Origin: an uncultured Alphaproteobacteria bacterium | GTDB lineage: Bacteria; Pseudomonadota; Alphaproteobacteria; Rs-D84 | Assembly (NCBI GenBank): GCA_905234185.1 | Contig: CAJOGC010000001.1 | Coordinates: 31,765 to 95,764 of the forward strand | Reading direction: 5' to 3' | DNA length: 64,000 nucleotides | Part shown: positions 1-64,000 of the stretch, piece by piece | Numbering within the stretch: the stretch's first letter is position 1 | Layout: every line of letters begins with the position of its first letter | Notes under the pieces: generated by a model | Databases searched by the model: none | Seen by the model: only the letters and a program-made list of their open reading frames with translations | Told to the model about the DNA's origin: nothing | Program-made: the position numbers and the translations under genes

Positions 1-189
1 ATCAATCAACATACTGTACAAATTACCGATGTGCATAAAACCCGTGGGACTTGGCGCAAAACGCGTCACGAACGCCCCATCTGGCAAATCACGTGGCGGA
101 AACTTTGCCTCTAATTCCGCGATTGTCCATTTCGGTTCCGCGCCCAATACACGTGCAATTAAATCTTTATCTAAACCATTACGCATTTT
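1..189 (-). CDS. Class I aminoacyl-tRNA synthetase N-terminal fragment (glutamyl-tRNA synthetase-like); runs off the window start
   Basis: Reverse-complement translation from the ATG at 189: [56 protein letters not shown]..., which carries the GluRS-type '[11 protein letters not shown]' signature. It is open to position 1. Its start overlaps the stop of the GNAT gene (ATGCGTAA). Confidence 0.45.
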
Positions 190-751
190 GTTTTCCTTTT
201 TCCCATTCTGACCTTAATTTAGAATATTCACAACTATCATGAATCGAACCATCCGGCCATACCCGATCGGCACGCATAATACCGTCCAATGTATATCCAT
301 TCTTTTCGGCAATTTTACGAGATGCAATATTTTTCGGATTACAATTTAACTTTAATTTATTTATATCCAAGGTTTCAAAAGCAATATCTTCTATTGTTGG
401 CAACAATTTATTTATTACACCCGCGCCCCGTGCAGATTCTTTTAGCCAATACCCAACAAAAGCAAATTTGTTTGCCCCAGAAAATCCTGTTAACCCAATT
501 TCACCTAAAAATTCATCACCTTTGTATATGCCGTACAAATATGGCTGTGTATATCCTTCTCGCATTTTTAGAGATACAAACACATCAAGCGCACTTTGAT
601 AATCATCATTTGGCACCCAAAAACGTAAGTTTTTCATATCCTTAGAGAATATGTCATACAACATCTTTGCATTATCATGTGTCGCCTCTACTGGACGCAA
701 AACAAATTCATAAACGTTTATTTGTTTTGGAAACTCTGCCATAATAATCAT
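179..751 (-). CDS. GNAT family N-acetyltransferase (RimJ/RimL-like)
   Basis: 190-aa ORF. Motifs typical of the GNAT fold (…IGLTGF…FVGYWL…ARGAGV…). It is a paralog of the GNAT at 43939..44523. Confidence 0.55.
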
Positions 752-788
752 CCTTGTTTTTCAAATATTATGATTTTATACTAAATAT

Positions 789-1424
789 ATGCAAAATCAA
801 GAGATACGAACTTTTGGCCGGCGTCATGGCAAAAAACTCTCCGCACGAAAATTGTGGCTGATGGATAATATTTTACCGGTGATTTTACCAAAAAATGTAA
901 AAAAGGCCGGGAATTTGATTTTGGAAATCGGGTTCGGAAATGGCGAACATGTGCGCGACCTGGCACACGTCAACCCCGATTCGATTATTATTGGTGCGGA
1001 ACCATTTGCAAATGGGGTTGCCGCCCTGCTTTCTGCCATATGCGACGAAAAGACGAATGAAATTCTGCCTGAATATACAAATATCAGAATATGGCCGGAC
1101 GATGTTCGTGATTACCTGCGTGAAACCGATTCGCAATTTTCGCAAATTTGGGTTCTGCACCCGGATCCGTGGCCCAAGGCACGGCATGAAAAACGCCGTT
1201 TGCTTTCCGCCGAATTTATAACAATGCTGGCAACACATCTTGAAAAGCAAGGTCAGATTATTATCGGCACGGACCACTGGGAATATTTTGATTGGATTTT
1301 GGCACAATTAACCACCACAAAATTGAAATATTCAACCCCAGACATGAAAACGATTCATACGCGGTACGCCGAAAAAAACAAGGCGGGTACGACCGCCCCA
1401 AAATACATTATTATTGAAAAGTAA
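789..1424 (+). CDS. trmB: tRNA (guanine46-N7)-methyltransferase
   Basis: 211-aa ORF with the LEIGFGNGEH SAM-binding motif and length typical of TrmB. Confidence 0.85.
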   Translation: MQNQEIRTFGRRHGKKLSARKLWLMDNILPVILPKNVKKAGNLILEIGFGNGEHVRDLAHVNPDSIIIGAEPFANGVAALLSAICDEKTNEILPEYTNIRIWPDDVRDYLRETDSQFSQIWVLHPDPWPKARHEKRRLLSAEFITMLATHLEKQGQIIIGTDHWEYFDWILAQLTTTKLKYSTPDMKTIHTRYAEKNKAGTTAPKYIIIEK

Positions 1425-1464
1425 AAAACGCGCTATATACACCATTCTGGCGCATAGAACAATT

Positions 1465-2136
1465 TCAATTATCAATCCAGAATAATGTTTTCGATACCGT
1501 ATCGTGACGTAATTGTTCGACCAAACGGAACGATTGGTCTATACGCGCGGCATTTTCACCCAACATAAAATGCAGTTCCCCGTGCCAATCGCCCATATCT
1601 GTATTAAGCATCGCATATACGCGTCCAACAAAATCAGATTTATCACCATCGTCATGCGACAAAAACAAAGTTAACGAATCGGCCCGCACGGCCCGCAACG
1701 CCCCGAATACATTTTCCCAATCATCGTGATTTATTTCATTTACATCGATTCCAACAGACAAAGTTTTATTGAAAAACAAATCATCCCGAACAAATTTCAA
1801 TTCTGAAACGAATCGGTCCATATCGCGCGCCCGAACAAAAACAATCGCCCCGTCCGCACCATCACGAAAAGCCCCGGTAATCCGCGATGATAAATCAGAC
1901 ATAACCGCATCATCTGGTGACTTATCAACCATAAAACGTGTAATTATTTTTACATTCGTATTTTCAATCCATGGCCAAAGTTGCGTAATCGCCCCCGGCA
2001 AAATCGATATTGCGCGTAATTTATTAGTAATCGCGGTACCCGCCGCGGCCGCCAAATCGGCACCGACACAATTCACATCACACCACAACCCCATATTATC
2101 ACGCACCTGGTCTAAAAAATTGTTTTGTTCCATCAT
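1465..2136 (-). CDS. hypothetical protein (possible TIM-barrel / DeoC-like fold)
   Basis: 223-aa ORF with no clear family motif. A weak alternating beta/alpha pattern is visible. Confidence 0.35.
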   Translation of the reverse strand: MMEQNNFLDQVRDNMGLWCDVNCVGADLAAAAGTAITNKLRAISILPGAITQLWPWIENTNVKIITRFMVDKSPDDAVMSDLSSRITGAFRDGADGAIVFVRARDMDRFVSELKFVRDDLFFNKTLSVGIDVNEINHDDWENVFGALRAVRADSLTLFLSHDDGDKSDFVGRVYAMLNTDMGDWHGELHFMLGENAARIDQSFRLVEQLRHDTVSKTLFWIDN

Positions 2137-3101
2137 TGTACTTTTTACTTTATCATAAATATGCTACAATACAAATGATGAATAAAATTAATAACATTTT
2201 AATCGGGTTGCTTTGGCTGTTGGCCGTGACATTGGGTTCGACATTTTGGTTCAATACAATGTTCGGTTTCAATATTTTTTCGATTCAACACTGGCAACAT
2301 CTTGCCTATGTCCAGGCAACGGGTCAAACCGTAAAACCGACATTTTATATTTCTGTTGTTATTGCAGTATTACTTGCCATGTTCGGTTTATATAAATTAT
2401 TGCAGCCGCGTTTTCGCAAGACAGTGCTACAATTATCTGACAACCCCATGCCAGAGCACCAAGGAACCTCCCCCCAGATGCCAGCCATCCAACAAACACA
2501 ACAATATGAGAATACTGCATCGGCATCCACAACGTCCCAGATGTCCACAACAGACAACAATAGCCCCGACACAGGCATAACATCGACCGCCGACCGGCCA
2601 CCACGATTAAACATCCCAACGATTACCCGCACTGAAACCGTGCCACGCGTTCCTTTGGCCGCCGCCCAAATAACACACAAAAATCCCGAAACAGAATACG
2701 CCGATATCCGCAATATATTCGAATCTGCGGGCTATGTATTCAAGGGCATGCCAAAAATCAAGAATGTGCAAATCGCGACGGTTGCTATTGGTACAGGCGA
2801 GATTCTTTGGATTGGTGCTGTTGATGTTAAAAATAGTGATATGCAACGCGCAGTCCAGACATTATCTGGCGTATTTACCGATACACTGGAAGACATAGAA
2901 ATCCATATTCGTGCATTTGTAATCGCCGCACCCGATGCTGCAAACGCGCCATCAGACATTTTACAATTTGCATCTGTGGAAGATTTGCGCAACTATATAA
3001 ACGATGTTCCAAATACGCCGCCGGATGCGGACGAAGCGGATAATTTTGACGCATATTCTGGATACATCGGAACAGTTATGGATTACATAGGAAAGATATA
3101 A
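2136..3101 (+). CDS. membrane protein with two N-terminal TM helices, a Q/T/S-rich linker and a C-terminal globular domain
   Basis: 321-aa ORF. The true start is probably MMNKINN at about 2172, because 2136 is shared with the divergent gene. It has a low-complexity region (PQMPAIQQTQQYENTASASTTSQMSTTDNNSPDTGITST). Its stop overlaps the next start (TAATG). Confidence 0.5.
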   Translation: MYFLLYHKYATIQMMNKINNILIGLLWLLAVTLGSTFWFNTMFGFNIFSIQHWQHLAYVQATGQTVKPTFYISVVIAVLLAMFGLYKLLQPRFRKTVLQLSDNPMPEHQGTSPQMPAIQQTQQYENTASASTTSQMSTTDNNSPDTGITSTADRPPRLNIPTITRTETVPRVPLAAAQITHKNPETEYADIRNIFESAGYVFKGMPKIKNVQIATVAIGTGEILWIGAVDVKNSDMQRAVQTLSGVFTDTLEDIEIHIRAFVIAAPDAANAPSDILQFASVEDLRNYINDVPNTPPDADEADNFDAYSGYIGTVMDYIGKI

Positions 3102-3607
3102 TGCACTGGTCCCAGGAAGTTGCAGAAAAAAGAATAGCAGATTTAGGCATGAAAGATTTGCCACTGGTCCAAATACACCCATTGCCCCACCCGGTACCCC
3201 AAGACTGGTACACAAAATATCACGATTTTATTCACGAATTTGTAAAAACACTTGGCGACTCTATTTCTGAACTGGCATATATGAACCTGCCCCAGGGGGA
3301 TTTTATAGACTTGGTTATGGGGCATCGCATGCCGGATAACTTATCCTTAAGACTGCGCACCCCGTTGGTTTGGGGCGGCAAACTGGAACCAGACAATATG
3401 TTTTTATGTACGACTTTTCCACATTCCTACAACATGGACCGATTTATAATTGAACAGAATGGCAACGACCTTATCTGGATGCCAAATCCCGCAAAAAAGG
3501 TTTATTGGCCTGTACACATGATGAATGGTGGTGACGGTGGAAATGCGACATCTGACCGATTAAGCCAAATGGCCGCGCAAATCGCGGCTTCGCGTGGAAT
3601 GGAATAG
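3101..3607 (+). CDS. hypothetical protein
   Basis: 168-aa ORF translationally coupled to both neighbours, with no recognisable motif. Confidence 0.45.
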   Translation: MHWSQEVAEKRIADLGMKDLPLVQIHPLPHPVPQDWYTKYHDFIHEFVKTLGDSISELAYMNLPQGDFIDLVMGHRMPDNLSLRLRTPLVWGGKLEPDNMFLCTTFPHSYNMDRFIIEQNGNDLIWMPNPAKKVYWPVHMMNGGDGGNATSDRLSQMAAQIAASRGME

Positions 3608-4046
3608 AAACATGAATACAAACGAATTTTTATCTTTGATGAAATCCCATGGTGCAACGCTATACCCCCCCACGGACATACGCGACACCACATTGGCAAA
3701 CGATGTGCTTAAATCGCGCCGATGTGCAATGATTCCGGCCGTTCTTATTGATTTATATAAATCGGCATCTGCCATTAACCTGGGGACTGGATATATTTTT
3801 GGACCAACCGAATGCGCACGTGGCACACGTTTTCCGATACCTTCGATTGTCCAAATTAATATGGACATGCTTGGGAATGACGCTTTATTCGGCAAAACAG
3901 TGTTTGGCCGAAACGATTTATTTTGGTTCGCATTCGATGCGTTCGGCGCGTTCTATATGCTTGATAACCTGAACTTGCGCGTTTTAAAAAAATATGACGA
4001 TCCATATCGGGCTATGTCCGATTGTTTAATCGCGGGTAAATTTTAA
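3594..4046 (+). CDS. hypothetical protein (weak SMI1/KNR4-SUKH-like features)
   Basis: 150-aa ORF that overlaps the upstream gene by 14 nt. The pattern …IPAVLIDLY…NLGTGYIF… is vaguely like SUKH immunity-protein cores. Confidence 0.4.
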   Translation: MEWNRNMNTNEFLSLMKSHGATLYPPTDIRDTTLANDVLKSRRCAMIPAVLIDLYKSASAINLGTGYIFGPTECARGTRFPIPSIVQINMDMLGNDALFGKTVFGRNDLFWFAFDAFGAFYMLDNLNLRVLKKYDDPYRAMSDCLIAGKF

Positions 4047-4047
4047 T

Positions 4048-4263
4048 ATGAAAAAAATATCGGTATCTTTATCGGGTCACCAAACCAGTATTTCGCTGGA
4101 ACCAGAATTCGTAGATGCGCTTAATCAAATTTCAAAACACGATAAAGTTTCTGTCGCATCGATTATACAAAATATTGACGACACTCGTTCACCTGAATCT
4201 AATCTTTCGTCTGCGGTGCGTTCATACATATTACGCCGATACATGCAAGAATCAAAATTATAA
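4048..4263 (+). CDS. ribbon-helix-helix (RHH_4-like) small DNA-binding protein
   Basis: 71 aa: MKKISVSLSGHQTSISLEPEFVDALNQISKHDKVSVASIIQ…NLSSAVRSYIL. This matches the widely conserved alphaproteobacterial RHH family. Confidence 0.5.
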   Translation: MKKISVSLSGHQTSISLEPEFVDALNQISKHDKVSVASIIQNIDDTRSPESNLSSAVRSYILRRYMQESKL

Positions 4264-6211
4264 TCATTATTCCGTCTCGGCCGATTTTACGATACACCGT
4301 GTCGTGCGCACCCCATACAGTACCGTCTAAAACCCCCGCTTGACCTATTGGCAATGATGATAATATTTCGCCATTTGATAATACAAATGCACTTATACCA
4401 GAATAATTTGCTCTTATAACCGGCAACCCTGATTCAATTGCATAGCGACGAACCATATCCAAATGCTGGTATGTTCCGGGCGTTTTGCCGAACCAAGTAT
4501 CATTTGTAATGTTTACTATCGCATTTGGGGTTAAATCTGCACGTGGAACCAGTGAATCAGAAAATATAATCTCGTAGCAAATTGCCGGGGCAAAAATAAA
4601 TTCGCCGTTTTCCGTATCGATTGTTATCAGTTCCGCCCCGCCCCCATGCGCCAAGTGCACAGGCGAAGGCATAAACCCAAAAAGACTATACTCACCAAAT
4701 GGGACCAGATGTGATTTGTTGTATACATTATAAATATTGCCATCAGATGACGCGATTGCCATAGAATTATATGATTTTCCATCTGAAAAATAATTTGTTC
4801 CTATGATAACATTTGTTTTCAATGCACTTGCCAACGGCATATCATCACCATCAATCAACGTATATGGATATGTCGTTTCCGGAAAAACTATCAAATCAGG
4901 ATTCTCTGCGTCCGCTGCCAATTGAAATAAACGAATCATGTTTTCTTCGGCACGTTTCAGCGCGTCCGCACGTGAATAAACCATCTTTTGAGATTGTGAC
5001 TGTGCGGGTTGAACAATGCGTATCATTGCATTTGTTTTGTTATCATTCGATGCGACATGAATATTATACATGCCGTAAAATCCGCCACATAGCGCAATTA
5101 TAACAAAGAACAAAAACACACCCCAGGAACGCCTTGATTTAACATTTCGTAATAATTCAACACCCTCGGCAATTAATCCAACAATGATAAATGTTAACCC
5201 CAATGCCCCCCATAATGACATTGAATTAGCAATCATCGGGAACGGCAATGCTATATTCGCAACAGGATTCCATGGGAACCCGGAAAAAATCCATTCACGC
5301 ATCCATAAAACTAATGTCCAAACCCCGGCAAACATGAACACGCGTGCCCCAGGTGTTATACGGCCACGCGCAATGGATACAAACGGAACAGAAAAGAACA
5401 TAGCCCCAAAAACACCAATTCCTATTAATGCCGGCGCAGTCCATATTGCAAATTGTTTCGTTAATTCTGGAACAACATATATAGAATCAAGGGTCCACCA
5501 CAACATTGATATCGCATACATAATACCAAACGGTGACACACGCAAAAACTCACGCCACAAGACATCGTATTTTGTCCGCCGTATCGTTAACCAATAAGCA
5601 CCTGCAATTCCAAATACGGTTGCAAACCAACAATAAAAAGGTGCAAACCCAAACGCCGCTATGCCACCAAACAATGCATATAGCGCATATTGCCAAAAAC
5701 CGTTTTCACGGATTTTCAACTTTGTTAAAAACGCAATAGTGTGTGATCCAGGACAACATTTACCATTTGTACATGATATATTTTCATCATCTGCATATGG
5801 GTTTTTATAACCTAATTTTTTCATAATAGAAATCTCTTTGGACTCCATAATTTTTGCTTCGTCATCCAAAATATGGTCATATCCACGCAGATGCAACATG
5901 CCATGAACAACCATATGTACCACATGTTCCTGGACAGATATATTAGCCGCATCTGCTTCACGCATCACTGTATCTAATGAAATATAAATATCGCCCAATA
6001 ACAAATCGTCCCCCAGTTCAAATGACAGAACATTAGTTGGTTTATCCATACCGCGATATTTTTTATTAAGTTTATGTATTTCCTTATCATTGGTAAGTAT
6101 TATCGACACTTCGGCATCTTTATTTTTTGGTCCCGCCGCATTTGCAACACGTGCAAAATCAATGTCGTATTTTTCCCAACGTTTATCATTATAATTTACA
6201 TAAACCTGCAT
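4199..6211 (-). CDS. lnt: YbeY (rRNA maturation endoribonuclease) fused in frame to apolipoprotein N-acyltransferase Lnt
   Basis: The N-terminal ~155 aa contain the YbeY motif HGMLHLRGYDH. There is no stop codon, and the frame continues into an Lnt-like multi-TM region followed by a nitrilase/CN-hydrolase domain (…ICYEIIF…). A TTG codon (…TKLKIRENGFW) could be an independent lnt start. Confidence 0.8.
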   Translation of the reverse strand: MQVYVNYNDKRWEKYDIDFARVANAAGPKNKDAEVSIILTNDKEIHKLNKKYRGMDKPTNVLSFELGDDLLLGDIYISLDTVMREADAANISVQEHVVHMVVHGMLHLRGYDHILDDEAKIMESKEISIMKKLGYKNPYADDENISCTNGKCCPGSHTIAFLTKLKIRENGFWQYALYALFGGIAAFGFAPFYCWFATVFGIAGAYWLTIRRTKYDVLWREFLRVSPFGIMYAISMLWWTLDSIYVVPELTKQFAIWTAPALIGIGVFGAMFFSVPFVSIARGRITPGARVFMFAGVWTLVLWMREWIFSGFPWNPVANIALPFPMIANSMSLWGALGLTFIIVGLIAEGVELLRNVKSRRSWGVFLFFVIIALCGGFYGMYNIHVASNDNKTNAMIRIVQPAQSQSQKMVYSRADALKRAEENMIRLFQLAADAENPDLIVFPETTYPYTLIDGDDMPLASALKTNVIIGTNYFSDGKSYNSMAIASSDGNIYNVYNKSHLVPFGEYSLFGFMPSPVHLAHGGGAELITIDTENGEFIFAPAICYEIIFSDSLVPRADLTPNAIVNITNDTWFGKTPGTYQHLDMVRRYAIESGLPVIRANYSGISAFVLSNGEILSSLPIGQAGVLDGTVWGAHDTVYRKIGRDGIMIIILILACIGVICMNAPQTKD

Positions 6212-6234
6212 GTTATTTTCCTCTCTATGTGCAT

Positions 6235-8061
6235 CTAGGCGCGGTATTCCGCATTTTTAATATTATGCACGACATCTTTTTTTACAACCTTTGATTTAAT
6301 CCGTGCAGACGCCTCATTAAAAGCAGTTTTCTTTGTATTTGTTGTATTTCGTTCTTTTATCATATTTGCAACACGGGTGACATCTGACTGAACGCGACTA
6401 TTACCATTTGCAACAGATAATTTATAATTAGCCAATGCCTTTTGCAAATTCCCTTTTTGTTCATATGCATATCCAGCATTATACTGGGCGGCGGCATATT
6501 GTGATTTATCACCAATACGATTAACAATTTCCTGGGCATGTTTTATTGCATCATCATATCGTTTCAATCGATTATATGTGGCCGCTAAATCATTATGCAA
6601 CAATGCATTATCAGGGTATTTGTTGACTAATTCCTCATATTTAGATGCGGCATCGTTATACTTTCTACTTTTATATAACCCCAGAGCATATTGATATTCA
6701 GAATCAAAATCGTTGTTTTTTGTAATCTTGTCTTTAGATTTGACATCATCAGACCTTAAATGAATTATTTTTTCTTTTGGACCGCTGTCAAACTTACGGC
6801 CACGTCTGATAACATCAACTTCGTCCATGGTAAGATAGTTCATAACAGGTTCTTGAATCGTCCCCATTGTTTTACGATGTTTTGTTTGTAATAACATTTC
6901 ATTAATATTGTCGGGAACAATTATTCCATTTACACGACCATTACTGCCATATGTTAACAGGCGTCCAGGTTCTTCACCAGATGTATGATTATTTTTTTGA
7001 TATTTTTTTACAGCATCTTCTATTGTATATGGCGATTCGGCAATCGCGTACAATATTGTTGTATCACGCACATTCCCGGCATAATACAATGCGCTAACCG
7101 CATATTTATTGGCCAACCCACCCCATCGTGTCGAACGACGACCACCAAATGCATTTATATATGTCTGTAAAATAACATCGTCAGAATTTCCTGCGTTTAC
7201 AGCATCACGCACAACATGCCCTGTATTCCCATCACGGTATGTTTTATCGCCTCTGTTATATCCAGCAACCGCTAAAATAGTGAACAACTTGTAATCCAGT
7301 GGTTTTTTAAATTCCGCCTTGATTTCTGGATACACCCTTTCTTTTAACCACGATTCTGCAAGCAATCGTGCTTCACTTTTAGTGACATGAAAATCACTAG
7401 ATGATACGGGTCTCTCTAAAACACGTTCTGCAAATTTAATGTGCACCTCATCGTCTATGGTAAATCCGGCACCAACTGTTGATGTACCATTACCACCATT
7501 ATCATCATAAGAATCCGCAATAAAACCCTCACTTGAAAAAATATGTGCAACCACATAAGGATGAATCGCATCTATTTGTTTTTTCCATGTTTCATCATCT
7601 GCGTTTGGATCTAATTTAAATCCTTCTACTTCACCATCATGGTGCCGTATTTCGTTCAACACTTTTTCTATACGTGCTTTGATAACAGAATCTTCAGAAT
7701 TCAGATCTTGAGAAACCTTATATCCACCAACCACACTTGCCAGCAACATCCACCACGAAACGATTGCGGTAAAGTTCGGATTTTTCTTTACGAATTTCGG
7801 GAACTTTTTTTCTTTACCGTTTTTATTTTTTCCAACTTTTACCTTTGCAAAAACTTTTTCACCGCCCCGTGTTATAAAATTGTCCAATGGAACATGCGCC
7901 GCCAACCATAGTACTATTTGCATTGCCGCCACAGTTCCCATACCCGCACCACGTGCGATTTTACCACCTGTCTTTTGTGGATTTGTATTTTTGATTTTTT
8001 TACCAACATTTCCAACAGCACGATGCGGTGCATTAACAATTTTACGAAACTTCTCTGACAT
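6235..8061 (-). CDS. membrane-anchored protein with a lysozyme-like (GH24/GH108-like) domain and C-terminal TPR repeats
   Basis: 608 aa with two N-terminal TM helices. The segment …SEGFIADSYDDNGGNGTSTVGAGFTIDDEV… resembles the E-G…D…G…T-G catalytic region of phage-type muramidases. The C-terminus has TPR-like repeats (YNAGYAYEQKGNLQKALANY; LAATYNRLKRYDDAIKHAQ). Confidence 0.55.
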   Translation of the reverse strand: MSEKFRKIVNAPHRAVGNVGKKIKNTNPQKTGGKIARGAGMGTVAAMQIVLWLAAHVPLDNFITRGGEKVFAKVKVGKNKNGKEKKFPKFVKKNPNFTAIVSWWMLLASVVGGYKVSQDLNSEDSVIKARIEKVLNEIRHHDGEVEGFKLDPNADDETWKKQIDAIHPYVVAHIFSSEGFIADSYDDNGGNGTSTVGAGFTIDDEVHIKFAERVLERPVSSSDFHVTKSEARLLAESWLKERVYPEIKAEFKKPLDYKLFTILAVAGYNRGDKTYRDGNTGHVVRDAVNAGNSDDVILQTYINAFGGRRSTRWGGLANKYAVSALYYAGNVRDTTILYAIAESPYTIEDAVKKYQKNNHTSGEEPGRLLTYGSNGRVNGIIVPDNINEMLLQTKHRKTMGTIQEPVMNYLTMDEVDVIRRGRKFDSGPKEKIIHLRSDDVKSKDKITKNNDFDSEYQYALGLYKSRKYNDAASKYEELVNKYPDNALLHNDLAATYNRLKRYDDAIKHAQEIVNRIGDKSQYAAAQYNAGYAYEQKGNLQKALANYKLSVANGNSRVQSDVTRVANMIKERNTTNTKKTAFNEASARIKSKVVKKDVVHNIKNAEYRA

Positions 8062-8073
8062 TTATATTCCTTT

Positions 8074-8436
8074 TTACTTCTTTCCAAATCCAGTTTTCTT
8101 GGCAATTTTGGAACGCGTGACCGCATAGTTCGGCGCCACAAACGGATAGTCATGTGGCAACCCCCATTTTTCACGATACTGATCCGGGGTTAAATTATAT
8201 TTACGCTTTATATACCGACGCAGCATGATGTGCCATGTGCCGTCTTCCAGGCACTGAATCCGATCCGGCCGCACAGATTTCGCAATTTCCGATTCGGTCG
8301 CCGCATGCCCCAACAGGGTTATTCGCGCCTGGGCCACCGCCGCCGCCATGGTAAGTTTCGGATTCGCCGCCATTGCCGCCGCCGCCAGGTTTGCGACCGC
8401 CAATGCAACTTCGGCATCTTTTGCATTATTTACCAA
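8074..8436 (-). CDS. mucR: Ros/MucR family zinc-finger transcriptional regulator
   Basis: 120 aa. The C-terminal portion (…PDRIQCLEDGTWHIMLRRYIKRKYNLTPDQYREKWGLPHDYPFVAPNY…) matches the Ros/MucR fold and length. Confidence 0.7.
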   Translation of the reverse strand: MVNNAKDAEVALAVANLAAAAMAANPKLTMAAAVAQARITLLGHAATESEIAKSVRPDRIQCLEDGTWHIMLRRYIKRKYNLTPDQYREKWGLPHDYPFVAPNYAVTRSKIAKKTGFGKK

Positions 8437-8505
8437 TTGATAACCTCTTATTTATTTATTACAATTATTATACCACAAATAAAACACAAGTAAAATATAA
8501 GTAAA

Positions 8506-9783
8506 ATGAATAATGACAACCGACCTTTGGCCGATTTAATGCGTCCCAACACTATCAATGAAGTGCTGGGCCAGGTCGCGTTACTGGGTGAAAATGGCTT
8601 GGTTCGCCGCATGGTTGAAAACCAGAAATTATCCAACCTGATTTTATGGGGGCCACCGGGCTGTGGCAAAACCACAATCGCGCGTGCATTGGCAAATTCG
8701 GTTGATATGGACTTTGTGCCGATGTCCGCGGTATTTTCCGGTACCGCCGACATTAAAAAGGCAGTCGAGGCCGCAAAACTTCGCAAACAAATCGGTCGTG
8801 GCACTTTGTTGTTCATCGACGAAATTCACCGATTTAATAAAACGCAACAGGATACATTATTGCCGTATTTAGAAGACGGTACTGTTGTCTTTATTGGTGC
8901 GACAACTGAAAACCCATCGTTTAATTTAAACAACGCGTTGCTGTCGCGTTGCCATGTCGGCGTTCTGGAACCATTGGGCACCGACGATTTAATGGAATTG
9001 ATGAACCGCACTGAAAAGTTTACAGGTAAAAAATTGCCACTGGACGCATCGGCACGCACACATTTGGCACAAATGGCGGATGGCGACGCGCGGTTTTTAT
9101 TAAACACCATTGAATATTTATTAAACGCAAATTTCAAAAAAGAATTGTCGCCCGACGAACTGGACAACGCGATTCAAAAACGTGCACCATTATCGGACAA
9201 ATCTGGCGATGAACACTATAATTTAATTTCCGCGGTGCATAAATCACTGCGTGCATCTGACACCGATGCGGCGCTTTATTGGGTTGCGCGGATGATGACA
9301 TCGGGCCAGGATCCAATGTATATATTCCGTCGTTTGACAAGATTCGCAATGGAAGATGTGGGGCTTGCCGATCCAAACGCGATTCAAATGGCAATTGCAA
9401 CATGGAACGCGTATGAAAGAATGGGATCGCCAGAGGGTGATATAGCACTTGCGGAATTGGTTGTATACCTGGGCACCGCACCAAAAAGCAATCGGTTGGA
9501 CAAGGCGATTCATGCCGCATATGCGGCGGCGGTTGAAACAGGATCGTTAATGCCACCAAAAAACATTTTAAATGCCCCAACCCGCATGATGAAAAATATG
9601 GGGTATGGTGCGGGCTATGTATATGAACCCGACACCGAAAGCGGTTTTTCCGGCCAGAATTGTTTCCCTGAAAAAATGGGACGCCGCACATTTTACACAC
9701 CGGTCGAACGCGGTTTCGAACGCGAAATCAAAAAGCGTCTTGAATATTGGAATTCCCTGCGTGAACAATTGGGCAAAAAATGA
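8506..9783 (+). CDS. rarA: replication-associated recombination protein A (AAA+ ATPase RarA/MgsA)
   Basis: 425 aa with Walker A (LWGPPGCGKTT) and RarA-type C-terminal domains. Confidence 0.85.
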   Translation: MNNDNRPLADLMRPNTINEVLGQVALLGENGLVRRMVENQKLSNLILWGPPGCGKTTIARALANSVDMDFVPMSAVFSGTADIKKAVEAAKLRKQIGRGTLLFIDEIHRFNKTQQDTLLPYLEDGTVVFIGATTENPSFNLNNALLSRCHVGVLEPLGTDDLMELMNRTEKFTGKKLPLDASARTHLAQMADGDARFLLNTIEYLLNANFKKELSPDELDNAIQKRAPLSDKSGDEHYNLISAVHKSLRASDTDAALYWVARMMTSGQDPMYIFRRLTRFAMEDVGLADPNAIQMAIATWNAYERMGSPEGDIALAELVVYLGTAPKSNRLDKAIHAAYAAAVETGSLMPPKNILNAPTRMMKNMGYGAGYVYEPDTESGFSGQNCFPEKMGRRTFYTPVERGFEREIKKRLEYWNSLREQLGKK

Positions 9784-9838
9784 TTGTAGGTTATATGTTA
9801 AATCGCTGCTATGCGATCACTTTGTTCTAATGGTTTTA

Positions 9839-10639
9839 TTAATTCGTTGCGTGCCAGACATTTGTTCCATCACCGATATTAAGTTTCCCGGCACCGGTCG
9901 CAACACCTATATAACAAACGGTCCCACTGTCAAACATTATATTGATTGACGGACTCGTAATCCTGTCACGATACAGATTGAAACTTAACCCGTTTCCAAC
10001 ATTTAATCGCGTCGGACCGGCCGTACATAGTGGCAAACATTCGTTTCCGTGTAAACCGTATCCGTCATCACATGCCCACGGGCAATCATTCGCATCAACA
10101 ATTGTACCGTCCACACTATCTGGGGTGCCGGGACCACTGTAATGTGAATTGGCGGGATGCGGATTCGTGCATGGTTTAACGGTGGCATACCAATCTTCCC
10201 ATGAAGTACCTCTATAACCAGATAAATAATATCCATCTCCTGCTACATACCACAGCTTATTATTGTTTTGCCAATAGTCATTACCGTCATAATAACCTTC
10301 TATTAAAAAGATACTGCCATAATTATCGGAAAAATACATTCTGCCAACACAATCATGCACGAATCTAGCTGGCTCTCTTGCGGCAGTTGCCTCGCCAACC
10401 CTTTGACCACTTAGAGGGCTAAACCCAACCAAATAATGATATCCGGAAATCACATCATAATCGGTATCAGTTGTTGGACATGGGTATCTTGTGTCGTCCC
10501 CGGGGCAATAATACGGTGTTCTATAGGGATTGCACACGACACATTGTCCGTTGTCCACATAATACCCGGCACTGCATGTTGCGGCATGGACCGAAATCGG
10601 CATAAGTAATACAAACAAAATTATTGCGATTGATCGCAA
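9839..10639 (-). CDS. secreted cysteine-rich, Gly/Tyr/Asp-rich protein of unknown function
   Basis: 266 aa. The start is TTG at 10637-10639, with a G-rich Shine-Dalgarno 5-9 nt upstream. It has a classic signal peptide (RSIAIILFVLLMPISVHA|A). There are about 14 Cys and many CxxC-spaced pairs. No homolog was recognised. Confidence 0.5.
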   Translation of the reverse strand: MRSIAIILFVLLMPISVHAATCSAGYYVDNGQCVVCNPYRTPYYCPGDDTRYPCPTTDTDYDVISGYHYLVGFSPLSGQRVGEATAAREPARFVHDCVGRMYFSDNYGSIFLIEGYYDGNDYWQNNNKLWYVAGDGYYLSGYRGTSWEDWYATVKPCTNPHPANSHYSGPGTPDSVDGTIVDANDCPWACDDGYGLHGNECLPLCTAGPTRLNVGNGLSFNLYRDRITSPSINIMFDSGTVCYIGVATGAGKLNIGDGTNVWHATN

Positions 10640-11067
10640 ATGTTCCCCCCGTTTTGTTCTCTGAAATCCGATTCCAGATACCTGTATTCCCCTTCACCCC
10701 GTAAATGGGTGGGCGCGCCAACGGACGGGCTTGTTGCCCCCCCGTCAGGGAAAAATTTAAAACCGTCAACGGAAATTGACGGTCGGGGAGTGGTAAAGAC
10801 CAAAAAGCAAGTCTGTTCCCCGACCATAAAAGTCAGGGATGATAACGATGCAAAAAGCACCGAAAACATCAGATTACGATGCTTCTGCACCGGCTTTTGA
10901 AGGCTTACCACAGCCCGAACCCAATTCCCATTGGATTCAATTCGAATTATAACATATAAAAGCAAAAAGAAAATATATTTTATGTATAAAAAATCTCAAT
11001 TATCACGACCGTGAATGTTATGACGACGGACGAAGCCCTCGGCACCGATTGCCGATATGGACAAAAA
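10640..11067. other. GC-rich, hairpin-dense non-coding region (leader of the Cys-rich gene, or a structured RNA)
   Basis: About 430 bp with no convincing ORF. It contains several consecutive perfect stem-loops (caccccgtaaatgggtg; accgtcaa-cggaaa-ttgacggt; ggtcgggga…tccccgacc). GC content is visibly higher than the flanking sequence. Confidence 0.3.
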
Positions 11068-11790
11068 TCAGAATAAAATATTTATTTTTGCGCCGACACG
11101 CGCTTCTTCGTCTTCAAACTCGTAATCAAAATGACCGATGTATTGTGTCCGGCCAAACTGGGCCACCATTTTAAGATTTAACCATTCCTGATTATAATCT
11201 GGATTCGTTGACTTACGGAAAGTAAAACCAAATCCCGCACGCCAATTTTCATCCAGTCTGAAATAAGATTCCGGTATAAAATCAATATATGACATTCCGC
11301 GCGTTTCATCAAAAATCCATGTTGATTTTATTGTGCCCGCCAACGAAACACCCGCCCATTGACGGCCAAATCGCAATCCGGCATAGTATGACGAATCGGC
11401 AAACCATGGTGTCCGCACACGTGACGACCCCGCAAATTTGAACCCGAATAACACATCCGAAATTAAACGCGCATCATTATCAATCGCCCGCGCCATACGA
11501 TACAATGCGCCGATATCGATACTGGAAAAGCCATCTTCGGGGCCAACAAAATCAACCTGATAATGAACCCGCCCAGATACAGACAGTCTGTCGTTTAATC
11601 CATATGACATTTTTTGGCCCAAACGAAACACATCGCGTCCATATGACACATCCGTTTCAGATAATATTGCATCATCACGCAACACAAATAACGGATCAGA
11701 TGTATCTGTTTCCAAATCATATTCCGCATGCGATACAATTGGCGCAAGCAAAAATAAGACTACCGAAAAAATACCAAAAAAACGTTTCAT
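11068..11790 (-). CDS. outer-membrane beta-barrel protein (porin/OmpA-like barrel), unknown function
   Basis: Signal peptide (MKRFFGIFSVVLFLLAPIVSHA), alternating amphipathic strands, C-terminal …KINILF with a terminal Phe. The start is taken at the internal Met of the ORF 11068..11823. Confidence 0.55.
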   Translation of the reverse strand: MKRFFGIFSVVLFLLAPIVSHAEYDLETDTSDPLFVLRDDAILSETDVSYGRDVFRLGQKMSYGLNDRLSVSGRVHYQVDFVGPEDGFSSIDIGALYRMARAIDNDARLISDVLFGFKFAGSSRVRTPWFADSSYYAGLRFGRQWAGVSLAGTIKSTWIFDETRGMSYIDFIPESYFRLDENWRAGFGFTFRKSTNPDYNQEWLNLKMVAQFGRTQYIGHFDYEFEDEEARVGAKINILF

Positions 11791-11851
11791 ATGAACCACC
11801 GTTTGATACGAACAACCGAACATATGTCCGGTTGTTCACATCGTTTTTATA

Positions 11852-13099
11852 CTAGAATTGGAATATAGCCTGTAATCCAACGCTTGTTTCGTTATATTTA
11901 CTGATTTTTGCATCACCGGCCCGAATCCAATCATTCATATATGTGCCAGGTTCAGATGTCTTTTCCGCACCCCACCACCAGAAACCAAGTTTCTTGTCTT
12001 CTGCACTGTCATACAACGATGTTTTCGCGTAAAGGTTAAGCGCGAACCAATCATTCGGTTGCCATCCAATTGCCCCCTTGATAGAGAACTGATTGTTCCA
12101 ATCATAGTGGCCAAAGATACCTTCGACATTCAATGTCCAATCTTCGTCCAAAACGCTGAACACGCCAAGACCACCTTCGACATAGAACGCATGTTTTGCA
12201 TCATCGTCATAGGCGATAAACACGCCCTCTTCGTGACCATCTACATTTATACCCGTAATACCATTACCATATGCAGTACCATCAAAGTCGACATACCACC
12301 CGCGCGCAAGACCATATATAGTTGAACGGGAAACTTTATAACCAGCCTTTAGGTCTAAAATAAAGTTATTAGAAATATCTTTTTGATGCTGGAAATATCC
12401 GGACAATGTTGCAATCCAATCCGCGTTATCAACAAACCGCCATTGGGCGCCCAATCCGAACATATTCAATCCGTCATCGTCCATTTTATCATCTGGCGCG
12501 GTCGACCAATCGAATTTATATTTATTCACCTCATAACGCAACATACCCAACACCGCGATACGATCTGTGATACCAAAACTAAAATCTTCTTTTATCGCGA
12601 ATTGTTTCATGTCCCACTTAGACTTATTATCACTAAGGTCGAACACATACTGAGATGTATCAACGGTTGTGAAATCAATATTATATGAACCCATATTATA
12701 CGAGAAATCCGTAATAGATCCGAATTTACCCTTTAACGGTTGAAAGAATGGATGGGCTAAATAATATTTGCGTTTAAGTTCGGTCCGAACCGTTTCGGAA
12801 CGATTCGTGCGCACCGTTTGGGACGATGTCGAATTGCCAGACGAATACTGTTTATACAATGCGTTGCGGTTAGCCGGCTGAGTATAATACATGTTTTTGC
12901 CGTCTTTGACCTCATATGTTTTAGTAGTTGTTCGTGTTTGATATTTCGTGTAATCAACATTTTCGCGTGTACGTGTCGCCGGCCCGTTTGTTAAATCAGC
13001 ACTGGACCCCGCGCGTGTTCCCCAATTTGTTTCGGCATACCCCGGCAATGCAACCGCCAGCGCAGCCACAACACCCAATAAAGACAACTGTTTTTTCAT
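11852..13099 (-). CDS. outer-membrane beta-barrel protein, unknown function
   Basis: 415 aa with signal peptide (MKKQLSLLGVVAALAVALPGYA), Y/W/G-rich strands and C-terminal …LQAIFQF. Confidence 0.55.
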   Translation of the reverse strand: MKKQLSLLGVVAALAVALPGYAETNWGTRAGSSADLTNGPATRTRENVDYTKYQTRTTTKTYEVKDGKNMYYTQPANRNALYKQYSSGNSTSSQTVRTNRSETVRTELKRKYYLAHPFFQPLKGKFGSITDFSYNMGSYNIDFTTVDTSQYVFDLSDNKSKWDMKQFAIKEDFSFGITDRIAVLGMLRYEVNKYKFDWSTAPDDKMDDDGLNMFGLGAQWRFVDNADWIATLSGYFQHQKDISNNFILDLKAGYKVSRSTIYGLARGWYVDFDGTAYGNGITGINVDGHEEGVFIAYDDDAKHAFYVEGGLGVFSVLDEDWTLNVEGIFGHYDWNNQFSIKGAIGWQPNDWFALNLYAKTSLYDSAEDKKLGFWWWGAEKTSEPGTYMNDWIRAGDAKISKYNETSVGLQAIFQF

Positions 13100-13158
13100 A
13101 ATATATTACTCCTTTTGATGAAAATTATATCATAAAACCAGTCATAAAAAAAGCAGAA

Positions 13159-13257
13159 TTAGTGGCTAGTAATTAGTGTTAGTGGTTAGTGCTGGAGGAT
13201 AGGAAAAGCATCAATAACCCCATATTGACTAACCACTACTCACTGACACTAACCACT
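13159..13257. repeat. intergenic inverted repeat (ttagtggctagtaattagtgttagtggttagtg … cactaaccactc)
   Basis: A roughly 30-bp arm and its reverse complement are separated by about 35 bp. The 12-mer ttagtggctagt recurs at 48034-48045, inside the GIY-YIG element. Confidence 0.4.
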
Positions 13258-15486
13258 CTATAAAATATGCCGTTTATTATTAGCATCGGCGGCACTGACA
13301 ACACCATCCTGTTCCATGCGTTCCATTAAACCCGCGGCCTTGTTATACCCTATTCCCAACCGACGTTGCAGATATGAAATAGTCGCTTTTTTATCGCGCC
13401 GAACAATCTCAACCGCCTGGGCATACAAATCGTCCTTTTTGCCGCCACCGGATGTCCCGCCCATTCCGGCATCAACACCGATTCCACCATCATCGCCACC
13501 GCCATCTACAACGGCAACATCATATTCAGGCTCTCCCTGGGACCGCAGAAAGTCACCAATTTGTTCTAATTCGGGGTTATCAATAAACGCCGCATGTACA
13601 CGAACTGGGGCTTTGCCACCTTCGCTGAACAACATATCACCGCGCCCAAGCAATTGTTCCGCCCCCGTAGTCCCCAGTGTCGTCATAGAATCGATACGAC
13701 TGCTGGCCTGGAAAGATAAACGGGTCGGAAAATTAGCCTTGATAACACCGGTAATTGTTGTTGCATCGGGACGCTGGGTCGCCATCACCAGGTGAATGCC
13801 GGCCGCACGTGCTTTCTGGGCAATGCGTTGGACGCACGCCTCGACATCTTTGCGCGCAACCCCCATAAGGTCTGCGACCTCATCAATAATAATGACAATA
13901 TATGGCATGTCCGACAAATCTACTTCTTGGGTTTCGAACAACAATTCACCCGTTTCTGGATCTGTTCCTATTGGAACCTGGCGCGTTAATGTTTCACCAG
14001 CATCGCGTTTTTTTGCCGCATTTGCATTATATTGTTCTATATTCTGGGCATTAAGCAATTGCAACTGCTTATACCGATCGTCCATTTCGCGCACCGCCCA
14101 TTTAAGTGCGTTAACCGCCGCCCCAGGATCCAATTTGACAATCGGCGTAATCAGATGCGGAATATCATCCCAGAATCCGAAATCGACCCCCTTTGGATCA
14201 ATGATAATCAACTTACACTTATCGGGCGTAAAGTGATAAACAATGGATGTTATAATCGACTGAATAAACACAGACTTACCAGATCCCGTACGCCCCGCGA
14301 CCAGCATATGTGGCATCTTTGCCAAATCAAAATACATGGGTTCACCACCAATATTCACCCCCAACCCCAATGGAATCTTGTATTTAGAATTAACAAACAA
14401 GTCGCTTTCCATTAAATCGCGAAATCGCACCGTGTGCGGTTTGACATTAGCCACTTCGACACCGATATAATTAGAACACGGCAATGGTGCAATACGAATG
14501 CTGGCGGTTGCCATGGCGCGTGTCATATCTTTGACAGTATCAGAAATTTTGGAAATGCGCATACCTGCATCTGGTAAAAATTCATACAGTGTGACAATCG
14601 GTCCGGGCTTAATATTTTCAACCTTGCCATACACACCATATTCGGCGAAATGCGTTTCCAACATCGATGCCTGACGCTTTAATTCCGGGGTGACAACATT
14701 TTTACCAAAATTAGATGCCTCTAATAACATCGGATCGGGTAATTCGTATTCGTCGGCCCCATGCTTAACCGGCGTGCGTTTTTTCGCAGCGCGCGGTTTG
14801 CGTTTTGGCGCATCTACTTCTTCTGGGGCAGTTTCTGCGACCTCTTCTGCTTCTTCCTCTTCGACTTCTTCTGCATCCGCTTCGGCGGGTGGTACTAAAT
14901 GGAACGCCGACAACACCCAACGAATGGCACGCCAACAAGACATTAATATCGACATAACATGCGACCACTTTATATGCAATAGCGTCCCACCAATAAGTAC
15001 GAAAATTCCCAAACAAACAAATCCAACGATTACACCCCAATTACCAATTAATGCGGTAACATCTGTTGCCACAATTGCACCAAACAAACCGCCATAGGTC
15101 GCATTTGGTGCAATTAAACCGAATGCCATCGCCGCAACACACACCGCGATAAATCCGCGCAAAATATTATACTCTGGCGCATATTCTGGTTCCCAATTCA
15201 TCGCCATTGATACCCCCCATCGCATTATTCCCAGAATCAAAAACGCCGTTGGAATCCATCCAATTAAATATCGTATAAAACCAACAACATTACCAACCAC
15301 GGATTGGTTTCCAAACGAACTTGCGCACGCAAATCCGTCTAAATAAGGCCGATGAAAAAACAATGCCCCCAGCAACAGCACCCCACACACCAATATTGCA
15401 CCACCACACATGCGCATCATCAATGTTTTCAATGCACCGGAAACACTGTCTGGTAAAAACTTAGATTGTGATTTCATATGATGCAT
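13258..15486 (-). CDS. ftsK: DNA translocase FtsK
   Basis: 742 aa with N-terminal TM helices, an acidic/Pro-rich linker, a FtsK/SpoIIIE ATPase (GRTGSGKSV Walker A) and a C-terminal gamma domain. Confidence 0.85.
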   Translation of the reverse strand: MHHMKSQSKFLPDSVSGALKTLMMRMCGGAILVCGVLLLGALFFHRPYLDGFACASSFGNQSVVGNVVGFIRYLIGWIPTAFLILGIMRWGVSMAMNWEPEYAPEYNILRGFIAVCVAAMAFGLIAPNATYGGLFGAIVATDVTALIGNWGVIVGFVCLGIFVLIGGTLLHIKWSHVMSILMSCWRAIRWVLSAFHLVPPAEADAEEVEEEEAEEVAETAPEEVDAPKRKPRAAKKRTPVKHGADEYELPDPMLLEASNFGKNVVTPELKRQASMLETHFAEYGVYGKVENIKPGPIVTLYEFLPDAGMRISKISDTVKDMTRAMATASIRIAPLPCSNYIGVEVANVKPHTVRFRDLMESDLFVNSKYKIPLGLGVNIGGEPMYFDLAKMPHMLVAGRTGSGKSVFIQSIITSIVYHFTPDKCKLIIIDPKGVDFGFWDDIPHLITPIVKLDPGAAVNALKWAVREMDDRYKQLQLLNAQNIEQYNANAAKKRDAGETLTRQVPIGTDPETGELLFETQEVDLSDMPYIVIIIDEVADLMGVARKDVEACVQRIAQKARAAGIHLVMATQRPDATTITGVIKANFPTRLSFQASSRIDSMTTLGTTGAEQLLGRGDMLFSEGGKAPVRVHAAFIDNPELEQIGDFLRSQGEPEYDVAVVDGGGDDGGIGVDAGMGGTSGGGKKDDLYAQAVEIVRRDKKATISYLQRRLGIGYNKAAGLMERMEQDGVVSAADANNKRHIL

Positions 15487-15520
15487 TTTATCATAAAAAT
15501 ATCAAAAGTGTTAGCGCGAT

Positions 15521-15552
15521 ATAAAAAAAAATAAAACCGCCAATTTGGCGGT
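15521..15552 (-). terminator. rho-independent terminator downstream of the PAP2 gene
   Basis: The minus strand reads accgccaaattggcggt followed by tttatttttttt. Confidence 0.6.
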
Positions 15553-15556
15553 CATA

Positions 15557-16261
15557 TTATTTCCGTTTGAATGCAAGGTATTTAACAACATCGGCGGCGA
15601 CCATACCAATAAATGCGCCCAGTATAACATCCGTTGGCCAATGCGCACCAACCGCGACACGCGACAAGCCAACTATTATCGCCAATGTCCATGTTATCGG
15701 CTTTATTTTCGGTGCCAACATCCCAGCCATAACCAACCCTGCGAATGTTGCGGTTGTGTGTCCAGATGGCATCGAGTTAAACGCCCACTCCATCGAGAAC
15801 GGGCGAAACCCAGTTATGCCCAGTGCCTCGAAAAATATTGGGCGAAAGCGTCCGATACAAACCTTAATAATTTCCGCAACAATACTTGCCGACAACACAG
15901 ATGAAAAAATAAGAAACGCATAATTCGTGCGAACCTTGTTCATAAAATCTTTCACTAACACAGAAAGGCTAAACCGGCTTTTCGTATTTTTATATTTTAT
16001 GCCTGATTCCAGTGATTTTTTTACAAAAACAACTATTAATAAAACGGCCGTTAAAACAAGCCACACCTTGACATCAAAAATATAGTCAAACACATGCCAA
16101 GCAGAACAATCAAAACCGCTTAACAAAACATACAGCGGTTTATCCAACCACGCGATACCCAACGCGACGATAATCGCGGTAATAAATGCGCCCCACACTA
16201 ACCATTTAGTTTTCAATTTATTATTTTCTGTTAAAAACATTTTAAAATCCCTATTCTGCAA
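15557..16261 (-). CDS. PAP2-family phosphatase (PgpB-like)
   Basis: Carries the KxxxxxxRP (KVCIGRFRP), PSGH (PSGHTT) and SRxxxxxHxxxD (SRVAVGAHWPTD) motifs. It is polytopic. Confidence 0.7.
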   Translation of the reverse strand: MQNRDFKMFLTENNKLKTKWLVWGAFITAIIVALGIAWLDKPLYVLLSGFDCSAWHVFDYIFDVKVWLVLTAVLLIVVFVKKSLESGIKYKNTKSRFSLSVLVKDFMNKVRTNYAFLIFSSVLSASIVAEIIKVCIGRFRPIFFEALGITGFRPFSMEWAFNSMPSGHTTATFAGLVMAGMLAPKIKPITWTLAIIVGLSRVAVGAHWPTDVILGAFIGMVAADVVKYLAFKRK

Positions 16262-17768
16262 TTAAACGATTATAAACCTTTTTATCGGTCAAAATTTTAA
16301 CGGCGACGCCCACAGAAAGCGCATCTTCATCGGCACCACTGGTGATTGTCGGGCATCCACGACGAATATCCGATACATCGACTTCTGGCATTTTATTGAA
16401 ATCTGTTGCATTAAAGTAATTATTTATAACATTAAGGAAAAATGCATTTTGTTGTTGCGCGGAACGTATATTGGATAAGCATACAATCGGGAACATACCA
16501 CGACCATCTATTTCACGACCCGATCCCGTCTTTAACGATTTGTTCATCAATTCCAAAGCACCACCGTTTTCCAAATCAATATGCGTCGCGATTCGTGCCA
16601 ATCCTGCTGTTGGCGTTCCGACCAACACCCCGCGCATATTTTCATAAAACGCCGCGACAATTGCTTCGGCGGTCCCCCGCGTCATATTAGACATCAAAAC
16701 AACAACTGGTGCATCTGTCACCGCGTCTGATCCTGGTACAACCTCGACCTCTTCGGTCGCTGTTTGTGCGATTCGCATAATTGGTTCTTGGCCGATAAAA
16801 AGCCCCGCCAATTTTGCCGCCGCCCGTTCATCATCACCGGTTGACGCACGCAAATCCAAAATTATACCCTCTAAATCCGGATGTTTGGCCAGTGCCTCAT
16901 TCACAATAGACACCGCCCCATCGGATACATTATGAATAACAATCTCCAGTATACCGCCATTATCATCCGTTGCACGATGCACGACATCCGCATCCGCCAA
17001 AACAATTGTTGCACGACGCAAAACAACATCACGATTACCGGACGGCGTTATCAATTTTATTTTTGATGTTCCGGAATTAAACCCATCTATCACCGCTTCC
17101 ATTTCTGCATCAGACATTTCCGCAACACGCGTCCCATTTATTTCAGCAATTAAATCACCAGCATGCACCCCAGCGGCATCGGCAGGCGACCCCTTGAACA
17201 CACCATGGACACGAAAATTACCGCGCGCGTCACGCGCCCCATTAAGCCCCACACTGGTAAGTATCCGACCGTCTTCAGCAACTTCGGCTTTACGAGAAAA
17301 GATATAGCGTCCACGTTCATCAACGCCACGCATCAATGCGTCCACAACCATTTGATATGTTTCACTTTCTGTCGCGGAATGCATCACCGGATCATTTGCA
17401 CGTAATTTCAGAACCAGTGCCGTTGTAATTTCACCAAAACCATTCCAGTCATTCACACTTGGGCGCGGATAATTTGCAATAATCGAATCACCCCACACCA
17501 ACACGACACGTTCATCAGTCGCCGCGATATGCGCGTTTTTGTTCAGGTTTTCCAAACTTTCAATCGCGACATTTATACTTTTACCGCCCCATTTAACCGA
17601 ATCCAACTTTTCATAAATATCGGCAAAAGTATCCGACATATCAAATACATGCAGACCGTCCTGGACCGGTTCATCGGGGAAAAACAGGCCGTCACAAAAC
17701 GCGGGGGATGCACAAAACACAGGCACAAAAACCGCCAATGTTTTAAATAAATTTTTTACATTCATCAT
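16251..17768 (-). CDS. periplasmic PDZ-domain protein, S41/CtpA-like but with a degenerate catalytic dyad
   Basis: Signal peptide plus PDZ domain (GDLIAEINGTRV). The S41 core is alignable (…VVVLMSNMTRGTAEAIVAAF…GVLVGTPTAG), but GSASASE is replaced by MTRGTAE and the TFGKG lysine is absent. Confidence 0.55.
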   Translation of the reverse strand: MMNVKNLFKTLAVFVPVFCASPAFCDGLFFPDEPVQDGLHVFDMSDTFADIYEKLDSVKWGGKSINVAIESLENLNKNAHIAATDERVVLVWGDSIIANYPRPSVNDWNGFGEITTALVLKLRANDPVMHSATESETYQMVVDALMRGVDERGRYIFSRKAEVAEDGRILTSVGLNGARDARGNFRVHGVFKGSPADAAGVHAGDLIAEINGTRVAEMSDAEMEAVIDGFNSGTSKIKLITPSGNRDVVLRRATIVLADADVVHRATDDNGGILEIVIHNVSDGAVSIVNEALAKHPDLEGIILDLRASTGDDERAAAKLAGLFIGQEPIMRIAQTATEEVEVVPGSDAVTDAPVVVLMSNMTRGTAEAIVAAFYENMRGVLVGTPTAGLARIATHIDLENGGALELMNKSLKTGSGREIDGRGMFPIVCLSNIRSAQQQNAFFLNVINNYFNATDFNKMPEVDVSDIRRGCPTITSGADEDALSVGVAVKILTDKKVYNRLIAE

Positions 17769-17794
17769 CGCCGTCCCCCCCTTTATACAACCTA

Positions 17795-18658
17795 TTAATA
17801 TTTTGTTTCACGCAAATTAAAGTGATACAAAATAACATTAGAAATATAGATACTGGTCAATGTTCCCATCACGATAGAAAAAGTCATCGCAATCGAAAAT
17901 TCACGCAACATCTGATTTCCGAAAATATAAATACCAACCAACGCCAATATAGTTGAAACACTGGTTCGCAGCGTACGCGACAACATTTCATTAACCGATA
18001 AATCAATCAAATCGTCCATTGGCATTTTGTGGTACTTTTTAATATTTTCATCAATACGATCATAGTTCACGACCTTATCATTAATAGAATATCCAACACC
18101 CATAAGAATGACCGCAATCGCTGTCTGATTAAATTCCAGACCCATAATAGAAAAGAACCCGAACATCAAAACAAAATCCAGCAACAACGACACAAAGGAT
18201 CCAACCGCATATCCACCGCGATAACGAATCCAGATATACACCGACATCAAAATAAAAGAAACCAAAATCGCCCAGATACCGCCCCGAATCAGTTCGCCAC
18301 CGATTTTTGGTCCAACAATCTGAACCTGGGAATAAGTCACATTATCACCCAAAATGTTTTTGATTTCACGAACACGTTCGTTTTGCATTGCATCCGTCGC
18401 CCCCTTGGGTAAGCCAACACGAATCAAAACCGAACCACCATCAATTTGCTGTAATTCCGGTGAAAACTGTGCCAATTCCGTGCGCATTTTATCAATTGTA
18501 TATTCTGCGGAAACTGGCGTCACTTCCATCGAAATACCACCAGCAAAATCAATGCCATAATTTAGTCCACGGAACAGTAATGATAAAATTGACAAGACAA
18601 TTAATGCCCCAGAAATCCAGTATGATAATTTACGATATTTCATAAAATGCAGTTTCAT
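17795..18658 (-). CDS. secF: protein translocase subunit SecF
   Basis: 287 aa, 6 TM helices, SecF topology. It sits immediately downstream of secD. Confidence 0.85.
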   Translation of the reverse strand: MKLHFMKYRKLSYWISGALIVLSILSLLFRGLNYGIDFAGGISMEVTPVSAEYTIDKMRTELAQFSPELQQIDGGSVLIRVGLPKGATDAMQNERVREIKNILGDNVTYSQVQIVGPKIGGELIRGGIWAILVSFILMSVYIWIRYRGGYAVGSFVSLLLDFVLMFGFFSIMGLEFNQTAIAVILMGVGYSINDKVVNYDRIDENIKKYHKMPMDDLIDLSVNEMLSRTLRTSVSTILALVGIYIFGNQMLREFSIAMTFSIVMGTLTSIYISNVILYHFNLRETKY

Positions 18659-18689
18659 TTTTTTCCCCTTTGCATTTCTTATTTAATTC

Positions 18690-20264
18690 TTACATAAACA
18701 CTTTTCTATTTGCATAGCCGATTTTCTTGTTCTTGCCCCCCATGTACCAATCAATCAGAACCTTGGACAACAAGATACATGTGAACAATGTTGTCATAAC
18801 ACCAATAGACAGCGTTACGGCAAATCCACGAATCGGCCCTGCACCAAATTGGAACAGAATCAACGCACAGATCAGGTTCGTTAATTCACCATCCAAAACC
18901 GCCTTGTTCGAACGATGGAAACCTAAATCCACCGCACGCAAAGTCGGGGTTCCGGCCCTTATTTCATCACGGATACGTTCGAACGGCAAGATGTTCGCGT
19001 CCACGGCCATACCCAATGTCAACACGATACCAGCAATCCCCGGCAATGTCATAGTCGCCCCAAACAATGCGGACATTCCAACAATCATCATAAGATTGAC
19101 CAGCAACACCACATCGGCAATTATACCAAAGGCCCCATAAATCATCAGCATATACAATACAATAAACAACAAGCCAACCGCGGCACCCAATGTCCCGGAC
19201 GCAATGGTATCGGCCCCCAAACCCGCACCCACAGTACGTTCTTCGATAACTGTCAACGGCGCCGGCAATGCCCCAGACCGCAACAAAACGGCTAAATCTT
19301 TTGCGCCCTGTAATGTAAACCCACCCGAAATTTGACCACGGCCACCCGGAATTGGTTCACGAATATTTGGGGCGGACAAAACCTTGCCGTCCAACACAAT
19401 TGCAAAACGTTCATTAACATGTTCGGTTGTTAATTTTGCAAACTTACGCGCCCCCGCGGCATCAAACACCGTTGTCACAACCGGCATATTATTTTGGTCA
19501 AAGTCGGCCTGGGAATCTTTTAGCGATTCACCAGACACCTCGACCCGCGAATAGACCGGAACCGTTTGCCACGGCATTTCCATATACGGCAAGAAGTCCG
19601 TTCCACTTGGTGCACGCCCCGCCGCCAATTGTTCCGGTGAAACATTTTCATTTACTAAATGGAAAGTCATTTTTGCGGTTTGGCCGATCAACTCCTTGAT
19701 ATGTTCCGGATTATCAACCCCCGGCAATTGCACCAGGATGTATTTTCCACCCTGGGATTGAATTGATGGTTCCTTGGTCCCCAGCGCATCAATACGACGA
19801 CGAACAATTTCAATACTGCGCGCCAGCGCATCTTGGACCATTTCTTCTTTCTGCTTGTCCGAATAAGACAATTTTATAACATCACCACTTGATTCAATAT
19901 CAACGGTGTTTCCAAGCATCCCACGCAGGCGTCCCTTGGCCCGGGACACATCATCCGATTCACGAACAGAAAAAGAAATAACCCCGTCACTGTTCCGCAA
20001 ATCAGAATAACGAATAACACCCTTGTTTCTATCGATTAATGCAGACCGAACCTCGTCATACAACTGATTCGATTTATCCTTGAACATAGCGCTGGTATCG
20101 ACCTCTAATAATAACTGCGCCCCGCCCTTTAGGTCCAGTCCAAGTGGTACCGGCTTAATCCATTTTGGAAAATATGGTGCGGCCCCAGGCCAAAATGTTG
20201 GTACCGCCAACAACACCCCAAACACCGCAACAAAAATGATTGCTAACTTTTTCAACATCACCAT
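18690..20264 (-). CDS. secD: protein translocase subunit SecD
   Basis: 524 aa with a large periplasmic domain and C-terminal RND-like TM bundle. Found in the yajC-secD-secF order. Confidence 0.85.
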   Translation of the reverse strand: MVMLKKLAIIFVAVFGVLLAVPTFWPGAAPYFPKWIKPVPLGLDLKGGAQLLLEVDTSAMFKDKSNQLYDEVRSALIDRNKGVIRYSDLRNSDGVISFSVRESDDVSRAKGRLRGMLGNTVDIESSGDVIKLSYSDKQKEEMVQDALARSIEIVRRRIDALGTKEPSIQSQGGKYILVQLPGVDNPEHIKELIGQTAKMTFHLVNENVSPEQLAAGRAPSGTDFLPYMEMPWQTVPVYSRVEVSGESLKDSQADFDQNNMPVVTTVFDAAGARKFAKLTTEHVNERFAIVLDGKVLSAPNIREPIPGGRGQISGGFTLQGAKDLAVLLRSGALPAPLTVIEERTVGAGLGADTIASGTLGAAVGLLFIVLYMLMIYGAFGIIADVVLLVNLMMIVGMSALFGATMTLPGIAGIVLTLGMAVDANILPFERIRDEIRAGTPTLRAVDLGFHRSNKAVLDGELTNLICALILFQFGAGPIRGFAVTLSIGVMTTLFTCILLSKVLIDWYMGGKNKKIGYANRKVFM

Positions 20265-20276
20265 TACCCCTTGTCT

Positions 20277-20585
20277 TTACTTTTCCACATTTGCAACCGC
20301 GTTTTTAGCAACCGTCACAACAACACCCTTGGCGATTTCAACATCAATTGTTGTATCGTCTATTTTTTTGATTGTGCCATAAATACCCGCGGCCAAAACC
20401 CGATTACCAATTTGCAACGAATCCAACATTTTTTGATATTCTGCCATGCGACGTTTATTCGGACGCACAATAAACAGATATATTACCCCAAATATAATAA
20501 TTAGATACAGAACCATTCCCCAAACATTCCCGTTTTGTGCGGTATTTGCCACGGTATCAATGGTCGCCTGATCAACTTCTGGCAT
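20277..20585 (-). CDS. yajC: preprotein translocase subunit YajC
   Basis: 102 aa with a single TM helix and conserved YajC core (…RMAEYQKMLDSLQIGNRVLAAGIYGTI…). Confidence 0.75.
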   Translation of the reverse strand: MPEVDQATIDTVANTAQNGNVWGMVLYLIIIFGVIYLFIVRPNKRRMAEYQKMLDSLQIGNRVLAAGIYGTIKKIDDTTIDVEIAKGVVVTVAKNAVANVEK

Positions 20586-20678
20586 TATTTTCTCCTTAGT
20601 CTTTATTATTTATGGTGTTCAGAATAGTAAAAAATCCCCCGAGTGTAAAGCACAAAAAGCACTATCACTTCTCTCTGA

Positions 20679-22415
20679 TTAAGACCGTTCAAACCACCCA
20701 TCTATATCACTCAGCGGTATAAATTTATACACCGGCCGACCATGATTACACTGTCCCCCACGGGTTGTATTTTCAATATCGCGCAACAGCGCATCCATTT
20801 GTGCATAGTCCAGTTTCTGGCCAGCACGCACACTGTGATGACACGCATAGTTCGCCAATTTCAGATGCAGTTTTTCGTTCAATCCAGACGAATGCCCATT
20901 GTCCCGAACTTCGTCTGCAATGTCATGCAACACCGCCGCCCAATCCATATCCCAATCGGCGGGCTTTTCAAAAATCGCGATTGCATCATCACCAAACGCA
21001 TCAACATGCAATCCAGAATCGTGTAATTCGCCCACAATCGCCATAATCGCCATAACATCTTCTGTGCGCAGGTTAACAACTATGGGGGTTAACAAAGGTT
21101 GCCCTTTGATCGCATGACGACGCAACTGTTCATATGTGATACGTTCATGGGCCGCGTGCTGATCAACAATTACCAGATTTTCACCGGCCTGGGCTAAAAT
21201 ATATTTATTAGCAATTTGACCCAGGACGCGTCCCAAGGGTAAATCATTGGAAACATCGCCTTGTGATATGACATCAATCTCAAAAGGTGTGTTATTTTCA
21301 GACGATTTTTTATCAAACACATTTTTCACAAACGATGGTTTATCTGCGACATGACAAACACCTACCATTGGAATATTAAAATGCATTGTTTGGGCGCTAT
21401 GTGCATTGTTTTGTGGTGTTGCGACATTTTGGCCCGCATTTTCATTCATCGTTTTTGCCAATGTATCGCGTATTGATTTTATAATAAATGATCGCACATG
21501 ATTCGGTTCCAAAAAGTGCACTTCGGTTTTCGCCGGCGACACATTTACATCAACCGCATCCGGCGCAAGGTCAAGATACAATGCACATAGCGGGAATTCG
21601 CGTGCATGCATAACATCCATATATGCGGCCCGTAATGCACCGACCAAAACCTTGTCTTTTACAGGACGTCCATTAACAAACAGATATTGGTCCACCGACG
21701 AAGCACGTCGCAGTGTCGGTTTGGACACAAATCCATGCAGTCGCATATTTGCAGATCCAGACGATGCATCCACCGACAACATTTGATCGATAACATCGTC
21801 CCCCATAACGGCGACAATTCGTTCGATAATTTCTTGATTTTTTGGGAAACGCCATTTGTTGTTAAGTGTAAATCCGACATCGCCGCGTGCCATGGCAAGG
21901 CGCTTTACCGTATCCAGCACAGACATCATTTCTGCACGATCTCCGCGTAAAAACTTTAATCGGGCGGGAGTATTTGCAAAAAGATTTTGGACCCGTACCC
22001 GTGTGCCACTTTGCCAATCAGATGGGCGCACATCCCCCGTGGAACACTTAATATGCCACCCGTTATTATCCAGGCCATTACATGTATCGATTGTCATATC
22101 CGATACAGACGCAATAGACGGCAATGCTTCACCACGAAATCCCATGTATGTTATATGTTGTAAATCATCGTCGGGCAATTTAGATGTTGCATGCCGCATA
22201 ATTGCGCGCGACAAATCTTCGCGCGACATTCCCGAACCGTTATCTATCACGGAAATTGATGTCCGGCCGCCATCAACAACATCGATAACAATTTGGTCGG
22301 CACCCGCATCCAGCGCATTTTCCACCAATTCTTTGACCACGGACGCGGGGCGTTCAACAACCTCGCCGGCGGCAATCTGGTTCACTAGAAAATCGGGCAA
22401 CACGCGCACAGACAT
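20679..22415 (-). CDS. mutL: DNA mismatch repair protein MutL
   Basis: The N-terminal GHKL ATPase motifs (IAAGEVVERPASVVKELVENALDAG; DNGSGM) and the C-terminal dimerisation domain are present. Confidence 0.85.
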   Translation of the reverse strand: MSVRVLPDFLVNQIAAGEVVERPASVVKELVENALDAGADQIVIDVVDGGRTSISVIDNGSGMSREDLSRAIMRHATSKLPDDDLQHITYMGFRGEALPSIASVSDMTIDTCNGLDNNGWHIKCSTGDVRPSDWQSGTRVRVQNLFANTPARLKFLRGDRAEMMSVLDTVKRLAMARGDVGFTLNNKWRFPKNQEIIERIVAVMGDDVIDQMLSVDASSGSANMRLHGFVSKPTLRRASSVDQYLFVNGRPVKDKVLVGALRAAYMDVMHAREFPLCALYLDLAPDAVDVNVSPAKTEVHFLEPNHVRSFIIKSIRDTLAKTMNENAGQNVATPQNNAHSAQTMHFNIPMVGVCHVADKPSFVKNVFDKKSSENNTPFEIDVISQGDVSNDLPLGRVLGQIANKYILAQAGENLVIVDQHAAHERITYEQLRRHAIKGQPLLTPIVVNLRTEDVMAIMAIVGELHDSGLHVDAFGDDAIAIFEKPADWDMDWAAVLHDIADEVRDNGHSSGLNEKLHLKLANYACHHSVRAGQKLDYAQMDALLRDIENTTRGGQCNHGRPVYKFIPLSDIDGWFERS

Positions 22416-22421
22416 ATAAGT

Positions 22422-22892
22422 CTAGTCCTTAAACTTTACTTCCAAAATTTCGAATTCTTTTTCACCACTCGGTAATTTAACAGTGCACAAATCCCCAACA
22501 CAGTGCCCAATCAGCGCATGTCCGACCGGCGAAGTGCATGATATTACCATTTTACCGTCGGCCTCGATATCAGACAAAATACGACATTGCATTTTATTAC
22601 CATCTTCGTCTTCGGCGACCACGCGTGCACCAAACACGACACGATTTCCCGATAAATTGTCCACATCGACCACATCGGCATTTGCAACGATACCCTCTAA
22701 AAACTGAATTCGTTTATCAATCTGACGTTGTTTTTCGCGTGCCGCACTGTAATCCGCATTTTCAGACAAATCGCCCAGGCTTCGCGCCCACTGAACAGTT
22801 TTAAGGATTTCGGGGCGCTGAACCTCTTTCAAGTCTTTCAATTCTTTGACAATCGCATCAAAACCAGCGCGCGATATTGGATACTTTTCCAT
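22422..22892 (-). CDS. greA: transcription elongation factor GreA
   Basis: The start is taken at MEKYPIS…, the internal Met of ORF 22422..22985. GreA N-terminal coiled-coil motif (LGDLSENADY) and C-terminal FKBP-like domain are present. Confidence 0.8.
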   Translation of the reverse strand: MEKYPISRAGFDAIVKELKDLKEVQRPEILKTVQWARSLGDLSENADYSAAREKQRQIDKRIQFLEGIVANADVVDVDNLSGNRVVFGARVVAEDEDGNKMQCRILSDIEADGKMVISCTSPVGHALIGHCVGDLCTVKLPSGEKEFEILEVKFKD

Positions 22893-22999
22893 CTTTGCTT
22901 CCTGTTTTTTAGTGTCATAATTATAAAATAACATTTTAATTTTGCAATTGCCAAATGAACAAGTTATAATCAGCAATTGATACATATATAATATAAACG

Positions 23000-24058
23000 A
23001 TGTTCAGATACAAGATTTTAAACAGATTTCTGCTGCGCCGATTTTTTTACGGTGTCGGCCTTGTTATGCTGGTTGTATGCGGAATTATATTTGCTGTGAC
23101 TTTTGTGGAACGGTTGCCGTCAAATCCAACCGCCGTTGCTGCATTAATGGATGCATGGACACGACTTATGGAATATGTGCCAATGTTTTTACCGATGGCC
23201 ATATTTATGGGGACACTTTTGGCGTCATACAATCTGACAAAATCCAGCGAAAATATCATTATTTCCGGGGCGGGTCTGTCACCATATCAAATGGCGCGAC
23301 CTTTTTTATTTGGCGCCACATTAATCGGGATTGTTGCAACGACGGTTATAAACCCGTATTCAGTTTATCTTAGCACACGCGAAATCACAACAAATCATCT
23401 AAAGTTAGTCGATGGGGCAATCTGGTTGCGCGAAAGTAATGACAACGGATACATCACTTTACGTGCGGAATCATTGGACCGCGATAACAAAAACCTGGTA
23501 TTTAACAACGCGACCATATTCGTACAAAACCCGGAATTCAGATTAACAGAACGTGTCACAGCGAAACATATAACCCTTAGTGACAATGGCATGGATTCTC
23601 AATCTGCATATATTTGGAACGGTATCGGCGGTGATGTAAAGGGGGCTTGGCATGCCGAATCACAGTTAACCCCCCGCACGGTCCTTGATCGCTATCTGCA
23701 ACCGGACCAGATATCGTTCTGGCAATTACCGACATTTATAAGAAAAATGGAAAATGTTGGCATACCGGTACGCGGTCATTGGGTACAATTTTGGACATTG
23801 CTGTTTTTGCCACTTTCTATGATAGCGATGGCGACACTAGGCATTGCTTTTTCCCAAACACGTCAACGTCGAAATTACAGTTTTGGTCCAAAGTTTAGCA
23901 TTGGTATCGTCACATGCTTTGCATCATATTTCGTAATAAATATGTTTAATGCATTGGGTGCAACGGGCGTATTACCACCGGTACTGGCGATTATTGCGCC
24001 ACCACTTATTATTATTGCGGGTGCCGGCGTGTTCATTGCCGGTTTCGATACAATTTAA
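23000..24058 (+). CDS. LptF/LptG family LPS export permease
   Basis: 352 aa with the YjgP/YjgQ architecture: an N-terminal TM helix, a periplasmic beta-jellyroll region and a C-terminal TM bundle. Confidence 0.6.
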   Translation: MFRYKILNRFLLRRFFYGVGLVMLVVCGIIFAVTFVERLPSNPTAVAALMDAWTRLMEYVPMFLPMAIFMGTLLASYNLTKSSENIIISGAGLSPYQMARPFLFGATLIGIVATTVINPYSVYLSTREITTNHLKLVDGAIWLRESNDNGYITLRAESLDRDNKNLVFNNATIFVQNPEFRLTERVTAKHITLSDNGMDSQSAYIWNGIGGDVKGAWHAESQLTPRTVLDRYLQPDQISFWQLPTFIRKMENVGIPVRGHWVQFWTLLFLPLSMIAMATLGIAFSQTRQRRNYSFGPKFSIGIVTCFASYFVINMFNALGATGVLPPVLAIIAPPLIIIAGAGVFIAGFDTI

Positions 24059-24204
24059 TACATGGAGGTCATCATGCCATTACGCAAAAAGAAAAATATA
24101 AGTTTTCGCAAAATCGCGGTTATCACAATTATCGTCATTATATTGATATTGATGATTATATCGTTCCCTGCCCCCCAAAATATGACCGAGGTTGTGCTGT
24201 CATA

Positions 24205-25068
24205 ATGAACTATATCGACATATTTTTAGAAGCACTGTCTGCAGAAAAAGGTCGCTCTGACAAAACATTGATTGCGTATTCATCCGACCTTAAGCACGCA
24301 GACGAAACGATACCAGGCGGTTTGATGGGTGCGGACGAAAACGCGATTCAAAACTATCTGGCATCTCTGCCGGACCGACCATCATCTGTCGCACGCCATG
24401 CCAGTGCTCTGCGGGGATTTTACAAATTCTTGATGTTGGAAAAAATTATTACGAAAAATCCGACGGCAAATCTAGAATTGCCAAAGCGCGCACGCACATT
24501 GCCAAAATTTTTATCTGCGGAAGAAATTGAATTATTAATATCATCGGCTGGCGACATTAAAAATGCGGTGCGCCTGCGCGCTATGTTGGAATTGGTATAC
24601 GCATCGGGATTGCGCGTATCTGAATTGTGCGAATTGCCAATGACGGCAAACCTGGGCGATAAATTACTTATTCATGGCAAGGGGGCCAAGGAACGAATCG
24701 TTCCGATGCATCCTGGCGCGGTCCATGCATTAAATAAATGGTTAGATATTCGTGGCGATAATCCATCGAAATATGTATTTCCATCAAACGGTGCATCGGG
24801 CCACATTACGCGCGATGGTTTTTTCAAGATTCTTAAAAAATGCGCAGTTTTGTCCGGCATAGACCCGCACCGGGTCAGTCCGCATGTGTTGCGCCATTCG
24901 TTCGCGTCACATTTGTTGGCCGGTGGTGCAAACCTGCGCGCGATACAGACAATGCTGGGCCACGAAGATATTTCAACAACACAAATCTATACACATATTA
25001 TGCCGGAACAATTGAAAGAGACAATTGCCCTGCATCATCCATTGGCTAACAAAGGTAATAAAAAATGA
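24205..25068 (+). CDS. xerD: site-specific tyrosine recombinase XerD (XerC/XerD family)
   Basis: Catalytic residues in …RHSFASHLLAGGANLRAIQTMLGHEDISTTQIYTHI… and the central region (LELVYASGLRVSEL) resemble XerD. A XerC assignment is not excluded. Confidence 0.7.
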   Translation: MNYIDIFLEALSAEKGRSDKTLIAYSSDLKHADETIPGGLMGADENAIQNYLASLPDRPSSVARHASALRGFYKFLMLEKIITKNPTANLELPKRARTLPKFLSAEEIELLISSAGDIKNAVRLRAMLELVYASGLRVSELCELPMTANLGDKLLIHGKGAKERIVPMHPGAVHALNKWLDIRGDNPSKYVFPSNGASGHITRDGFFKILKKCAVLSGIDPHRVSPHVLRHSFASHLLAGGANLRAIQTMLGHEDISTTQIYTHIMPEQLKETIALHHPLANKGNKK

Positions 25069-25556
25069 TAAAACGATGTGACCATGCGGGTTGCCCAAAG
25101 GCGGGATCATGCCGTTGTCCAAAAACACGCGACTTGCGCGAATATTGGTATTTCTGCACAGAACACGCCGCCGAATATAATAAAAATTGGAATTATTATG
25201 CGGGAATGAGCGCGGATGAAATAGAAGAAGATTGGGAACGCGAAACATTTGGATCGCCATTAAAAGATAAAAATAAAGCCAACGCGGACGAAGCGGAATA
25301 TATCAAATTCCTTAATGATTTTATAAATGGTCGCAGTGCGTTTGACCATATGCCGAAAAAGACCGCCCTGCCCGGTCCAGTGATGAACGCATTGAAAGTT
25401 TTTGATTTACCGATAAGTGCGTCATGGCGCGATGTCGGTGTGCGCTATCGCGCACTTGCGAAAAAGCACCACCCCGATCGTTCGGGTTCCGCCACCGAAT
25501 TTGCCAAGGTTTCCAGCGCATACGATACACTTAAAAAATATTTTGGAAAGAAATGA
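25065..25556 (+). CDS. J-domain protein with an N-terminal Cys-cluster domain
   Basis: C-terminal J domain (YRALAKKHHPDRSGS…AYDTLKK, HPD motif). The N-terminus has CDHAGCPKAGSCRCPK…YWYFCTEH. Confidence 0.6.
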   Translation: MIKRCDHAGCPKAGSCRCPKTRDLREYWYFCTEHAAEYNKNWNYYAGMSADEIEEDWERETFGSPLKDKNKANADEAEYIKFLNDFINGRSAFDHMPKKTALPGPVMNALKVFDLPISASWRDVGVRYRALAKKHHPDRSGSATEFAKVSSAYDTLKKYFGKK

Positions 25557-25656
25557 AAATCACGTCAAAGCCATGCGCACGTGCACATAGACTTAATTTT
25601 GACACACAAAAAATTCATAAAAAATCAAAATATGGAAAGATAAAAAACACACCATC

Positions 25657-25813
25657 ACGCGTTTCAAGTTCTCCTCCTTTGGAGGAGTCCGCGCAGCGGG
25701 AGGTGGTTAGAGTTTTTGTTCTTTAAGCAAGAAGTCTCTTACCCCCCCGCCCTGCGGGTCCTTCCGTCTCCGCTGTCGCTACGCTGAGATTTCGCCCCCC
25801 ACAGGAGGGGAAC
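25657..25813. other. GC-rich structured intergenic region between the convergent J-domain gene and trxB (candidate sRNA or compound terminator)
   Basis: Perfect hairpin ctcctcc-ttt-ggaggag, then cgcagcgggaggtgg … cccccccgccctgcggg … cgccccccacaggagggg. GC content is far above the surroundings. Confidence 0.25.
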
Positions 25814-26752
25814 TTATTCCCGTGAATTAAGATATGCAATTGCGTTCATGGCGGCGGTGCATCCGGTGCCAACGGCGGTTGCAACCTGCATCTTGATGTC
25901 AGAATGCACATCGCCCGCAACAAATGTACCCGCCGGCAATTTTTCCGGTATCAAACGGCCCATTTCATCGCGTGGCACCCCTTCGTCCAGATAATCGGTG
26001 TTCGCTTCGTGTCCAATCGCAACGAACAAACCATCCGCTTCGATTTCTTTATCATCTAATGTCGTCACAACAATCTTGTCCGTTCCCGGCACCGCGGCAA
26101 CCCGCTTCAAATCAGTATTGAACAGGCATTCGATATTTTTACGTTCCGCGACACGATTGCGCAGGACCGCTTCGGCGCGGAAAAATGAGCCTTTGCGATA
26201 AACAATTTTGACTGATTTCGCAATGTCCGCCAAATACAGTGCGTCATTTAATGCGGAATTTCCACCACCCATAACAATTACATCTTTGCCATGGTAAAAG
26301 AAACCGTCACATGTTGCACAATATGACACGCCATGTCCCATTAACTCTTTGGCACCATCTATCTGTAATTTTCGTGGTGATGCACCGGTCGCAAATATAA
26401 CCGTTTTGCCGACATAGTTTTTGCCATCATCACCTAAGACATTAAAGCCACTTTCCGCATCACCATCAACAGAACGCGCCGATACAAACACGATTTTTGC
26501 ACCGAACGATTCCGCCTGCTTTTTCATAAATTCGGCCAGCCCTAATCCGTCACCGGTCCAACCAGGATAATTTTCCAACTTTGCGATTCCGGACATCTGG
26601 CCACCCAGTGTCGGTCCACCCAGAACGATAACCTTTTTATTTGCACGCCCCGCGTACAACGCCGCCGTCAATCCCGCCGGTCCAGACCCCAAAATAATTA
26701 CATCATACATTTCGATTTCCATATCATTTCCTTTTCTTGTTGCCAGAATCAT
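25814..26752 (-). CDS. trxB: thioredoxin-disulfide reductase
   Basis: FAD-binding GSGPAG motif, redox-active CATC motif and NADPH-binding GGGNSA motif. Confidence 0.85.
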   Translation of the reverse strand: MILATRKGNDMEIEMYDVIILGSGPAGLTAALYAGRANKKVIVLGGPTLGGQMSGIAKLENYPGWTGDGLGLAEFMKKQAESFGAKIVFVSARSVDGDAESGFNVLGDDGKNYVGKTVIFATGASPRKLQIDGAKELMGHGVSYCATCDGFFYHGKDVIVMGGGNSALNDALYLADIAKSVKIVYRKGSFFRAEAVLRNRVAERKNIECLFNTDLKRVAAVPGTDKIVVTTLDDKEIEADGLFVAIGHEANTDYLDEGVPRDEMGRLIPEKLPAGTFVAGDVHSDIKMQVATAVGTGCTAAMNAIAYLNSRE

Positions 26753-26862
26753 AACATATCACGCGCGCAACGCAAACCCAAAAATCAGCCCCATGAATAT
26801 GTTGATTTTGACGCAAAAACATCCTATAATCCGCGCATGATTTAATCAAATGGGGACACACT

Positions 26863-28140
26863 ATGATAGACATTAAATTTATTCGTGAAAATCCAGATAT
26901 TGTTAAAAATGCCTGTGCTGTGAAAAACTTTGCCGATAATGTTGATGATATATTAGCGTTAGACAAACGCGTCCGCGAACTTAAAACAATTACGCAGACC
27001 AAGACCGCGGAAAAAAATAAAATCACGCGTGAAATCCCAACCGCCACTGACAAGGCACCACTGATCGCACAATCTAAAAAAATTGGTGAAGAGATTGCGG
27101 CCGATATGGCGGAATTGGCGGATAAAGAAGCGGAATTAAACGAATTATTGCATTGTGTCCCACAAATTCCGTCAGCAGATGCGCCGATTGGTCGTGACGA
27201 CGGTGATAATGTTGAAATTCGTCGTGTCGGCGAACCGCCTAAGTTTGATTTTACACCGCGTGCCCAGTGGGATTTGTTGGATATGAACAATTGGTGGGCG
27301 CCGGAAAAAATCGGTGAAATATGTGGCACACGCACATATTGTTTAATGGGCGAAGCCGCCGAGTTATCGTTGGCAATTCAAACATATGTGATTCAGAAAC
27401 TGATTAGCAAAGGTTTCCGTTTTGTTGAATGTCCATCAATCACAAAACCACAAACCATTTTTAATGCCGGTCATTTCAAGGGATCTGATTTGTCGGTTAT
27501 GAATAACGACGTGTTTATGTTAACCGATACGGATAGATGCTTGGCCGGAACAGCGGAAATTATTCTGAATTCGTTGCATGCGGACGAGGTGTTAAATGAA
27601 AAGGATTTGCCAATTAAATATGCGGGCTTTTCACCATGTTTCCGTAAAGAGGCCGGCGCGGCTGGTCGCGACACACGCGGTCTGGTTCGTTTTCATCAGT
27701 TTAACAAGGTCGAACAATATATATACTGCACCCCGGAACAAAGCGACGAAATGCATGAACACATTCTGAACAACCTGTGTGAAGTTATGGAAGATTTGGA
27801 ATTACCGTATCGCGTGATTGCAAATTGCACCGGTGACATGGGTTTCAACAAGGTTAAAATGAACGATGTCGAGGCATGGTTTCCATCCGAAAATGCATAT
27901 CGTGAATTGGGTTCTTGTTCATCGATTGGTCAGTTTCAAGCCCGTCGTACAAACACGCGTTATCGTGCGGGCGACGGAACGCTTCAATTCTGTGCGACAT
28001 TAAATAATACTGGCATCGCCCTGCCACGTGCACTGGTACCGGTTATTGAAAACCATCAAAATGCCGATGGTTCGGTTAATATTCCGAAAAAATTACAACC
28101 ATTGATGGGCGGAAGGACAAAAATTGGTGGTAAACACTAA
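26863..28140 (+). CDS. serS: serine--tRNA ligase
   Basis: 425 aa with an N-terminal coiled-coil arm and class II core motifs (…FRKEAGAAGRDTRGLVRFHQFNKVE…). Confidence 0.9.
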   Translation: MIDIKFIRENPDIVKNACAVKNFADNVDDILALDKRVRELKTITQTKTAEKNKITREIPTATDKAPLIAQSKKIGEEIAADMAELADKEAELNELLHCVPQIPSADAPIGRDDGDNVEIRRVGEPPKFDFTPRAQWDLLDMNNWWAPEKIGEICGTRTYCLMGEAAELSLAIQTYVIQKLISKGFRFVECPSITKPQTIFNAGHFKGSDLSVMNNDVFMLTDTDRCLAGTAEIILNSLHADEVLNEKDLPIKYAGFSPCFRKEAGAAGRDTRGLVRFHQFNKVEQYIYCTPEQSDEMHEHILNNLCEVMEDLELPYRVIANCTGDMGFNKVKMNDVEAWFPSENAYRELGSCSSIGQFQARRTNTRYRAGDGTLQFCATLNNTGIALPRALVPVIENHQNADGSVNIPKKLQPLMGGRTKIGGKH

Positions 28141-28144
28141 AAAT

Positions 28145-28170
28145 AAAAACCGGCAAAAGCCGGTTTTTTA
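28145..28170. terminator. bidirectional rho-independent terminator (serS / convergent hypothetical gene)
   Basis: aaaaaccggcaaaagccggtttttt: a palindromic stem flanked by A and T tracts. Confidence 0.6.
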
Positions 28171-28659
28171 TTAACGTTGTTTTGTTGACAACAGTTTTTG
28201 GGGATTTGTTAATGTGACCCGCAACCGTTCGAATATATTTTCTGCACGCAACACTTTGTATTTTTTTATCGCTTTTGCTAACTCTTGTTTTTGATAATCA
28301 CCTTTGACCTGATAATAATTACCAATAGCAACCAACACATCATTCACCGCAATCAGCATAGAATTATCATATTGGTTAAACCCGCGTTTTACAGAAAACC
28401 CACGCTCGTGATTACAAACATAGCCATATAAGTTCCCGTATTCCGTATATTTAAATGGATCGGCCATAACATGGCTCCACATTTCCATTGTATCTACAAC
28501 ATCTTTTTTGTCGGTATCATCATGGACAATATTGCGACCACCCTCGTATTCATATTCGTACTCGCTTCTGTTCGGCAAACGATCTTTCAACCAACCGTTA
28601 ACATCCGCCACGAAATTCATTATCGTTAAATCGTAATCTTGTATTTTCACCTTTGACAA
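28171..28659 (-). CDS. hypothetical protein
   Basis: 162-aa ORF with an EYEYEYEGG segment and no recognisable domain. Confidence 0.4.
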   Translation of the reverse strand: MSKVKIQDYDLTIMNFVADVNGWLKDRLPNRSEYEYEYEGGRNIVHDDTDKKDVVDTMEMWSHVMADPFKYTEYGNLYGYVCNHERGFSVKRGFNQYDNSMLIAVNDVLVAIGNYYQVKGDYQKQELAKAIKKYKVLRAENIFERLRVTLTNPQKLLSTKQR

Positions 28660-28750
28660 TGCAAACCTCCTTTTGTTCGTACACCGTCACGCTAATAAAT
28701 ATAGACAAAACAAACAAAATGTCAATATTTTTGTAAAAATTTCTTCTATC

Positions 28751-28779
28751 TTGTTGAAAATCGCGAAAAATGATATAAT
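28751..28779 (+). promoter_or_regulatory. sigma70-like promoter upstream of typA
   Basis: TTGTTG at 28751-28756, a 17-bp spacer and TATAAT at 28774-28779, about 35 bp before the typA start. Confidence 0.4.
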
Positions 28780-28815
28780 CTATGTCCGATTTATGCAAAA
28801 TATGGGGCAAAATAG

Positions 28816-30654
28816 ATGAAAATTCGCAATATTGCAATCATTGCACACGTTGACCACGGAAAAACGACCCTGGTTGATAATATGTTGAAACAAGCCGGAA
28901 CTTTTCGTGAAAACGAAAAGGTCGAAGACCGTGTTATGGACAGTGGCGACATTGAACGCGAACGCGGTATAACTATTTCGGCAAAGCCAACATCTATCCA
29001 ATGGGGCGAATATAAAATTAACATTGTGGACACCCCAGGCCACGCTGATTTTGGCGGTGAAGTTGAACGTATTTTATCCATGGTCGATGGCGTTGTCCTG
29101 TTGGTTGATGCCGCAGAAGGCCCCTTGCCCCAGACTAAGTTCGTTCTGGGTAAAGCATTGAAACTGGGGTTGCGTCCAATTGTTTGCATAAATAAGGTAG
29201 ATAGAAGCGACGCCCGTCCAGACGAAGTTTTAACAGAAACATTTGATTTGTTTGATAAATTAGGCGCAACTGATTCTCAGTTGGATTTTCCATACCTGTA
29301 TTCGGTTGGCCGTGATGGTTGGGCGGTTCGTAATTTAAGCGATGAACACAAAGACCTGACCCCGCTGTTTCAATTGATTGTTGACCATGTGCCGGCACCT
29401 GATTGCAATGGTTCGCGATGCCAGATTGATGCACCTTTTTCCATGTTGGCAACAACACTGGAAGCCGACCCATATGTTGGTCGTATTTTAACGGGTAAAG
29501 TGGAATCAGGCACCGTTCGTGTTGGCCAAACGGTCAAGGCAATTAATATGAACGGTGAATTTATCGAAAACGCCAAAATTACAAAAATAATTGAACACCG
29601 TGGTGTGGAAAAGGTTTCCCGTGACAGCGCGTCCGCCGGCGATATTATTGTTGTTGCTGGATTTTCCAAGGCAACCGTGGCGGATACCCTTTGTGACCCA
29701 TCTGTGACAGAGCCTATTCCGGCAATGCCGATTGACCCACCCACACTTACCATGACATTTTTTGTTAACACATCACCGTTGGCGGGTAAATCTGGCAAAA
29801 AATTAACATCGCGTATGATTGGCGAAAGACTTTTCCGCGAAGCCGAAACAAATATCGCACTAAAAGTCACACAAAGCGCCAACAACGAAAGTTTCGAGGT
29901 TTCTGGTCGTGGCGAATTACAATTGGGTATTTTAATTGAAACAATGCGCCGCGAAGGATTCGAATTATCTGTGTCCCGCCCGCGCGTTGTTATGCAAACG
30001 GGTCCCAACGGCGAAAAACTGGAACCAATCGAAGAAGTCGTTATTGATGTTGATGACGAATTTTCCGGTGTGGTTATTGAAAAGATGACCAAGCGCAAGG
30101 CAACAATTACAGAAATGAAGGCATCGGGTGCCGGCAAAACACGTATCGTGTTTTCCGCCCCGTCACGCGGCCTGATTGGTTATTTGTCCGAATTCCGCAC
30201 CGACACGCGTGGCACCGGTATTATGAATCGTGTGTTTGATAAATATGATGAATATCGTGGTCCCATTTCACAATATCGTCCGGGTGTGCTTGTTTCTATG
30301 GAGGCCGGATCGGCCGCAACATATGCGTTGCACAATCTGGAACCACGTGGCACATTATTTATCGGACCACAAACCGAAGTTTATTCGGGCATGATTATCG
30401 GCGAACACTCCAAAGAAAATGATATAGAGGTTAATCCGGTCAAGGGTAAGCAATTAACAAATGTTCGTTCGGTAACGGCGGACGAAAAACTGTTCCTTGC
30501 CCCGCCCCGTAAAATGAGTCTGGAAGAAGCTTTGTCATACATCCAAGATGACGAATTGGTCGAAGTCACACCCGCGGTAATACGTCTGCGTAAAAAGGAA
30601 CTGGACAGCGGCAAACGCAAAAAAGCATATCGGTTCGCTGAAACCGACGAATAA
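28816..30654 (+). CDS. typA: translational GTPase TypA/BipA
   Basis: 612 aa with G-domain motifs (AHVDHGKTT, DTPGHADF, NKVD) and BipA-type C-terminal domains. Confidence 0.9.
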   Translation: MKIRNIAIIAHVDHGKTTLVDNMLKQAGTFRENEKVEDRVMDSGDIERERGITISAKPTSIQWGEYKINIVDTPGHADFGGEVERILSMVDGVVLLVDAAEGPLPQTKFVLGKALKLGLRPIVCINKVDRSDARPDEVLTETFDLFDKLGATDSQLDFPYLYSVGRDGWAVRNLSDEHKDLTPLFQLIVDHVPAPDCNGSRCQIDAPFSMLATTLEADPYVGRILTGKVESGTVRVGQTVKAINMNGEFIENAKITKIIEHRGVEKVSRDSASAGDIIVVAGFSKATVADTLCDPSVTEPIPAMPIDPPTLTMTFFVNTSPLAGKSGKKLTSRMIGERLFREAETNIALKVTQSANNESFEVSGRGELQLGILIETMRREGFELSVSRPRVVMQTGPNGEKLEPIEEVVIDVDDEFSGVVIEKMTKRKATITEMKASGAGKTRIVFSAPSRGLIGYLSEFRTDTRGTGIMNRVFDKYDEYRGPISQYRPGVLVSMEAGSAATYALHNLEPRGTLFIGPQTEVYSGMIIGEHSKENDIEVNPVKGKQLTNVRSVTADEKLFLAPPRKMSLEEALSYIQDDELVEVTPAVIRLRKKELDSGKRKKAYRFAETDE

Positions 30655-30659
30655 ACAAA

Positions 30660-30686
30660 CCCGCCCGACTGGGCGGTATGTTTTTA
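30660..30686 (+). terminator. rho-independent terminator after typA
   Basis: ccgcccgactgggcgg followed by tatgttttta. Confidence 0.5.
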
Positions 30687-31880
30687 TCTAATTTTCGACC
30701 TTAAGAACGCACGATATTTTTTACGGTTATCGCGTCCCGGGATTACACACGCAGACAATTTTATAAACACATTTAATATCTTGTATATGCATGTTTCCGC
30801 CGTATGCGTATCATTATAAATTTCATAAAGCCGATTATATTCATCCAAATCAGACCTATTCATATCCATATCGTCATCATTATATTTTATTCCAAAATCG
30901 TCCATAAATTTACGCATATATTTTGTCATACCAATAATTTGTGGCACATCGGAATAATGTGCCGTTTTATTTTTTTCAACGGACGCGGACACAAAAACAC
31001 CGCGTAACCCACGGGTTTTATTTATCAATGTTTGTGTACCAGCGGAATCTTTATTTTTACGATTTCGTTTAATCTGAATCACGGTACCACCACGCGGCAT
31101 AAACAATGCCAAGTGCAGTCCTGTCCCAGCACACCCAGCCAATATATTACAATGCCCGACAACCGCCGCCTGGTCCCGCAGAGACATTGTTTCCGGATAA
31201 ATTATTTTGAACCCATTCCGTTTGAAAATGTTCTGAATTTTTTCCTCGCCCAGTGTTCTGCGTGTTCCCATTTTAGCACGCGAAATATAAAGTTTTTTAC
31301 TATACCGCCCCACCCCATTATCTATATTCTTTACAATATAATCAAAAACTTTTCCATATTCCGGCGATGTATATCTGAACATATCAAACGATTGGGTCGG
31401 AACATACACATTTCTGAAACGTGTTGTTTTATCGATTATGATTATATGTTCCCGGGGTACACCAACCATTTCCACCATATTGTACATAAATTGCGGAACA
31501 GCAACCCCTTTATAATTAGCAAACACCACATATTTATCATGCATATCATTACCAAGCATGGCGTACATCCGACAAAAATGTTCCAACAAAAAATGTCCAA
31601 AATGAGGCATTACCCCGCCAATATACACAACATCTTTGTCCACAAAATCGATATCATTTTTTGATATTTTCGGTATACGTTGGCGCGCATTACCACGTGT
31701 TTTGAAGCTTTCCCGCACAAAATGCAAATTGTTGTCAAAAACACCATAACTGCCATTTTCAACAGCAATGATGCCTTTTTTTATATGAACGATTTTATTT
31801 TCCCGAATGCCACAACGACATGTATTACGCCAAAACCAAAATTTATAGAAAAAATCCGAATAAATAGTAACCATTTTCAA
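30684..31880 (-). CDS. glycosyltransferase, GT61/DUF563-like
   Basis: 398 aa. The HFGHFLLEHFCRMYAML motif is reminiscent of the DUF563/GT61 family (Y/F-x-H-W/F-L-x-E). Very AT-rich. Confidence 0.4.
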   Translation of the reverse strand: MKMVTIYSDFFYKFWFWRNTCRCGIRENKIVHIKKGIIAVENGSYGVFDNNLHFVRESFKTRGNARQRIPKISKNDIDFVDKDVVYIGGVMPHFGHFLLEHFCRMYAMLGNDMHDKYVVFANYKGVAVPQFMYNMVEMVGVPREHIIIIDKTTRFRNVYVPTQSFDMFRYTSPEYGKVFDYIVKNIDNGVGRYSKKLYISRAKMGTRRTLGEEKIQNIFKRNGFKIIYPETMSLRDQAAVVGHCNILAGCAGTGLHLALFMPRGGTVIQIKRNRKNKDSAGTQTLINKTRGLRGVFVSASVEKNKTAHYSDVPQIIGMTKYMRKFMDDFGIKYNDDDMDMNRSDLDEYNRLYEIYNDTHTAETCIYKILNVFIKLSACVIPGRDNRKKYRAFLRSKIR

Positions 31881-32003
31881 TCACCACACCCACATCGAAC
31901 TATACACCCCACCCACCCGCGTTCGCAAGTATGAAATATCGTAAAAGTTTATTCTGTTGCAAAGCAATCATAAACCGGTTATCTTTCAATCAAAGGATTA
32001 AAC

Positions 32004-32942
32004 ATGGCACTACCACACATTTCAAAACCAAGGAAAATATTATCCCAAGTTTTAACATTCTGGATTCCGTCCAAGAAATATCGCCGTGCATTTCGCGGCA
32101 TGCTGCAATTTGGCCTTGTTAAACGGTGGCGCGTTTTGCGTAATGACCGCAAAAAACACTTCGAAAACGAGATTGCGATCGGTGCCATTATGAAGGACGA
32201 AGGGCCCTATCTAAAAGAATGGTTGGATTTTCATATCCTTGTCGGAATTACAAAATTTTATCTTTATGACAATGATTCGACCGATAATACGCGCGACATA
32301 TTGAAACCATATATCGAACGTGGCATTGTCGAATATCACTGGTTCCCGGGCAAATGTATGCAATTGCCGGCATACCTGGAAATTATAAACAATCATTCGG
32401 ATGACACGCGCTGGTTGGCATTAATCGATTTGGACGAATTTTTAGTTCCGGTTCACCACGAAACAGTGTCCGAATTTTTACATACTATGCCGTCAAATTT
32501 TGCCCAGTTAATTGTCACATGGGTAATATATGGATCATCGGGCCATAAAACAAAACCCGATGGATTGTTAATGGAAAACTACAAACATCATGCCAAGAAT
32601 ACATTTGGAATCAAGGCCATTGTAAATCCGCGTCTTTTGGTGGAATATACATGCTTGCACCAAAACCTTGTTGCGGGATGGACGATTGACAATAATGGTA
32701 AAAAACTGGGGCATACACACCAATCAACAAATCCACCGGCGTATAATAATCTGCGACTTAATCATTATTATACTAAATCATACGAAGAATATATGGCCAA
32801 ATTCAAGCGCGGCACCGCCACCGGCGAAAGTAGCGAATATCGGAATGCGGAAAAATTCAAACTGTATGATCGCAACGAAGTCTATGACGACATCATGGAT
32901 AAATATATCGAAAAACTGCACGTTATGAATTCTGGCGAATAA
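32004..32942 (+). CDS. GT-A fold glycosyltransferase, GT92/GT2-like (DxD)
   Basis: 312 aa with …KDEGPYLKEWLDFHILVGITKFYLYDNDSTDNT… and a DLDEF DxD motif. Confidence 0.45.
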   Translation: MALPHISKPRKILSQVLTFWIPSKKYRRAFRGMLQFGLVKRWRVLRNDRKKHFENEIAIGAIMKDEGPYLKEWLDFHILVGITKFYLYDNDSTDNTRDILKPYIERGIVEYHWFPGKCMQLPAYLEIINNHSDDTRWLALIDLDEFLVPVHHETVSEFLHTMPSNFAQLIVTWVIYGSSGHKTKPDGLLMENYKHHAKNTFGIKAIVNPRLLVEYTCLHQNLVAGWTIDNNGKKLGHTHQSTNPPAYNNLRLNHYYTKSYEEYMAKFKRGTATGESSEYRNAEKFKLYDRNEVYDDIMDKYIEKLHVMNSGE

Positions 32943-33942
32943 AATCTAATATTCGTCGACGATATCGACGCGCATGCATTCCCGGCGCTAAATCCAGTAC
33001 GCCAACGGTTTGTAATTTTTTGAATGCATCGGCAATGTCGCGCCGAGTTGCGACATCTGTTGTCCGCATTGCATCACGATATACGCGACTTAATATCGAC
33101 CATAAAAATCGTTTATACCAAATTCGCGCATCACGCCGATTCGCCTTTTTGCGATATTCATCGGCCATCTTACCAAAACCAGCAATGGTTCCAACCGCCG
33201 TTTGTCCCGCCCCGGCATGCAATGCCGATGTTGCATTGACAGTGTAATAATACAATGGCAACCGCGTAATAACACCACTTAGTCGGCGCATCAATACCAT
33301 TGACCAAAAAAGTGTATCTTCGAACACGCGCATTTTTGTATCAAAGCGCAAGTCGTTTATTGCGCGCCGTCTGTACATGCGCATCCATATCATTCCATTT
33401 TGCACATACCATGACCGTGGTCCAAAATCACTGTTCGTTGATCGTGTAATAAGGTTTTTTACATATTTATATTTTATCTTATCTGTATCATATTTATTTT
33501 TAAATGATTCGGGCATTTTGTCCGGTGGAAAATTGACCGCATCCGGCGCATTATGTGCCACACGATCATATTCAAACGCAACCACATCAACATCTTCTCG
33601 CCGTGCAATCTTGTAAAGAATTTCCATTGTTTGCGGATGAATACAGTCGTCCGCGTCCAGAAACATGATATATTCCCCATCGGCCATATCCAACGCTGTA
33701 TTGCGCGCCGCTGAAACACCGGCATTTTTCTTGTGCACAACGATAAAACGGTCATCATGTGCCGCATATTTATCCGCAATTTTGCCGGAATCGTCAGGTG
33801 AACCATCATCAACCAAAATCGCAGACCAATCATAAAAAGTCTGATTCAACACCGAATCCAGGCATCGTGGTAAATATTTTTCGACATTATATATTGGAAT
33901 AATTATGGTTATTTTATGTGACATTGTTTTACCCTGTTGCAA
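32923..33942 (-). CDS. family 2 glycosyltransferase
   Basis: Start probably at MSHKITIIIPIYN…. Classic GT2 N-terminus (IIIPIYNVEKYL…VDDGSPD…FLDADD). Paralog of 36804..37826. Confidence 0.75.
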   Translation of the reverse strand: MQQGKTMSHKITIIIPIYNVEKYLPRCLDSVLNQTFYDWSAILVDDGSPDDSGKIADKYAAHDDRFIVVHKKNAGVSAARNTALDMADGEYIMFLDADDCIHPQTMEILYKIARREDVDVVAFEYDRVAHNAPDAVNFPPDKMPESFKNKYDTDKIKYKYVKNLITRSTNSDFGPRSWYVQNGMIWMRMYRRRAINDLRFDTKMRVFEDTLFWSMVLMRRLSGVITRLPLYYYTVNATSALHAGAGQTAVGTIAGFGKMADEYRKKANRRDARIWYKRFLWSILSRVYRDAMRTTDVATRRDIADAFKKLQTVGVLDLAPGMHARRYRRRILDFIRQNS

Positions 33943-34836
33943 AATCGTCTCAAAACGTGTAAATTATATTATGAAAAAGGAATAAAATCCATGACAAAAC
34001 GTTTGTTTCTTTTCGCGGGCTATGATGCAAATGGCATTATTGACGATGCATTAATTTACTATGTGCGCGCATTATCACGACATGGCGATGTAATATTATG
34101 CATGGACAATGACTGTAAAAAATCAGAACTTGATAAAATAAAGCCATTTGTCTTGCATCCAATTGCGATTCGTCATGGCGAATATGATTTTGGTTCTTAT
34201 AAACGGGCCTATGTTTGGGCACGCGATAAAAAAATATTAACACATTATGATAATATTTACCTTGTGAATGATTCTGTATTTGGCCCATTATATGATGTGG
34301 CAACCACAATAAGAAAAATGGAATCCACAAAAACAGACGCCACCGGTTTGGTTATCGCCACCCATAAAACACATGAATATATGGAATCTTGGTTTGTCCG
34401 GTTAAACAAGCGAATATTTATGTCCAAATGGTTTGACGCATTTATGTCATCGGTTCAACACGAAGAATATAAATATATTATAACGGTAAAATATGAACAT
34501 GGGTTGACGAACATTATCAGAAACAATGGTTGTTCTTTTGCGGCCGTTTATACTGTACGGGGACGCTATACATACAATCATCCCAAACGATTATTCCAAC
34601 GCGGCTGTCCATTTATAAAACGCGCATGTTTTACCCGACATAATGGTGCCGCCGGTGCACAAATAAGATATGTATTGTGTCATGGTGCAAAAGGTGCATG
34701 CAACGCTATAATTAATACTGCGAACCGGGTTTATGGTGTTGGGTATATGAACTGGCTATTAACCAGCAACCCCATAAAGATTATGATTCGCAACATTAAA
34801 TATGCACATAAAAAACTAAAAAGTGGCGAAATATGA
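33937..34836 (+). CDS. polysaccharide biosynthesis protein (RgpF / rhamnosyltransferase-like), tentative
   Basis: 299 aa. Likely start at MTKRLFLFAGYD…. It resembles the rhamnan-synthesis RgpF family only loosely. Confidence 0.3.
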   Translation: MQNRLKTCKLYYEKGIKSMTKRLFLFAGYDANGIIDDALIYYVRALSRHGDVILCMDNDCKKSELDKIKPFVLHPIAIRHGEYDFGSYKRAYVWARDKKILTHYDNIYLVNDSVFGPLYDVATTIRKMESTKTDATGLVIATHKTHEYMESWFVRLNKRIFMSKWFDAFMSSVQHEEYKYIITVKYEHGLTNIIRNNGCSFAAVYTVRGRYTYNHPKRLFQRGCPFIKRACFTRHNGAAGAQIRYVLCHGAKGACNAIINTANRVYGVGYMNWLLTSNPIKIMIRNIKYAHKKLKSGEI

Positions 34837-35669
34837 AAAAATCGAAAAAAATTGCGGCAATTACAATGGCACGCGACGATGAATTTTTCTTGTCACGCTG
34901 GATTGCGTACTATGGCAAACAACTGGGGACGGAAAACCTGTATATTTTATTGGATGGCACCGACCAGAAAAAACCCGCAAACGCCGGAAACGCGCACATA
35001 AAGAAACTTGCACACACGGCTATGTCGCGCGCCGCGGGTGATAAATATCGTATTGGTAAATTGACCGATTTAGCGCATGAGTTATTGAAAAATTATGATA
35101 TTGTGATTGGCTGTGATTCTGATGAATTCCTGGTTGTTGACCCAAACACAAAAAAGACATTGGCGGAATATCTATCTGAATCAAACATAAAAACAACCGT
35201 ATCTGGGCTGGGCCTGGACATTGGCCAACACATGAAACTGGAAAAACCGTTGGATTGTGATATGGCATTATTAGAACAACGCGAATATGCCCTGATTTCC
35301 ACACGATACACAAAACCCGTTGTCATAAACAAACCTGTCCGTTGGGGCAGCGGATTTCACAGTATAAAAAGTCATAATTTTCACATAGACCCAAATTTAT
35401 ATCTTTTGCATTTTGGCGCGGTTGACATGAACATGCTGATAAAAAAAGCGGAAAAACGCGGGGCCGATTGGGTAAACCATCTGCACCGTCGTGGCAATGG
35501 CACCATTAACGCCGTCACATCAAAAAAACCGCAACCCGAACAATTCATGCACATAGCGCGAATTATGCAACAAATTTTTCGCCCTATATATGCTTTTGAT
35601 AAACCTGGCATGTTGGGATTAAAACGCGTTGTAAAAATACCAGAAAGATTTAAGATTTACGATTTATAA
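34833..35669 (+). CDS. GT-A fold glycosyltransferase (GT92/GT2-like)
   Basis: 278 aa with …ITMARDDEFFLSRWIAYYGKQLGTENLYILLDGTDQ… and CDSDEF DxD-like motifs. Related to 32004..32942. Confidence 0.4.
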   Translation: MKKSKKIAAITMARDDEFFLSRWIAYYGKQLGTENLYILLDGTDQKKPANAGNAHIKKLAHTAMSRAAGDKYRIGKLTDLAHELLKNYDIVIGCDSDEFLVVDPNTKKTLAEYLSESNIKTTVSGLGLDIGQHMKLEKPLDCDMALLEQREYALISTRYTKPVVINKPVRWGSGFHSIKSHNFHIDPNLYLLHFGAVDMNMLIKKAEKRGADWVNHLHRRGNGTINAVTSKKPQPEQFMHIARIMQQIFRPIYAFDKPGMLGLKRVVKIPERFKIYDL

Positions 35670-36804
35670 TTTCTGATTTTATCTGGGTCGCAATTTCATT
35701 CGCATCAAAACGTTTCAGATTTTTTGTTGCAACATTTATCATTTTTTTGACATCGACCGTATTATTGTAAACGGCATCCATGTGTTGTGCCAATCTGCCC
35801 GCATCACCAACATTAAACAACAGTCCCGCCCGTCCGTCCATTAAAACCTCTCGCGGACCAAAGGCACAATCAGATGCTATGTTCAATGTTCCAACGGCCA
35901 TTGATTCTATTAACACGATGGCAAACCCCTCACCAACACTGGACAATATATTCGCACGCGCCCCACGCATAAATCCGAACGGATTTTCAACAGTACCCAT
36001 AAATATAATATGTTCTTTTGCGGACACGCCACGCGCAAACGATTCCAATTGTGGCCGCGAATAACCATCACCAACGATTACCAAATTAATATCCGGTTTA
36101 TTGTTTTTTTGCCAGAATGCATCAAATGCGCGAATCACGGTTTCAATATCCTTACCATTAACCAGTCGCGAAACACATACAAAATAATCCCCATCATACC
36201 CGGTTTCATTGGCGGCTATATTGCGAATTTCGATTAAATCCAACGGATTATAAATTCGTATAATTTTATCGACATATTGTGGATATTCGTGGCGCAATTC
36301 ATCGGCAAAAGCATCCGTCAAAACAACAAAACGGTCATATTCAGATAAATAACGCACATATCCACCATGGTGAAATTTTGCTGTCGAAGAATGCCACCAC
36401 GCTATTTTCGGTATATTCAATTTAGCAATTTCACGCACACAATCAAAATCATAATAATCAACAACAACATCTATGTCACGGAACATGCGTTTGTTGAATA
36501 ACAATCGCCACATCCAACGATAACTATCGCGCACTATGTGCTTTGATACACGCCACACAAAGAAATGTGGTAAATCAGTTCCCAGATATTTGCATGGATA
36601 CAATGTCCGCACAGAAATATTTTTATGCACATCGAACCACCGCCGCCATCTGTCACGAATTGGTGTATATGTAATCACAATTATATTCAAATCCGAAAAT
36701 GACGACAACTTATCCAGTGTCCGCACAAGAACACTTTCGACCCCCCCGACCTTCATGTCACGCAAACAAAATGCAACATTAATTTTGCGTTTTTTATTCA
36801 CCAT
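35650..36804 (-). CDS. GT4 (group 1) glycosyltransferase
   Basis: 384 aa with the C-terminal EX7E-type motif region (…SVGEGFAIVLIESMAVGTLNIASD…). Confidence 0.7.
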   Translation of the reverse strand: MVNKKRKINVAFCLRDMKVGGVESVLVRTLDKLSSFSDLNIIVITYTPIRDRWRRWFDVHKNISVRTLYPCKYLGTDLPHFFVWRVSKHIVRDSYRWMWRLLFNKRMFRDIDVVVDYYDFDCVREIAKLNIPKIAWWHSSTAKFHHGGYVRYLSEYDRFVVLTDAFADELRHEYPQYVDKIIRIYNPLDLIEIRNIAANETGYDGDYFVCVSRLVNGKDIETVIRAFDAFWQKNNKPDINLVIVGDGYSRPQLESFARGVSAKEHIIFMGTVENPFGFMRGARANILSSVGEGFAIVLIESMAVGTLNIASDCAFGPREVLMDGRAGLLFNVGDAGRLAQHMDAVYNNTVDVKKMINVATKNLKRFDANEIATQIKSEIINRKS

Positions 36805-37826
36805 TACTTAATATCCCCGCGCGCAAATCGTATAAGGTTATATTTCATATCACACCATTCACATGTCGGACATTCCAACGCCCCCGACAAAACTAAATCC
36901 CGCATACATTGACGCGCAGATTCACGATCCGCCGGTGTTTCCATATATCGCACCTTGCGGAAAGCCCAATGCACAAAATACCACATAAAATTATCCGCCC
37001 ACATTTTCAATTGATAAGGTGTGGCATGTTCACGATATGCCGCATAAGAAGTTTCGATGCCGATACACAAACTCTGCATAATTCGCAACTGTTTTGCAGC
37101 CAACACAATGCCATTAAAATTCGGTATATAGAAATACAACGGCAAAGGCATAATCGTGACCCTTGGGTTTTTCAACATAACAACGGACCACCATGGAAAA
37201 TCTTCGAACAAAATACCCTTAATAAACGGTATATCGGCAATTAATTCACGACGATACATATTCTTCCAAACCTGGCAATGCTTAATAAGCCATTTGCGTC
37301 TGGGATGGAACATATTATGTGTCCGTTCTGTTGCATACTGATACACATCGTTTGTGACCAATGTCTTTATTTTATTAGGTTTATATTTTTTGTAAAGACG
37401 ACGCGGCACAACATTATCCGTCCGCATATGCAAAAAATGCCGCACGATAAGTTGTGGTCGATAATGCCGATCATATGTAAAAGAAACAATATCAGAGTTA
37501 TCCCGTTGGGCCATATAGTAAGCCAATTCCATCGTTTGCGGATGGATAAAATCATCACTGTCCAGATACATGATATATTCGCCACGCGCATGCGGGAATC
37601 CGGCGTTTCGTGCATCTGACAAACCACCGTTTTTCTTGTTCACAATTTTGAACCGTTTATCCCGCGCGGCATATTCTGCTAATATTTTATCAGAATTATC
37701 GGGGCTGCCATCGTTTACACAAATTGCCTCCCAATCAGAAAAAGTCTGATTCAGAACGCTGTCCAAACACCGCCGCAGATATTTTTCAACATTATACACC
37801 GGTATTATTATAGATATTGCTGGCAT
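36804..37826 (-). CDS. family 2 glycosyltransferase (paralog)
   Basis: MPAISIIIPVYNVEKYLRRCLDSVLNQTF…VNDGSPDNS…LDSDD. Its N-terminal ~100 aa are near-identical in pattern to 32923..33942. Confidence 0.75.
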   Translation of the reverse strand: MPAISIIIPVYNVEKYLRRCLDSVLNQTFSDWEAICVNDGSPDNSDKILAEYAARDKRFKIVNKKNGGLSDARNAGFPHARGEYIMYLDSDDFIHPQTMELAYYMAQRDNSDIVSFTYDRHYRPQLIVRHFLHMRTDNVVPRRLYKKYKPNKIKTLVTNDVYQYATERTHNMFHPRRKWLIKHCQVWKNMYRRELIADIPFIKGILFEDFPWWSVVMLKNPRVTIMPLPLYFYIPNFNGIVLAAKQLRIMQSLCIGIETSYAAYREHATPYQLKMWADNFMWYFVHWAFRKVRYMETPADRESARQCMRDLVLSGALECPTCEWCDMKYNLIRFARGDIK

Positions 37827-37842
37827 AGGCGCCCCCGTGGTT

Positions 37843-38757
37843 TTATTTATACATCTTGTTTATCATGACATCCGCGAATGATCCGGGTATCGGATGTTCC
37901 GTTCCACGATAAGTTGTTTTCTGGAAAAATGATTCTGATGTTAATTTATCAAATATCTTTTTATCAAATGGTTTATCCTGATACGCCCACCATAACGCGT
38001 GTGTGGGATCTTGATCAACGTGCGGCATTTTTTTGAAATGTTTTTTCGCGCGCGAATCATTTTCAACCAATGTTCTGAATAATAATTGGTGCATAAAATA
38101 ATCAAAAGTATGATTTTCGTGCATCCAATAATCCAAAATCATAGCACGCCACGCCGCTAACAAATAAGCCCCCCGTCGTGCGCGGATAAAACAATTCTGC
38201 ATAAACGAATATGGACTGCCCCCGATGTTATAATTATGCCCCGCCAAATATACAAAGAAGTCTTCGTCACTTATCCACTTTGGAATCGGCGATGTCACAA
38301 ACCCCGTTGCGTCAAGCCAATATCCGCCATAGCGATATAATAATTCTACACGACAAATATCCGCAAAATGTGCATTACCTATTTTCCCGTCACGATATTT
38401 ATTCACAATTTCGACCGGCAAATCGATATAGTCAAAAATCGTATCTGCATCCAAAATAACCAATTCCTGTTTACAGTGTTTTCTGACACTCTTGAAACAT
38501 GCCTTTACTAACTTTGGTGCCTTTGCTTCGCCTTGCAACCAGATTGTCCAAATTTTGTCGTTTTTATCATTGTTCACAACGGGTTCTTCAACAACCGTGG
38601 CCGCCGCGGGTAAATAGCGCCTAAAATATTTCGTTGCTATCTTGGCGGTATAATCTGTTCGAACACGGCGACGAGCGGCGCGTTCACGCCACGGCCAGTT
38701 TAATATATGACCATGAATAACAATTTTGGTCAACGCCCACATACGTGCTATTTTCAT
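37843..38757 (-). CDS. GT32/Och1-like (capsule-synthesis 'Caps_synth' DXD) glycosyltransferase
   Basis: 304 aa with …WTIWLQGEAKAPKLVKAC…ADICRVELLYRYGGYWLDATGF…, resembling the Gly_transf_sug family. Confidence 0.45.
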   Translation of the reverse strand: MKIARMWALTKIVIHGHILNWPWRERAARRRVRTDYTAKIATKYFRRYLPAAATVVEEPVVNNDKNDKIWTIWLQGEAKAPKLVKACFKSVRKHCKQELVILDADTIFDYIDLPVEIVNKYRDGKIGNAHFADICRVELLYRYGGYWLDATGFVTSPIPKWISDEDFFVYLAGHNYNIGGSPYSFMQNCFIRARRGAYLLAAWRAMILDYWMHENHTFDYFMHQLLFRTLVENDSRAKKHFKKMPHVDQDPTHALWWAYQDKPFDKKIFDKLTSESFFQKTTYRGTEHPIPGSFADVMINKMYK

Positions 38758-38860
38758 ATTTTTCCTTTTTATTATCCTTCAAAATCTGTTTTCAATATTT
38801 TCATCTTGCTATCCTTATAACAATCATTGTGGGACAGGATGAAACCCGTCCCACACATAC

Positions 38861-39934
38861 TTATTCTGCAACATCAACCGTGTCTTCTTCGGACGGTCCG
38901 GTTGTCATTTCTTCGGCGATACCGGATGAACGCGCCATAATTTTATCAAGCAATTCTTGCTGAACATCCGGATGGTCTTTCAACCACTGGCGCGCGTTTG
39001 CTTCACCCTGACCTATTCTTTCATTATTATATGAATAGAAAGAACCAGCCTTTTCAATAAAATCGTATTTCACCCCCATATCAAGTATTTCACTGATACG
39101 GGAAATACCTTCGCCATACATAATCTTAAAGTCAACGGTACGGAACGGCGGCGCAACCTTGTTTTTAACAATTTTGACCCGCGTTTCATTTCCAACCACA
39201 TTTTCTTTATCCTTAATCGCCCCCGTCCGGCGAATATCCAAACGCACCGACGCATAGAATTTCAACGCATTTCCGCCCGATGTTGTTTCGGGATTACCGA
39301 ACATAACACCAATCTTCATACGAATCTGATTAATAAAGATAAGCAATGTATTACTGCGTGATACGCTGCCCGCCAATTTTTTCAATGACTGCGACATCAA
39401 ACGCGCGGTTGTTCCGACAAACGAATCGCCAATATTACCCTCTAATTCCGCCTTGGGCACCAATGCCGCAACCGAATCGATAACCACGACATCGACCGCC
39501 CCAGACTTGATAAGGGTGTCCGCGATTTCCAATGCCTGTTCACCCGAATCAGGTTGAGAGATAATTAATTCAGAAACATTAACACCCAATTTTTTCGCAT
39601 AAGATGGATCCAGCGCATTTTCCGCATCAATATATGCACATGTGCCACCTTTCTTTTGTGCTTCGGCCACAGCGTGCAATGCCAACGTTGTTTTACCAGA
39701 ACTTTCCGGACCATATATTTCAACAATGCGACCACGCGGATACCCACCGATTCCCAACGCAATATCCAACCCCAAAGAACCAGATGAAATCGCCTCTATA
39801 TTCTGGACCGAACCATCGCCCATTTTCATGATTGCTTCTTTACCAAACTGCTTCTGAATTTGGGCCAAAGCAGATTCCAACGCCGGATTTCTTGTCGGCG
39901 CAGATACTTCTTTTGAAACTTCTTTTTTTGCCAT
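38861..39934 (-). CDS. recA: recombinase RecA
   Basis: 357 aa with Walker A (GPESSGKTT) and the RecA signature region. Confidence 0.9.
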
Positions 39935-39996
39935 TAAAATTCCCCTTTACTTAACAGGCAAATCATACTAAGAAAAACCGCACCACGCAACAGATT

Positions 39997-48695: not shown

Positions 48696-50270
48696 TCACT
48701 CTTCCACTTCAATACTATCAATATAGGTCTGTTTTACCGGTGCCAATTTTACAGGTTTGTAATTTTCAGCGACAATCGGGTCACGGTCGTCTTCGGGCAA
48801 GACTGTCACGACATCGACCAGTTGCGCATTTGTTTGCGCGGTCATATTTGCGCCATATGTTTTTGATTTATATTTCCCGCGCAGCCGTTCCGGTATCGTG
48901 ATATAGTTCATCGGGTTCACACCGCGTGTTTGCAGTGACAATTCGCCCATTGGCGTAATATGACGCTGTTCAATATTATAAAGTGGTGTCATAAAGTCCG
49001 TTACGGCTTCCCTTACAACTTTGATTTCCCCATCACCAGTCAGTTGCATAATGCGCAATGCGCGTTCACTTTCGCCGGTCGGACGCAAACGCACCGCCCC
49101 ATCGTTTCCCGTGTATCCCGACGGGTCCAACAAATATGCCGCGTTTAATTTATCGGAATACATCATACCAATTGCCATGTTTGTTGCATCATAACCAAAC
49201 GAAGCCAAACGATTCGGTTTTGCCCCCGCAACGCGTTCATATTTTGAAACAAACATTTCATTTATTTCCGGCAACGCGGCATATTTTGCACCCGACAAAG
49301 TTATGTCCAGCGCAATATCCGCGCCGTCCCACATTGCCGTTCCATACATTTTTGCATCGTGCGCCCCCACCCCGAAATAGCGCAAGAACGATGCCAACGA
49401 TTTCGTATCGTCACCCGTTCCCAGGAACAAAACCGCATCATACGGCAAATCACCAATCACATCATTCTTAGATAACTTATCCAACTGGCGAATAATGGAC
49501 GAACGTTCGATTGACGTTAAACTTTCATTGGTTAAAACATCTGATAAAATCTCACGCGCCCGTGTGTGTGCCGCAGTCCGCGCCACATTCATTGTTGCCA
49601 ATTGTGTTGCAGACTTAATCGAATCCGAATCTTTTTCAACATAGAAAAATACACCGACCAATGGCACATTATATGCATCCGCCGCCGCACGTGCCGCCCC
49701 CGCCAGTAAATGTCCTGTTTCGGTATCCGGTGCCAAGATTATGAAATTGTGCACCTTGTCCGTCTGCATCTCACGAACTATTGCCTCTACACTATTCGTC
49801 GGCATTAATGCCATTGTCATAACGCCATCACCAACCGCCGTTGCATCCGAAGTAAACGATAACACCGGCAGCCCCATCGGCTTTAATTCCCGCACCGTGC
49901 GCGCATCATTCGCGAACAATGGCCCGACAATGATTTCCGGGTCTGAATTCAATGCATCATTAATGGCGTCCGCCCCACGCGCCGAATCAAAGAAAGACAC
50001 ATTCAGGTTTTTCGCCCCGGTTTCCAACACCGCCATTTCAACAGATGTTCGTATGCCGCGTCCCGCAACCGCCGCATCACCCGACGATGGCAACAACACC
50101 GCCATACGGTGCGATGATGAATCGGTAAATGTTCCGTACATTGCCGCCGGCGTTGTTGTTGCATCATTTTGTTCCACCGACCAGCGCCCCCCAACACCAC
50201 CACAGGCCGCCAACAACCCACAAAGTGCTAAATATCCGAAAATATTTTTTATATGCATTGAAAAATCCAT
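48696..50270 (-). CDS. periplasmic binding-protein-fold lipoprotein (LpoA / penicillin-binding-protein-activator-like)
   Basis: 524 aa with a lipobox-like N-terminus (…LLAACGG) and a type-1 PBP (LivK-like) fold pattern. The assignment is tentative. Confidence 0.45.
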   Translation of the reverse strand: MDFSMHIKNIFGYLALCGLLAACGGVGGRWSVEQNDATTTPAAMYGTFTDSSSHRMAVLLPSSGDAAVAGRGIRTSVEMAVLETGAKNLNVSFFDSARGADAINDALNSDPEIIVGPLFANDARTVRELKPMGLPVLSFTSDATAVGDGVMTMALMPTNSVEAIVREMQTDKVHNFIILAPDTETGHLLAGAARAAADAYNVPLVGVFFYVEKDSDSIKSATQLATMNVARTAAHTRAREILSDVLTNESLTSIERSSIIRQLDKLSKNDVIGDLPYDAVLFLGTGDDTKSLASFLRYFGVGAHDAKMYGTAMWDGADIALDITLSGAKYAALPEINEMFVSKYERVAGAKPNRLASFGYDATNMAIGMMYSDKLNAAYLLDPSGYTGNDGAVRLRPTGESERALRIMQLTGDGEIKVVREAVTDFMTPLYNIEQRHITPMGELSLQTRGVNPMNYITIPERLRGKYKSKTYGANMTAQTNAQLVDVVTVLPEDDRDPIVAENYKPVKLAPVKQTYIDSIEVEE

Positions 50271-50306
50271 TTATTTCTGTATTATTTTACTATAAAGGAT
50301 ATAAAA

Positions 50307-51107
50307 ATGCAATCGGGGCTTTATATTGTTGGAACACCTATTGGAAACCTGGGCGATATGTCGCCACGTGCGGTTGAGATTCTGCGCAGTGTTGATTTAA
50401 TTGCCGCCGAAGACACACGCGTATTCGGTAAACTGGCATCGCATTTTGATATAAAAACCAAACGCATATCGCACCACGACCACAACGAACGCGATATTGT
50501 CCCTGATCTGATTGAAAAATTGCGTAACGGCGAATCAATCGCGGTGGTAAGTGACGCCGGCATGCCGGGAATCAGCGACCCCGGATTTCGCCTTGTGCGC
50601 ACCGCCCGCGCAGAAAAAATTCCGGTATTTGTCGTTCCCGGTCCAACCGCGGTAATTTCTGCACTGGTTTTGTCTGGATTTCCAACCGACCGATTTACAT
50701 TTTGCGGTTTCTATGATCCAAAGAAAATTCACGATGACAACCGTATTCGCCACACTATAATTTATTATGAAAGTCCAAACCGAATAATGGACACAATTGC
50801 CGATTTAGCACGCGTAATGCCCGAACGACAAATTGCGATTGTTCGTGAAATAACCAAAATTCACGAAGAAACGATTATCGGATATCCGGCGGATTTAATG
50901 CATATAGAGCCGCCACGTGGCGAAATTGTAATTGTTATCGCGCCCGCCCCCGAACATAAAATGTCGGACAGTGAAATTACAGAAATTGTTAATGATATTG
51001 CGTCCGCATCCACTAAATCGGCGGCGGTCGACTTGGCGCGCCGCACCGGTATATCAAAAAAAGAGGCATACAAACGCATGTTAAATCATGGGGGCGACAA
51101 TGATTAA
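50307..51107 (+). CDS. rsmI: 16S rRNA (cytidine1402-2'-O)-methyltransferase
   Basis: 266 aa with the tetrapyrrole-methylase fold (LYIVGTPIGNLGDMSPRAVEIL…AAEDTR). Confidence 0.85.
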   Translation: MQSGLYIVGTPIGNLGDMSPRAVEILRSVDLIAAEDTRVFGKLASHFDIKTKRISHHDHNERDIVPDLIEKLRNGESIAVVSDAGMPGISDPGFRLVRTARAEKIPVFVVPGPTAVISALVLSGFPTDRFTFCGFYDPKKIHDDNRIRHTIIYYESPNRIMDTIADLARVMPERQIAIVREITKIHEETIIGYPADLMHIEPPRGEIVIVIAPAPEHKMSDSEITEIVNDIASASTKSAAVDLARRTGISKKEAYKRMLNHGGDND

Positions 51108-51654
51108 GTTTGTGGGCGGTTTTGATACTGTTAAATCTTTACCCAAAACACAGTTTGCCGAATACGCCTTTGTCGGGCGCAGCAATGTTGGCAAATCTTC
51201 ATTAATAAACGCGATTGTCGGCGAAAAGATTGCACGCACATCAAACACCCCGGGGCGCACCCAGACATTAAACCTGTTCAATATAGACGACCGTGTAATG
51301 ATTGTTGACCTGCCCGGCTATGGCTATGCCCGTATTTCCAAGGTCGATGCTCTGCGTTGGTTGGAAAGACTGGAAGAATATTTAACCACCCGCCGACAAC
51401 TAAAAAGATTGTTCGTTTTGATTGATTCACGAATTGGTCCACGCGATTCTGATTTGGAATTAATGGAATTCTGTGACGAAAATGCGATTCAATATCAAAT
51501 TGTTTATACCAAGACGGACAAACGCATTCGCGAAAAGAATCAATTGAAAATCGAACATATTCATCACGGTGCAATGGTATCCGACATAATTGAAACATCG
51601 GCTGAAAAGAAAACCGGCATTGAAAGTCTAAGGAAAATCATTGGTATCAAATAA
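51088..51654 (+). CDS. engB: ribosome biogenesis GTP-binding protein YihA/EngB
   Basis: G1 GRSNVGKSSLIN, G3 DLPGYG, G4 TKTDK. Confidence 0.85.
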   Translation: MGATMIKFVGGFDTVKSLPKTQFAEYAFVGRSNVGKSSLINAIVGEKIARTSNTPGRTQTLNLFNIDDRVMIVDLPGYGYARISKVDALRWLERLEEYLTTRRQLKRLFVLIDSRIGPRDSDLELMEFCDENAIQYQIVYTKTDKRIREKNQLKIEHIHHGAMVSDIIETSAEKKTGIESLRKIIGIK

Positions 51655-54190
51655 GAATATTTTTACCGCATCAAATCCGGCGCGTATGTTGGACGCCCTG
51701 TGGAAAACCATTGAGGCATCGGGTGTGCCACTGGAATCAACATTGATTTTTTTACCAAGTCGCCGCGCAGTTCGCACTGTGGAACAAATGCTGGTCCAAA
51801 AACACGGGCATGCAATAATATTGCCACACCTGGTTGCACTTGGCGAAGGTGTTGATGAAACAGATGAATATGAACCCGCACAAACGGACACTATTTCAAA
51901 CACAGAACGCGTTGTTATACTCGCTAAGATATTATCAATGGATGCCAATATTGGAAACATATCGACCGCGCTGCCCGTGGCACACGATTTAATTCGTATG
52001 ACAGACTATCTCGAAAACGAAGGGATAGATATTGCAAAAATTAATTGGTCCGAATTAATCGATGAAAAATATTCTGAACATTTTCGTGGCAAGGCGCAGA
52101 TACTTGAAATATTATCTAAAAATATGCCCGCAATTACCCACAATCGCATGACAACAACGGCAAAACGTAATGCGGACATTCGTGAATGGATTTCGTTTTT
52201 ACAATCAAGAAACAATAAATACAAATCTGTAATTGTCTGTGGTTCCACCGCCAGTGTTCCCGCAACCGCGGATTTAATGGTGGCCATTGCTGAATTGCCT
52301 TTTGGTAAAATTATACTGTCCGGAAAAATCGCTGGACGCGAAAAAGACTTTGTTCTGCCAACCAATCCATATTATTCCGAATACAAATTCCTGACACGTA
52401 TCGGATGCACACCGTCCCATATCCAACCCATTGATGTCGGCCAATCTGACACTATTGATTTTATGAACGCGGCATTTGGCAATGATCCAACTAAGCCAAA
52501 TAATCCGGATGCGGTTTCTCATTGTCATTTAATAGAATGCGATCGCGAAAGTGTTGAAGCGTGCGCTGTTGCGGAAATCACTGCACGCGCAATCAAAGGC
52601 AATAAATCTGTTTTGGTAATAACGCCCGATGCCGCCGGGAACCAACGAATTGCCGCCGCGTTTGCTGCGCAAAACATACCGGCCGATTTTTCGGGTGGAA
52701 CACCAGCAACGATGCATCCTGTGGGACGCGCAATATTGAATTTATTTGATGATTGGATTGAAAAGAAATCAAATACATTCAACGAAATCTATACTGCGGA
52801 AAACCACAATTTATTTACAACAATTGTCAAATTAGTAGATGCGCGTCGTGATATTTGGGCACCGCAATTTAATCCAACGGACGAAACAAACATGCCCATA
52901 TGGACAGCAATCCGCGACATGTCAAACGCACTAATCAATAATGGAATCGAACTAAATGTGATGGATGCGCGCGCATTTATTGCGGACACATTATCTGGTG
53001 TTGTCATACGCGCAATCCCGGCAAACAATGTACATACATGCGTATTGGGGACAATAGAATCGCGCATGCAAACGGCCGATGTTGTGATCTTAACAGGTCT
53101 TAACGATGGAATGTTTCCATCGCGCGGATATGAAAATTCATGGTTGCCACGAAATATATCTGAAAAGATAGGTTTGCCGTCACCAGACCGAAAAGTATCA
53201 TTGATGTCACTTGACTTTATGAATTTGTCATGTGGGGCGGATGTATATTGGTTGCGCAGCAAAATATCTGGTGGAATTAAAACACCTGAATCACGCTTTC
53301 TTTCGCGTGTTGCGGCGCGTGGCGGAAATTTTGATACAAATGTTGCATCCGACATATTGTCTGTTGTCCACGAACAAGATGATGTTGAATTACAACCATT
53401 AAATTATTCTGCCCCGACACCACCCGCCGATTGGACGGACGTTTATGTCACAGAACTAGAATTACTTATACACAATCCATATGCATTTTATGCCCGCCAT
53501 ATATTACGGCTGTATCCGATTGATGATTATTGGGCCGAACCAGACGCCCGCCGTTTTGGTGATTTAGTTCACGATGTGGCTAAAAACGCAAAACCATGTG
53601 ATACCACCGAAACACTTGTTTCGCGCATGGATTCGATGGCACATGATATATTGGGAACAAACGGTGTGCTGTTTCATTTTTGGCACAAACGTTTTCTTGA
53701 AATTGCCCCATTTATCTTAGACGAAGTAAAAGCAACCCCAGATGCAGACTGTGAAATACCAGGCGAAGTCAAAATCCCCGTTGGCGATACCGGCGCAACC
53801 CGCACCGTTCGTGCACGCGCAGACCGCATTACAGACGGCGTTGTTATGGATATAAAAACGGGTGGCGCACCAACAAAATCGCAATTAATGGACGGCAATA
53901 TGCCACAATTACCACTAGAAGCATTCATGTTGCAATCTGGTGGATTCAAAATATCAACAACCATACGCAGCAAAACACCAATTATGGTATTTTTGCAATT
54001 ACGCAATAACGATGTCGCGCGAATTGAATATGATGCCGAAACAACACAACAAATGATTGATGCCGCCGTGGAAAAAACAACCGCATTATTTAATATGTAC
54101 ACGGCCGGAAACGCGCCATACGAATATCACGAAACCGGTGACATTCGGTACAAAGTGTACGATGATCTTGCACGAATTGACGATTTATAA
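51641..54190 (+). CDS. addB: double-strand break repair protein AddB (alphaproteobacterial type, PD-(D/E)XK nuclease C-terminus)
   Basis: 849 aa. The C-terminal nuclease motif is …RADRITDGVVMDIKTGGAPT… (D…D-x-K-T-G). It is inactive-helicase-like N-terminally. No addA follows it within the window. Confidence 0.7.
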   Translation: MVSNKNIFTASNPARMLDALWKTIEASGVPLESTLIFLPSRRAVRTVEQMLVQKHGHAIILPHLVALGEGVDETDEYEPAQTDTISNTERVVILAKILSMDANIGNISTALPVAHDLIRMTDYLENEGIDIAKINWSELIDEKYSEHFRGKAQILEILSKNMPAITHNRMTTTAKRNADIREWISFLQSRNNKYKSVIVCGSTASVPATADLMVAIAELPFGKIILSGKIAGREKDFVLPTNPYYSEYKFLTRIGCTPSHIQPIDVGQSDTIDFMNAAFGNDPTKPNNPDAVSHCHLIECDRESVEACAVAEITARAIKGNKSVLVITPDAAGNQRIAAAFAAQNIPADFSGGTPATMHPVGRAILNLFDDWIEKKSNTFNEIYTAENHNLFTTIVKLVDARRDIWAPQFNPTDETNMPIWTAIRDMSNALINNGIELNVMDARAFIADTLSGVVIRAIPANNVHTCVLGTIESRMQTADVVILTGLNDGMFPSRGYENSWLPRNISEKIGLPSPDRKVSLMSLDFMNLSCGADVYWLRSKISGGIKTPESRFLSRVAARGGNFDTNVASDILSVVHEQDDVELQPLNYSAPTPPADWTDVYVTELELLIHNPYAFYARHILRLYPIDDYWAEPDARRFGDLVHDVAKNAKPCDTTETLVSRMDSMAHDILGTNGVLFHFWHKRFLEIAPFILDEVKATPDADCEIPGEVKIPVGDTGATRTVRARADRITDGVVMDIKTGGAPTKSQLMDGNMPQLPLEAFMLQSGGFKISTTIRSKTPIMVFLQLRNNDVARIEYDAETTQQMIDAAVEKTTALFNMYTAGNAPYEYHETGDIRYKVYDDLARIDDL

Positions 54191-54198
54191 TATTCCGG

Positions 54199-54969
54199 TT
54201 ATTTCAATTTAAGCATCAAACCACAATGATCGGTCGGACGATTGGCCATGCGTGGGCACATATCTATTTCACAATTTGCAACCAGCGCACCCGCGGTCCG
54301 ATTACAAAGAAAATAATCCAAACGCAAACCCTGGCCATTGCCAACTGTATCACGCCCCCGATACCCATACCAAGTATACCCCGTATCATCCGGGTGTAAT
54401 TTACGCCACGCGTCCGTCCACCCCGAATTCAGCCACGACTGCATAATACTGCGTGCCGCCGGTGCCGCAATCGCAATACCCTCATAATTTTTCGGTTTCC
54501 AAACATCTCGATCTGTTAGTGCGACATTGAAATCCCCACCAATAATAACAGGTTCTTCGCTATCCAGATATCGGGCAATATATTCACCAAACGCACGCAT
54601 CCAATCCAATTTATATGGGAACTTTGGCGAATCAACCGTATCACCATTTGGCATATAAACATTTATTAGACGATATTGTCCATCGATTACACACTCTAAA
54701 AATCGGGCCGACGCATCGGCAAAATTAGGTAATCCGCGTGTCACATCTTCGATAGAAAAACGGGAAAAAACAGCAACCCCATTATAACTTTTCTGTCCAA
54801 AAACCTTGATATTATATCCATATTCATCAAACAAGTTATGCGGGAAAGACGCGTCTTCGACCTTTAATTCTTGGATCATAACCACATCATATTCGCCACC
54901 ACGCAAAATATCTAAAAAACTCTCTGCATGTGCCCGTATAGAATTGATATTTAATGTTAGTATTTTCAT
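54199..54969 (-). CDS. xth: exodeoxyribonuclease III
   Basis: 256 aa: MKILTLNINSIRA…, the EEP fold with …IQELK…, …GDFN… and a C-terminal …DHC… motif. Confidence 0.85.
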   Translation of the reverse strand: MKILTLNINSIRAHAESFLDILRGGEYDVVMIQELKVEDASFPHNLFDEYGYNIKVFGQKSYNGVAVFSRFSIEDVTRGLPNFADASARFLECVIDGQYRLINVYMPNGDTVDSPKFPYKLDWMRAFGEYIARYLDSEEPVIIGGDFNVALTDRDVWKPKNYEGIAIAAPAARSIMQSWLNSGWTDAWRKLHPDDTGYTWYGYRGRDTVGNGQGLRLDYFLCNRTAGALVANCEIDMCPRMANRPTDHCGLMLKLK

Positions 54970-55037
54970 GTTGGAAATCCATTTGATTATGTATTATAAT
55001 ACCCCCAACAGATTATTAAAAACAAGGATTTTATATC

Positions 55038-56618
55038 ATGAATATGTACAAGTTTTTGGAAAACACTGTTTCGCAGTTCCCAGATAGTTTATTTCTGGTT
55101 CGCGAAAAAGTCACATATGCCGATTTTATAGAATTGGTTAAAGCACGCGCCGCATCATTGCACAAAGCTGGTATTAAGTCGGGTGATGTCGTCGGTATTC
55201 TGTCACATAATATTCCAGAGTTCCCAATAACATTATTCGCAATTTGGTATTTGGGTGGTCGTGTATTGATGTTGGACACAAACCTAACACCATTTGAATA
55301 TGACAACATGACAAGCATCACAGATTGCCGTTTTGTTTGTGCTGAAGAATCATTTTTCTATAAAACGAAAAACTTTACATTTTATGACATTACCAAGAAA
55401 GACGGCAAACCAAATCCAGATTTGGAACCGGCTGCTGTTGAATCGTTGGATATCGCGACCCTGTCATTTACATCTGGTTCAACAGGAACACCGAAGATTG
55501 TACCATTAACACATTTTAATTTAATCGAGTGTGCGCATTCCTTGAAAGATATGCAGGAATACATTGAACAGGGATATTACATGTATGGTTTCTTGCCAAT
55601 GTATCACATTTTCGGATTTGCTGTGGAAATATTGGCAACAATCGAATATGGGTGTGGTGTAATTTTACAACCAAGCATAAACCCAAAATTACTTATGGCA
55701 GATTTTGCAGAATTCAAACCACAAATTATACCAGCGGTACCACGTTTGTACGAAATCATCCGCAATCGTATTATTGATCAATTGAAAGCGCGCCATTTGT
55801 GGTTATTTGCTTCGATTGTATTGAAATACGGTAAGTTTTTAGAAAAGATCGGCCTTGGGTTTCTGGTACGCAAAGTCCAAGATCCTGTTCGCAACATATT
55901 TGGTGGTCGTGTCACTTTGTTGATTGCTGGTGGTGCTGCGACAAAACCAGAGGTTGAAACATTCTATGAACGCCTTGGAATGCCATTTATTCAGGGTTAT
56001 GGTATGACAGAAACGGTTGGACCAATCTGTATTTCCAAACGAACAAAAAAACGTCTGCCTTTTGCATTTGGTGCACCAACCACAAATAACGAGGTTGATA
56101 TTCGCAATAAAGATGCTGATGGCATCGGTGTTTTGTGGGTTCGTGGGCACCAGGTGTTTGACGGTTATTTGAACAACCCAGAAGTCAATGCCCAGGTATT
56201 TGATGAACATGGGTTCTTTAATACCGGTGACTTGGTATCTATGGATAAAAACGGTGAATTACATTTTGCCGGACGTAAGAAACAAGTGATTGTTCTTGAT
56301 TCTGGTAAAAATGTTTATCCAGATGAATTGGAAGCACTGTTTATGAAAATACCAGGTGTAAAAAATGTCGCCGTATTTGAACATAGACAGGACAACAAGG
56401 CTGTTGCATATGCCGTATTCAGTGTTGAAGAAGGAATGACAATTGAAAAATTGGCCACAGCGGTTGCAAATGCGAATAAAAAACTTGCGTCCTATAAATG
56501 GGTCACACATTTCGCGATGACAACGGACGATTTACCAACGACCAGCACGCAAAAGGTCAAGCACCATGTCGTGCGCCAAAACTTGATTGATGGAAAATAT
56601 CCGATTCAGAAACAGTAA
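55038..56618 (+). CDS. AMP-dependent synthetase / long-chain acyl-CoA ligase
   Basis: 526 aa with the AMP-binding motif LSFTSGSTGTPKIV and the …YGMTE… and …GDL… motifs. Confidence 0.75.
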   Translation: MNMYKFLENTVSQFPDSLFLVREKVTYADFIELVKARAASLHKAGIKSGDVVGILSHNIPEFPITLFAIWYLGGRVLMLDTNLTPFEYDNMTSITDCRFVCAEESFFYKTKNFTFYDITKKDGKPNPDLEPAAVESLDIATLSFTSGSTGTPKIVPLTHFNLIECAHSLKDMQEYIEQGYYMYGFLPMYHIFGFAVEILATIEYGCGVILQPSINPKLLMADFAEFKPQIIPAVPRLYEIIRNRIIDQLKARHLWLFASIVLKYGKFLEKIGLGFLVRKVQDPVRNIFGGRVTLLIAGGAATKPEVETFYERLGMPFIQGYGMTETVGPICISKRTKKRLPFAFGAPTTNNEVDIRNKDADGIGVLWVRGHQVFDGYLNNPEVNAQVFDEHGFFNTGDLVSMDKNGELHFAGRKKQVIVLDSGKNVYPDELEALFMKIPGVKNVAVFEHRQDNKAVAYAVFSVEEGMTIEKLATAVANANKKLASYKWVTHFAMTTDDLPTTSTQKVKHHVVRQNLIDGKYPIQKQ

Positions 56619-56620
56619 AC

Positions 56621-56654
56621 AAAAAACCGACCATTTGGTCGGTTTTTATTTTTT
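56621..56654. terminator. bidirectional rho-independent terminator
   Basis: aaaaaaccgaccatttggtcggtttttatttttt lies between convergent genes. Confidence 0.65.
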
Positions 56655-56670
56655 CATCTTTTTTATCGTC

Positions 56671-57396
56671 CTATTCTATCACAAAACTGCGCGGATAATA
56701 ATCACTATAGAAACGTCCATCAGTGGCGGTGAATTTCAAAACACAATAGTTTGGATCGGCCACCCCGCCTGGATAATATTCTGTATCACCATCACGCCAA
56801 ATCATCTCTTTGGACTTTACATCCGTTAACACTTCCATTGTGCCACGCAACATAACCCCAATGAATTTTTCTGAATCACAGAAATATATACATGCTTTTG
56901 GATTCGCCCGGTAATGAGCCACACGCAAAGAAAAAGTATTGGTTGTAAAATAAAACACTCGTATGCCTTCACGAACGCGTGGCGACAACATCGCTTTGGT
57001 ACACGGGAACCCGTCTTGGTCAACCGATGATATAAATGTAATTGGCAATGTATCCGCCATCTTAGCGACAAGTTCTTTGACCCCTAACAAAGATGGATTT
57101 TCTGGCATATCATTTGAAATGGTTATTTGGCTGCGCCAACGTTTCAGATGCGGAAAATACATTTTCATTTGGCCGATATATTCTTCTTTTGTTATTGGGT
57201 GTTCCAGATTCTTATTAACTTCATCAATAAACCCCGCACAATGTTCTATCATTTCGTCCATAGTACAATCTTGGACAAATTTTCCGTTTTTATAACAATA
57301 AATACAATAATCTGAATTTTTGGAACCGTCCGCATTTGTTCCATAAAGCGATTCATCCGCCATCGGCATCGCACAACTTTGACAAACATGTGACAT
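56671..57396 (-). CDS. zinc-ribbon domain fused to a pyridoxamine-5'-phosphate-oxidase-like (split-barrel, FMN-binding) domain protein
   Basis: The N-terminus MSHVCQSCAMPM…YCIYCYKNGKF forms a 4-Cys ribbon. The C-terminal ~140 aa resemble the PNPOx-like general-stress-protein fold. Confidence 0.4.
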   Translation of the reverse strand: MSHVCQSCAMPMADESLYGTNADGSKNSDYCIYCYKNGKFVQDCTMDEMIEHCAGFIDEVNKNLEHPITKEEYIGQMKMYFPHLKRWRSQITISNDMPENPSLLGVKELVAKMADTLPITFISSVDQDGFPCTKAMLSPRVREGIRVFYFTTNTFSLRVAHYRANPKACIYFCDSEKFIGVMLRGTMEVLTDVKSKEMIWRDGDTEYYPGGVADPNYCVLKFTATDGRFYSDYYPRSFVIE

Positions 57397-57461
57397 ATTA
57401 TGACCCTTTTTATAATACGGGAAAAGTATATATTAGTGTATCAACCCGTGTCAATTTGTTC

Positions 57462-57490
57462 TTGTAAATTTTGTCTTTTTCTGATATAAT
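57462..57490 (+). promoter_or_regulatory. sigma70-like promoter upstream of the Mtd-N-like gene
   Basis: TTGTAA at 57462-57467, a 17-bp spacer and TATAAT at 57485-57490. It is followed by a leader hairpin gggacggtttagtcccg + tttttt at 57505-57527. Confidence 0.45.
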
Positions 57491-57563
57491 ATCGATCGCA
57501 CATGGGGACGGTTTAGTCCCGTTTTTTATTTCCAAATTTCAACAAAAACCAAAGGAAAACAAA

Positions 57564-58049
57564 ATGTCACGACAAATACAAATTCGGCGCGGCAGCGCGG
57601 CCGAACATAGCACGTTTACCGGTGCAATCGGTGAAATCACAATGGATACAACCAATAAAACACTGCGTGTACATGACGGTGAAACCGCGGGCGGAACTCC
57701 ACTTGCGCGTGCCGATGAATTAACAGACTTGGAATCCAGCATTACACAAAATGTAATGAAAAAGATTTTACCGGACTGGTCCGCCGTTGTTGATCAAAAC
57801 ATCAACACCGACTATACCGCGGCAAAGAATGGATACCTGTTGGTATATTATGACGATTACGACGCATCATCAACAATAACAATAAATGGATCAACATATA
57901 CAATAAATGCAATAGCCACTGCCCCGGCCGGCGCCAGCAGCGGTTCCATATGCATTCCTGTTGCGGCCGGTGACACATACAGATATTCACCGGCGCGTGC
58001 CATGGGAACAATTGCAACCTATATCAAATTTATTCCGTGCCAGGAATAG
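57564..58049 (+). CDS. small protein with an Mtd / phage tail-fibre N-terminal-like domain
   Basis: The start is taken at MSRQIQIRRGSAAEHSTFTGAIGEITMDTTNKTLRVHDGETAGGTPLARADEL…, with a Shine-Dalgarno aaagga 8 nt upstream. This closely parallels the N-terminal segment recalled for Bordetella phage BPP-1 Mtd (…FRGGTTAQH.TFTGA..EITVDTDK.T…VHDG.TAGG.PLA). That comparison is from memory. Total length about 162 aa. Confidence 0.5.
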   Translation: MSRQIQIRRGSAAEHSTFTGAIGEITMDTTNKTLRVHDGETAGGTPLARADELTDLESSITQNVMKKILPDWSAVVDQNINTDYTAAKNGYLLVYYDDYDASSTITINGSTYTINAIATAPAGASSGSICIPVAAGDTYRYSPARAMGTIATYIKFIPCQE

Positions 58050-58790
58050 TTATTTATTCATATAACTTGTGCGAATGCGATGCCGCATATCGTGAAACGG
58101 TATCAGTTTTATAAGAAACATTATAATTTTATGTCGCAGTGTTGTCCGCAACCGAAACTGGGCGAACAGTGGTGTAATAACCGCTGTGTCGCCTTCGGTT
58201 GTGGGACGCCCCAAATCATCAAAAGTTTTGGCGTGCACATTATATTTAACAATATTTGGTGCTAAATCCGTGCGAACAACGGACCGCTGATTTTCCATAT
58301 GTTCAATAATCATAAAATCTATGGTTTTTCCGAATTTTGCCGAAACCCGATTACACAGGTCAACAATCACATCGTTTGGTGTATTGTGCACCTGGGAAAA
58401 CCAGATTAATAAAATGCGAGATTTTTTATGCATATTATTTATAAAACGCGCAATACGGCGATTATACTTTTCGGTCACATCCGGCATTGATTCCAACAAA
58501 TTTTTCCCCGCCGGAAAATCATGATAATAATAAAAACCGTTCCGAATATTTTCATAATAATCGCATTTGTCATCGTTAAGGACATTTGGATCCTTGGGTA
58601 AAAACTTTATATCATCAATATTCAAGAAGTCAGCAAAATCAGTCAAAATAAGATTCATTCGTGTTTCAAACGACGCATTGGTCAGCCAATCGAACGGCCC
58701 CGATGTAATTCGCATTTTACATTTGTTCATATACATCGCGGTCGCACAATCACGCCCAATAGAATAAATAATATCATATGATTTATGCAT
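58050..58790 (-). CDS. DUF1796-like (putative papain-like) protein commonly found in glycan loci
   Basis: 246 aa with …IYSIGRDCATA… and …SGPFDW… motifs remembered from the DUF1796 family. Tentative. Confidence 0.35.
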   Translation of the reverse strand: MHKSYDIIYSIGRDCATAMYMNKCKMRITSGPFDWLTNASFETRMNLILTDFADFLNIDDIKFLPKDPNVLNDDKCDYYENIRNGFYYYHDFPAGKNLLESMPDVTEKYNRRIARFINNMHKKSRILLIWFSQVHNTPNDVIVDLCNRVSAKFGKTIDFMIIEHMENQRSVVRTDLAPNIVKYNVHAKTFDDLGRPTTEGDTAVITPLFAQFRLRTTLRHKIIMFLIKLIPFHDMRHRIRTSYMNK

Positions 58791-58804
58791 TGTTATTTTT
58801 CCTA

Positions 58805-59683
58805 TTAGTCTGGTGCAAAGAAAGCGATACCACTGTCCAATGTATCTATTTCCCTATGATTCATATACCAATCATACGATTTAGCAATATGCCCCACATC
58901 CAACGCACGACGGCCGTTCAAGAATAAATCATAACACAAAATTTTAGCGGTTGGACCACATATCACCACAAAAATTTTATTTTTAGCGCATTTCATGCAA
59001 TCATTGAAAATTTCATCATATTTTGCAAACGCGTCTGATGATGGCGCATAAACATATTCCACAGAATTTGCATTGTCAAAAATATTATGCGTAATTTTAT
59101 CAAACACGGTTTTTCCACAAACGATGACAATGTCTTTTTTGTTCCAAATTTTTCTGAATCCGGAAAAATAAGCCTTTTTATCGATTCCACGATTTGCAAA
59201 TCCCAATGTCATTTCCGCGGCGTAATAAGTATTTTTATCAAAATTTATATATTGTTCCAATATATTACGATACTTATTTCCATTATTCCGCCAAAAATCG
59301 CGCGCATATGGTTGTAAACAAGATTTATCTTTGTATAACACAGATGGTATTCCAACCATCAAATTTTTATCACATGCCGACAAAACCTGCTTTAACCGCG
59401 TTGCAATCAATGGTGATGCGGACTGAAAAGGAATACTGTCACCGCACATTAAACTTATTTCTCCATCACCAAAGCGCACCATGCTGGCCTTGGATTTAAT
59501 CAAGAAATCCAAACTTTCCATAATTCCACAAACCGTATGCGAATCACCATTTTTAACCGCATCGGATATTTCGTAAAATAAATTGTCATACACCTGGGCT
59601 AAATCGATTGGTTCATGGGTATGTGAACGCAGGTCAATATGTGACAACAGTTTTATGTTTCTGAACAATTTTCGTAATGACAT
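58805..59683 (-). CDS. GT-D type glycosyltransferase (DUF1792-like)
   Basis: 292 aa with the …SMVRFGDGEISLM… motif, the hallmark of GT-D/DUF1792. Confidence 0.5.
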   Translation of the reverse strand: MSLRKLFRNIKLLSHIDLRSHTHEPIDLAQVYDNLFYEISDAVKNGDSHTVCGIMESLDFLIKSKASMVRFGDGEISLMCGDSIPFQSASPLIATRLKQVLSACDKNLMVGIPSVLYKDKSCLQPYARDFWRNNGNKYRNILEQYINFDKNTYYAAEMTLGFANRGIDKKAYFSGFRKIWNKKDIVIVCGKTVFDKITHNIFDNANSVEYVYAPSSDAFAKYDEIFNDCMKCAKNKIFVVICGPTAKILCYDLFLNGRRALDVGHIAKSYDWYMNHREIDTLDSGIAFFAPD

Positions 59684-59684
59684 T

Positions 59685-60095
59685 TCACTGTTCCTTTTTA
59701 TTATTTATTTCGACCAATTCAACCAACATCATATTTTTCAACATTAAAAAACATACGCGCCGAAAATAAACCGCATCTACGATTGGTTTTACAACAATCG
59801 CGCCATTTGTGACAAATTCACGCACAGATTGTTCAATATCGTCTGTTTCATATGCAAAATGATAAAATTTGGTCCCTTTATCTAAATATGCCGTTAATGG
59901 TCCGTCATCAGAAATATTTTCCAGCAATTCCAATTGTGGTTGCCCATCTGATGAAATAAACAACCCACGAATTTTTTGTTCGTTATCAATAAACACATCG
60001 GATACCGGTTTGTACCCAAGGATTTCAAAATATTTCAATTCACGTTCTATATTGCGACATGCCACACCGATATGATGAAATTTGGTTTTTGCCAT
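59685..60095 (-). CDS. VOC (glyoxalase / methylmalonyl-CoA epimerase-like) family protein
   Basis: 136 aa with …FHHIGVACRNIERELKYF…GYK… and paired beta-alpha-beta-beta-beta modules. Confidence 0.55.
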   Translation of the reverse strand: MAKTKFHHIGVACRNIERELKYFEILGYKPVSDVFIDNEQKIRGLFISSDGQPQLELLENISDDGPLTAYLDKGTKFYHFAYETDDIEQSVREFVTNGAIVVKPIVDAVYFRRVCFLMLKNMMLVELVEINNKKEQ

Positions 60096-61657
60096 TACAT
60101 AACCTCTATCTTTAATCCGGTTAAATCGATATTTTCCGGTATTTCATATGCAACACACCCAGATGCATCCAATTCTGTTCCAGCCAATTCGGCTAACCAC
60201 TGCATCGCCGGTCCATTGCGTTCGCCGTGTTTGTAATTTATTTCTATGACATTATCCGTGCCCAGTTGTTTGGCCGCGACCGCAAACAAATATGGCAACA
60301 TAACATTTTCTAATTTGCGACCCAACGCACGACAAGACACCGTCATTTCGTCCAAGACCAGGTATGCACCGGATTTGTGTGTTGCCAAGATAGCAATCAC
60401 ACCACTGTCTGATAAATTGTCGGACATTCTAATTGTGACGATTGCCCGACCTGGGGTTGTCATAAATTCATTAACCACCGTTTCGTTATACCGTGCATAG
60501 GTCAAAATAAATTGATTCGTTTTTCCAAAAAGTTCCGCAACACGCGTCATTTGTGACAAATCGTTCACATGATATTCTAAACAAATTCCCAATTTTGCGA
60601 AATATTCAGCCGGCGTCAGACTCTGTGCCAGTTTTGCGCGTTCAATATTTGCGCGTATATCATCGGCACGCAATTTATCCTCACTTGAATGTTTCAGTTT
60701 TAATAATCCCGGATAGTATTTCATAACCGAACAAATATTATCAGTTGCCAATATGGTGTGAACATTTGTTGTTGCGACATTTTCTATTTCGGCGGGATTA
60801 TCATCGATAAACAAGATTGCATCCGTACCAATGTTTAATGTTTTTGCAATTTCAATAATGTTTTCATCTTTTGGTTTCCAATTTACCCGAGCCACCGTAA
60901 AATCGTCCCAACGCAAGATAAAATCGGTGCGTTTTTGGAACATGTTTATAACATCAACTTCCTCATTTTTTGATGCAATGCACAGAAAGAATCCATTGTC
61001 TTTCAGGCCTTTCAACTGTTGTTGAAATTCGTTGTTTGGAATAATTTTATCAACACCATCTTCGCCCAAAACACCGCTGTATAATGTGTTGTCTAAATCA
61101 ACTACAACCGCCTTTAATGCCGGCGCGACCATGGCGGGGAAATACCGCATACCCAACACGCGCGCAATTTCCAAACACGATTTATTTGATAATCGGGTTC
61201 CTGAAAAAGACTCTTTGGCAACATCGTATGCGGCGTCACCGAATATGCCGATGACATCGGTAATACGCAACGCAAAACAATCGGTCGTTAAATTATCTAA
61301 ATTCAATGCGGCATCACCGGTATATGCAACCAAAATTGGCGCCGTTGTCTGTGACCGTAAAACATTAACCCGTTCGGATAAGAAACCAACCAAATCATTT
61401 GATTTATAACGATTTGTATCCAACCAAATTAACTGAATATTGGCATCGTGAAAATCAAAATTCAGGCTGTCATCATAATCACTGTATACAAAATCAGCAA
61501 TATAACCAGATTCGTGTAAAAACGCATTTATAACACTGGCAACCATTTCAAACGAGTGGTTTCGATACACGGCGACACGCAGTTTTGTGCCACCAATCGG
61601 TGCGTTTAATAAATCAAGTCGTTTAAGGTTGTCGGTGTATAAATTGGTGTTTAGCAT
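60095..61657 (-). CDS. FkbH-like HAD-superfamily (IIIC) domain protein
   Basis: 520 aa with the HAD motif I VVDLDNTLYSG and …CIASKNEEVDV… typical of FkbH. The start overlaps the ACP stop. Confidence 0.6.
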   Translation of the reverse strand: MLNTNLYTDNLKRLDLLNAPIGGTKLRVAVYRNHSFEMVASVINAFLHESGYIADFVYSDYDDSLNFDFHDANIQLIWLDTNRYKSNDLVGFLSERVNVLRSQTTAPILVAYTGDAALNLDNLTTDCFALRITDVIGIFGDAAYDVAKESFSGTRLSNKSCLEIARVLGMRYFPAMVAPALKAVVVDLDNTLYSGVLGEDGVDKIIPNNEFQQQLKGLKDNGFFLCIASKNEEVDVINMFQKRTDFILRWDDFTVARVNWKPKDENIIEIAKTLNIGTDAILFIDDNPAEIENVATTNVHTILATDNICSVMKYYPGLLKLKHSSEDKLRADDIRANIERAKLAQSLTPAEYFAKLGICLEYHVNDLSQMTRVAELFGKTNQFILTYARYNETVVNEFMTTPGRAIVTIRMSDNLSDSGVIAILATHKSGAYLVLDEMTVSCRALGRKLENVMLPYLFAVAAKQLGTDNVIEINYKHGERNGPAMQWLAELAGTELDASGCVAYEIPENIDLTGLKIEVM

Positions 61658-61875
61658 TTTAATTCCTTGACCTTTTTAACAATCGCGTCCATCGATTTCA
61701 GTTGTGGAATATCGGCGGGATTAAATGAAATATCAAATTCTTCTTCGACTGTCATGATAATTTCAATTGACTTTAATGAATCCCAATTTTCAACGGTTGT
61801 GCTGGATACATTATCGCCAACCTTGATGTCTTTTTTCAGAATCTTGGATAATATTTGTGCTATTTTTTCTTCCAT
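61651..61875 (-). CDS. acyl carrier protein (stand-alone)
   Basis: 74 aa with the …VENWDSLKSIEIIMTVEEEF… DSL phosphopantetheine-attachment motif. Confidence 0.6.
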   Translation of the reverse strand: MEEKIAQILSKILKKDIKVGDNVSSTTVENWDSLKSIEIIMTVEEEFDISFNPADIPQLKSMDAIVKKVKELKC

Positions 61876-61877
61876 TA

Positions 61878-62633
61878 CTATTCTCCTTGGTCAAACTTTC
61901 TTAGAACATATTCTTGGGACGCAATCGTATAACCGAAAAACAAATCAAGATTAACAATAGGTTGATTGTTTGATGAAATGCTGGTGATAAGTTTATTCAT
62001 CCCATGTTGCTGATAATATTTCAATGCCAAATCAAACATCATAAATCCGAACCCTGTATTTTGATATTGTTCGAAGATACCTTCCAATAAATCATCAACA
62101 ATATGTGTTTCTGGATCCATTTTAACAAGTCCAAATCCCACAGGTGAATCTTTGAATGTATAAAGAAAAAGGTGGGCATTCGGATCATTAACTAAATCCA
62201 TAATCCAGTTTCTGTACCGGCGACACGATGTATCGCGAACCAATTTTGGATCAAGATATATTCTGTCGGTGTGAAACATGTCGTCAGACATTAAATCGGT
62301 GACACTGTGCCACGCTTGTTCGGTTTTTTCGATATACTGTTGAACCAATGCATTACGCATTTTCGCCAATGTTGCCGGGGGTTCATAATCAACCAACGAT
62401 TTTTCCATATGAAATTGGGTTTCCATAAATCTGAACCCAATGTTTTCCAACGCATGCACAATTTCAAGATTTCCAGTGGGAAGCTTTATCGTCACATATT
62501 TTCCCGTAAATTCATCGGAATTTATACGATCAACAATGGAACGAATGTCCGACAAGTCGTCCACAGACACACGCATTTCCACGGCGTCAACCCCGATATT
62601 TCTTTTTTCCCAAAACGCATCAATTATTTGCAT
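61878..62633 (-). CDS. GNAT-fold acyltransferase-like protein
   Basis: 251 aa with …YQNTGFGFMMF… (Q/R-x-x-G-x-G motif A-like). Confidence 0.35.
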   Translation of the reverse strand: MQIIDAFWEKRNIGVDAVEMRVSVDDLSDIRSIVDRINSDEFTGKYVTIKLPTGNLEIVHALENIGFRFMETQFHMEKSLVDYEPPATLAKMRNALVQQYIEKTEQAWHSVTDLMSDDMFHTDRIYLDPKLVRDTSCRRYRNWIMDLVNDPNAHLFLYTFKDSPVGFGLVKMDPETHIVDDLLEGIFEQYQNTGFGFMMFDLALKYYQQHGMNKLITSISSNNQPIVNLDLFFGYTIASQEYVLRKFDQGE

Positions 62634-63918
62634 TTGTTAAATCCTTTATTATTTGCATATATCTATCACGCACTATATCGCGTTCATATGTTGCCAGCCA
62701 GTATTTATATTCGTCATCTATTATTTTGCGTCGTGCCGCCGGATGTTTTAACAAATATTCAACACCACGTTTCATGTCCGCAACATTATCGAACATGTAC
62801 GGATAATCGGTTGGCATATATTCGTGAAAAGAAAATATAGGTTTTTCACGATTTATTTTCACCACAGACGCCACCCGCATACGCATTAAATCGATTTGTG
62901 TCATTGCCGAAGATACTGGAAAACTGTCCACAAAAACATCGGCACATTGAAACAATAAATCATACGCGGCGGTCATCGGCACAATATGTAAACGCGCACG
63001 CAAATCATCATGTCCAACAAAAATACTATTTAGTATAGCGCATTCTTTATCGTTCATATCTGAGATAACCAAATGATGTAATTTTTTGTTATCGCGCAAC
63101 AATTCCAAAATCATATTGAAATACGGCGATGTATCACCGTCAAACATTTTATATGACGAACCGCCCGTCACGGTTAATGGTGCATCGACCGGTATCCCAA
63201 GTTCAGATTTTTTTGCATCTATTTCAGATTTGGAATAATAATGTGTATCGTCACGCCCCACAGATTGCAGACCAATAATTTGACAGTTATGTAAATGACG
63301 TTTTTCTTCGGTAATTTTTTTAATTGTTGGCATGCCTTCTAGTATCACATCTGCCAATGTCATGCCGGCATTTGGAAAATGACTTGCATGATTGAAAAAC
63401 ACTATTTTCATTCCGGTGTTGCGTTTTAATAGATGCATAACCGCCGTAAACAGCAAATCCCACATATGAATATACACAAATGATACGGACGGACAATCAT
63501 CAGCGATTTGGTTGTACAAATATATTAAATCATTTACAAAATTTTTATGCGATAAATTTATTCCAGAAATTGTCGCACAATCCTTAATCTTTGCCAACAT
63601 TGTCGGCGCACAGCGAGTCGTTTCGTCCAACATGGAACAAAATATATGCATATCTGCACGATCCGACATAGATTCGATCTGGTTCACCAAACAGAGTGTA
63701 TGTCCACCAACATCATACAATGCCGTTGCAAAAAAGCCGACACCATTTTTATTAGAATGCGGAATATGAAATTCAGATTTATGTTTAGAATATATCGCAT
63801 CGGCTAAATCACAAATACGGGTATCAATATCAGATACATCGAATTCACGCGCATCATATTTCATGTTAAATGCGCGACGGATTTTTTTATATCTTATTTG
63901 GCTTAACCAGTCGAACAT
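62620..63918 (-). CDS. hypothetical protein in a polysaccharide-modification cluster (possible GT-B-like)
   Basis: 432 aa if it starts at MFDWLSQ (63918), overlapping the upstream stop as TAATG. The ORF is open to 63942. Confidence 0.4.
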   Translation of the reverse strand: MFDWLSQIRYKKIRRAFNMKYDAREFDVSDIDTRICDLADAIYSKHKSEFHIPHSNKNGVGFFATALYDVGGHTLCLVNQIESMSDRADMHIFCSMLDETTRCAPTMLAKIKDCATISGINLSHKNFVNDLIYLYNQIADDCPSVSFVYIHMWDLLFTAVMHLLKRNTGMKIVFFNHASHFPNAGMTLADVILEGMPTIKKITEEKRHLHNCQIIGLQSVGRDDTHYYSKSEIDAKKSELGIPVDAPLTVTGGSSYKMFDGDTSPYFNMILELLRDNKKLHHLVISDMNDKECAILNSIFVGHDDLRARLHIVPMTAAYDLLFQCADVFVDSFPVSSAMTQIDLMRMRVASVVKINREKPIFSFHEYMPTDYPYMFDNVADMKRGVEYLLKHPAARRKIIDDEYKYWLATYERDIVRDRYMQIIKDLTNANN

Positions 63919-64000
63919 TATAACCCCTTGATAAATTCGCATGCGGTGTTTATTACGCGTTCTTGGTCATAATCGGTCAAATCAAAATACAACGGCAATC
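63918..64000 (-). CDS. C-terminal fragment of a further gene of the cluster (runs off the window end)
   Basis: Minus-strand frame …LPLYFDLTDYDQERVINTACEFIKGL, stop at 63918-63920. Confidence 0.3.
   Translation of the reverse strand, partial: LPLYFDLTDYDQERVINTACEFIKGL

Follow-up and report, generated by a model that had tools for sequence, protein, structure and literature searches.

YbeY and Lnt in one reading frame: a probable fusion of two operon neighbours in Rs-D84 Alphaproteobacteria

YbeY, a member of the minimal bacterial gene set, is a zinc endoribonuclease that acts in 16S rRNA 3'-end maturation and in ribosome quality control, and its known partners (the 30S subunit, Era and S11) are soluble. 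On its own (PF02130/TIGR00043; E. coli structure 1XM5, H. influenzae 1XAX) it is a soluble protein of about 155 residues, and we know of no functional membrane-tethered YbeY in any studied organism. Two nucleases of unrelated families are carried to the membrane by dedicated targeting elements, an amphipathic helix in RNase E and an N-terminal transmembrane (TM) helix in RNase Y. The apolipoprotein N-acyltransferase Lnt (TIGR00546; E. coli 5N6H, P. aeruginosa 5N6M) is, by contrast, an integral membrane enzyme combining eight TM helices with a nitrilase domain. The genes for YbeY and Lnt share an operon in Proteobacteria, where ybeY precedes lnt in the same orientation (PMC12421838; bioRxiv 10.1101/2023.03.20.533420); for E. 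coli K-12 we verified the order miaB-ybeZ-ybeY-ybeX(corC)-lnt in the cluster b0661-b0657.

The locus described here keeps that order and orientation, but ybeY has no stop codon and continues in frame into lnt, so that a canonical ybeZ-ybeY-ybeX-lnt operon is replaced by one open reading frame (ORF). It lies in a 64-kb stretch of DNA, hereafter the window, from Rs-D84 (Ca. Enterousia), an uncultured order of gut alphaproteobacteria whose genomes are small, below 1 Mb (PMC12306168).

The gene and its two modules

The ybeY::lnt ORF occupies positions 4199..6211 of the window on the minus strand, to which all coordinates of its parts refer, and comprises 670 codons plus a stop; its ATG (6209-6211) is preceded at a distance of 8 nt by a Shine-Dalgarno (SD)-like AGAGAGG (6220..6226). 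It encodes YbeY (aa 1-140), a Cys-rich linker of about 15 residues and Lnt (aa ~156-670), with both modules complete, three Pfam domains and two NCBIfam equivalogs. An open frame of 670 codons in DNA of ~40% GC, in which two independent families are matched beyond their curated cutoffs, is far beyond chance expectation. A previous sequence-only reading had already described a single 670-aa ORF in which a complete YbeY domain (HGMLHLRGYDH) runs into Lnt with no stop codon between them, and the ORF itself, the Pfam and NCBIfam matches and the window sequence all agree with it.

The YbeY module (5792..6211), predicted to be cytoplasmic, reaches its native C-terminus (...LGYKNPYA), as judged from the alignment to 1xm5 and from Foldseek. 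It matches the Pfam YbeY profile at aa 29-133 (E 3e-35, 121 bits against a cutoff of 25) and the TIGR00043 equivalog with 129 bits against 45, and it aligns to residues 24-152 of the 155 of E. coli YbeY (1xm5) at 42-49% identity. Its AF2 model (pLDDT ~80-86) takes the same fold, with a Foldseek TMt of 0.81-0.83 to 1xm5 and an rmsd of 2.2-2.4 Å over 146 columns. The zinc-binding motif H103-x3-H107-x5-H113 (aa 103-113; 5873..5905) and R53 (6053-6055), the conserved Arg of the ...YRGxDKPTNVLSF segment, are invariant in an alignment of 37 sequences (A1). Profile score, metal site with Arg, and fold thus all place the module in the YbeY family, and on sequence and model the domain is most likely complete and is predicted to be catalytically competent.

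The Lnt module opens with what corresponds to the native N-terminal cytoplasmic segment of the enzyme, including a pre-TM1 helix (aa 156-171, SHTIAFLTKLKIRENG; 5699..5746; model helix 156-164). E. coli Lnt residues 15-17 align to fusion residue 176, which maps the native Lnt start to about aa 160. There follow the membrane domain with TM helices 1-7 (aa 172-389; 5045..5698), recognised by LNT_N, model helices and Foldseek; the periplasmic nitrilase, or CN-hydrolase, domain (aa 390-640; 4292..5044); and TM8 with a short cytoplasmic tail and the stop (aa 641-670; 4199..4291). Pfam LNT_N (PF20154) matches aa 182-344 (E 1e-16, 61.6 bits, cutoff 27.1), CN_hydrolase (PF00795) matches aa 426-631 (E 1e-22, 80.9 bits, cutoff 23.2), and the TIGR00546 lnt equivalog scores 218 bits against 133. 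In the AF2 model the first seven TM helices span 172-188, 195-210, 218-245, 248-273, 287-309, 331-355 and 360-389, and the eighth 645-664; Foldseek aligns the module to 24 Lnt chains at a TMt of 0.72-0.78, and its identity to the E. coli and P. aeruginosa enzymes is ~20-26%. The residues E445 (4877-4879), K499 (4715-4717) and C545 (4577-4579), together with E507 (4691-4693), are invariant in A1 and correspond to E. coli E267, K335, C387 and E343, the triad being defined in PMC5500888. The module thus shows the profile matches in both domains, the Glu/Lys/Cys triad with the Glu343 equivalent and the eight-TM layout of the Lnt family, and by homology its two termini would be cytoplasmic, with the nitrilase in the periplasm between TM7 and TM8.

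Between the modules lies the linker (aa 141-155, DDENISCTNGKCCPG; 5747..5791), which carries a cluster of three cysteines, C147, C152 and C153 (5753-5773), and is predicted to be disordered (pLDDT 45-58). The AF2 model of the whole fusion (pLDDT 79.9, pTM 0.70) accordingly has YbeY and Lnt each folded, with a disordered stretch connecting them. Predicted tryptic peptides of the fusion that span the junction include ...NPYADDENISCTNGK and CCPGSHTIAFLTK.

Conservation of the frame and purifying selection on the linker

Is the continuous frame a property of the gene or of one assembly? A stop lost through error, or an indel where ybeY meets lnt, was a natural concern, also voiced in the sequence-only reading, given that the source sequence is MAG-derived and that a few short database entries (P0132, P0141, P0216) end or leave the frame just past the YbeY domain. 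Against this, a stop-free frame of 646-721 codons covers YbeY and Lnt in 80/80 related species-representative genomes, and all three domains are present in every one of at least 120 homolog clusters, with 58-100% identity among the matches listed; these clusters are drawn from independent ENA, Logan, JGI and NCBI assemblies, the products of many studies and assemblers. The listed clusters measure ~627-681 aa, apart from one 544-aa fragment, and an identical protein (P0001) occurs on four contigs from three sources (NCBI, ENA and Logan). Because the sequences differ at 20-40% of residues, a single systematic error common to all the assemblies is implausible, and the linker, as shown below, is under selection. 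An artefact can therefore be given next to no credence: the conservation of the same frame across related genomes points to a real gene fusion. The comparison of orthologs for which the earlier reading had called leads to the same place, with a clear ybeY stop in 0/80 genomic loci, and its interpretation of the ORF as a YbeY–Lnt fusion gains support from both the genomes and the clusters.

The linker varies from 22 to 61 codons across relatives and stays in frame every time despite many indels; in some lineages (L060, L062, L073 and L080; P0122 and P0129) it is down to a few residues. Its dN/dS, calculated by NG86 over 21 independent pairs, is 0.24, alongside 0.15 for Lnt and 0.10 for YbeY, the lowest of the three regions; the linker is thus under purifying selection. 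Its composition is distinctive as well, with a Cys content of 7.1% versus 1.3% overall. The pattern C-x4-CC-[PVA]-G occurs in 49/81 species, at least three clustered Cys are found in 62/81, and in some species the number of Cys has expanded to 7-11. A Pfam search (E<=10) with the linker, including the metallothionein-like expanded versions of L003, L006 and L007, returned nothing meaningful.

The same rates bear on the possibility that YbeY is a decaying module without RNase function, kept as an N-terminal extension of the essential Lnt. Such a remnant might be expected in reduced genomes from whose locus ybeZ and ybeX are missing, but the module has the lowest dN/dS of the protein, an invariant zinc triad and R53, up to 49% identity to E. 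coli YbeY with a profile score (129 bits) well clear of its 45-bit cutoff, and a confident model with a native-like fold. Decay of YbeY is accordingly extremely improbable.

With the frame kept across independent genomes, a linker that remains in phase and under purifying selection, and no conserved internal start (see below), the gene very probably represents a true fusion at the level of translation, fixed in evolution, between genes that were once neighbours in an operon. Neither the 64-kb window nor any of the loci with their +/-8 kb flanks yielded an additional ybeY or lnt, and the synteny around the fusion is stable among loci.

Five short database proteins (P0132, P0141, P0142, P0130 and P0216) were considered as candidates for a standalone ybeY paralog and rejected, since they break off or shift frame after reaching the linker or Lnt TM1; they resemble fragments from contig ends, chimeras or copies with a frameshift. 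In P0141 and P0216 the departure from the fusion comes after the end of YbeY, and these two look like frameshifted or truncated copies.

The product and its topology

A shared frame could still yield two proteins, if functional Lnt were made mainly from an internal start, at the TTG of codon 165 in the window gene or at a non-canonical codon in other genes, and acted apart from YbeY. The sequence-only reading had pointed out that no ATG precedes the Lnt membrane domain and that only a TTG could serve, and a scan of the span from Y139 to TM1 for ATG, GTG and TTG bears this out: codon 165 (5717-5719), within the pre-TM1 segment, is the sole candidate. It sits near the native Lnt start position, and 69/81 genes have some in-frame ATG, GTG or TTG in the linker or pre-TM1 region. 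These positions, however, are not conserved; such codons are missing from the linker in 12/81 genes, including that of the closest relative (L001), and the TTG of the window gene has no SD before it. Scored with one broad G-rich set of SD-like motifs, used equally on true starts, internal candidates and background (a narrower 4-mer set caught just 22/81 true starts and was replaced), 12 of the 169 internal candidates (7%) are preceded by such a motif, versus 46/81 true starts (57%) and a background of 11%. The data thus lend no support to a separate Lnt made from an internal start, and the suggestion that lnt starts independently at the TTG is not borne out, this codon being non-conserved and the rate of SD-like motifs at internal candidates no higher than background. 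We regard a mainly separate Lnt as highly unlikely; moreover, since ybeY lacks a stop, all YbeY would be made joined to Lnt even if internal initiation did occur.

Under the fusion reading, the gene would give rise to one polypeptide of ~76 kDa, most likely with both enzymatic functions and with Lnt anchoring a cytoplasmic YbeY to the inner membrane. YbeY would be translated first and remain in the cytoplasm; a short flexible tether, Cys-rich in this clade, would run from it to Lnt, whose own N-terminus is natively cytoplasmic and whose TM1 would work as an N-in signal anchor; and the remainder would fold as an ordinary 8-TM Lnt whose periplasmic nitrilase N-acylates apolipoproteins. YbeY would in this way be held permanently on the cytoplasmic side of the inner membrane, 1:1 with Lnt. 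Because the N-terminus of Lnt is cytoplasmic (PMC5500888), a YbeY placed in front of it lands in the correct compartment, and the topology of the fusion is thus compatible with both modules. Seen from the side of Lnt, a standalone enzyme has gained an N-terminal cytoplasmic extension of ~155 residues (YbeY plus linker); seen from that of YbeY, a soluble protein has acquired a C-terminus that runs on into a membrane protein and should for this reason be confined to the membrane surface.

Would the chain stay intact? One could imagine a polyprotein that is cut in the disordered Cys-rich linker to release soluble YbeY and an ordinary Lnt, so that the fusion would serve co-expression only. The linker is predicted to be unstructured (pLDDT 45-58), accessible and variable in length, and the partners of YbeY are soluble, all of which would suit such processing. 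Yet neither a protease site nor a self-cleaving motif was recognised in the linker, the fusion gene has no dedicated protease in synteny with it, and bacteria seldom make housekeeping enzymes by cutting polyproteins; furthermore, the reduction of the linker to a few residues in several lineages (L060, L062, L073, L080; P0122, P0129) leaves little room for a processing site. Cleavage thus appears rather unlikely, and the fusion protein probably remains uncleaved, with both activities presumably working in the fused state.

[quoted passage not shown]

Locus, origin and meaning

Two members of the canonical cluster are missing from the neighbourhood. Searching the window by tblastn with the E. 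coli YbeX (CorC) and YbeZ (PhoH) proteins gave 0 matches, none of its 40 ORFs contains a CBS/CorC_HlyC or PhoH domain according to Pfam, and no YbeZ or YbeX homolog was found in 85 related loci; the absence of corC noted at the outset from the sequence is thus confirmed. What precedes the fusion in the Enterousia clade is not miaB but a gene for a TPR protein and one for a Ros/MucR regulator. Distant fused relatives from other alphaproteobacterial MAGs (P0126 and P0138), by contrast, lie immediately 3' of miaB as in the canonical operon, which suggests that the miaB-ybeZ-ybeY-ybeX-lnt cluster may have collapsed through loss of ybeZ and ybeX. In such a scenario, ybeZ and ybeX would have been dropped from the cluster in genome-reduced Alphaproteobacteria, ybeY and lnt would have been brought side by side, and the ybeY stop would then have disappeared to leave a single frame.

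Among the nearest relatives with an unfused Lnt (P0136, P0140 and P0144), no ybeY-lnt intermediate of the adjacent-but-unfused kind was found, and in the unfused loci L081/L082, L087 and L088 the genes upstream of lnt match neither YbeY nor any other Pfam family. An unbootstrapped NJ tree of Lnt domains places most fused proteins in one clade, with the fused P0146 outside and the unfused P0140 nested within it, and is compatible with both a single and a multiple origin.

No description of a fused YbeY–Lnt architecture was found in the literature searched, and NCBI labels every copy only 'apolipoprotein N-acyltransferase'; the fusion is thus apparently undescribed so far. Two nearly universal and individually well-studied enzymes are united here in one protein that this literature and annotation have overlooked, and because of its name YbeY would seem to be missing in annotation-based reconstructions of Rs-D84/Enterousia. 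The arrangement suggests that YbeY can function tethered to the membrane, without YbeZ or CorC nearby, which bears on the route by which it reaches its ribosomal substrates. It would also be a clear case of operon collapse into a single gene under genome reduction, and it offers a concrete handle on the linkage of lnt to the ybeZYX ribosome-metabolism genes in Proteobacteria.

What might have driven the union? Streamlining or co-expression, as opposed to mechanistic coupling, is probably the reason. Perhaps, at a long shot, the fusion is a 'Rosetta stone' for a functional coupling of the two enzymes, with YbeY normally at or near the inner membrane and the Cys cluster forming a metal- or redox-sensing hinge. 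If so, small-subunit ribosome maturation and quality control would be tied to envelope lipoprotein maturation, the presence of YbeY at the inner membrane would account for the association of lnt with ybeZYX across Proteobacteria, and the clade-specific C-x4-CC-P-G cluster would modulate the tethered RNase as a sensing hinge.

At its 3' end, the last 65 nt of ybeY::lnt overlap a convergent gene on the plus strand (4048-4263) with a Pfam match to RHH_4, and an overlap of 62-65 nt with a convergent gene is also present in 29/76 loci.

One reading frame, two complete modules

The fusion gene ybeY::lnt (window 4199-6211) is a single ORF of 670 codons on the minus strand; the strand had not been given in the sequence-only reading. 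Its product carries a Pfam YbeY domain (aa 29-133, E 3e-35), with the HGMLHLRGYDH motif at aa 103-113, followed by LNT_N (aa 182-344) and CN_hydrolase (aa 426-631) domains, and it matches the NCBIfam equivalogs TIGR00043 (YbeY; 129 bits vs a cutoff of 45) and TIGR00546 (lnt; 218 bits vs a cutoff of 133). No stop codon separates the two modules in the window ORF. All these readings agree with the initial description of one 670-aa frame running from YbeY through the Lnt transmembrane helices into the CN-hydrolase with no stop at the junction.

Because the YbeY part aligns to residues 24-152 of the 155 residues of E. coli YbeY (1xm5), it extends fully to the native C-terminus (...LGYKNPYA), and since E. 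coli Lnt residues 15-17 pair with query residue 176, the ancestral Lnt start should lie near aa 160; the true inter-protein linker therefore comprises only about aa 141-155 (DDENISCTNGKCCPG). An AlphaFold2 model built with a 37-sequence alignment (pLDDT 79.9, pTM 0.70) presents a folded YbeY module, a disordered tether modelled with low confidence (pLDDT 45-58), a short pre-TM1 helix (aa 156-164), seven long helices (aa 172-389) and a final helix (aa 645-664), with the nitrilase domain between the latter two elements. Foldseek against the PDB returned 24 Lnt chains as top matches (TMt 0.72-0.78), as well as E. coli YbeY (TMt 0.81-0.83, rmsd 2.2 Å). In the alignment, R53, H103, H107 and H113 of YbeY and E445, K499, E507 and C545 of Lnt are invariant, the latter four being equivalent to E. 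coli E267, K335, E343 and C387 (PMC5500888).

Could the junction nonetheless be an artefact? Searched against 5.8 billion protein clusters, the fusion protein gave 957 hits, and each of the best 120 contains all three Pfam domains at 58-100% identity and spans 627-681 aa, except for one 544-aa fragment. These 120 clusters come from ENA, Logan, JGI and NCBI assemblies, and an identical copy of the window protein occurs on four contigs from three sources. When one genome per GTDB species was scanned, a relative was encoded in 196 genomes; 80 loci were retained, and each has an uninterrupted frame of 646-721 codons that takes in both the YbeY zinc motif and Lnt, so that the ortholog comparison originally proposed revealed a ybeY stop in none of them. 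The spacer from YbeY to TM1 varies from 22 to 61 codons through many independent indels, all of them in frame, and the linker has a Nei-Gojobori dN/dS of 0.24, against 0.10 in YbeY and 0.15 in Lnt (sums over 21 phylogenetically independent pairs). Purifying selection thus acts on the junction, which evolves in the manner of translated sequence. Given a frame shared by so many species and data sources, and selection acting on the linker itself, the chance of an artefact is practically negligible and the fusion, judged from sequence, is genuine. That its YbeY part is a decaying remnant is likewise highly improbable, as purifying selection is strongest precisely there and the catalytic residues do not vary.

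Source of Lnt, the tether and a possible mechanism

An alternative that leaves the frame intact is that Lnt arises mainly by internal initiation, i.e. that two genes share one frame. As suggested earlier, a TTG (codon 165, nt 5717-5719) is indeed the only in-frame ATG, GTG or TTG between the YbeY C-terminus (Y139) and TM1. This codon is not conserved, however, the aligned codon elsewhere often encoding I, V or M, and 12 of 81 genes, including that of the closest relative (81% identity), have no such codon at all between YbeY and TM1. We scored SD-like G-rich tetramers 3-18 nt upstream of candidate codons, with true starts as a positive control. They precede 46/81 true starts (57%) vs only 12/169 internal candidates (7%), against a background of 11% of random 15-nt windows within coding sequence. 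The fusion's own ATG is preceded, 8 nt upstream, by AGAGAGG; TTG165 has only ...GCGTTTTTAACAAAG. Internal initiation as the main source of Lnt is thus improbable, and the pattern of start signals indicates that ybeY::lnt is not two genes sharing one frame.

Both Lnt termini are cytoplasmic (PMC5500888), which places the N-terminal YbeY in the compartment of its RNA substrates. The K/R-rich segment before TM1 (TKLKIR) appears to fit the positive-inside rule. With frame conserved, modules and active sites intact, the linker under selection, internal start signals lacking and topology compatible, it is likely that the gene yields one polypeptide whose YbeY module would fold in the cytoplasm, whereas TM1 of Lnt would serve as an N-in signal anchor, allowing Lnt to insert and fold normally. 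YbeY would thereby be tethered to the membrane, in a 1:1 ratio to Lnt. That RNA processing can work at the membrane is illustrated by membrane-localised RNases, among them RNase E and RNase Y. The protein presumably stays intact, post-translational cleavage within the linker being unlikely, and both activities probably work when fused.

What, then, is the role of the tether? A C-x4-CC-P-G motif lies at window 5747-5773 on the minus strand (aa 147-155), and C-x4-CC-[P/V/A]-G recurs in 49/81 species (the Enterousia clade), with at least three clustered Cys in 62/81. Cys makes up 7.1% of the spacer vs 1.3% protein-wide, a 5.5-fold enrichment, and in three relatives (L003, L006 and L007, about locus nt 8420-8520) the tether is expanded to 7-11 Cys in metallothionein-like runs, e.g. 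CNCGCGGKCNCVDCKCKNCSCCNCPG. No Pfam family matched this linker. The cluster is missing from about a dozen species and all distant fusions, implying that the fusion itself does not need it. A reasonable guess is that the cluster forms a small element at the membrane surface that binds metal or responds to redox state. It is doubtful that ribosome maturation is functionally coupled to lipoprotein and envelope biogenesis, with a regulatory Cys hinge in the tether; the driver was more plausibly genome streamlining or co-expression than mechanistic coupling.

Distribution and origin of the fusion

The loci derive from gut and rumen MAGs labelled 'Candidatus Enterousia', 'uncultured Alphaproteobacteria' or 'Rickettsiales'. 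NCBI taxonomy lists Ca. Enterousia as Alphaproteobacteria incertae sedis, and in GTDB-based work it belongs to an uncultured order, Rs-D84, with genomes that are mostly <1 Mb and encode neither the TCA cycle nor respiration (PMC12306168); one locus (L064) is a contig of a MAG from that study. HMMER, run exhaustively against 1.84 billion representatives at 50% identity, found 39,052 Lnt or YbeY relatives. Among the best 150, YbeY is fused to Lnt in about ten, including more distant proteins from other 'Rickettsiales' or 'Alphaproteobacteria bacterium' MAGs (clusters P0122, P0126 and P0129 at 40-47% identity, P0138 and P0146 at 34-35%) with short, Cys-free linkers; the next-best matches are Lnts of the ordinary kind, 470-550 aa long. 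The fusion thus seems to be restricted to a small number of related alphaproteobacterial lineages, all uncultured. Every named fused protein (P0001-P0120, P0126, P0138, P0146) is called only 'apolipoprotein N-acyltransferase' by NCBI, so that annotation-based gene-content analyses would score YbeY as absent from these genomes.

In E. coli K-12 the order is miaB-ybeZ-ybeY-ybeX-lnt. For two distantly related fusions (L083, L084), the coding sequence begins 4-10 nt before the end of miaB, whose product is 39-40% identical to E. coli MiaB, i.e. the canonical order without ybeZ and ybeX. Neither YbeZ nor YbeX of E. coli found a match in the window or 85 related loci, and Pfam scans of 40 window ORFs detected no PhoH or CorC domain, which bears out the reported absence of corC. 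The simplest history begins with the loss or relocation of ybeZ and ybeX; ybeY then came to lie next to lnt and its stop codon disappeared, the locus later being rearranged away from miaB in the Enterousia lineage. No adjacent-but-unfused intermediate was found, nor any recognisable ybeY beside lnt in the three unfused relatives examined. In an NJ tree of Lnt domains, unbootstrapped, almost all fused proteins form a single clade; one unfused sequence is nested there and one fused protein falls outside, so that the tree accommodates both a single and a multiple origin.

YbeY and Lnt are each textbook families, and the fusing of neighbouring operon genes is well known from reduced genomes; a full-text literature search found no description of a YbeY-Lnt fusion. 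A naturally membrane-anchored YbeY with neither YbeZ nor CorC nearby should be moderately surprising to a YbeY specialist, and provides a modest starting point for asking why lnt is linked to ybeZYX.

Neighboring genes

Synteny is stable in the order RarA, Ros/MucR, a variable TPR protein, YbeY::Lnt, an RHH protein and three conserved hypotheticals, each found in about 57-79 of 80 loci depending on the gene; neither the window nor any locus has a further copy of ybeY or lnt. The convergent RHH_4 ribbon-helix-helix gene (4048-4263, plus strand) covers the last 65 nt of the fusion (4199-4263); the overlap is 62-65 nt in 29/76 related loci, with small gaps in most others. The gene 23 nt upstream (6235-8061, minus strand), probably co-transcribed with the fusion, encodes a 608-aa protein that diverges strongly among relatives (25-60% identity), only its C-terminal TPR repeats being recognisable and its N-terminal ~450 aa matching no family. 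Several loci lack it, and there the Ros/MucR gene lies directly 5' of the fusion.

Two blocks hold genes without Pfam matches: 1465-4046 (products of 223, 321, 168 and 150 aa; syntenic in about 73-77/80) and 9839-13099 (266, 251 and 415 aa), where synteny extends to about 76 related genomes for the 251- and 415-aa genes and the 266-aa gene has no match in any related locus. The conserved members of both blocks are clade-specific. A stretch of lower GC (~0.40) at ~30684-38757 carries at least eight glycosyltransferase or capsule-synthesis genes (GT2, GT4, GT61, GT92, RgpF, Caps_synth), with a GT-D gene farther along (58805-59683); this island probably serves surface-polysaccharide synthesis, in a genome that is otherwise reduced. 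Finally, the nearest unfused Lnt genes, from 'Rickettsiales bacterium' MAGs, adjoin compact type II CRISPR-Cas loci (L081 5195-9080; L082 5106-8991; L088 2623-6763) that encode a Cas9 of 990-1083 aa and Cas1, together with Cas2 in L081 and L082.

Follow-up and report, generated by a model that had tools for sequence, protein, structure and literature searches.

The gene at positions 57564-58049 (plus strand) of the window, as we call the whole 64,000-nucleotide stretch of DNA analysed here, which comes from an uncultured gut alphaproteobacterium with a tiny genome, encodes what sequence comparison and structure prediction identify as a complete small phage-type receptor-binding protein. Throughout its family, the variable head of this protein is systematically paired with a variable glycan locus in convergent orientation. 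This pairing is the key feature of the gene and was missed in an earlier note that was made from the sequence alone. The part of the gene that encodes the head is replaced and inherited jointly with the convergent glycan cluster, as one cassette. The linkage of the family, together with a leader that is common to it and a phage-like particle cluster, points to an undescribed gene-transfer-agent-like system. In our best explanation, to which we give about an even chance, the gene would be the dispersed receptor-binding tip of a domesticated podovirus particle resembling a gene transfer agent (GTA), controlled by antitermination and co-inherited with a glycan locus that probably makes its receptor.

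The fibre-tip gene, its protein and its leader

The coding sequence extends from an ATG to a TAG stop codon and encodes 161 aa. A ribosome-binding site, AAAGGAAAA, can be read directly in the sequence at 57551-57559 (plus strand), 4 nt 5′ of the ATG, and in the leaders of the Mtd_N family this site is kept as AAAGGA. The ORF finder also returned a variant of 192 aa, an upstream extension of the same reading frame with a TTG start at 57471. We took the ATG at 57564 as the start because the homologues all begin with MSRQIQ and because of the ribosome-binding site in front of it. The position at which the earlier note let the gene begin, 57462, belongs to the −35 hexamer of the promoter and is not the gene start. 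The protein was found with an intact reading frame and 100% identity on eight independent metagenome contigs. Locus L005 shows no difference as far as its contig reaches and is therefore no strain variant. A short contig, L003, encodes the same protein followed by a different downstream sequence, with the divergence beginning 142 nt past the stop codon; the diverged part had no match among the other loci compared, and the contig may be an assembly chimera.

On its downstream side, the gene meets a convergent gene for a DUF1796 protein (58050-58790, minus strand), and the two stop codons abut with a gap of 0 nt (58049/58050). The remaining glycan cluster in the window lies at 58805-63942 (minus strand) and encodes a GT-D glycosyltransferase, a glyoxalase-like protein, an FkbH-like HAD protein, an ACP (61651-61875, minus strand), a GNAT protein and a protein of 432-440 aa. 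Past the window end, as seen in locus L001, it continues with genes for a DegT aminotransferase, a WbsX-type glycosyltransferase and a GT2 protein. The gene had been placed directly upstream of the FkbH/ACP cluster. The two do adjoin each other, but in terms of transcription neither is upstream, as the genes converge tail-to-tail. The idea that the gene is a fragment of a larger frameshifted ORF was rejected, since homologues are equally long and the convergent gene abuts the stop codon. A size of about 160 aa and the lack of any other phage gene or gene of a diversity-generating retroelement (DGR) in the window, both claimed before, were confirmed, the latter by tblastn with Brt, Avd, Bbp9 and the particle proteins. 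The whole window contained no match to an Rfam family and no tRNA.

The protein consists of three parts (all coordinates on the plus strand). The first is an Mtd_N domain (aa 5-41; 57576-57686), presumed to serve in docking and trimerisation, which matched the Pfam family PF18454 over profile positions 1-37 of 37 (E 1e-15; 57.8 bits at a cut-off of 26.3). Furthermore, the protein matched phrog_9648, a ‘tail protein’, with an E of 1e-12, and in tblastn residues 1-51 were 61% identical to BPP-1 mtd, with detectable similarity ending at residue 51. The N-terminus, which had been noted to resemble Mtd and tail fibres, is a true Mtd_N domain according to Pfam, PHROGs, tblastn and Foldseek alike. 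The second part is a predicted alpha-helical neck (aa 50-68; 57711-57767; AlphaFold secondary structure), which would form a trimeric coiled coil. The third is a variable beta-sandwich head (aa 76-159; 57789-58040; AlphaFold strands), presumed to be the receptor- or glycan-binding domain.

The AlphaFold model of the 161-aa protein has a pLDDT of 86.5 and shows this three-part fold, with seven predicted strands in the head (pLDDT 73-98). When the model was compared with the PDB by Foldseek, the best matches were the Mtd structures 1yu1 (E 5e-5), 1yu3 and 1yu0 (E 5e-5 to 3e-4); the superposition of the whole chain on Mtd was poor (TM 0.27, rmsd 15 Å). The head gave weak matches to C1q/TNF-like proteins and carbohydrate-binding modules (E about 0.01). 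In BFVD, Foldseek found small Mtd_N proteins, phage tail-fibre tips and a ‘C1q-like’ phage protein, at an E of 2e-6 and weaker. The word ‘fragment’, used in the earlier note, does not suit this protein, which has a three-part predicted fold and homologues of equal length. By reading of the sequence, the first ~48 residues appear to contain no secretion signal and the protein no membrane anchor.

The gene is preceded by a sigma-70-type promoter (57462-57490, plus strand) composed of TTGTAA, a 17-nt T-rich spacer and a TG-extended TATAAT, with 10 of 12 consensus matches. This near-consensus promoter had been recognised correctly, and it is conserved among relatives. A terminator-like hairpin with a T-run (57505-57531, plus strand) follows in the 5′ leader, about 8-35 nt past the predicted transcription start. 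The hairpin of the window (57505-57520) reads GGGAC-GGTTTA-GTCCC, with a loop of 6 nt, and is followed by GTTTTTTATT. Alone it is weak, having five base pairs, and the leader fold is statistically unremarkable (z-score −0.79). The proposal of a terminator-like leader hairpin nevertheless proved right, as its architecture is conserved across the family. Compared with Rfam, the leader of the window matched no known RNA family. A suhB/mmgR RNA in the leader of locus L174 was considered and rejected, being sub-threshold (29 bits versus 41) and absent from three other loci.

The Mtd_N family and the head-tail cluster of its relatives

The protein belongs to a family of at least 580 small proteins, nearly all of which have about 145-180 aa. 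Its members come from Ca. Enterousia and other bacteria of Rs-D84 related to it, with genomes smaller than 1 Mb, as published for Enterousia (PMC12306168). Among the GTDB species representatives we found 211 relatives, every one of them from Enterousia or uncultured gut Alphaproteobacteria. The N-terminal 48 aa of the family are nearly invariant and the C-terminal head is hypervariable, with 18 invariant columns across 40 homologues. For the N-domain, pN is 0.09-0.13 and dN/dS 0.10-0.14. Concerted evolution of the N-domains was tried as an explanation and rejected, with a nucleotide identity of 72% within genomes versus 70% between them; the N-domain is therefore conserved at the protein level. 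Ten sampled assemblies have two to three Mtd_N loci each, on separate contigs or at separate positions. The copy in the window has no particle gene in its vicinity.

A conserved T7/BPP-1-like head-tail cluster was seen on the chromosome in 25 related species, and a family member forms its last gene. Its products are an endolysin-like hydrolase, scaffold, capsid (276 aa), tail tube A, nozzle, terminase, portal and Bbp19, and in addition a 184-aa stub, which is the T7 fibre N-domain alone (phrog_1640, E 3e-13). The Mtd_N gene stands immediately after portal-Bbp19-p86 in at least 9 of the 25 species. Among the options that had been offered for the gene in the window (a receptor-binding, adhesin or GTA-fibre fragment), these cluster-ending family members favour a domesticated or GTA-type fibre. 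Purifying selection acts on the structural genes to a degree comparable with that on DnaB, the dN/dS being 0.08-0.2 for the particle genes versus 0.05 for DnaB. The nozzle family had 933 matches, and the 120 listed are 565-575 aa long and at least 60% identical.

The head-tail cluster also contains a DnaB gene and the genes of two HTH regulators, which may stem either from the host or from a phage. The large terminase is present as two ORFs, parted by a 3.3-kb insert that contains DnaB, and because of this split DNA packaging is not assured. The upstream FKBP flank of the cluster is common to two species, and neither an integrase nor a phage polymerase was present in the 10 kb to each side of it. 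When the 64-kb window was searched by tblastn with all particle proteins of the main cluster, no other particle gene was found, and the window has no housekeeping gene in common with the cluster-bearing loci. Fragments of the chromosomal cluster (L094) are labelled viral in IMG/VR.

The leaders of the family and of the cluster were also compared. The family promoter consensus, derived from 47 promoters of which three head head-tail clusters, is TTGATTTTTT-N4-atTTTaTGaTATAAT, and the promoter in the window fits it as a diverged copy. The −35 form TTGATTTTT was present in 29 of 45 promoters before Mtd_N genes versus 3 of 23 before other genes. One or two leader terminators follow 43 of 50 promoters in the family (one in 27, two in 16). 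A search of 1.43 Mb returned 100 promoter-plus-terminator units, 46 of which are located upstream of Mtd_N genes. In three species, the head-tail cluster is headed by the same promoter and terminator design, with hairpin sequences that differ. Judged by these sequences, the promoter class is specific to genes of the Mtd_N family and of the head-tail cluster. Small regulators adjoin the cluster, namely the HTH protein p81 and p151, which has a weak Trans_reg_C match. As candidate antiterminators, p81, p151, p226 and HTH335 gave weak or uninformative matches in Pfam, PHROGs and PDB sequence searches, none of them to a Q-type antiterminator.

Joint exchange of heads and glycan clusters

The downstream gene is convergent in 74 of 86 family loci (median gap about 24 nt), and the glycan-biosynthesis cluster that faces the fibre gene differs between loci. 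The downstream genes belong mainly to the GT2, GT4, pyruvyl-transferase, DUF1796, GT8 and similar families; DUF1796 accounted for 8 of the 139 products of the two genes that come first downstream in the family loci. The upstream genes, used as a control set, showed no such dominance of glycan families.

In the window, the replaceable cassette comprises the head-coding part and the glycan cluster. It spans 57718 to 64000 and continues past the end of the window, as far as about 8.9 kb from its start. In a sister species (L016), ~82% nucleotide identity is kept across 9.6 kb upstream, homology stops at nucleotide +154 of the gene, and it returns within a GT2 gene, at position 19007 of L001. The cassette of L016 carries different glycan genes (GT8, Glf, DegT and GT4). 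Among locus pairs with common upstream DNA, homology breaks off between 90 and 300 nt inside the gene in 43 of 47, in most of them at 120-270 nt. Between L174 and L006, the Mtd_N gene has a dN of 0.43 and the flanking genes have a dS of about 0.05.

Similar heads were accompanied by shared downstream genes whatever the chromosomal site, in 13 of 20 pairs versus a baseline of 5%. Heads at 40-55% identity predicted the downstream content weakly (9% versus 5%), and under a lax criterion of head similarity the enrichment was 1.4-fold, the effect being visible as a dose-response over identity bins. Moreover, divergence from L006 is equal for the head of the window (pN 0.20) and the linked glycan genes (0.19-0.21). 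Co-inheritance of head and glycan genes could follow from physical linkage alone, without functional specificity.

We propose that the Mtd_N domain would dock the tip on a phage-like particle, probably as a trimer, and that the jelly-roll head, carried on its helical neck, would recognise a surface glycan. The domesticated podovirus would be a GTA-like element of several loci, with one family member in the particle cluster and others, such as the copy in the window, scattered over the chromosome; the genome from which the window derives would then hold a particle cluster as well. The strong specialised promoter would fire into one or two leader terminators, the default product in the window being an RNA of about 32 nt, and read-through of the gene would require a putative processive antiterminator. 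Because the structural cluster is headed by the same leader design, all parts would be induced jointly. In the simplest reading, the adjacent cluster would make the glycan that is bound by the head, so that the particles would target cells of the same glycan type. A more far-reaching version of this proposal is possible, though rather doubtful: the gene would be one of several dispersed receptor-binding modules of an undescribed podovirus-derived GTA, inherited throughout the reduced-genome gut order Rs-D84, with each head welded to a receptor-making glycan locus. Particle targeting and glycan type would in this case be exchanged jointly, as a ‘greenbeard’ for kin-directed DNA delivery, and a Q-like antiterminator would switch on all loci via their common promoter-terminator leader.

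The same linkage data fit equally well with a particle of reversed specificity, in which the adjacent glycan cluster prevents self-recognition and the head targets a non-self glycan, either for the killing of competitors or to avoid re-adsorption to kin. Phage serotype conversion and tailocin immunity offer parallels: phages of the P22 and epsilon15 type carry their tailspike gene beside O-antigen conversion genes, and tailocin producers resist their own particle via their O-antigen type. However, the clusters facing the fibre genes are large and complete, with nucleotide-sugar synthesis and many glycosyltransferases, and are not small modification modules. As terminase, portal and capsid are encoded, the particle would be made to carry DNA and would not be a headless tailocin. 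The precedent among GTAs is also the binding of the capsule of the own species (PMC10218006), and we consider the reversed specificity unlikely.

Less probable still is a role independent of any particle, as an exapted free-standing lectin, glycan-associated protein or adhesin of the cell. Such a role would agree with the constant position at the ends of glycan clusters, with the C1q/TNF- and carbohydrate-binding-like fold of the head and with a window free of particle genes. It would have to be played by a protein in which we read neither a signal peptide nor a membrane anchor, whose conserved part is exactly the phage docking domain and whose structural neighbours are phage fibre tips. Moreover, at least nine species have a family member in one operon with portal-Bbp19-p86, and the structural cluster is headed by the same specialised promoter-terminator leader.

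It is very improbable that the gene is what remains of a decayed prophage tail fibre, without function and retained by chance. The absence of other phage genes alongside it in the window and the split terminase of the related cluster would be expected of a relic, but the intact ORF with 100% identity on eight independent contigs would not, nor would at least 580 intact homologues of uniform size and an N-domain dN/dS of about 0.1. Promoter, leader and ribosome-binding site are conserved, purifying selection on the structural genes is comparable to that on DnaB, and in genomes of less than 1 Mb junk is rarely retained.

Finally, there is next to no chance that the protein is a DGR target like Mtd of the Bordetella phage, and an Mtd orthologue in this sense was rejected in spite of the homologous N-terminal domain: Brt, Avd and Bbp9 had no tblastn match either in the window or across ~1.5 Mb of related loci, a repeat search found no template-repeat-like copy of the fibre gene in the window (in line with the earlier note, which saw neither a DGR reverse transcriptase nor a template repeat there), the sequence resembles Mtd no further than residue 51 and the whole chain superposes poorly (TM 0.27, rmsd 15 Å), the head is a beta-sandwich with weak C1q/TNF-like matches and not the C-type lectin that bears the variable region in Mtd, and variation is by allele replacement and not by adenine-directed point mutation.

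Known systems and significance

With BPP-1 Mtd, the fibre tip has a homologous N-terminal domain in common (61% over 51 aa; Mtd_N; 1yu1 in Foldseek), and the related chromosomal cluster combines a BPP-1-type Bbp19 gene with a T7-type portal. In contrast to Mtd with its 381 aa, the fibre tip has 161 aa and is devoid of a C-type lectin variable-region domain, and it comes without reverse transcriptase, Avd or template repeat. Diversity in the family arises from whole head alleles that are swapped together with the glycan locus, and the genes are chromosomal and dispersed, not within a phage genome. In podoviruses of the SP6, K1-5 and KP32 type, an adapter anchors exchangeable receptor-binding proteins, which have a conserved N-terminal docking module. 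Similarly, the 184-aa stub with its T7 gp17 N-domain would anchor separate receptor-binding proteins, whereas here the docking module is Mtd_N and the genes for receptor binding are dispersed on the chromosome.

The tail fibre gene of RcGTA, rcc00171, is located apart from the main cluster, beside EPS genes (PMC5026251), and its product binds the capsule of its own species, Rhodobacter capsulatus (PMC10218006). RcGTA resembles the proposed system in having receptor-binding genes (rcc00171 and those of the capsule-binding head spikes, ghsA/ghsB) far from the head-tail cluster, in an element that extends across several loci. Unlike the podovirus-type element, RcGTA is siphovirus/HK97-like, and its fibre contains DUF2793 and not Mtd_N. 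It has a single fibre locus versus several paralogues here, each tied to a different glycan cluster; no exchange of a head-plus-glycan cassette has been described for it, and it is activated through GafA.

Antitermination controls both BaGTA, by the Q21-like factor BrrG (10.1101/2024.11.20.624540), and CcGTA, by GafZ (PMC11150451). The loci described here share with these GTAs, and with lambda-type late genes controlled by Q, a promoter that runs into at least one terminator, located in the leader and within the operon. In the GTAs and in lambda, dispersed loci are coordinated by a processive antiterminator that is loaded at the promoter. Unlike them, the Enterousia system is known from its cis architecture alone, and no homologue of Q, BrrG or GafZ was found. 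FpGTA of Faecalibacterium prausnitzii, a putative podovirus-like GTA-like element with more than one locus for which packaging data exist (PMC12946183), is comparable as a podovirus-like element of a gut bacterium at several loci. It belongs to another phylum and its genes are apparently unrelated; moreover, its packaging is known, whereas the Enterousia element is known from genes alone.

If our explanation is true, recognising the head-tail cluster would reduce mis-annotation, as IMG/VR labels fragments of it viral. The promoter-terminator leader would then provide a simple sequence signature for finding the loci of the regulon in MAGs, and short leader RNAs with co-induced read-through are predicted. 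The element would represent a second, independent GTA lineage of the Alphaproteobacteria, of the podovirus and not the HK97/siphovirus type. The retention of about 14 kb of particle genes and several fibre genes in genomes smaller than 1 Mb would then imply a strong benefit. Above all, the coupling of head and glycan genes would be a genetic mechanism that matches the specificity of a particle to a fast-diversifying cell surface, an unsolved problem for GTAs, tailocins and the coevolution of phages with their hosts.

Fibre protein and its family

The fibre gene (57564-58049, + strand) runs from an ATG start to a TAG stop, encodes 161 aa and lies 3′ of a ribosome-binding site, AAAGGAAAA (57551-57559, + strand). 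A longer TTG-started ORF from 57471 was rejected as a mechanical ORF-calling artefact, because 40 homologues all start at MSRQIQ. The proposed likeness to the Mtd N-terminus was borne out: Pfam Mtd_N is covered over its full length by residues 5-41 (E 1e-15; 57.8 bits, cut-off 26.3), the protein is assigned to the PHROGs family 'tail protein', and tblastn with BPP-1 mtd gave 61% identity over residues 1-51. The AlphaFold model (40 homologues as input; pLDDT 86.5) predicts a small beta N-domain, a helix (50-68) and a beta-sandwich head of about six strands (76-159). Using Foldseek, the N-terminal part was superposed on Mtd crystal structures (E 5e-5), and the head showed weak matches to C1q/TNF-like trimeric heads and carbohydrate-binding modules (E about 0.01). 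The best matches in a viral structure library were small Mtd_N proteins, phage tail-fibre tips and a 'C1q-like' phage protein.

As the earlier note had claimed, the 64-kb window contains neither a DGR nor other phage genes: homologues of Brt, Avd, Bbp9 or any particle protein were not found there, nor was a template-like repeat. tRNAs and Rfam families were also absent from the window. What that note had observed was confirmed; its interpretation as a domesticated receptor-binding, adhesin or GTA-fibre fragment was borne out in part only.

A protein search returned at least 580 family matches, nearly all of 145-180 aa, in which the N-terminal ~48 residues hardly vary and the other ~100 are hypervariable. 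When scanning GTDB species representatives, we found 211 relatives; nearly all of the best 80 come from Candidatus Enterousia or 'uncultured Alphaproteobacteria/Rickettsiales' gut MAGs. Each of ten assemblies sampled carried two or three separate family loci. In the order Rs-D84, which includes Enterousia, most genomes are below 1 Mb (PMC12306168), and the 850-935 kb contigs that bear family members are therefore nearly complete chromosomes. Paralogous N-domains share 72% nucleotide identity within one genome versus 70% between genomes, with no sign of homogenisation within a genome; we infer that they are conserved for protein function. Some loci harbour two Mtd_N genes, either in tandem (L007:6326-7512) or ~5 kb apart in opposite orientation (L063), and the paired heads differ from each other. 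Two typical family loci stem from records titled 'Bacteroides fragilis' (L074, CAVGNU010000004.1) and 'Muribaculaceae' (L053, CAZJGX010000011.1), which are most likely mis-binned Enterousia contigs.

Linkage of the head to glycan genes

The fibre gene indeed adjoins the FkbH/ACP cluster, but it does not lie upstream of it as had been proposed: the neighbouring DUF1796 gene (− strand, stop at 58050) is convergent, with abutting stop codons (58049/58050). Beyond it the window holds GT-D glycosyltransferase, glyoxalase-like, FkbH-like, ACP and GNAT genes, followed past the window end by genes for an aminotransferase, a WbsX-type enzyme and a GT2. There is neither a spacer nor a terminator between the two stop codons (58047-58052), and the transcripts must therefore overlap or collide; at least one other locus, L174, has a bidirectional terminator at this junction.

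When ORFs were called uniformly in 84 loci (86 Mtd_N cases), the downstream neighbour was convergent in 74 of the 86, typically with a gap of 20-30 nt. Among the 139 proteins encoded by the two nearest downstream genes, Pfam matches were dominated by glycan-biosynthesis families, namely GT2 (29), GT1/GT4 (about 11), polysaccharide pyruvyl transferase (10), DUF1796 (8), TupA-like ATP-grasp (7), hexapeptide transferases (7), GT8 (6) and deacetylases (5), along with several nucleotide-sugar enzymes. The upstream control set was a housekeeping mixture with UPF0102 in 11 and a few phage genes. The glycan gene content varies from locus to locus. A second glycosyltransferase group in the window (33600-37850; GT2, GT4 and RgpF-like, identified by their resemblance to proteins from other loci) has no adjoining Mtd_N gene.

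Compared with its sister species (L016), the window shows ~82% nucleotide identity across 9.6 kb upstream of the fibre gene. This homology takes in the leader and ends 154 nt into the gene, to pick up again ~8.9 kb onward inside a GT2 gene; the L016 interval encodes an unrelated head and another glycan set (GT8, UDP-galactopyranose mutase, DegT, GT4). Of 47 locus pairs with at least 500 nt of common upstream DNA, 43 cease to be homologous within the Mtd_N gene, 90-300 nt from its start and in most cases at 120-270 nt, at the N-domain or shortly after it. The N-domain itself is constrained (dN/dS about 0.1). Between L174 and L006, loci of two close strains, flanking genes have a dS of about 0.05 and the Mtd_N gene a dN of 0.43 and a dS of about 1.0, indicating that the allele was replaced.

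The L006 cassette, which occupies a different chromosomal site, is homologous to the whole window fibre gene and to its DUF1796, GT-D, 432-aa-protein and aminotransferase genes (62-73% aa identity). Here the head (pN 0.20) and the linked glycan genes (pN 0.19-0.21) have diverged equally. Of 20 pairs at different sites with heads at least 55% identical, 13 had downstream families in common, against a baseline of 5% for unrelated heads; for unrelated heads at the same site the figure was just 10% of pairs. Judged from these sequence comparisons, the head-coding part and the glycan cluster behave as a single cassette. The linkage data fit equally well a serotype-conversion or tailocin-immunity logic, in which the head would be specific for non-self and not for self, an alternative we consider unlikely.

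A 4.3-kb contig (L003:3735-4291) is 99.5% identical to the window until 142 nt beyond the fibre stop. Its sequence past that point matched none of the other loci compared and holds a 141-aa ORF without a Pfam match; the contig represents either a strain variant that pairs this head with another neighbour or an assembly chimera.

Promoter and leader terminators

The promoter and leader hairpin described earlier were both found: TTGTAA-17-TATAAT with a TG extended −10 (57462-57490, + strand), then a GGGAC/GTCCC hairpin of five base pairs with a T-run (57505-57531, + strand). Alone, this hairpin is weak (leader fold z-score −0.79). About half of the family genes are preceded by the same order of promoter, hairpin terminator(s), AAAGGA and ATG. 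The promoter consensus (47 examples) is TTGATTTTTT-N4-atTTTaTGaTATAAT, with a spacer fixed at 17 nt and an invariant TG, and one hairpin-plus-T-run terminator follows in 27 leaders and two in 16. Of 100 promoter-plus-terminator units found across 1.43 Mb of loci, 46 precede Mtd_N genes; 29 of 45 Mtd_N promoters, versus 3 of 23 promoters of other genes, have the TTGATTTTT form of the −35 region.

This cis layout is that of the lambda late genes. It also matches that of the GTAs of Bartonella and Caulobacter; these are controlled by processive antitermination through BrrG (10.1101/2024.11.20.624540) and through GafZ, which has a binding element between −35 and −10 (PMC11150451). For the window gene, transcription is predicted to start near 57497 and would by default yield a ~32-nt RNA; only with an antitermination factor present would it run through the 67-nt leader and the fibre gene. 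Pfam, PHROGs and PDB sequence searches identified no antiterminator among the candidate regulators p81, p151, p226 and HTH335.

The fibre promoter stands back-to-back (57425-57490) with a strong divergent TTGACA-18-TATACT promoter (57454-57425, − strand; 11/12 matches) serving a zinc-ribbon/PNPOx-like gene, the two −35 hexamers being about 8 nt apart.

Particle cluster in relatives

In 25 species-level loci, a conserved cluster ends in a family member. In the extended view of three species (L174, L176, L177; Pfam and PHROGs annotation), the order is endolysin-like cell-wall hydrolase, small ORF, T7-type scaffold protein, HC2/histone-H1-like basic protein, major capsid protein (276 aa), p76, tail tube A (173 aa), nozzle/tube B (569 aa), p115, a 184-aa protein consisting solely of the T7 fibre N-terminal tail-binding domain and the ATPase part of the large terminase. 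Then follow p226, a 335-aa HTH protein and DnaB, all on the opposite strand, the nuclease part of the terminase, portal (407 aa), Bbp19, p86, in some species an opposite-strand UPF0102 gene, and the Mtd_N gene meeting the convergent glycan cluster. The Mtd_N gene directly follows portal-Bbp19-p86 on the same strand in at least nine species. The cluster starts with a family-type unit, TTGACT-17-TGnTATTAT and two terminators, whose hairpins differ in sequence among the three species and keep their structure; more terminators lie inside the cluster.

Of the 933 matches to the nozzle family, the 120 listed are all of 565-575 aa, with identities of at least 60%. Structural genes have a dN/dS of 0.08-0.2 (with saturating dS), or 0-0.12 between close strains, compared with 0.03-0.06 for DnaB, and portal (85% aa identity) is as conserved as DnaB (86%). 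No integrase or phage polymerase was found within 10 kb either side of the cluster, and two species have an upstream FKBP gene in common. These data suggest that the cluster is maintained, not decaying, and it looks like a vertically inherited, podovirus-derived putative particle.

The terminase split (L174:12596-17411; also L006, L094, L176 and L177) consists of a 3.3-kb insert with the opposite-strand p226, 335-aa HTH regulator and DnaB genes. It is kept across species, and its ATPase (about 160-214 aa) and nuclease (about 270-280 aa) ORFs are under purifying selection (dN/dS 0.08 and 0.16-0.2). The lysine/alanine-rich 111-aa protein between scaffold and capsid (L174:7723-8058; Pfam HC2, E 7e-15) may act inside the particle to condense DNA. 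A ~200-nt non-coding element, near-identical in three species (L174:4374-4570, − strand; L176:4371-4576; L177:4378-4586), lies just upstream of the cluster's p81/p151 regulator genes. It has a TTGACA-17-TACATT promoter of its own, CU-rich (anti-Shine-Dalgarno-like) stretches and, at its end, a hairpin with T-run. Rfam gave no match (E ≤ 0.1) and ARAGORN did not call a tmRNA; the element may be a regulatory small RNA. The IMG/VR 'viral' contig L094 (IMGVR_UViG_3300029904_000363) is an Enterousia chromosome piece with the conserved cluster and DnaB; the domesticated cluster is being listed there as a virus.

The 184-aa fibre stub lacks a distal domain and the Mtd_N proteins lack a tail-binding domain, which would fit an adapter-plus-tip arrangement by analogy with SP6/K1-5-type phages; in BPP-1, Mtd sits at the fibre ends. 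A cluster with partly scattered receptor-binding genes resembles the multi-locus layout of RcGTA, whose fibre gene rcc00171 adjoins EPS genes (PMC5026251) and encodes a capsule-binding product (PMC10218006), a one-gene precedent for a fibre gene beside a glycan locus. The searchable Enterousia and Rs-D84 literature does not mention a phage-like element or GTA, and FpGTA of Faecalibacterium is the first podovirus-like GTA-like element reported (PMC12946183). The system as a whole therefore appears undescribed, although the Mtd_N domain family is already known. The best-supported reading, which we hold at about even odds, is that the fibre gene encodes a dispersed, antitermination-controlled tip of a GTA-like podovirus particle, and that its head is inherited together with the glycan locus, the probable source of its receptor.

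Follow-up and report, generated by a model that had tools for sequence, protein, structure and literature searches.

A putative glyceryl-ACP cassette in a sugar operon of an uncultured alphaproteobacterium points to N-acylation of an amino sugar

FkbH/OzmB enzymes convert 1,3-bisphosphoglycerate via a glyceryl-S-enzyme intermediate into glyceryl-ACP (PMC9057759, PMC7489565), and all biochemically characterised FkbH enzymes in the cited papers serve polyketide synthase (PKS) extender units or tetronates. What, then, do an FkbH-like protein and a stand-alone ACP do among the glycan genes of an uncultured alphaproteobacterium? We addressed this question in a stretch of 64,000 nucleotides (the window), for which an earlier note had listed six genes (FkbH, ACP, GNAT, VOC, GT-D and DUF1796) as tightly packed or overlapping on one strand. 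All six were found on the minus strand and are backed by HMM matches (Table 1). Between 58050 and 64000, seven translationally coupled genes encode, in order, a GT-B protein, a WecD-like GNAT, ACP, FkbH, VOC, GT-D and DUF1796, neighbouring genes overlapping by 1-14 nt or lying 1-14 nt apart. The GT-B ORF is an operon member that the earlier note had not named. Contig L001, 100% identical to window positions 50095-64000 (13.9-kb overlap), shows that the operon runs past the window end and adds genes for a WecE-class dTDP-4-amino-4,6-dideoxyhexose transaminase, a WbsX glycosyltransferase and a GT2. The full transaminase gene corresponds to window-equivalent positions 63918-65051, so the window end cuts the cluster. 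In total, the operon comprises 10 genes from GT2 to DUF1796, about 9.8 kb when counted together with a 176-aa ORF that lies 93 bp upstream and may or may not belong to it. All operon proteins are predicted to be soluble, and the region probably represents the distal stretch of an operon gained by horizontal transfer.

Our preferred reading, to which we assign a probability of roughly 0.6, is that the operon builds an oligosaccharide in which the amino group of a 4-amino-4,6-dideoxyhexose carries a hydroxy-acyl group of three carbons, most probably glyceroyl, delivered by the route FkbH to ACP to VOC to GNAT.

Table 1. Predicted features of the operon within the window
Feature	Position	Strand	Evidence
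DUF1796 protein, last operon gene	58050-58790	-	PF08795, 46.9 bits (cut-off 23)
GT-D (DUF1792) glycosyltransferase	58805-59683	-	PF08759, 198.7 bits; RFGDGE motif present
VOC-fold metalloenzyme (predicted)	59685-60095	-	PF13669, 66.5 bits
FkbH-type glyceryl-ACP loader (predicted)	60095-61657	-	TIGR01686, HAD-IIIC HMM matches
Dedicated ACP, 74 aa	61651-61875	-	PF00550, 24.7 bits (cut-off 20.8)
WecD/RffC-like two-domain GNAT	61878-62633	-	PF00583, 25.1 bits (cut-off 20.7)
GT-B-fold glycosyltransferase, 432 aa	62620-63918	-	AF2 model and Foldseek
WecE-class dTDP-4-amino-4,6-dideoxyhexose transaminase, 3' end (last 83 nt)	63918-64000	-	L001 100% identity and HMM

The FkbH and ACP assignments both scored above their HMM cut-offs. 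FkbH matched TIGR01686 with 297.7 bits (cut-off 146.65, E=9e-89, profile positions 1-319 of 323) and the HAD-IIIC model with 77.8 bits (cut-off 35.75). The protein consists of a flavodoxin-like N domain (residues 1-178), a HAD-IIIC phosphatase domain and a C-terminal acyl-transfer domain. The HAD-IIIC motifs are present as DLDNT (187-191), S229, K263 and DDN (285-287), and in an alignment of 18 sequences the motifs DxDxT, S, K and DDN as well as S441-C442-R443 of the C domain are invariant. The AF2 model of the N domain has a pLDDT of 89.7, and BF1531/3slr was its sole structural match. In the ACP, the sequence W31-D32-S33-L34 (WDSL) was seen, with Ser33 as the phosphopantetheine site.

To place this pair in a wider context, we compared 81 FkbH loci, 79 of them from other genomes and spread over many phyla. 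An ACP gene was a neighbour in 77/81 loci, a VOC gene in 66/81 and a DegT aminotransferase gene in 48/81. FdtA, RmlA, RmlB and sugar N-acyltransferases of the LbH and AAC(3) types also recur, and across phyla this FkbH subfamily is embedded in sugar loci. Furthermore, in 30/80 loci the VOC domain is fused to a GNAT in a single 330-aa protein directly after FkbH-ACP (a Rosetta-stone fusion). These data support the view that the VOC protein is no chance neighbour but belongs obligately with the acyl donor.

The most likely acyl acceptor is the amino group of the dTDP-4-amino-4,6-dideoxyhexose made by the WecE-class enzyme encoded just past the window. This transaminase (L001 6607-7740) scored 594.7 bits against NF008687 (cut-off 375) and 568.4 bits against TIGR02379 (cut-off 434.85), and thus reaches the WecE equivalog threshold, as in the wecE/wecD (rffA/rffC) pair of E. 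coli ECA, which makes dTDP-Fuc4NAc. The window GNAT likewise covers almost all of the WecD profile (NF008212, positions 34-229 of 232), but its score of 35.4 bits is far below the cut-off of 219. It carries the CoA/Ppant-binding motif QNTGFG (Q-x-x-G-x-G). Unlike the E. coli system, the operon has an acyl-ACP donor cassette inserted after the GNAT gene and lacks a WecF or WzxE-type partner.

In relatives, the conserved block reads DegT transaminase, GT-B, GNAT, a slot immediately downstream of GNAT, GT-D and, further on, DUF1796. In the window, as in L085 and L087, this slot contains ACP-FkbH-VOC; in L086 it contains KASIII-ACP, and in L082 it is empty. The order DegT, GT-B, GNAT is kept in all four relatives, GT-D orthologues (43-46% identity) come after the slot in L082, L085 and L086, and all four have a DUF1796 orthologue (44-47% identity) at the cluster's distal end, with or without an ACP cassette. 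In some cases, additional glycan or flagellin-glycosylation genes come after DUF1796. The GT-B gene lies directly 3' of the transaminase gene in L009, L070 and L073, and likewise downstream of it in L078, with a 12-nt gap. The GT-B ORF had no Pfam or NCBIfam match; an alternative ATG at 63942 would extend the protein to 440 aa. Its AF2 model (pLDDT 94.7) had XcOGT/GT41 and GT4 enzymes as top Foldseek PDB matches (E about 1e-14, TM 0.62-0.68).

Gene position, the variable slot and the GNAT-VOC fusions elsewhere suggest that the GNAT is the acyltransferase, and we propose that it is an N-acyltransferase using acyl-ACP. However, the cassette-less L082 encodes a GNAT orthologue with 57% identity, so the window GNAT may simply use acetyl-CoA, and GNAT sequences did not separate by cassette type. 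The GNAT would then make dTDP-Fuc4NAc or dTDP-Qui4NAc, while another enzyme, for example DUF1796 or the FkbH C domain, would use glyceryl-ACP for O-acylation of the glycan or for modification of some other residue. The retained CoA motif fits this. So does the annotation of DUF1796, which suggests a papain-like Cys enzyme, since some acyltransferases have this fold. On the other hand, the occurrence of DUF1796 both with and without the cassette does not tie it to ACP, the variable cassette always lies directly 3' of GNAT, and in 30 loci it is the VOC protein, the partner of FkbH-ACP, that is physically fused to a GNAT. We therefore regard acetyl-CoA use by the GNAT as unlikely.

Which acyl group reaches the GNAT may depend on the VOC protein. 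Its best PDB match was C. acetobutylicum glyoxalase I (2qh0/3hdp, E=4e-18), followed by methylmalonyl-CoA epimerases (E about 1e-5); in HMM searches it scored far under the equivalog cut-offs of both families. The His/Glu metal ligands are identical to those of 2qh0 in the alignment, and across 54 family members H8, E56 and H79 do not vary, while the conservation of E126 is 94%. Glyoxalase I and methylmalonyl-CoA epimerases both act on the carbon adjoining a thioester. The genes around the window VOC, however, point to acyl-ACP and sugar chemistry instead of glutathione or propionate metabolism. We propose that it acts on glyceryl-S-ACP. Instead of changing stereochemistry, it might alter the acyl group itself, for example by beta-elimination of the 3-OH to pyruvoyl-ACP, so that the sugar would carry pyruvoyl or some other rearranged C3 acyl group. 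An enolate or enediolate beside the thioester, as expected from its nearest relatives, would make beta-elimination feasible, and FkbH-derived lactate starter units in PKS systems go through dehydration. Such a rearrangement is also improbable, about as much so as acetyl-CoA use, given the operon's lack of a reductase gene able to make lactyl and the findings from Campylobacter jejuni.

The C. jejuni genes cj1299-cj1302, beside the pathway for di-O-methylglyceroyl-pseudaminic acid, are the closest precedent in our comparison. Pseudaminic acid of strain NCTC 11168 bears a 5-N-(2,3-di-O-methylglyceroyl) group (PMC3068675), a glycerate-derived N-acyl group that retains both oxygens and co-occurs with a VOC gene. 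Di-O-methylglyceroyl sugars are missing from C. jejuni strains that lack cj1301 (VOC) or in which cj1302 (FkbH) is a pseudogene (PMC7099621); this correlation covers two strains only, which have other gene differences too, and the link was not drawn by the authors of that study. In NCTC 11168, genes for ACP, a methyltransferase, VOC and FkbH lie beside an N-acyltransferase gene. Like the window, the flagellin glycosylation locus cj1295-cj1304 has the ACP/VOC/FkbH trio, adjoining a sugar aminotransferase and an N-acyltransferase, and the two FkbH proteins share 43% identity over their full length, both being 520-aa three-domain proteins. The acceptor in C. jejuni is a nonulosonic acid, whereas we propose a dTDP-4-amino-4,6-dideoxyhexose here; the acyltransferase is AAC(3)-like instead of a GNAT, and the locus additionally has a SAM methyltransferase, DUF2172/Cj1295, KASIII and a second ACP. 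In the literature searched, genetic tests in this locus were found for cj1295 and none for the FkbH, ACP or VOC genes.

The acyl group had been suggested to be of glycerate or lactyl type. The glycerate type is supported by these comparisons, while lactyl has no specific support because the operon contains no reductase or dehydratase gene.

Glyceryl-ACP might also feed a polyketide or tetronate pathway elsewhere, its place among glycan genes being coincidental. The FK520, oxazolomycin, tetronomycin and tetromadurin systems share with the window an FkbH domain (TIGR01686), a discrete ACP and the same expected chemistry from 1,3-bisphosphoglycerate to glyceryl-S-ACP, and the characterised enzymes named at the outset all serve such products. 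But phmmer searches of all window ORFs with KASIII representatives and Pfam annotation of the larger ORFs revealed neither a KS, PKS or FabH-type gene nor an FkbI/FkbK-type dehydrogenase or O-methyltransferase; an FkbG methyltransferase and a FabH-like tetronate synthase are likewise lacking. The window FkbH has the extra flavodoxin-like domain, for which the 366-aa OzmB is too short (judged by length), and its partner is a VOC protein, not listed in the methoxymalonyl and tetronate pathway descriptions consulted. Together with the translational coupling of the FkbH-ACP genes to sugar genes and the residence of the whole FkbH subfamily in sugar loci across phyla, this makes a polyketide role very improbable. 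Standard fatty-acid or lipid A synthesis is hardly credible, even though the operon encodes an ACP and genes for LptF/G (23000-24058) and Lnt indicate that the organism produces LPS or LOS, since the ACP scored only about 17-31 bits against housekeeping AcpP models with cut-offs of 66-106, the operon has no Fab or Lpx genes and the substrate loaded by FkbH is a C3 hydroxy acid instead of a fatty acid. HMM results, ACP scores and locus comparison thus all favour the ACP-dependent glycan decoration without a PKS that the earlier note had put forward.

ACP-dependent N-acyl decoration of deoxy-amino sugars occurs in the perosamine tetronate of Vibrio cholerae O1 (RfbK-O) and in the modified viosamine of Pseudomonas syringae, with its 3-hydroxybutyryl genes. 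As in the window, a dedicated ACP and a small acyl-building set in a glycan locus lead to an unusual N-acyl group on a 4-amino-4,6-dideoxyhexose. There, however, ligase/reductase or KASIII/FabG chemistry builds the acyl groups, with no FkbH drawing on a glycolytic intermediate, and we know of no VOC partner in these systems.

For the glyceroyl route, dTDP-4-keto-6-deoxyglucose would be aminated by WecE, an enzyme class assigned by HMM. RmlA and RmlB, absent from the 64-kb window and the 10 kb beyond, would supply this substrate. By analogy with characterised FkbH/OzmB enzymes, whose motifs are conserved here, FkbH would use 1,3-bisphosphoglycerate to form glyceryl-S-Cys442 with loss of phosphate and pass the glyceryl group to Ser33 of holo-ACP. 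VOC would deprotonate C2 of the 2-hydroxyacyl thioester via a metal-bound enediolate, with epimerisation of D- to L-glyceryl-ACP as the most likely outcome, and the WecD-like GNAT would acylate the 4-amino group with the unit carried by ACP. GT-B, GT-D, WbsX and GT2 would then assemble the glycan. We infer a surface glycan as the target; LOS core or protein are candidate acceptors because the operon has no Wzx, Wzy or ABC exporter gene.

The literature searched contained no biochemical demonstration of any step of this pathway in glycan systems, and no enzyme adding glycerate to an amino sugar was found identified for any bacterium. Here, a three-gene module from antibiotic-type chemistry has most likely been repurposed to put glycerate on an amino sugar.

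Within the window, the operon under study comprises seven minus-strand ORFs, which are joined by overlaps of 1–14 nt or separated by gaps of 1–14 nt. It lies on a bacterial chromosome segment (mean GC of the window 0.424) that harbours housekeeping genes (encoding RecA, RuvA/RuvC, MnmE, YebC, MutL, FtsK, SecD and SerRS) as well as Gram-negative envelope genes (MltA, LppC, Lnt and LptF/G). In its final 83 nt, the window covers the 3′ end of a WecE gene, and the cluster thus extends beyond it. An ENA metagenome contig (L001), which encodes an identical FkbH and shows 100% identity over all 13,906 overlapping bases, carries, in the same orientation and upstream of the gene for GT-B, three further genes that encode the WecE-class transaminase, a WbsX-family glycosyltransferase and a GT2 glycosyltransferase. 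Located 93 bp further upstream on this contig is an ORF of 176 aa that may be the first gene of the operon. The GC content of the whole cluster is 0.38, compared to 0.42–0.445 in its flanks, and the cluster therefore looks acquired.

Several other genes of the window caught our attention (see the table). A gene for a protein with an Mtd_N domain, the N-terminal domain of phage tail fibres, converges on the operon; its ORF, including the stop codon, ends one base short of where the DUF1796 ORF ends, and its GC content is 0.47 versus 0.38 for the cluster. A prophage or seroconversion origin of the cluster, to which this neighbour had pointed, was rejected, as no further phage genes flank the cluster and the gene is absent from related loci. 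At a distance of 1.4 kb from the cluster there is a gene for an AMP-binding enzyme. It was dismissed as the acyl-ACP ligase of the pathway, since it occupies the opposite strand, two unrelated genes lie in between and it is not found beside related loci. Elsewhere, an endoribonuclease domain and apolipoprotein N-acyltransferase domains share one ORF, which may be a true fusion, or else a pair of genes taken for one.

Coordinates of the operon, of other features in the window and of corresponding features in related loci
Feature	Sequence	Position	Strand	Content
Operon, seven ORFs	window	63942 down to 58050	-	DUF1796 ORF ends at 58050
GT-B glycosyltransferase	window	62620-63918	-	432 aa from the later start taken by gene callers; longer ORF 440 aa
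Mtd_N protein	window	57564-58049	+	PF18454, E=1e-15; 161-192 aa; longer ORF from 57471
AMP-binding enzyme	window	55038-56618	+	acyl-CoA/ACP ligase-like
Second glycosyltransferase island	window	30684-38757		GT61, GT92/GT2_4, GT2, RgpF-like, GT2_4, GT1, GT2, Caps_synth
YbeY/Lnt ORF	window	4199-6211	-	670 aa; YbeY (residues 29-133), LNT_N, CN_hydrolase
GNAT-VOC fusion	L044	11742-12725
GNAT-VOC fusion	L073 (Vibrio ruber)	11710-12708
Slot after GNAT	window			ACP-FkbH-VOC
Slot after GNAT	L085	10759-12936		ACP-FkbH-VOC
Slot after GNAT	L087			ACP-FkbH-VOC
Slot after GNAT	L086	10759-12203		KASIII and ACP
Slot after GNAT	L082 (Campylobacter lanienae-like)	10768-11003		empty; 235 bp non-coding DNA

An earlier note had assigned FkbH, ACP, GNAT, VOC, GT-D and DUF1796 proteins to this operon, and HMM searches upheld each of the six. 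FkbH scores 297.7 bits with TIGR01686 (curated cut-off 146.65; profile positions 1–319 of 323) and 77.8 bits with the HAD-IIIC model (cut-off 35.75). In an alignment of 18 sequences, 43–76% identical to the window protein, the residues of the HAD motifs (DxDxT, S/T, K, DD) are invariant (D187, D189, T191, S229, K263, D285 and D286), as are S441-C442-R443 in the C-terminal domain. Judged by its conservation within these 18 homologues, C442 is a candidate for the cysteine that carries the acyl-S-enzyme intermediate. In the FkbH/OzmB reaction, 1,3-bisphosphoglycerate is converted into a glyceryl-S-enzyme, the phosphate is removed and the glyceryl group is passed on to a discrete ACP (PMC9057759, PMC7489565). 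By analogy with OzmB, Mad7 and Mad14, the window FkbH would convert 1,3-bisphosphoglycerate to glyceryl-S-ACP (PMC9057759, PMC7489565). Its residues 1–178 form a flavodoxin-like domain with the invariant motifs RNHxFE (R32-N33-H34-x-F36-E37) and YDD (Y61-D62-D63), for which the only structural match is the uncharacterised BF1531 (3slr); OzmB, with 366 aa, is too short to carry such a domain. The ACP (74 aa) scores 24.7 bits with PF00550 (cut-off 20.8) and harbours D32-S33-L34 after a tryptophan. With the models for the housekeeping AcpP it reaches at best 30.7 bits, below their cut-offs of 66–106.

The operon differs from the known FkbH-ACP systems in its other genes. In the methoxymalonyl-ACP pathway (FkbG-H-I-J-K type), an FkbK-type 3-hydroxyacyl-CoA dehydrogenase, an FkbI-type acyl-CoA dehydrogenase and the O-methyltransferase FkbG accompany FkbH-ACP, whereas none of these partners was found in the operon or in any other annotated ORF of the window. 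Likewise, the tetronate 'glycerate utilisation' operon combines a FabH-like condensing enzyme with FkbH-ACP, whereas the window does not contain a match to KASIII. The latter search used representatives from related loci as queries, which also gave no match in the window for RmlA, RmlB or FdtA; RmlA and RmlB were not found in the 10 kb beyond it either.

The third member of the trio, VOC, scores 66.5 bits with PF13669. Its His/Glu/His/Glu metal site is conserved among 54 sequences, H8, E56 and H79 being invariant and E126 94% conserved. It stays below the equivalog cut-offs for both methylmalonyl-CoA epimerase (TIGR03081, 56.4 vs 114.95) and glyoxalase I (TIGR00068, 19.1 vs 120). The closest solved relatives are the 'glyoxalase I' of Clostridium acetobutylicum (2qh0/3hdp, E=4e-18), followed by methylmalonyl-CoA epimerases at about 1e-5. 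Glyoxalase I and methylmalonyl-CoA epimerase both form an enolate or enediolate at the carbon adjoining the thioester, and the product of glyoxalase I is a 2-hydroxyacyl thioester. The VOC protein would act on the glyceryl thioester. Because the metal site is kept and the nearest solved relatives share this thioester-adjacent chemistry, the simplest reaction would be C2 epimerisation of glyceryl-ACP.

To see where related FkbH proteins occur, we compared 81 loci, consisting of 79 from a scan with one genome per species and two copies of the source locus. The 79 loci span Campylobacterota, Gastranaerophilales, Clostridia, Desulfovibrionaceae, Vibrio, Verrucomicrobia and others. The nearest homologues belong to uncultured gut Alphaproteobacteria and to Campylobacterota, the best match in the scan being a gut alphaproteobacterial MAG (58% identity), and one database search returned at least 1802 homologues of the subfamily. 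Using the window proteins as queries, we found an ACP near FkbH in 77 of the 81 loci, a VOC in 66 and a DegT-type aminotransferase in 48. Clustering of the neighbouring ORFs revealed genes for an FdtA-type 3,4-ketoisomerase (33 loci), RmlB (23), RmlA (13), a NeuB-like synthase (8) and two kinds of N-acyltransferase, LbH sugar N-acyltransferases (15) and AAC(3)-like enzymes (12). These recurrent neighbours show that the 520-aa FkbH subfamily resides in amino-sugar pathways and not in PKS clusters. The same clustering gave KASIII in 30 loci, with an accompanying second ACP in 27 and an SDR in 21. These genes stand alongside ACP-FkbH-VOC in many loci of Campylobacterota and Gastranaerophilales (about 25–30 loci within L005–L067). 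They likely form a 3-hydroxyacyl-ACP module, and the products of such loci may be two distinct acyl groups or a hydroxy-acid of greater length.

The sugar in question can be narrowed down from the transaminase, which scores above the cut-offs of the WecE equivalogs (NF008687, 594.7 bits vs 375; TIGR02379, 568.4 vs 434.85), leaving Fuc4N or Qui4N as the C4 configuration. Enzymes of the WecE class make dTDP-4-amino-4,6-dideoxy-galactose or -glucose from dTDP-4-keto-6-deoxyglucose. The GNAT matches positions 34–229 of 232 of the WecD profile and scores below the WecD/RffC equivalog cut-offs (NF008212, 35.4 bits vs 219; TIGR02382, 30.2 vs 195.1); a PDB sequence search returned no useful solved relative. 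GT-D, with its RFGDGE motif, reaches 198.7 bits with PF08759 (cut-off 27) and is below the SP_1767 subfamily model (TIGR03728, 189 bits vs 290.75). The DUF1796 protein scores 46.9 bits with PF08795 (cut-off 23), and no solved relative was found by PDB sequence search.

Another protein of the operon, not named in the earlier note, has no Pfam or NCBIfam match. Its AlphaFold model (432 aa, pLDDT 94.7, built on 35 homologues) predicts a GT-B glycosyltransferase, with bacterial OGT-like GT41 and GT4 enzymes as the nearest solved relatives. The top Foldseek matches are GT41 enzymes at a TM score of only about 0.62 and 12–15% identity, GT4 enzymes score equally, and the protein does not have a TPR region. 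In Campylobacter, homologues of this GT-B protein have a PseH-like GNAT fused to their C-terminus and are annotated as PseH (P0210 and about 20 others, 584–635 aa). Such fusions point to physical cooperation between the GT-B protein and an amino-sugar N-acyltransferase. Membrane segments were not predicted in any operon protein, and the operon does not encode a flippase, polymerase or ABC exporter. Since the enzymes are all soluble and Wzx/Wzy are absent, the glycan acceptor could be the LOS core or a protein, for example flagellin, that is glycosylated in the cytoplasm. The second glycosyltransferase island of the window, adjoining recA, also consists of soluble enzymes, eight in total, without a flippase or polymerase.

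Two lines of evidence tie GNAT and VOC to the acyl donor. First, in 30 of 80 loci a single protein of about 330 aa, with GNAT at its N-terminus and VOC at its C-terminus, is encoded directly after FkbH-ACP; the same four activities are encoded by separate genes in the window. These fusion loci mostly contain FdtA, RmlA and RmlB (the 3-amino-3,6-dideoxyhexose pathway) as well as a GT1-like protein of 436 aa. Second, we compared the genomic places of relatives of the window GNAT, which belongs to a small family (20 homologues). The relatives keep a block of transaminase, GT-B, GNAT, a variable slot, GT-D and, at the distal end, DUF1796; the five proteins outside the slot have identities to the window proteins of 71–76%, 41–44%, 53–57%, 43–46% and 44–47%, respectively, and DUF1796 is always part of the block. 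The slot holds either of two acyl-ACP cassettes or is empty (see the table). An exchangeable cassette right after the N-acyltransferase is expected if the cassette sets which acyl group GNAT installs, and GNAT would then take glyceryl-ACP as its donor. Possibly, GNAT uses acetyl-CoA instead, because the same GNAT is present without a cassette in L082, a locus with RmlA/C/D/B on its upstream side and, downstream, a Maf flagellin glycosyltransferase. A grouping by cassette type is not seen among the GNAT sequences.

The closest precedent comes from Campylobacter jejuni. The flagellin of strain NCTC 11168 carries pseudaminic acid with a 5-N-(2,3-di-O-methylglyceroyl) group, for which cj1295 is needed (PMC3068675), and in the literature searched cj1295 is the sole C. 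jejuni gene tied to this sugar. The homologous C. jejuni stretch encodes PseB, PseC, Cj1295, an AAC(3)-like acyltransferase, ACP, a SAM methyltransferase, VOC, FkbH, KASIII and ACP. In strain 12664, cj1302 (FkbH) is a pseudogene, and cj1301 (VOC, annotated as 'epimerase') is absent from strain 12661; as reported separately from these gene variants, both strains are without dimethylglyceric-acid sugars (PMC7099621). From these two strains we infer, in a link that is ours and not the authors', that loss of cj1301 or cj1302 is connected to the missing sugars. By analogy, the C. jejuni precedent argues that the trio would yield a glycerate skeleton retaining its two oxygens and that VOC would be required. 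For the N-glyceroyl group on the Pse of Tannerella forsythia, reviews as late as 2019 report that no candidate for the modifying enzyme could be found (PMC5378307, PMC6388019). Our full-text literature searches found no paper that tests or characterises FkbH, ACP or VOC in a glycan pathway.

The earlier note had read the operon as an ACP-dependent pathway of glycan decoration with a glycerate- or lactyl-type acyl group, and ACP-dependent decoration holds up in the domains, the operon, the co-occurrence of the trio, the fusion and the slot. The domain identities, catalytic motifs, operon structure and co-occurrence statistics are direct observations, and the locus is best described as a PKS-type glyceryl-ACP loader and a VOC protein recruited as a cassette that donates the acyl group when a deoxy-amino sugar is N-acylated. 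Going further, we tentatively propose, with a probability of about 0.45, that ACP-FkbH-VOC is the general, unrecognised basis of N-glyceroyl groups, including O-methylated ones, on bacterial amino sugars and nonulosonic acids. As a portable cassette for donating acyl groups, the trio would take glycerate directly from glycolysis and serve at least four N-acyltransferase partners (WecD-like GNAT, VOC-fused RimJ-like GNAT, LbH and AAC(3)-like). Its VOC would represent a novel type of 2-hydroxyacyl-thioester epimerase, and the window an evolutionary snapshot of the cassette after insertion into an exchangeable slot.

When surface sugars carry unusual N-acyl groups, this affects antigenicity, phage receptors and immune recognition. 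If the cassette is the glyceroyl donor, the decoration could be traced across thousands of genomes by a simple genomic marker, and a PKS-type building-block enzyme would be linked to glycan chemistry. Moreover, FkbH, ACP, VOC and GNAT would then make a tractable four-protein system to reconstitute in vitro and to use in glyco-engineering of sugar nucleotides. Although its host is uncultured, the locus offers a concrete, testable answer to the origin of N-glyceroyl groups on bacterial sugars.
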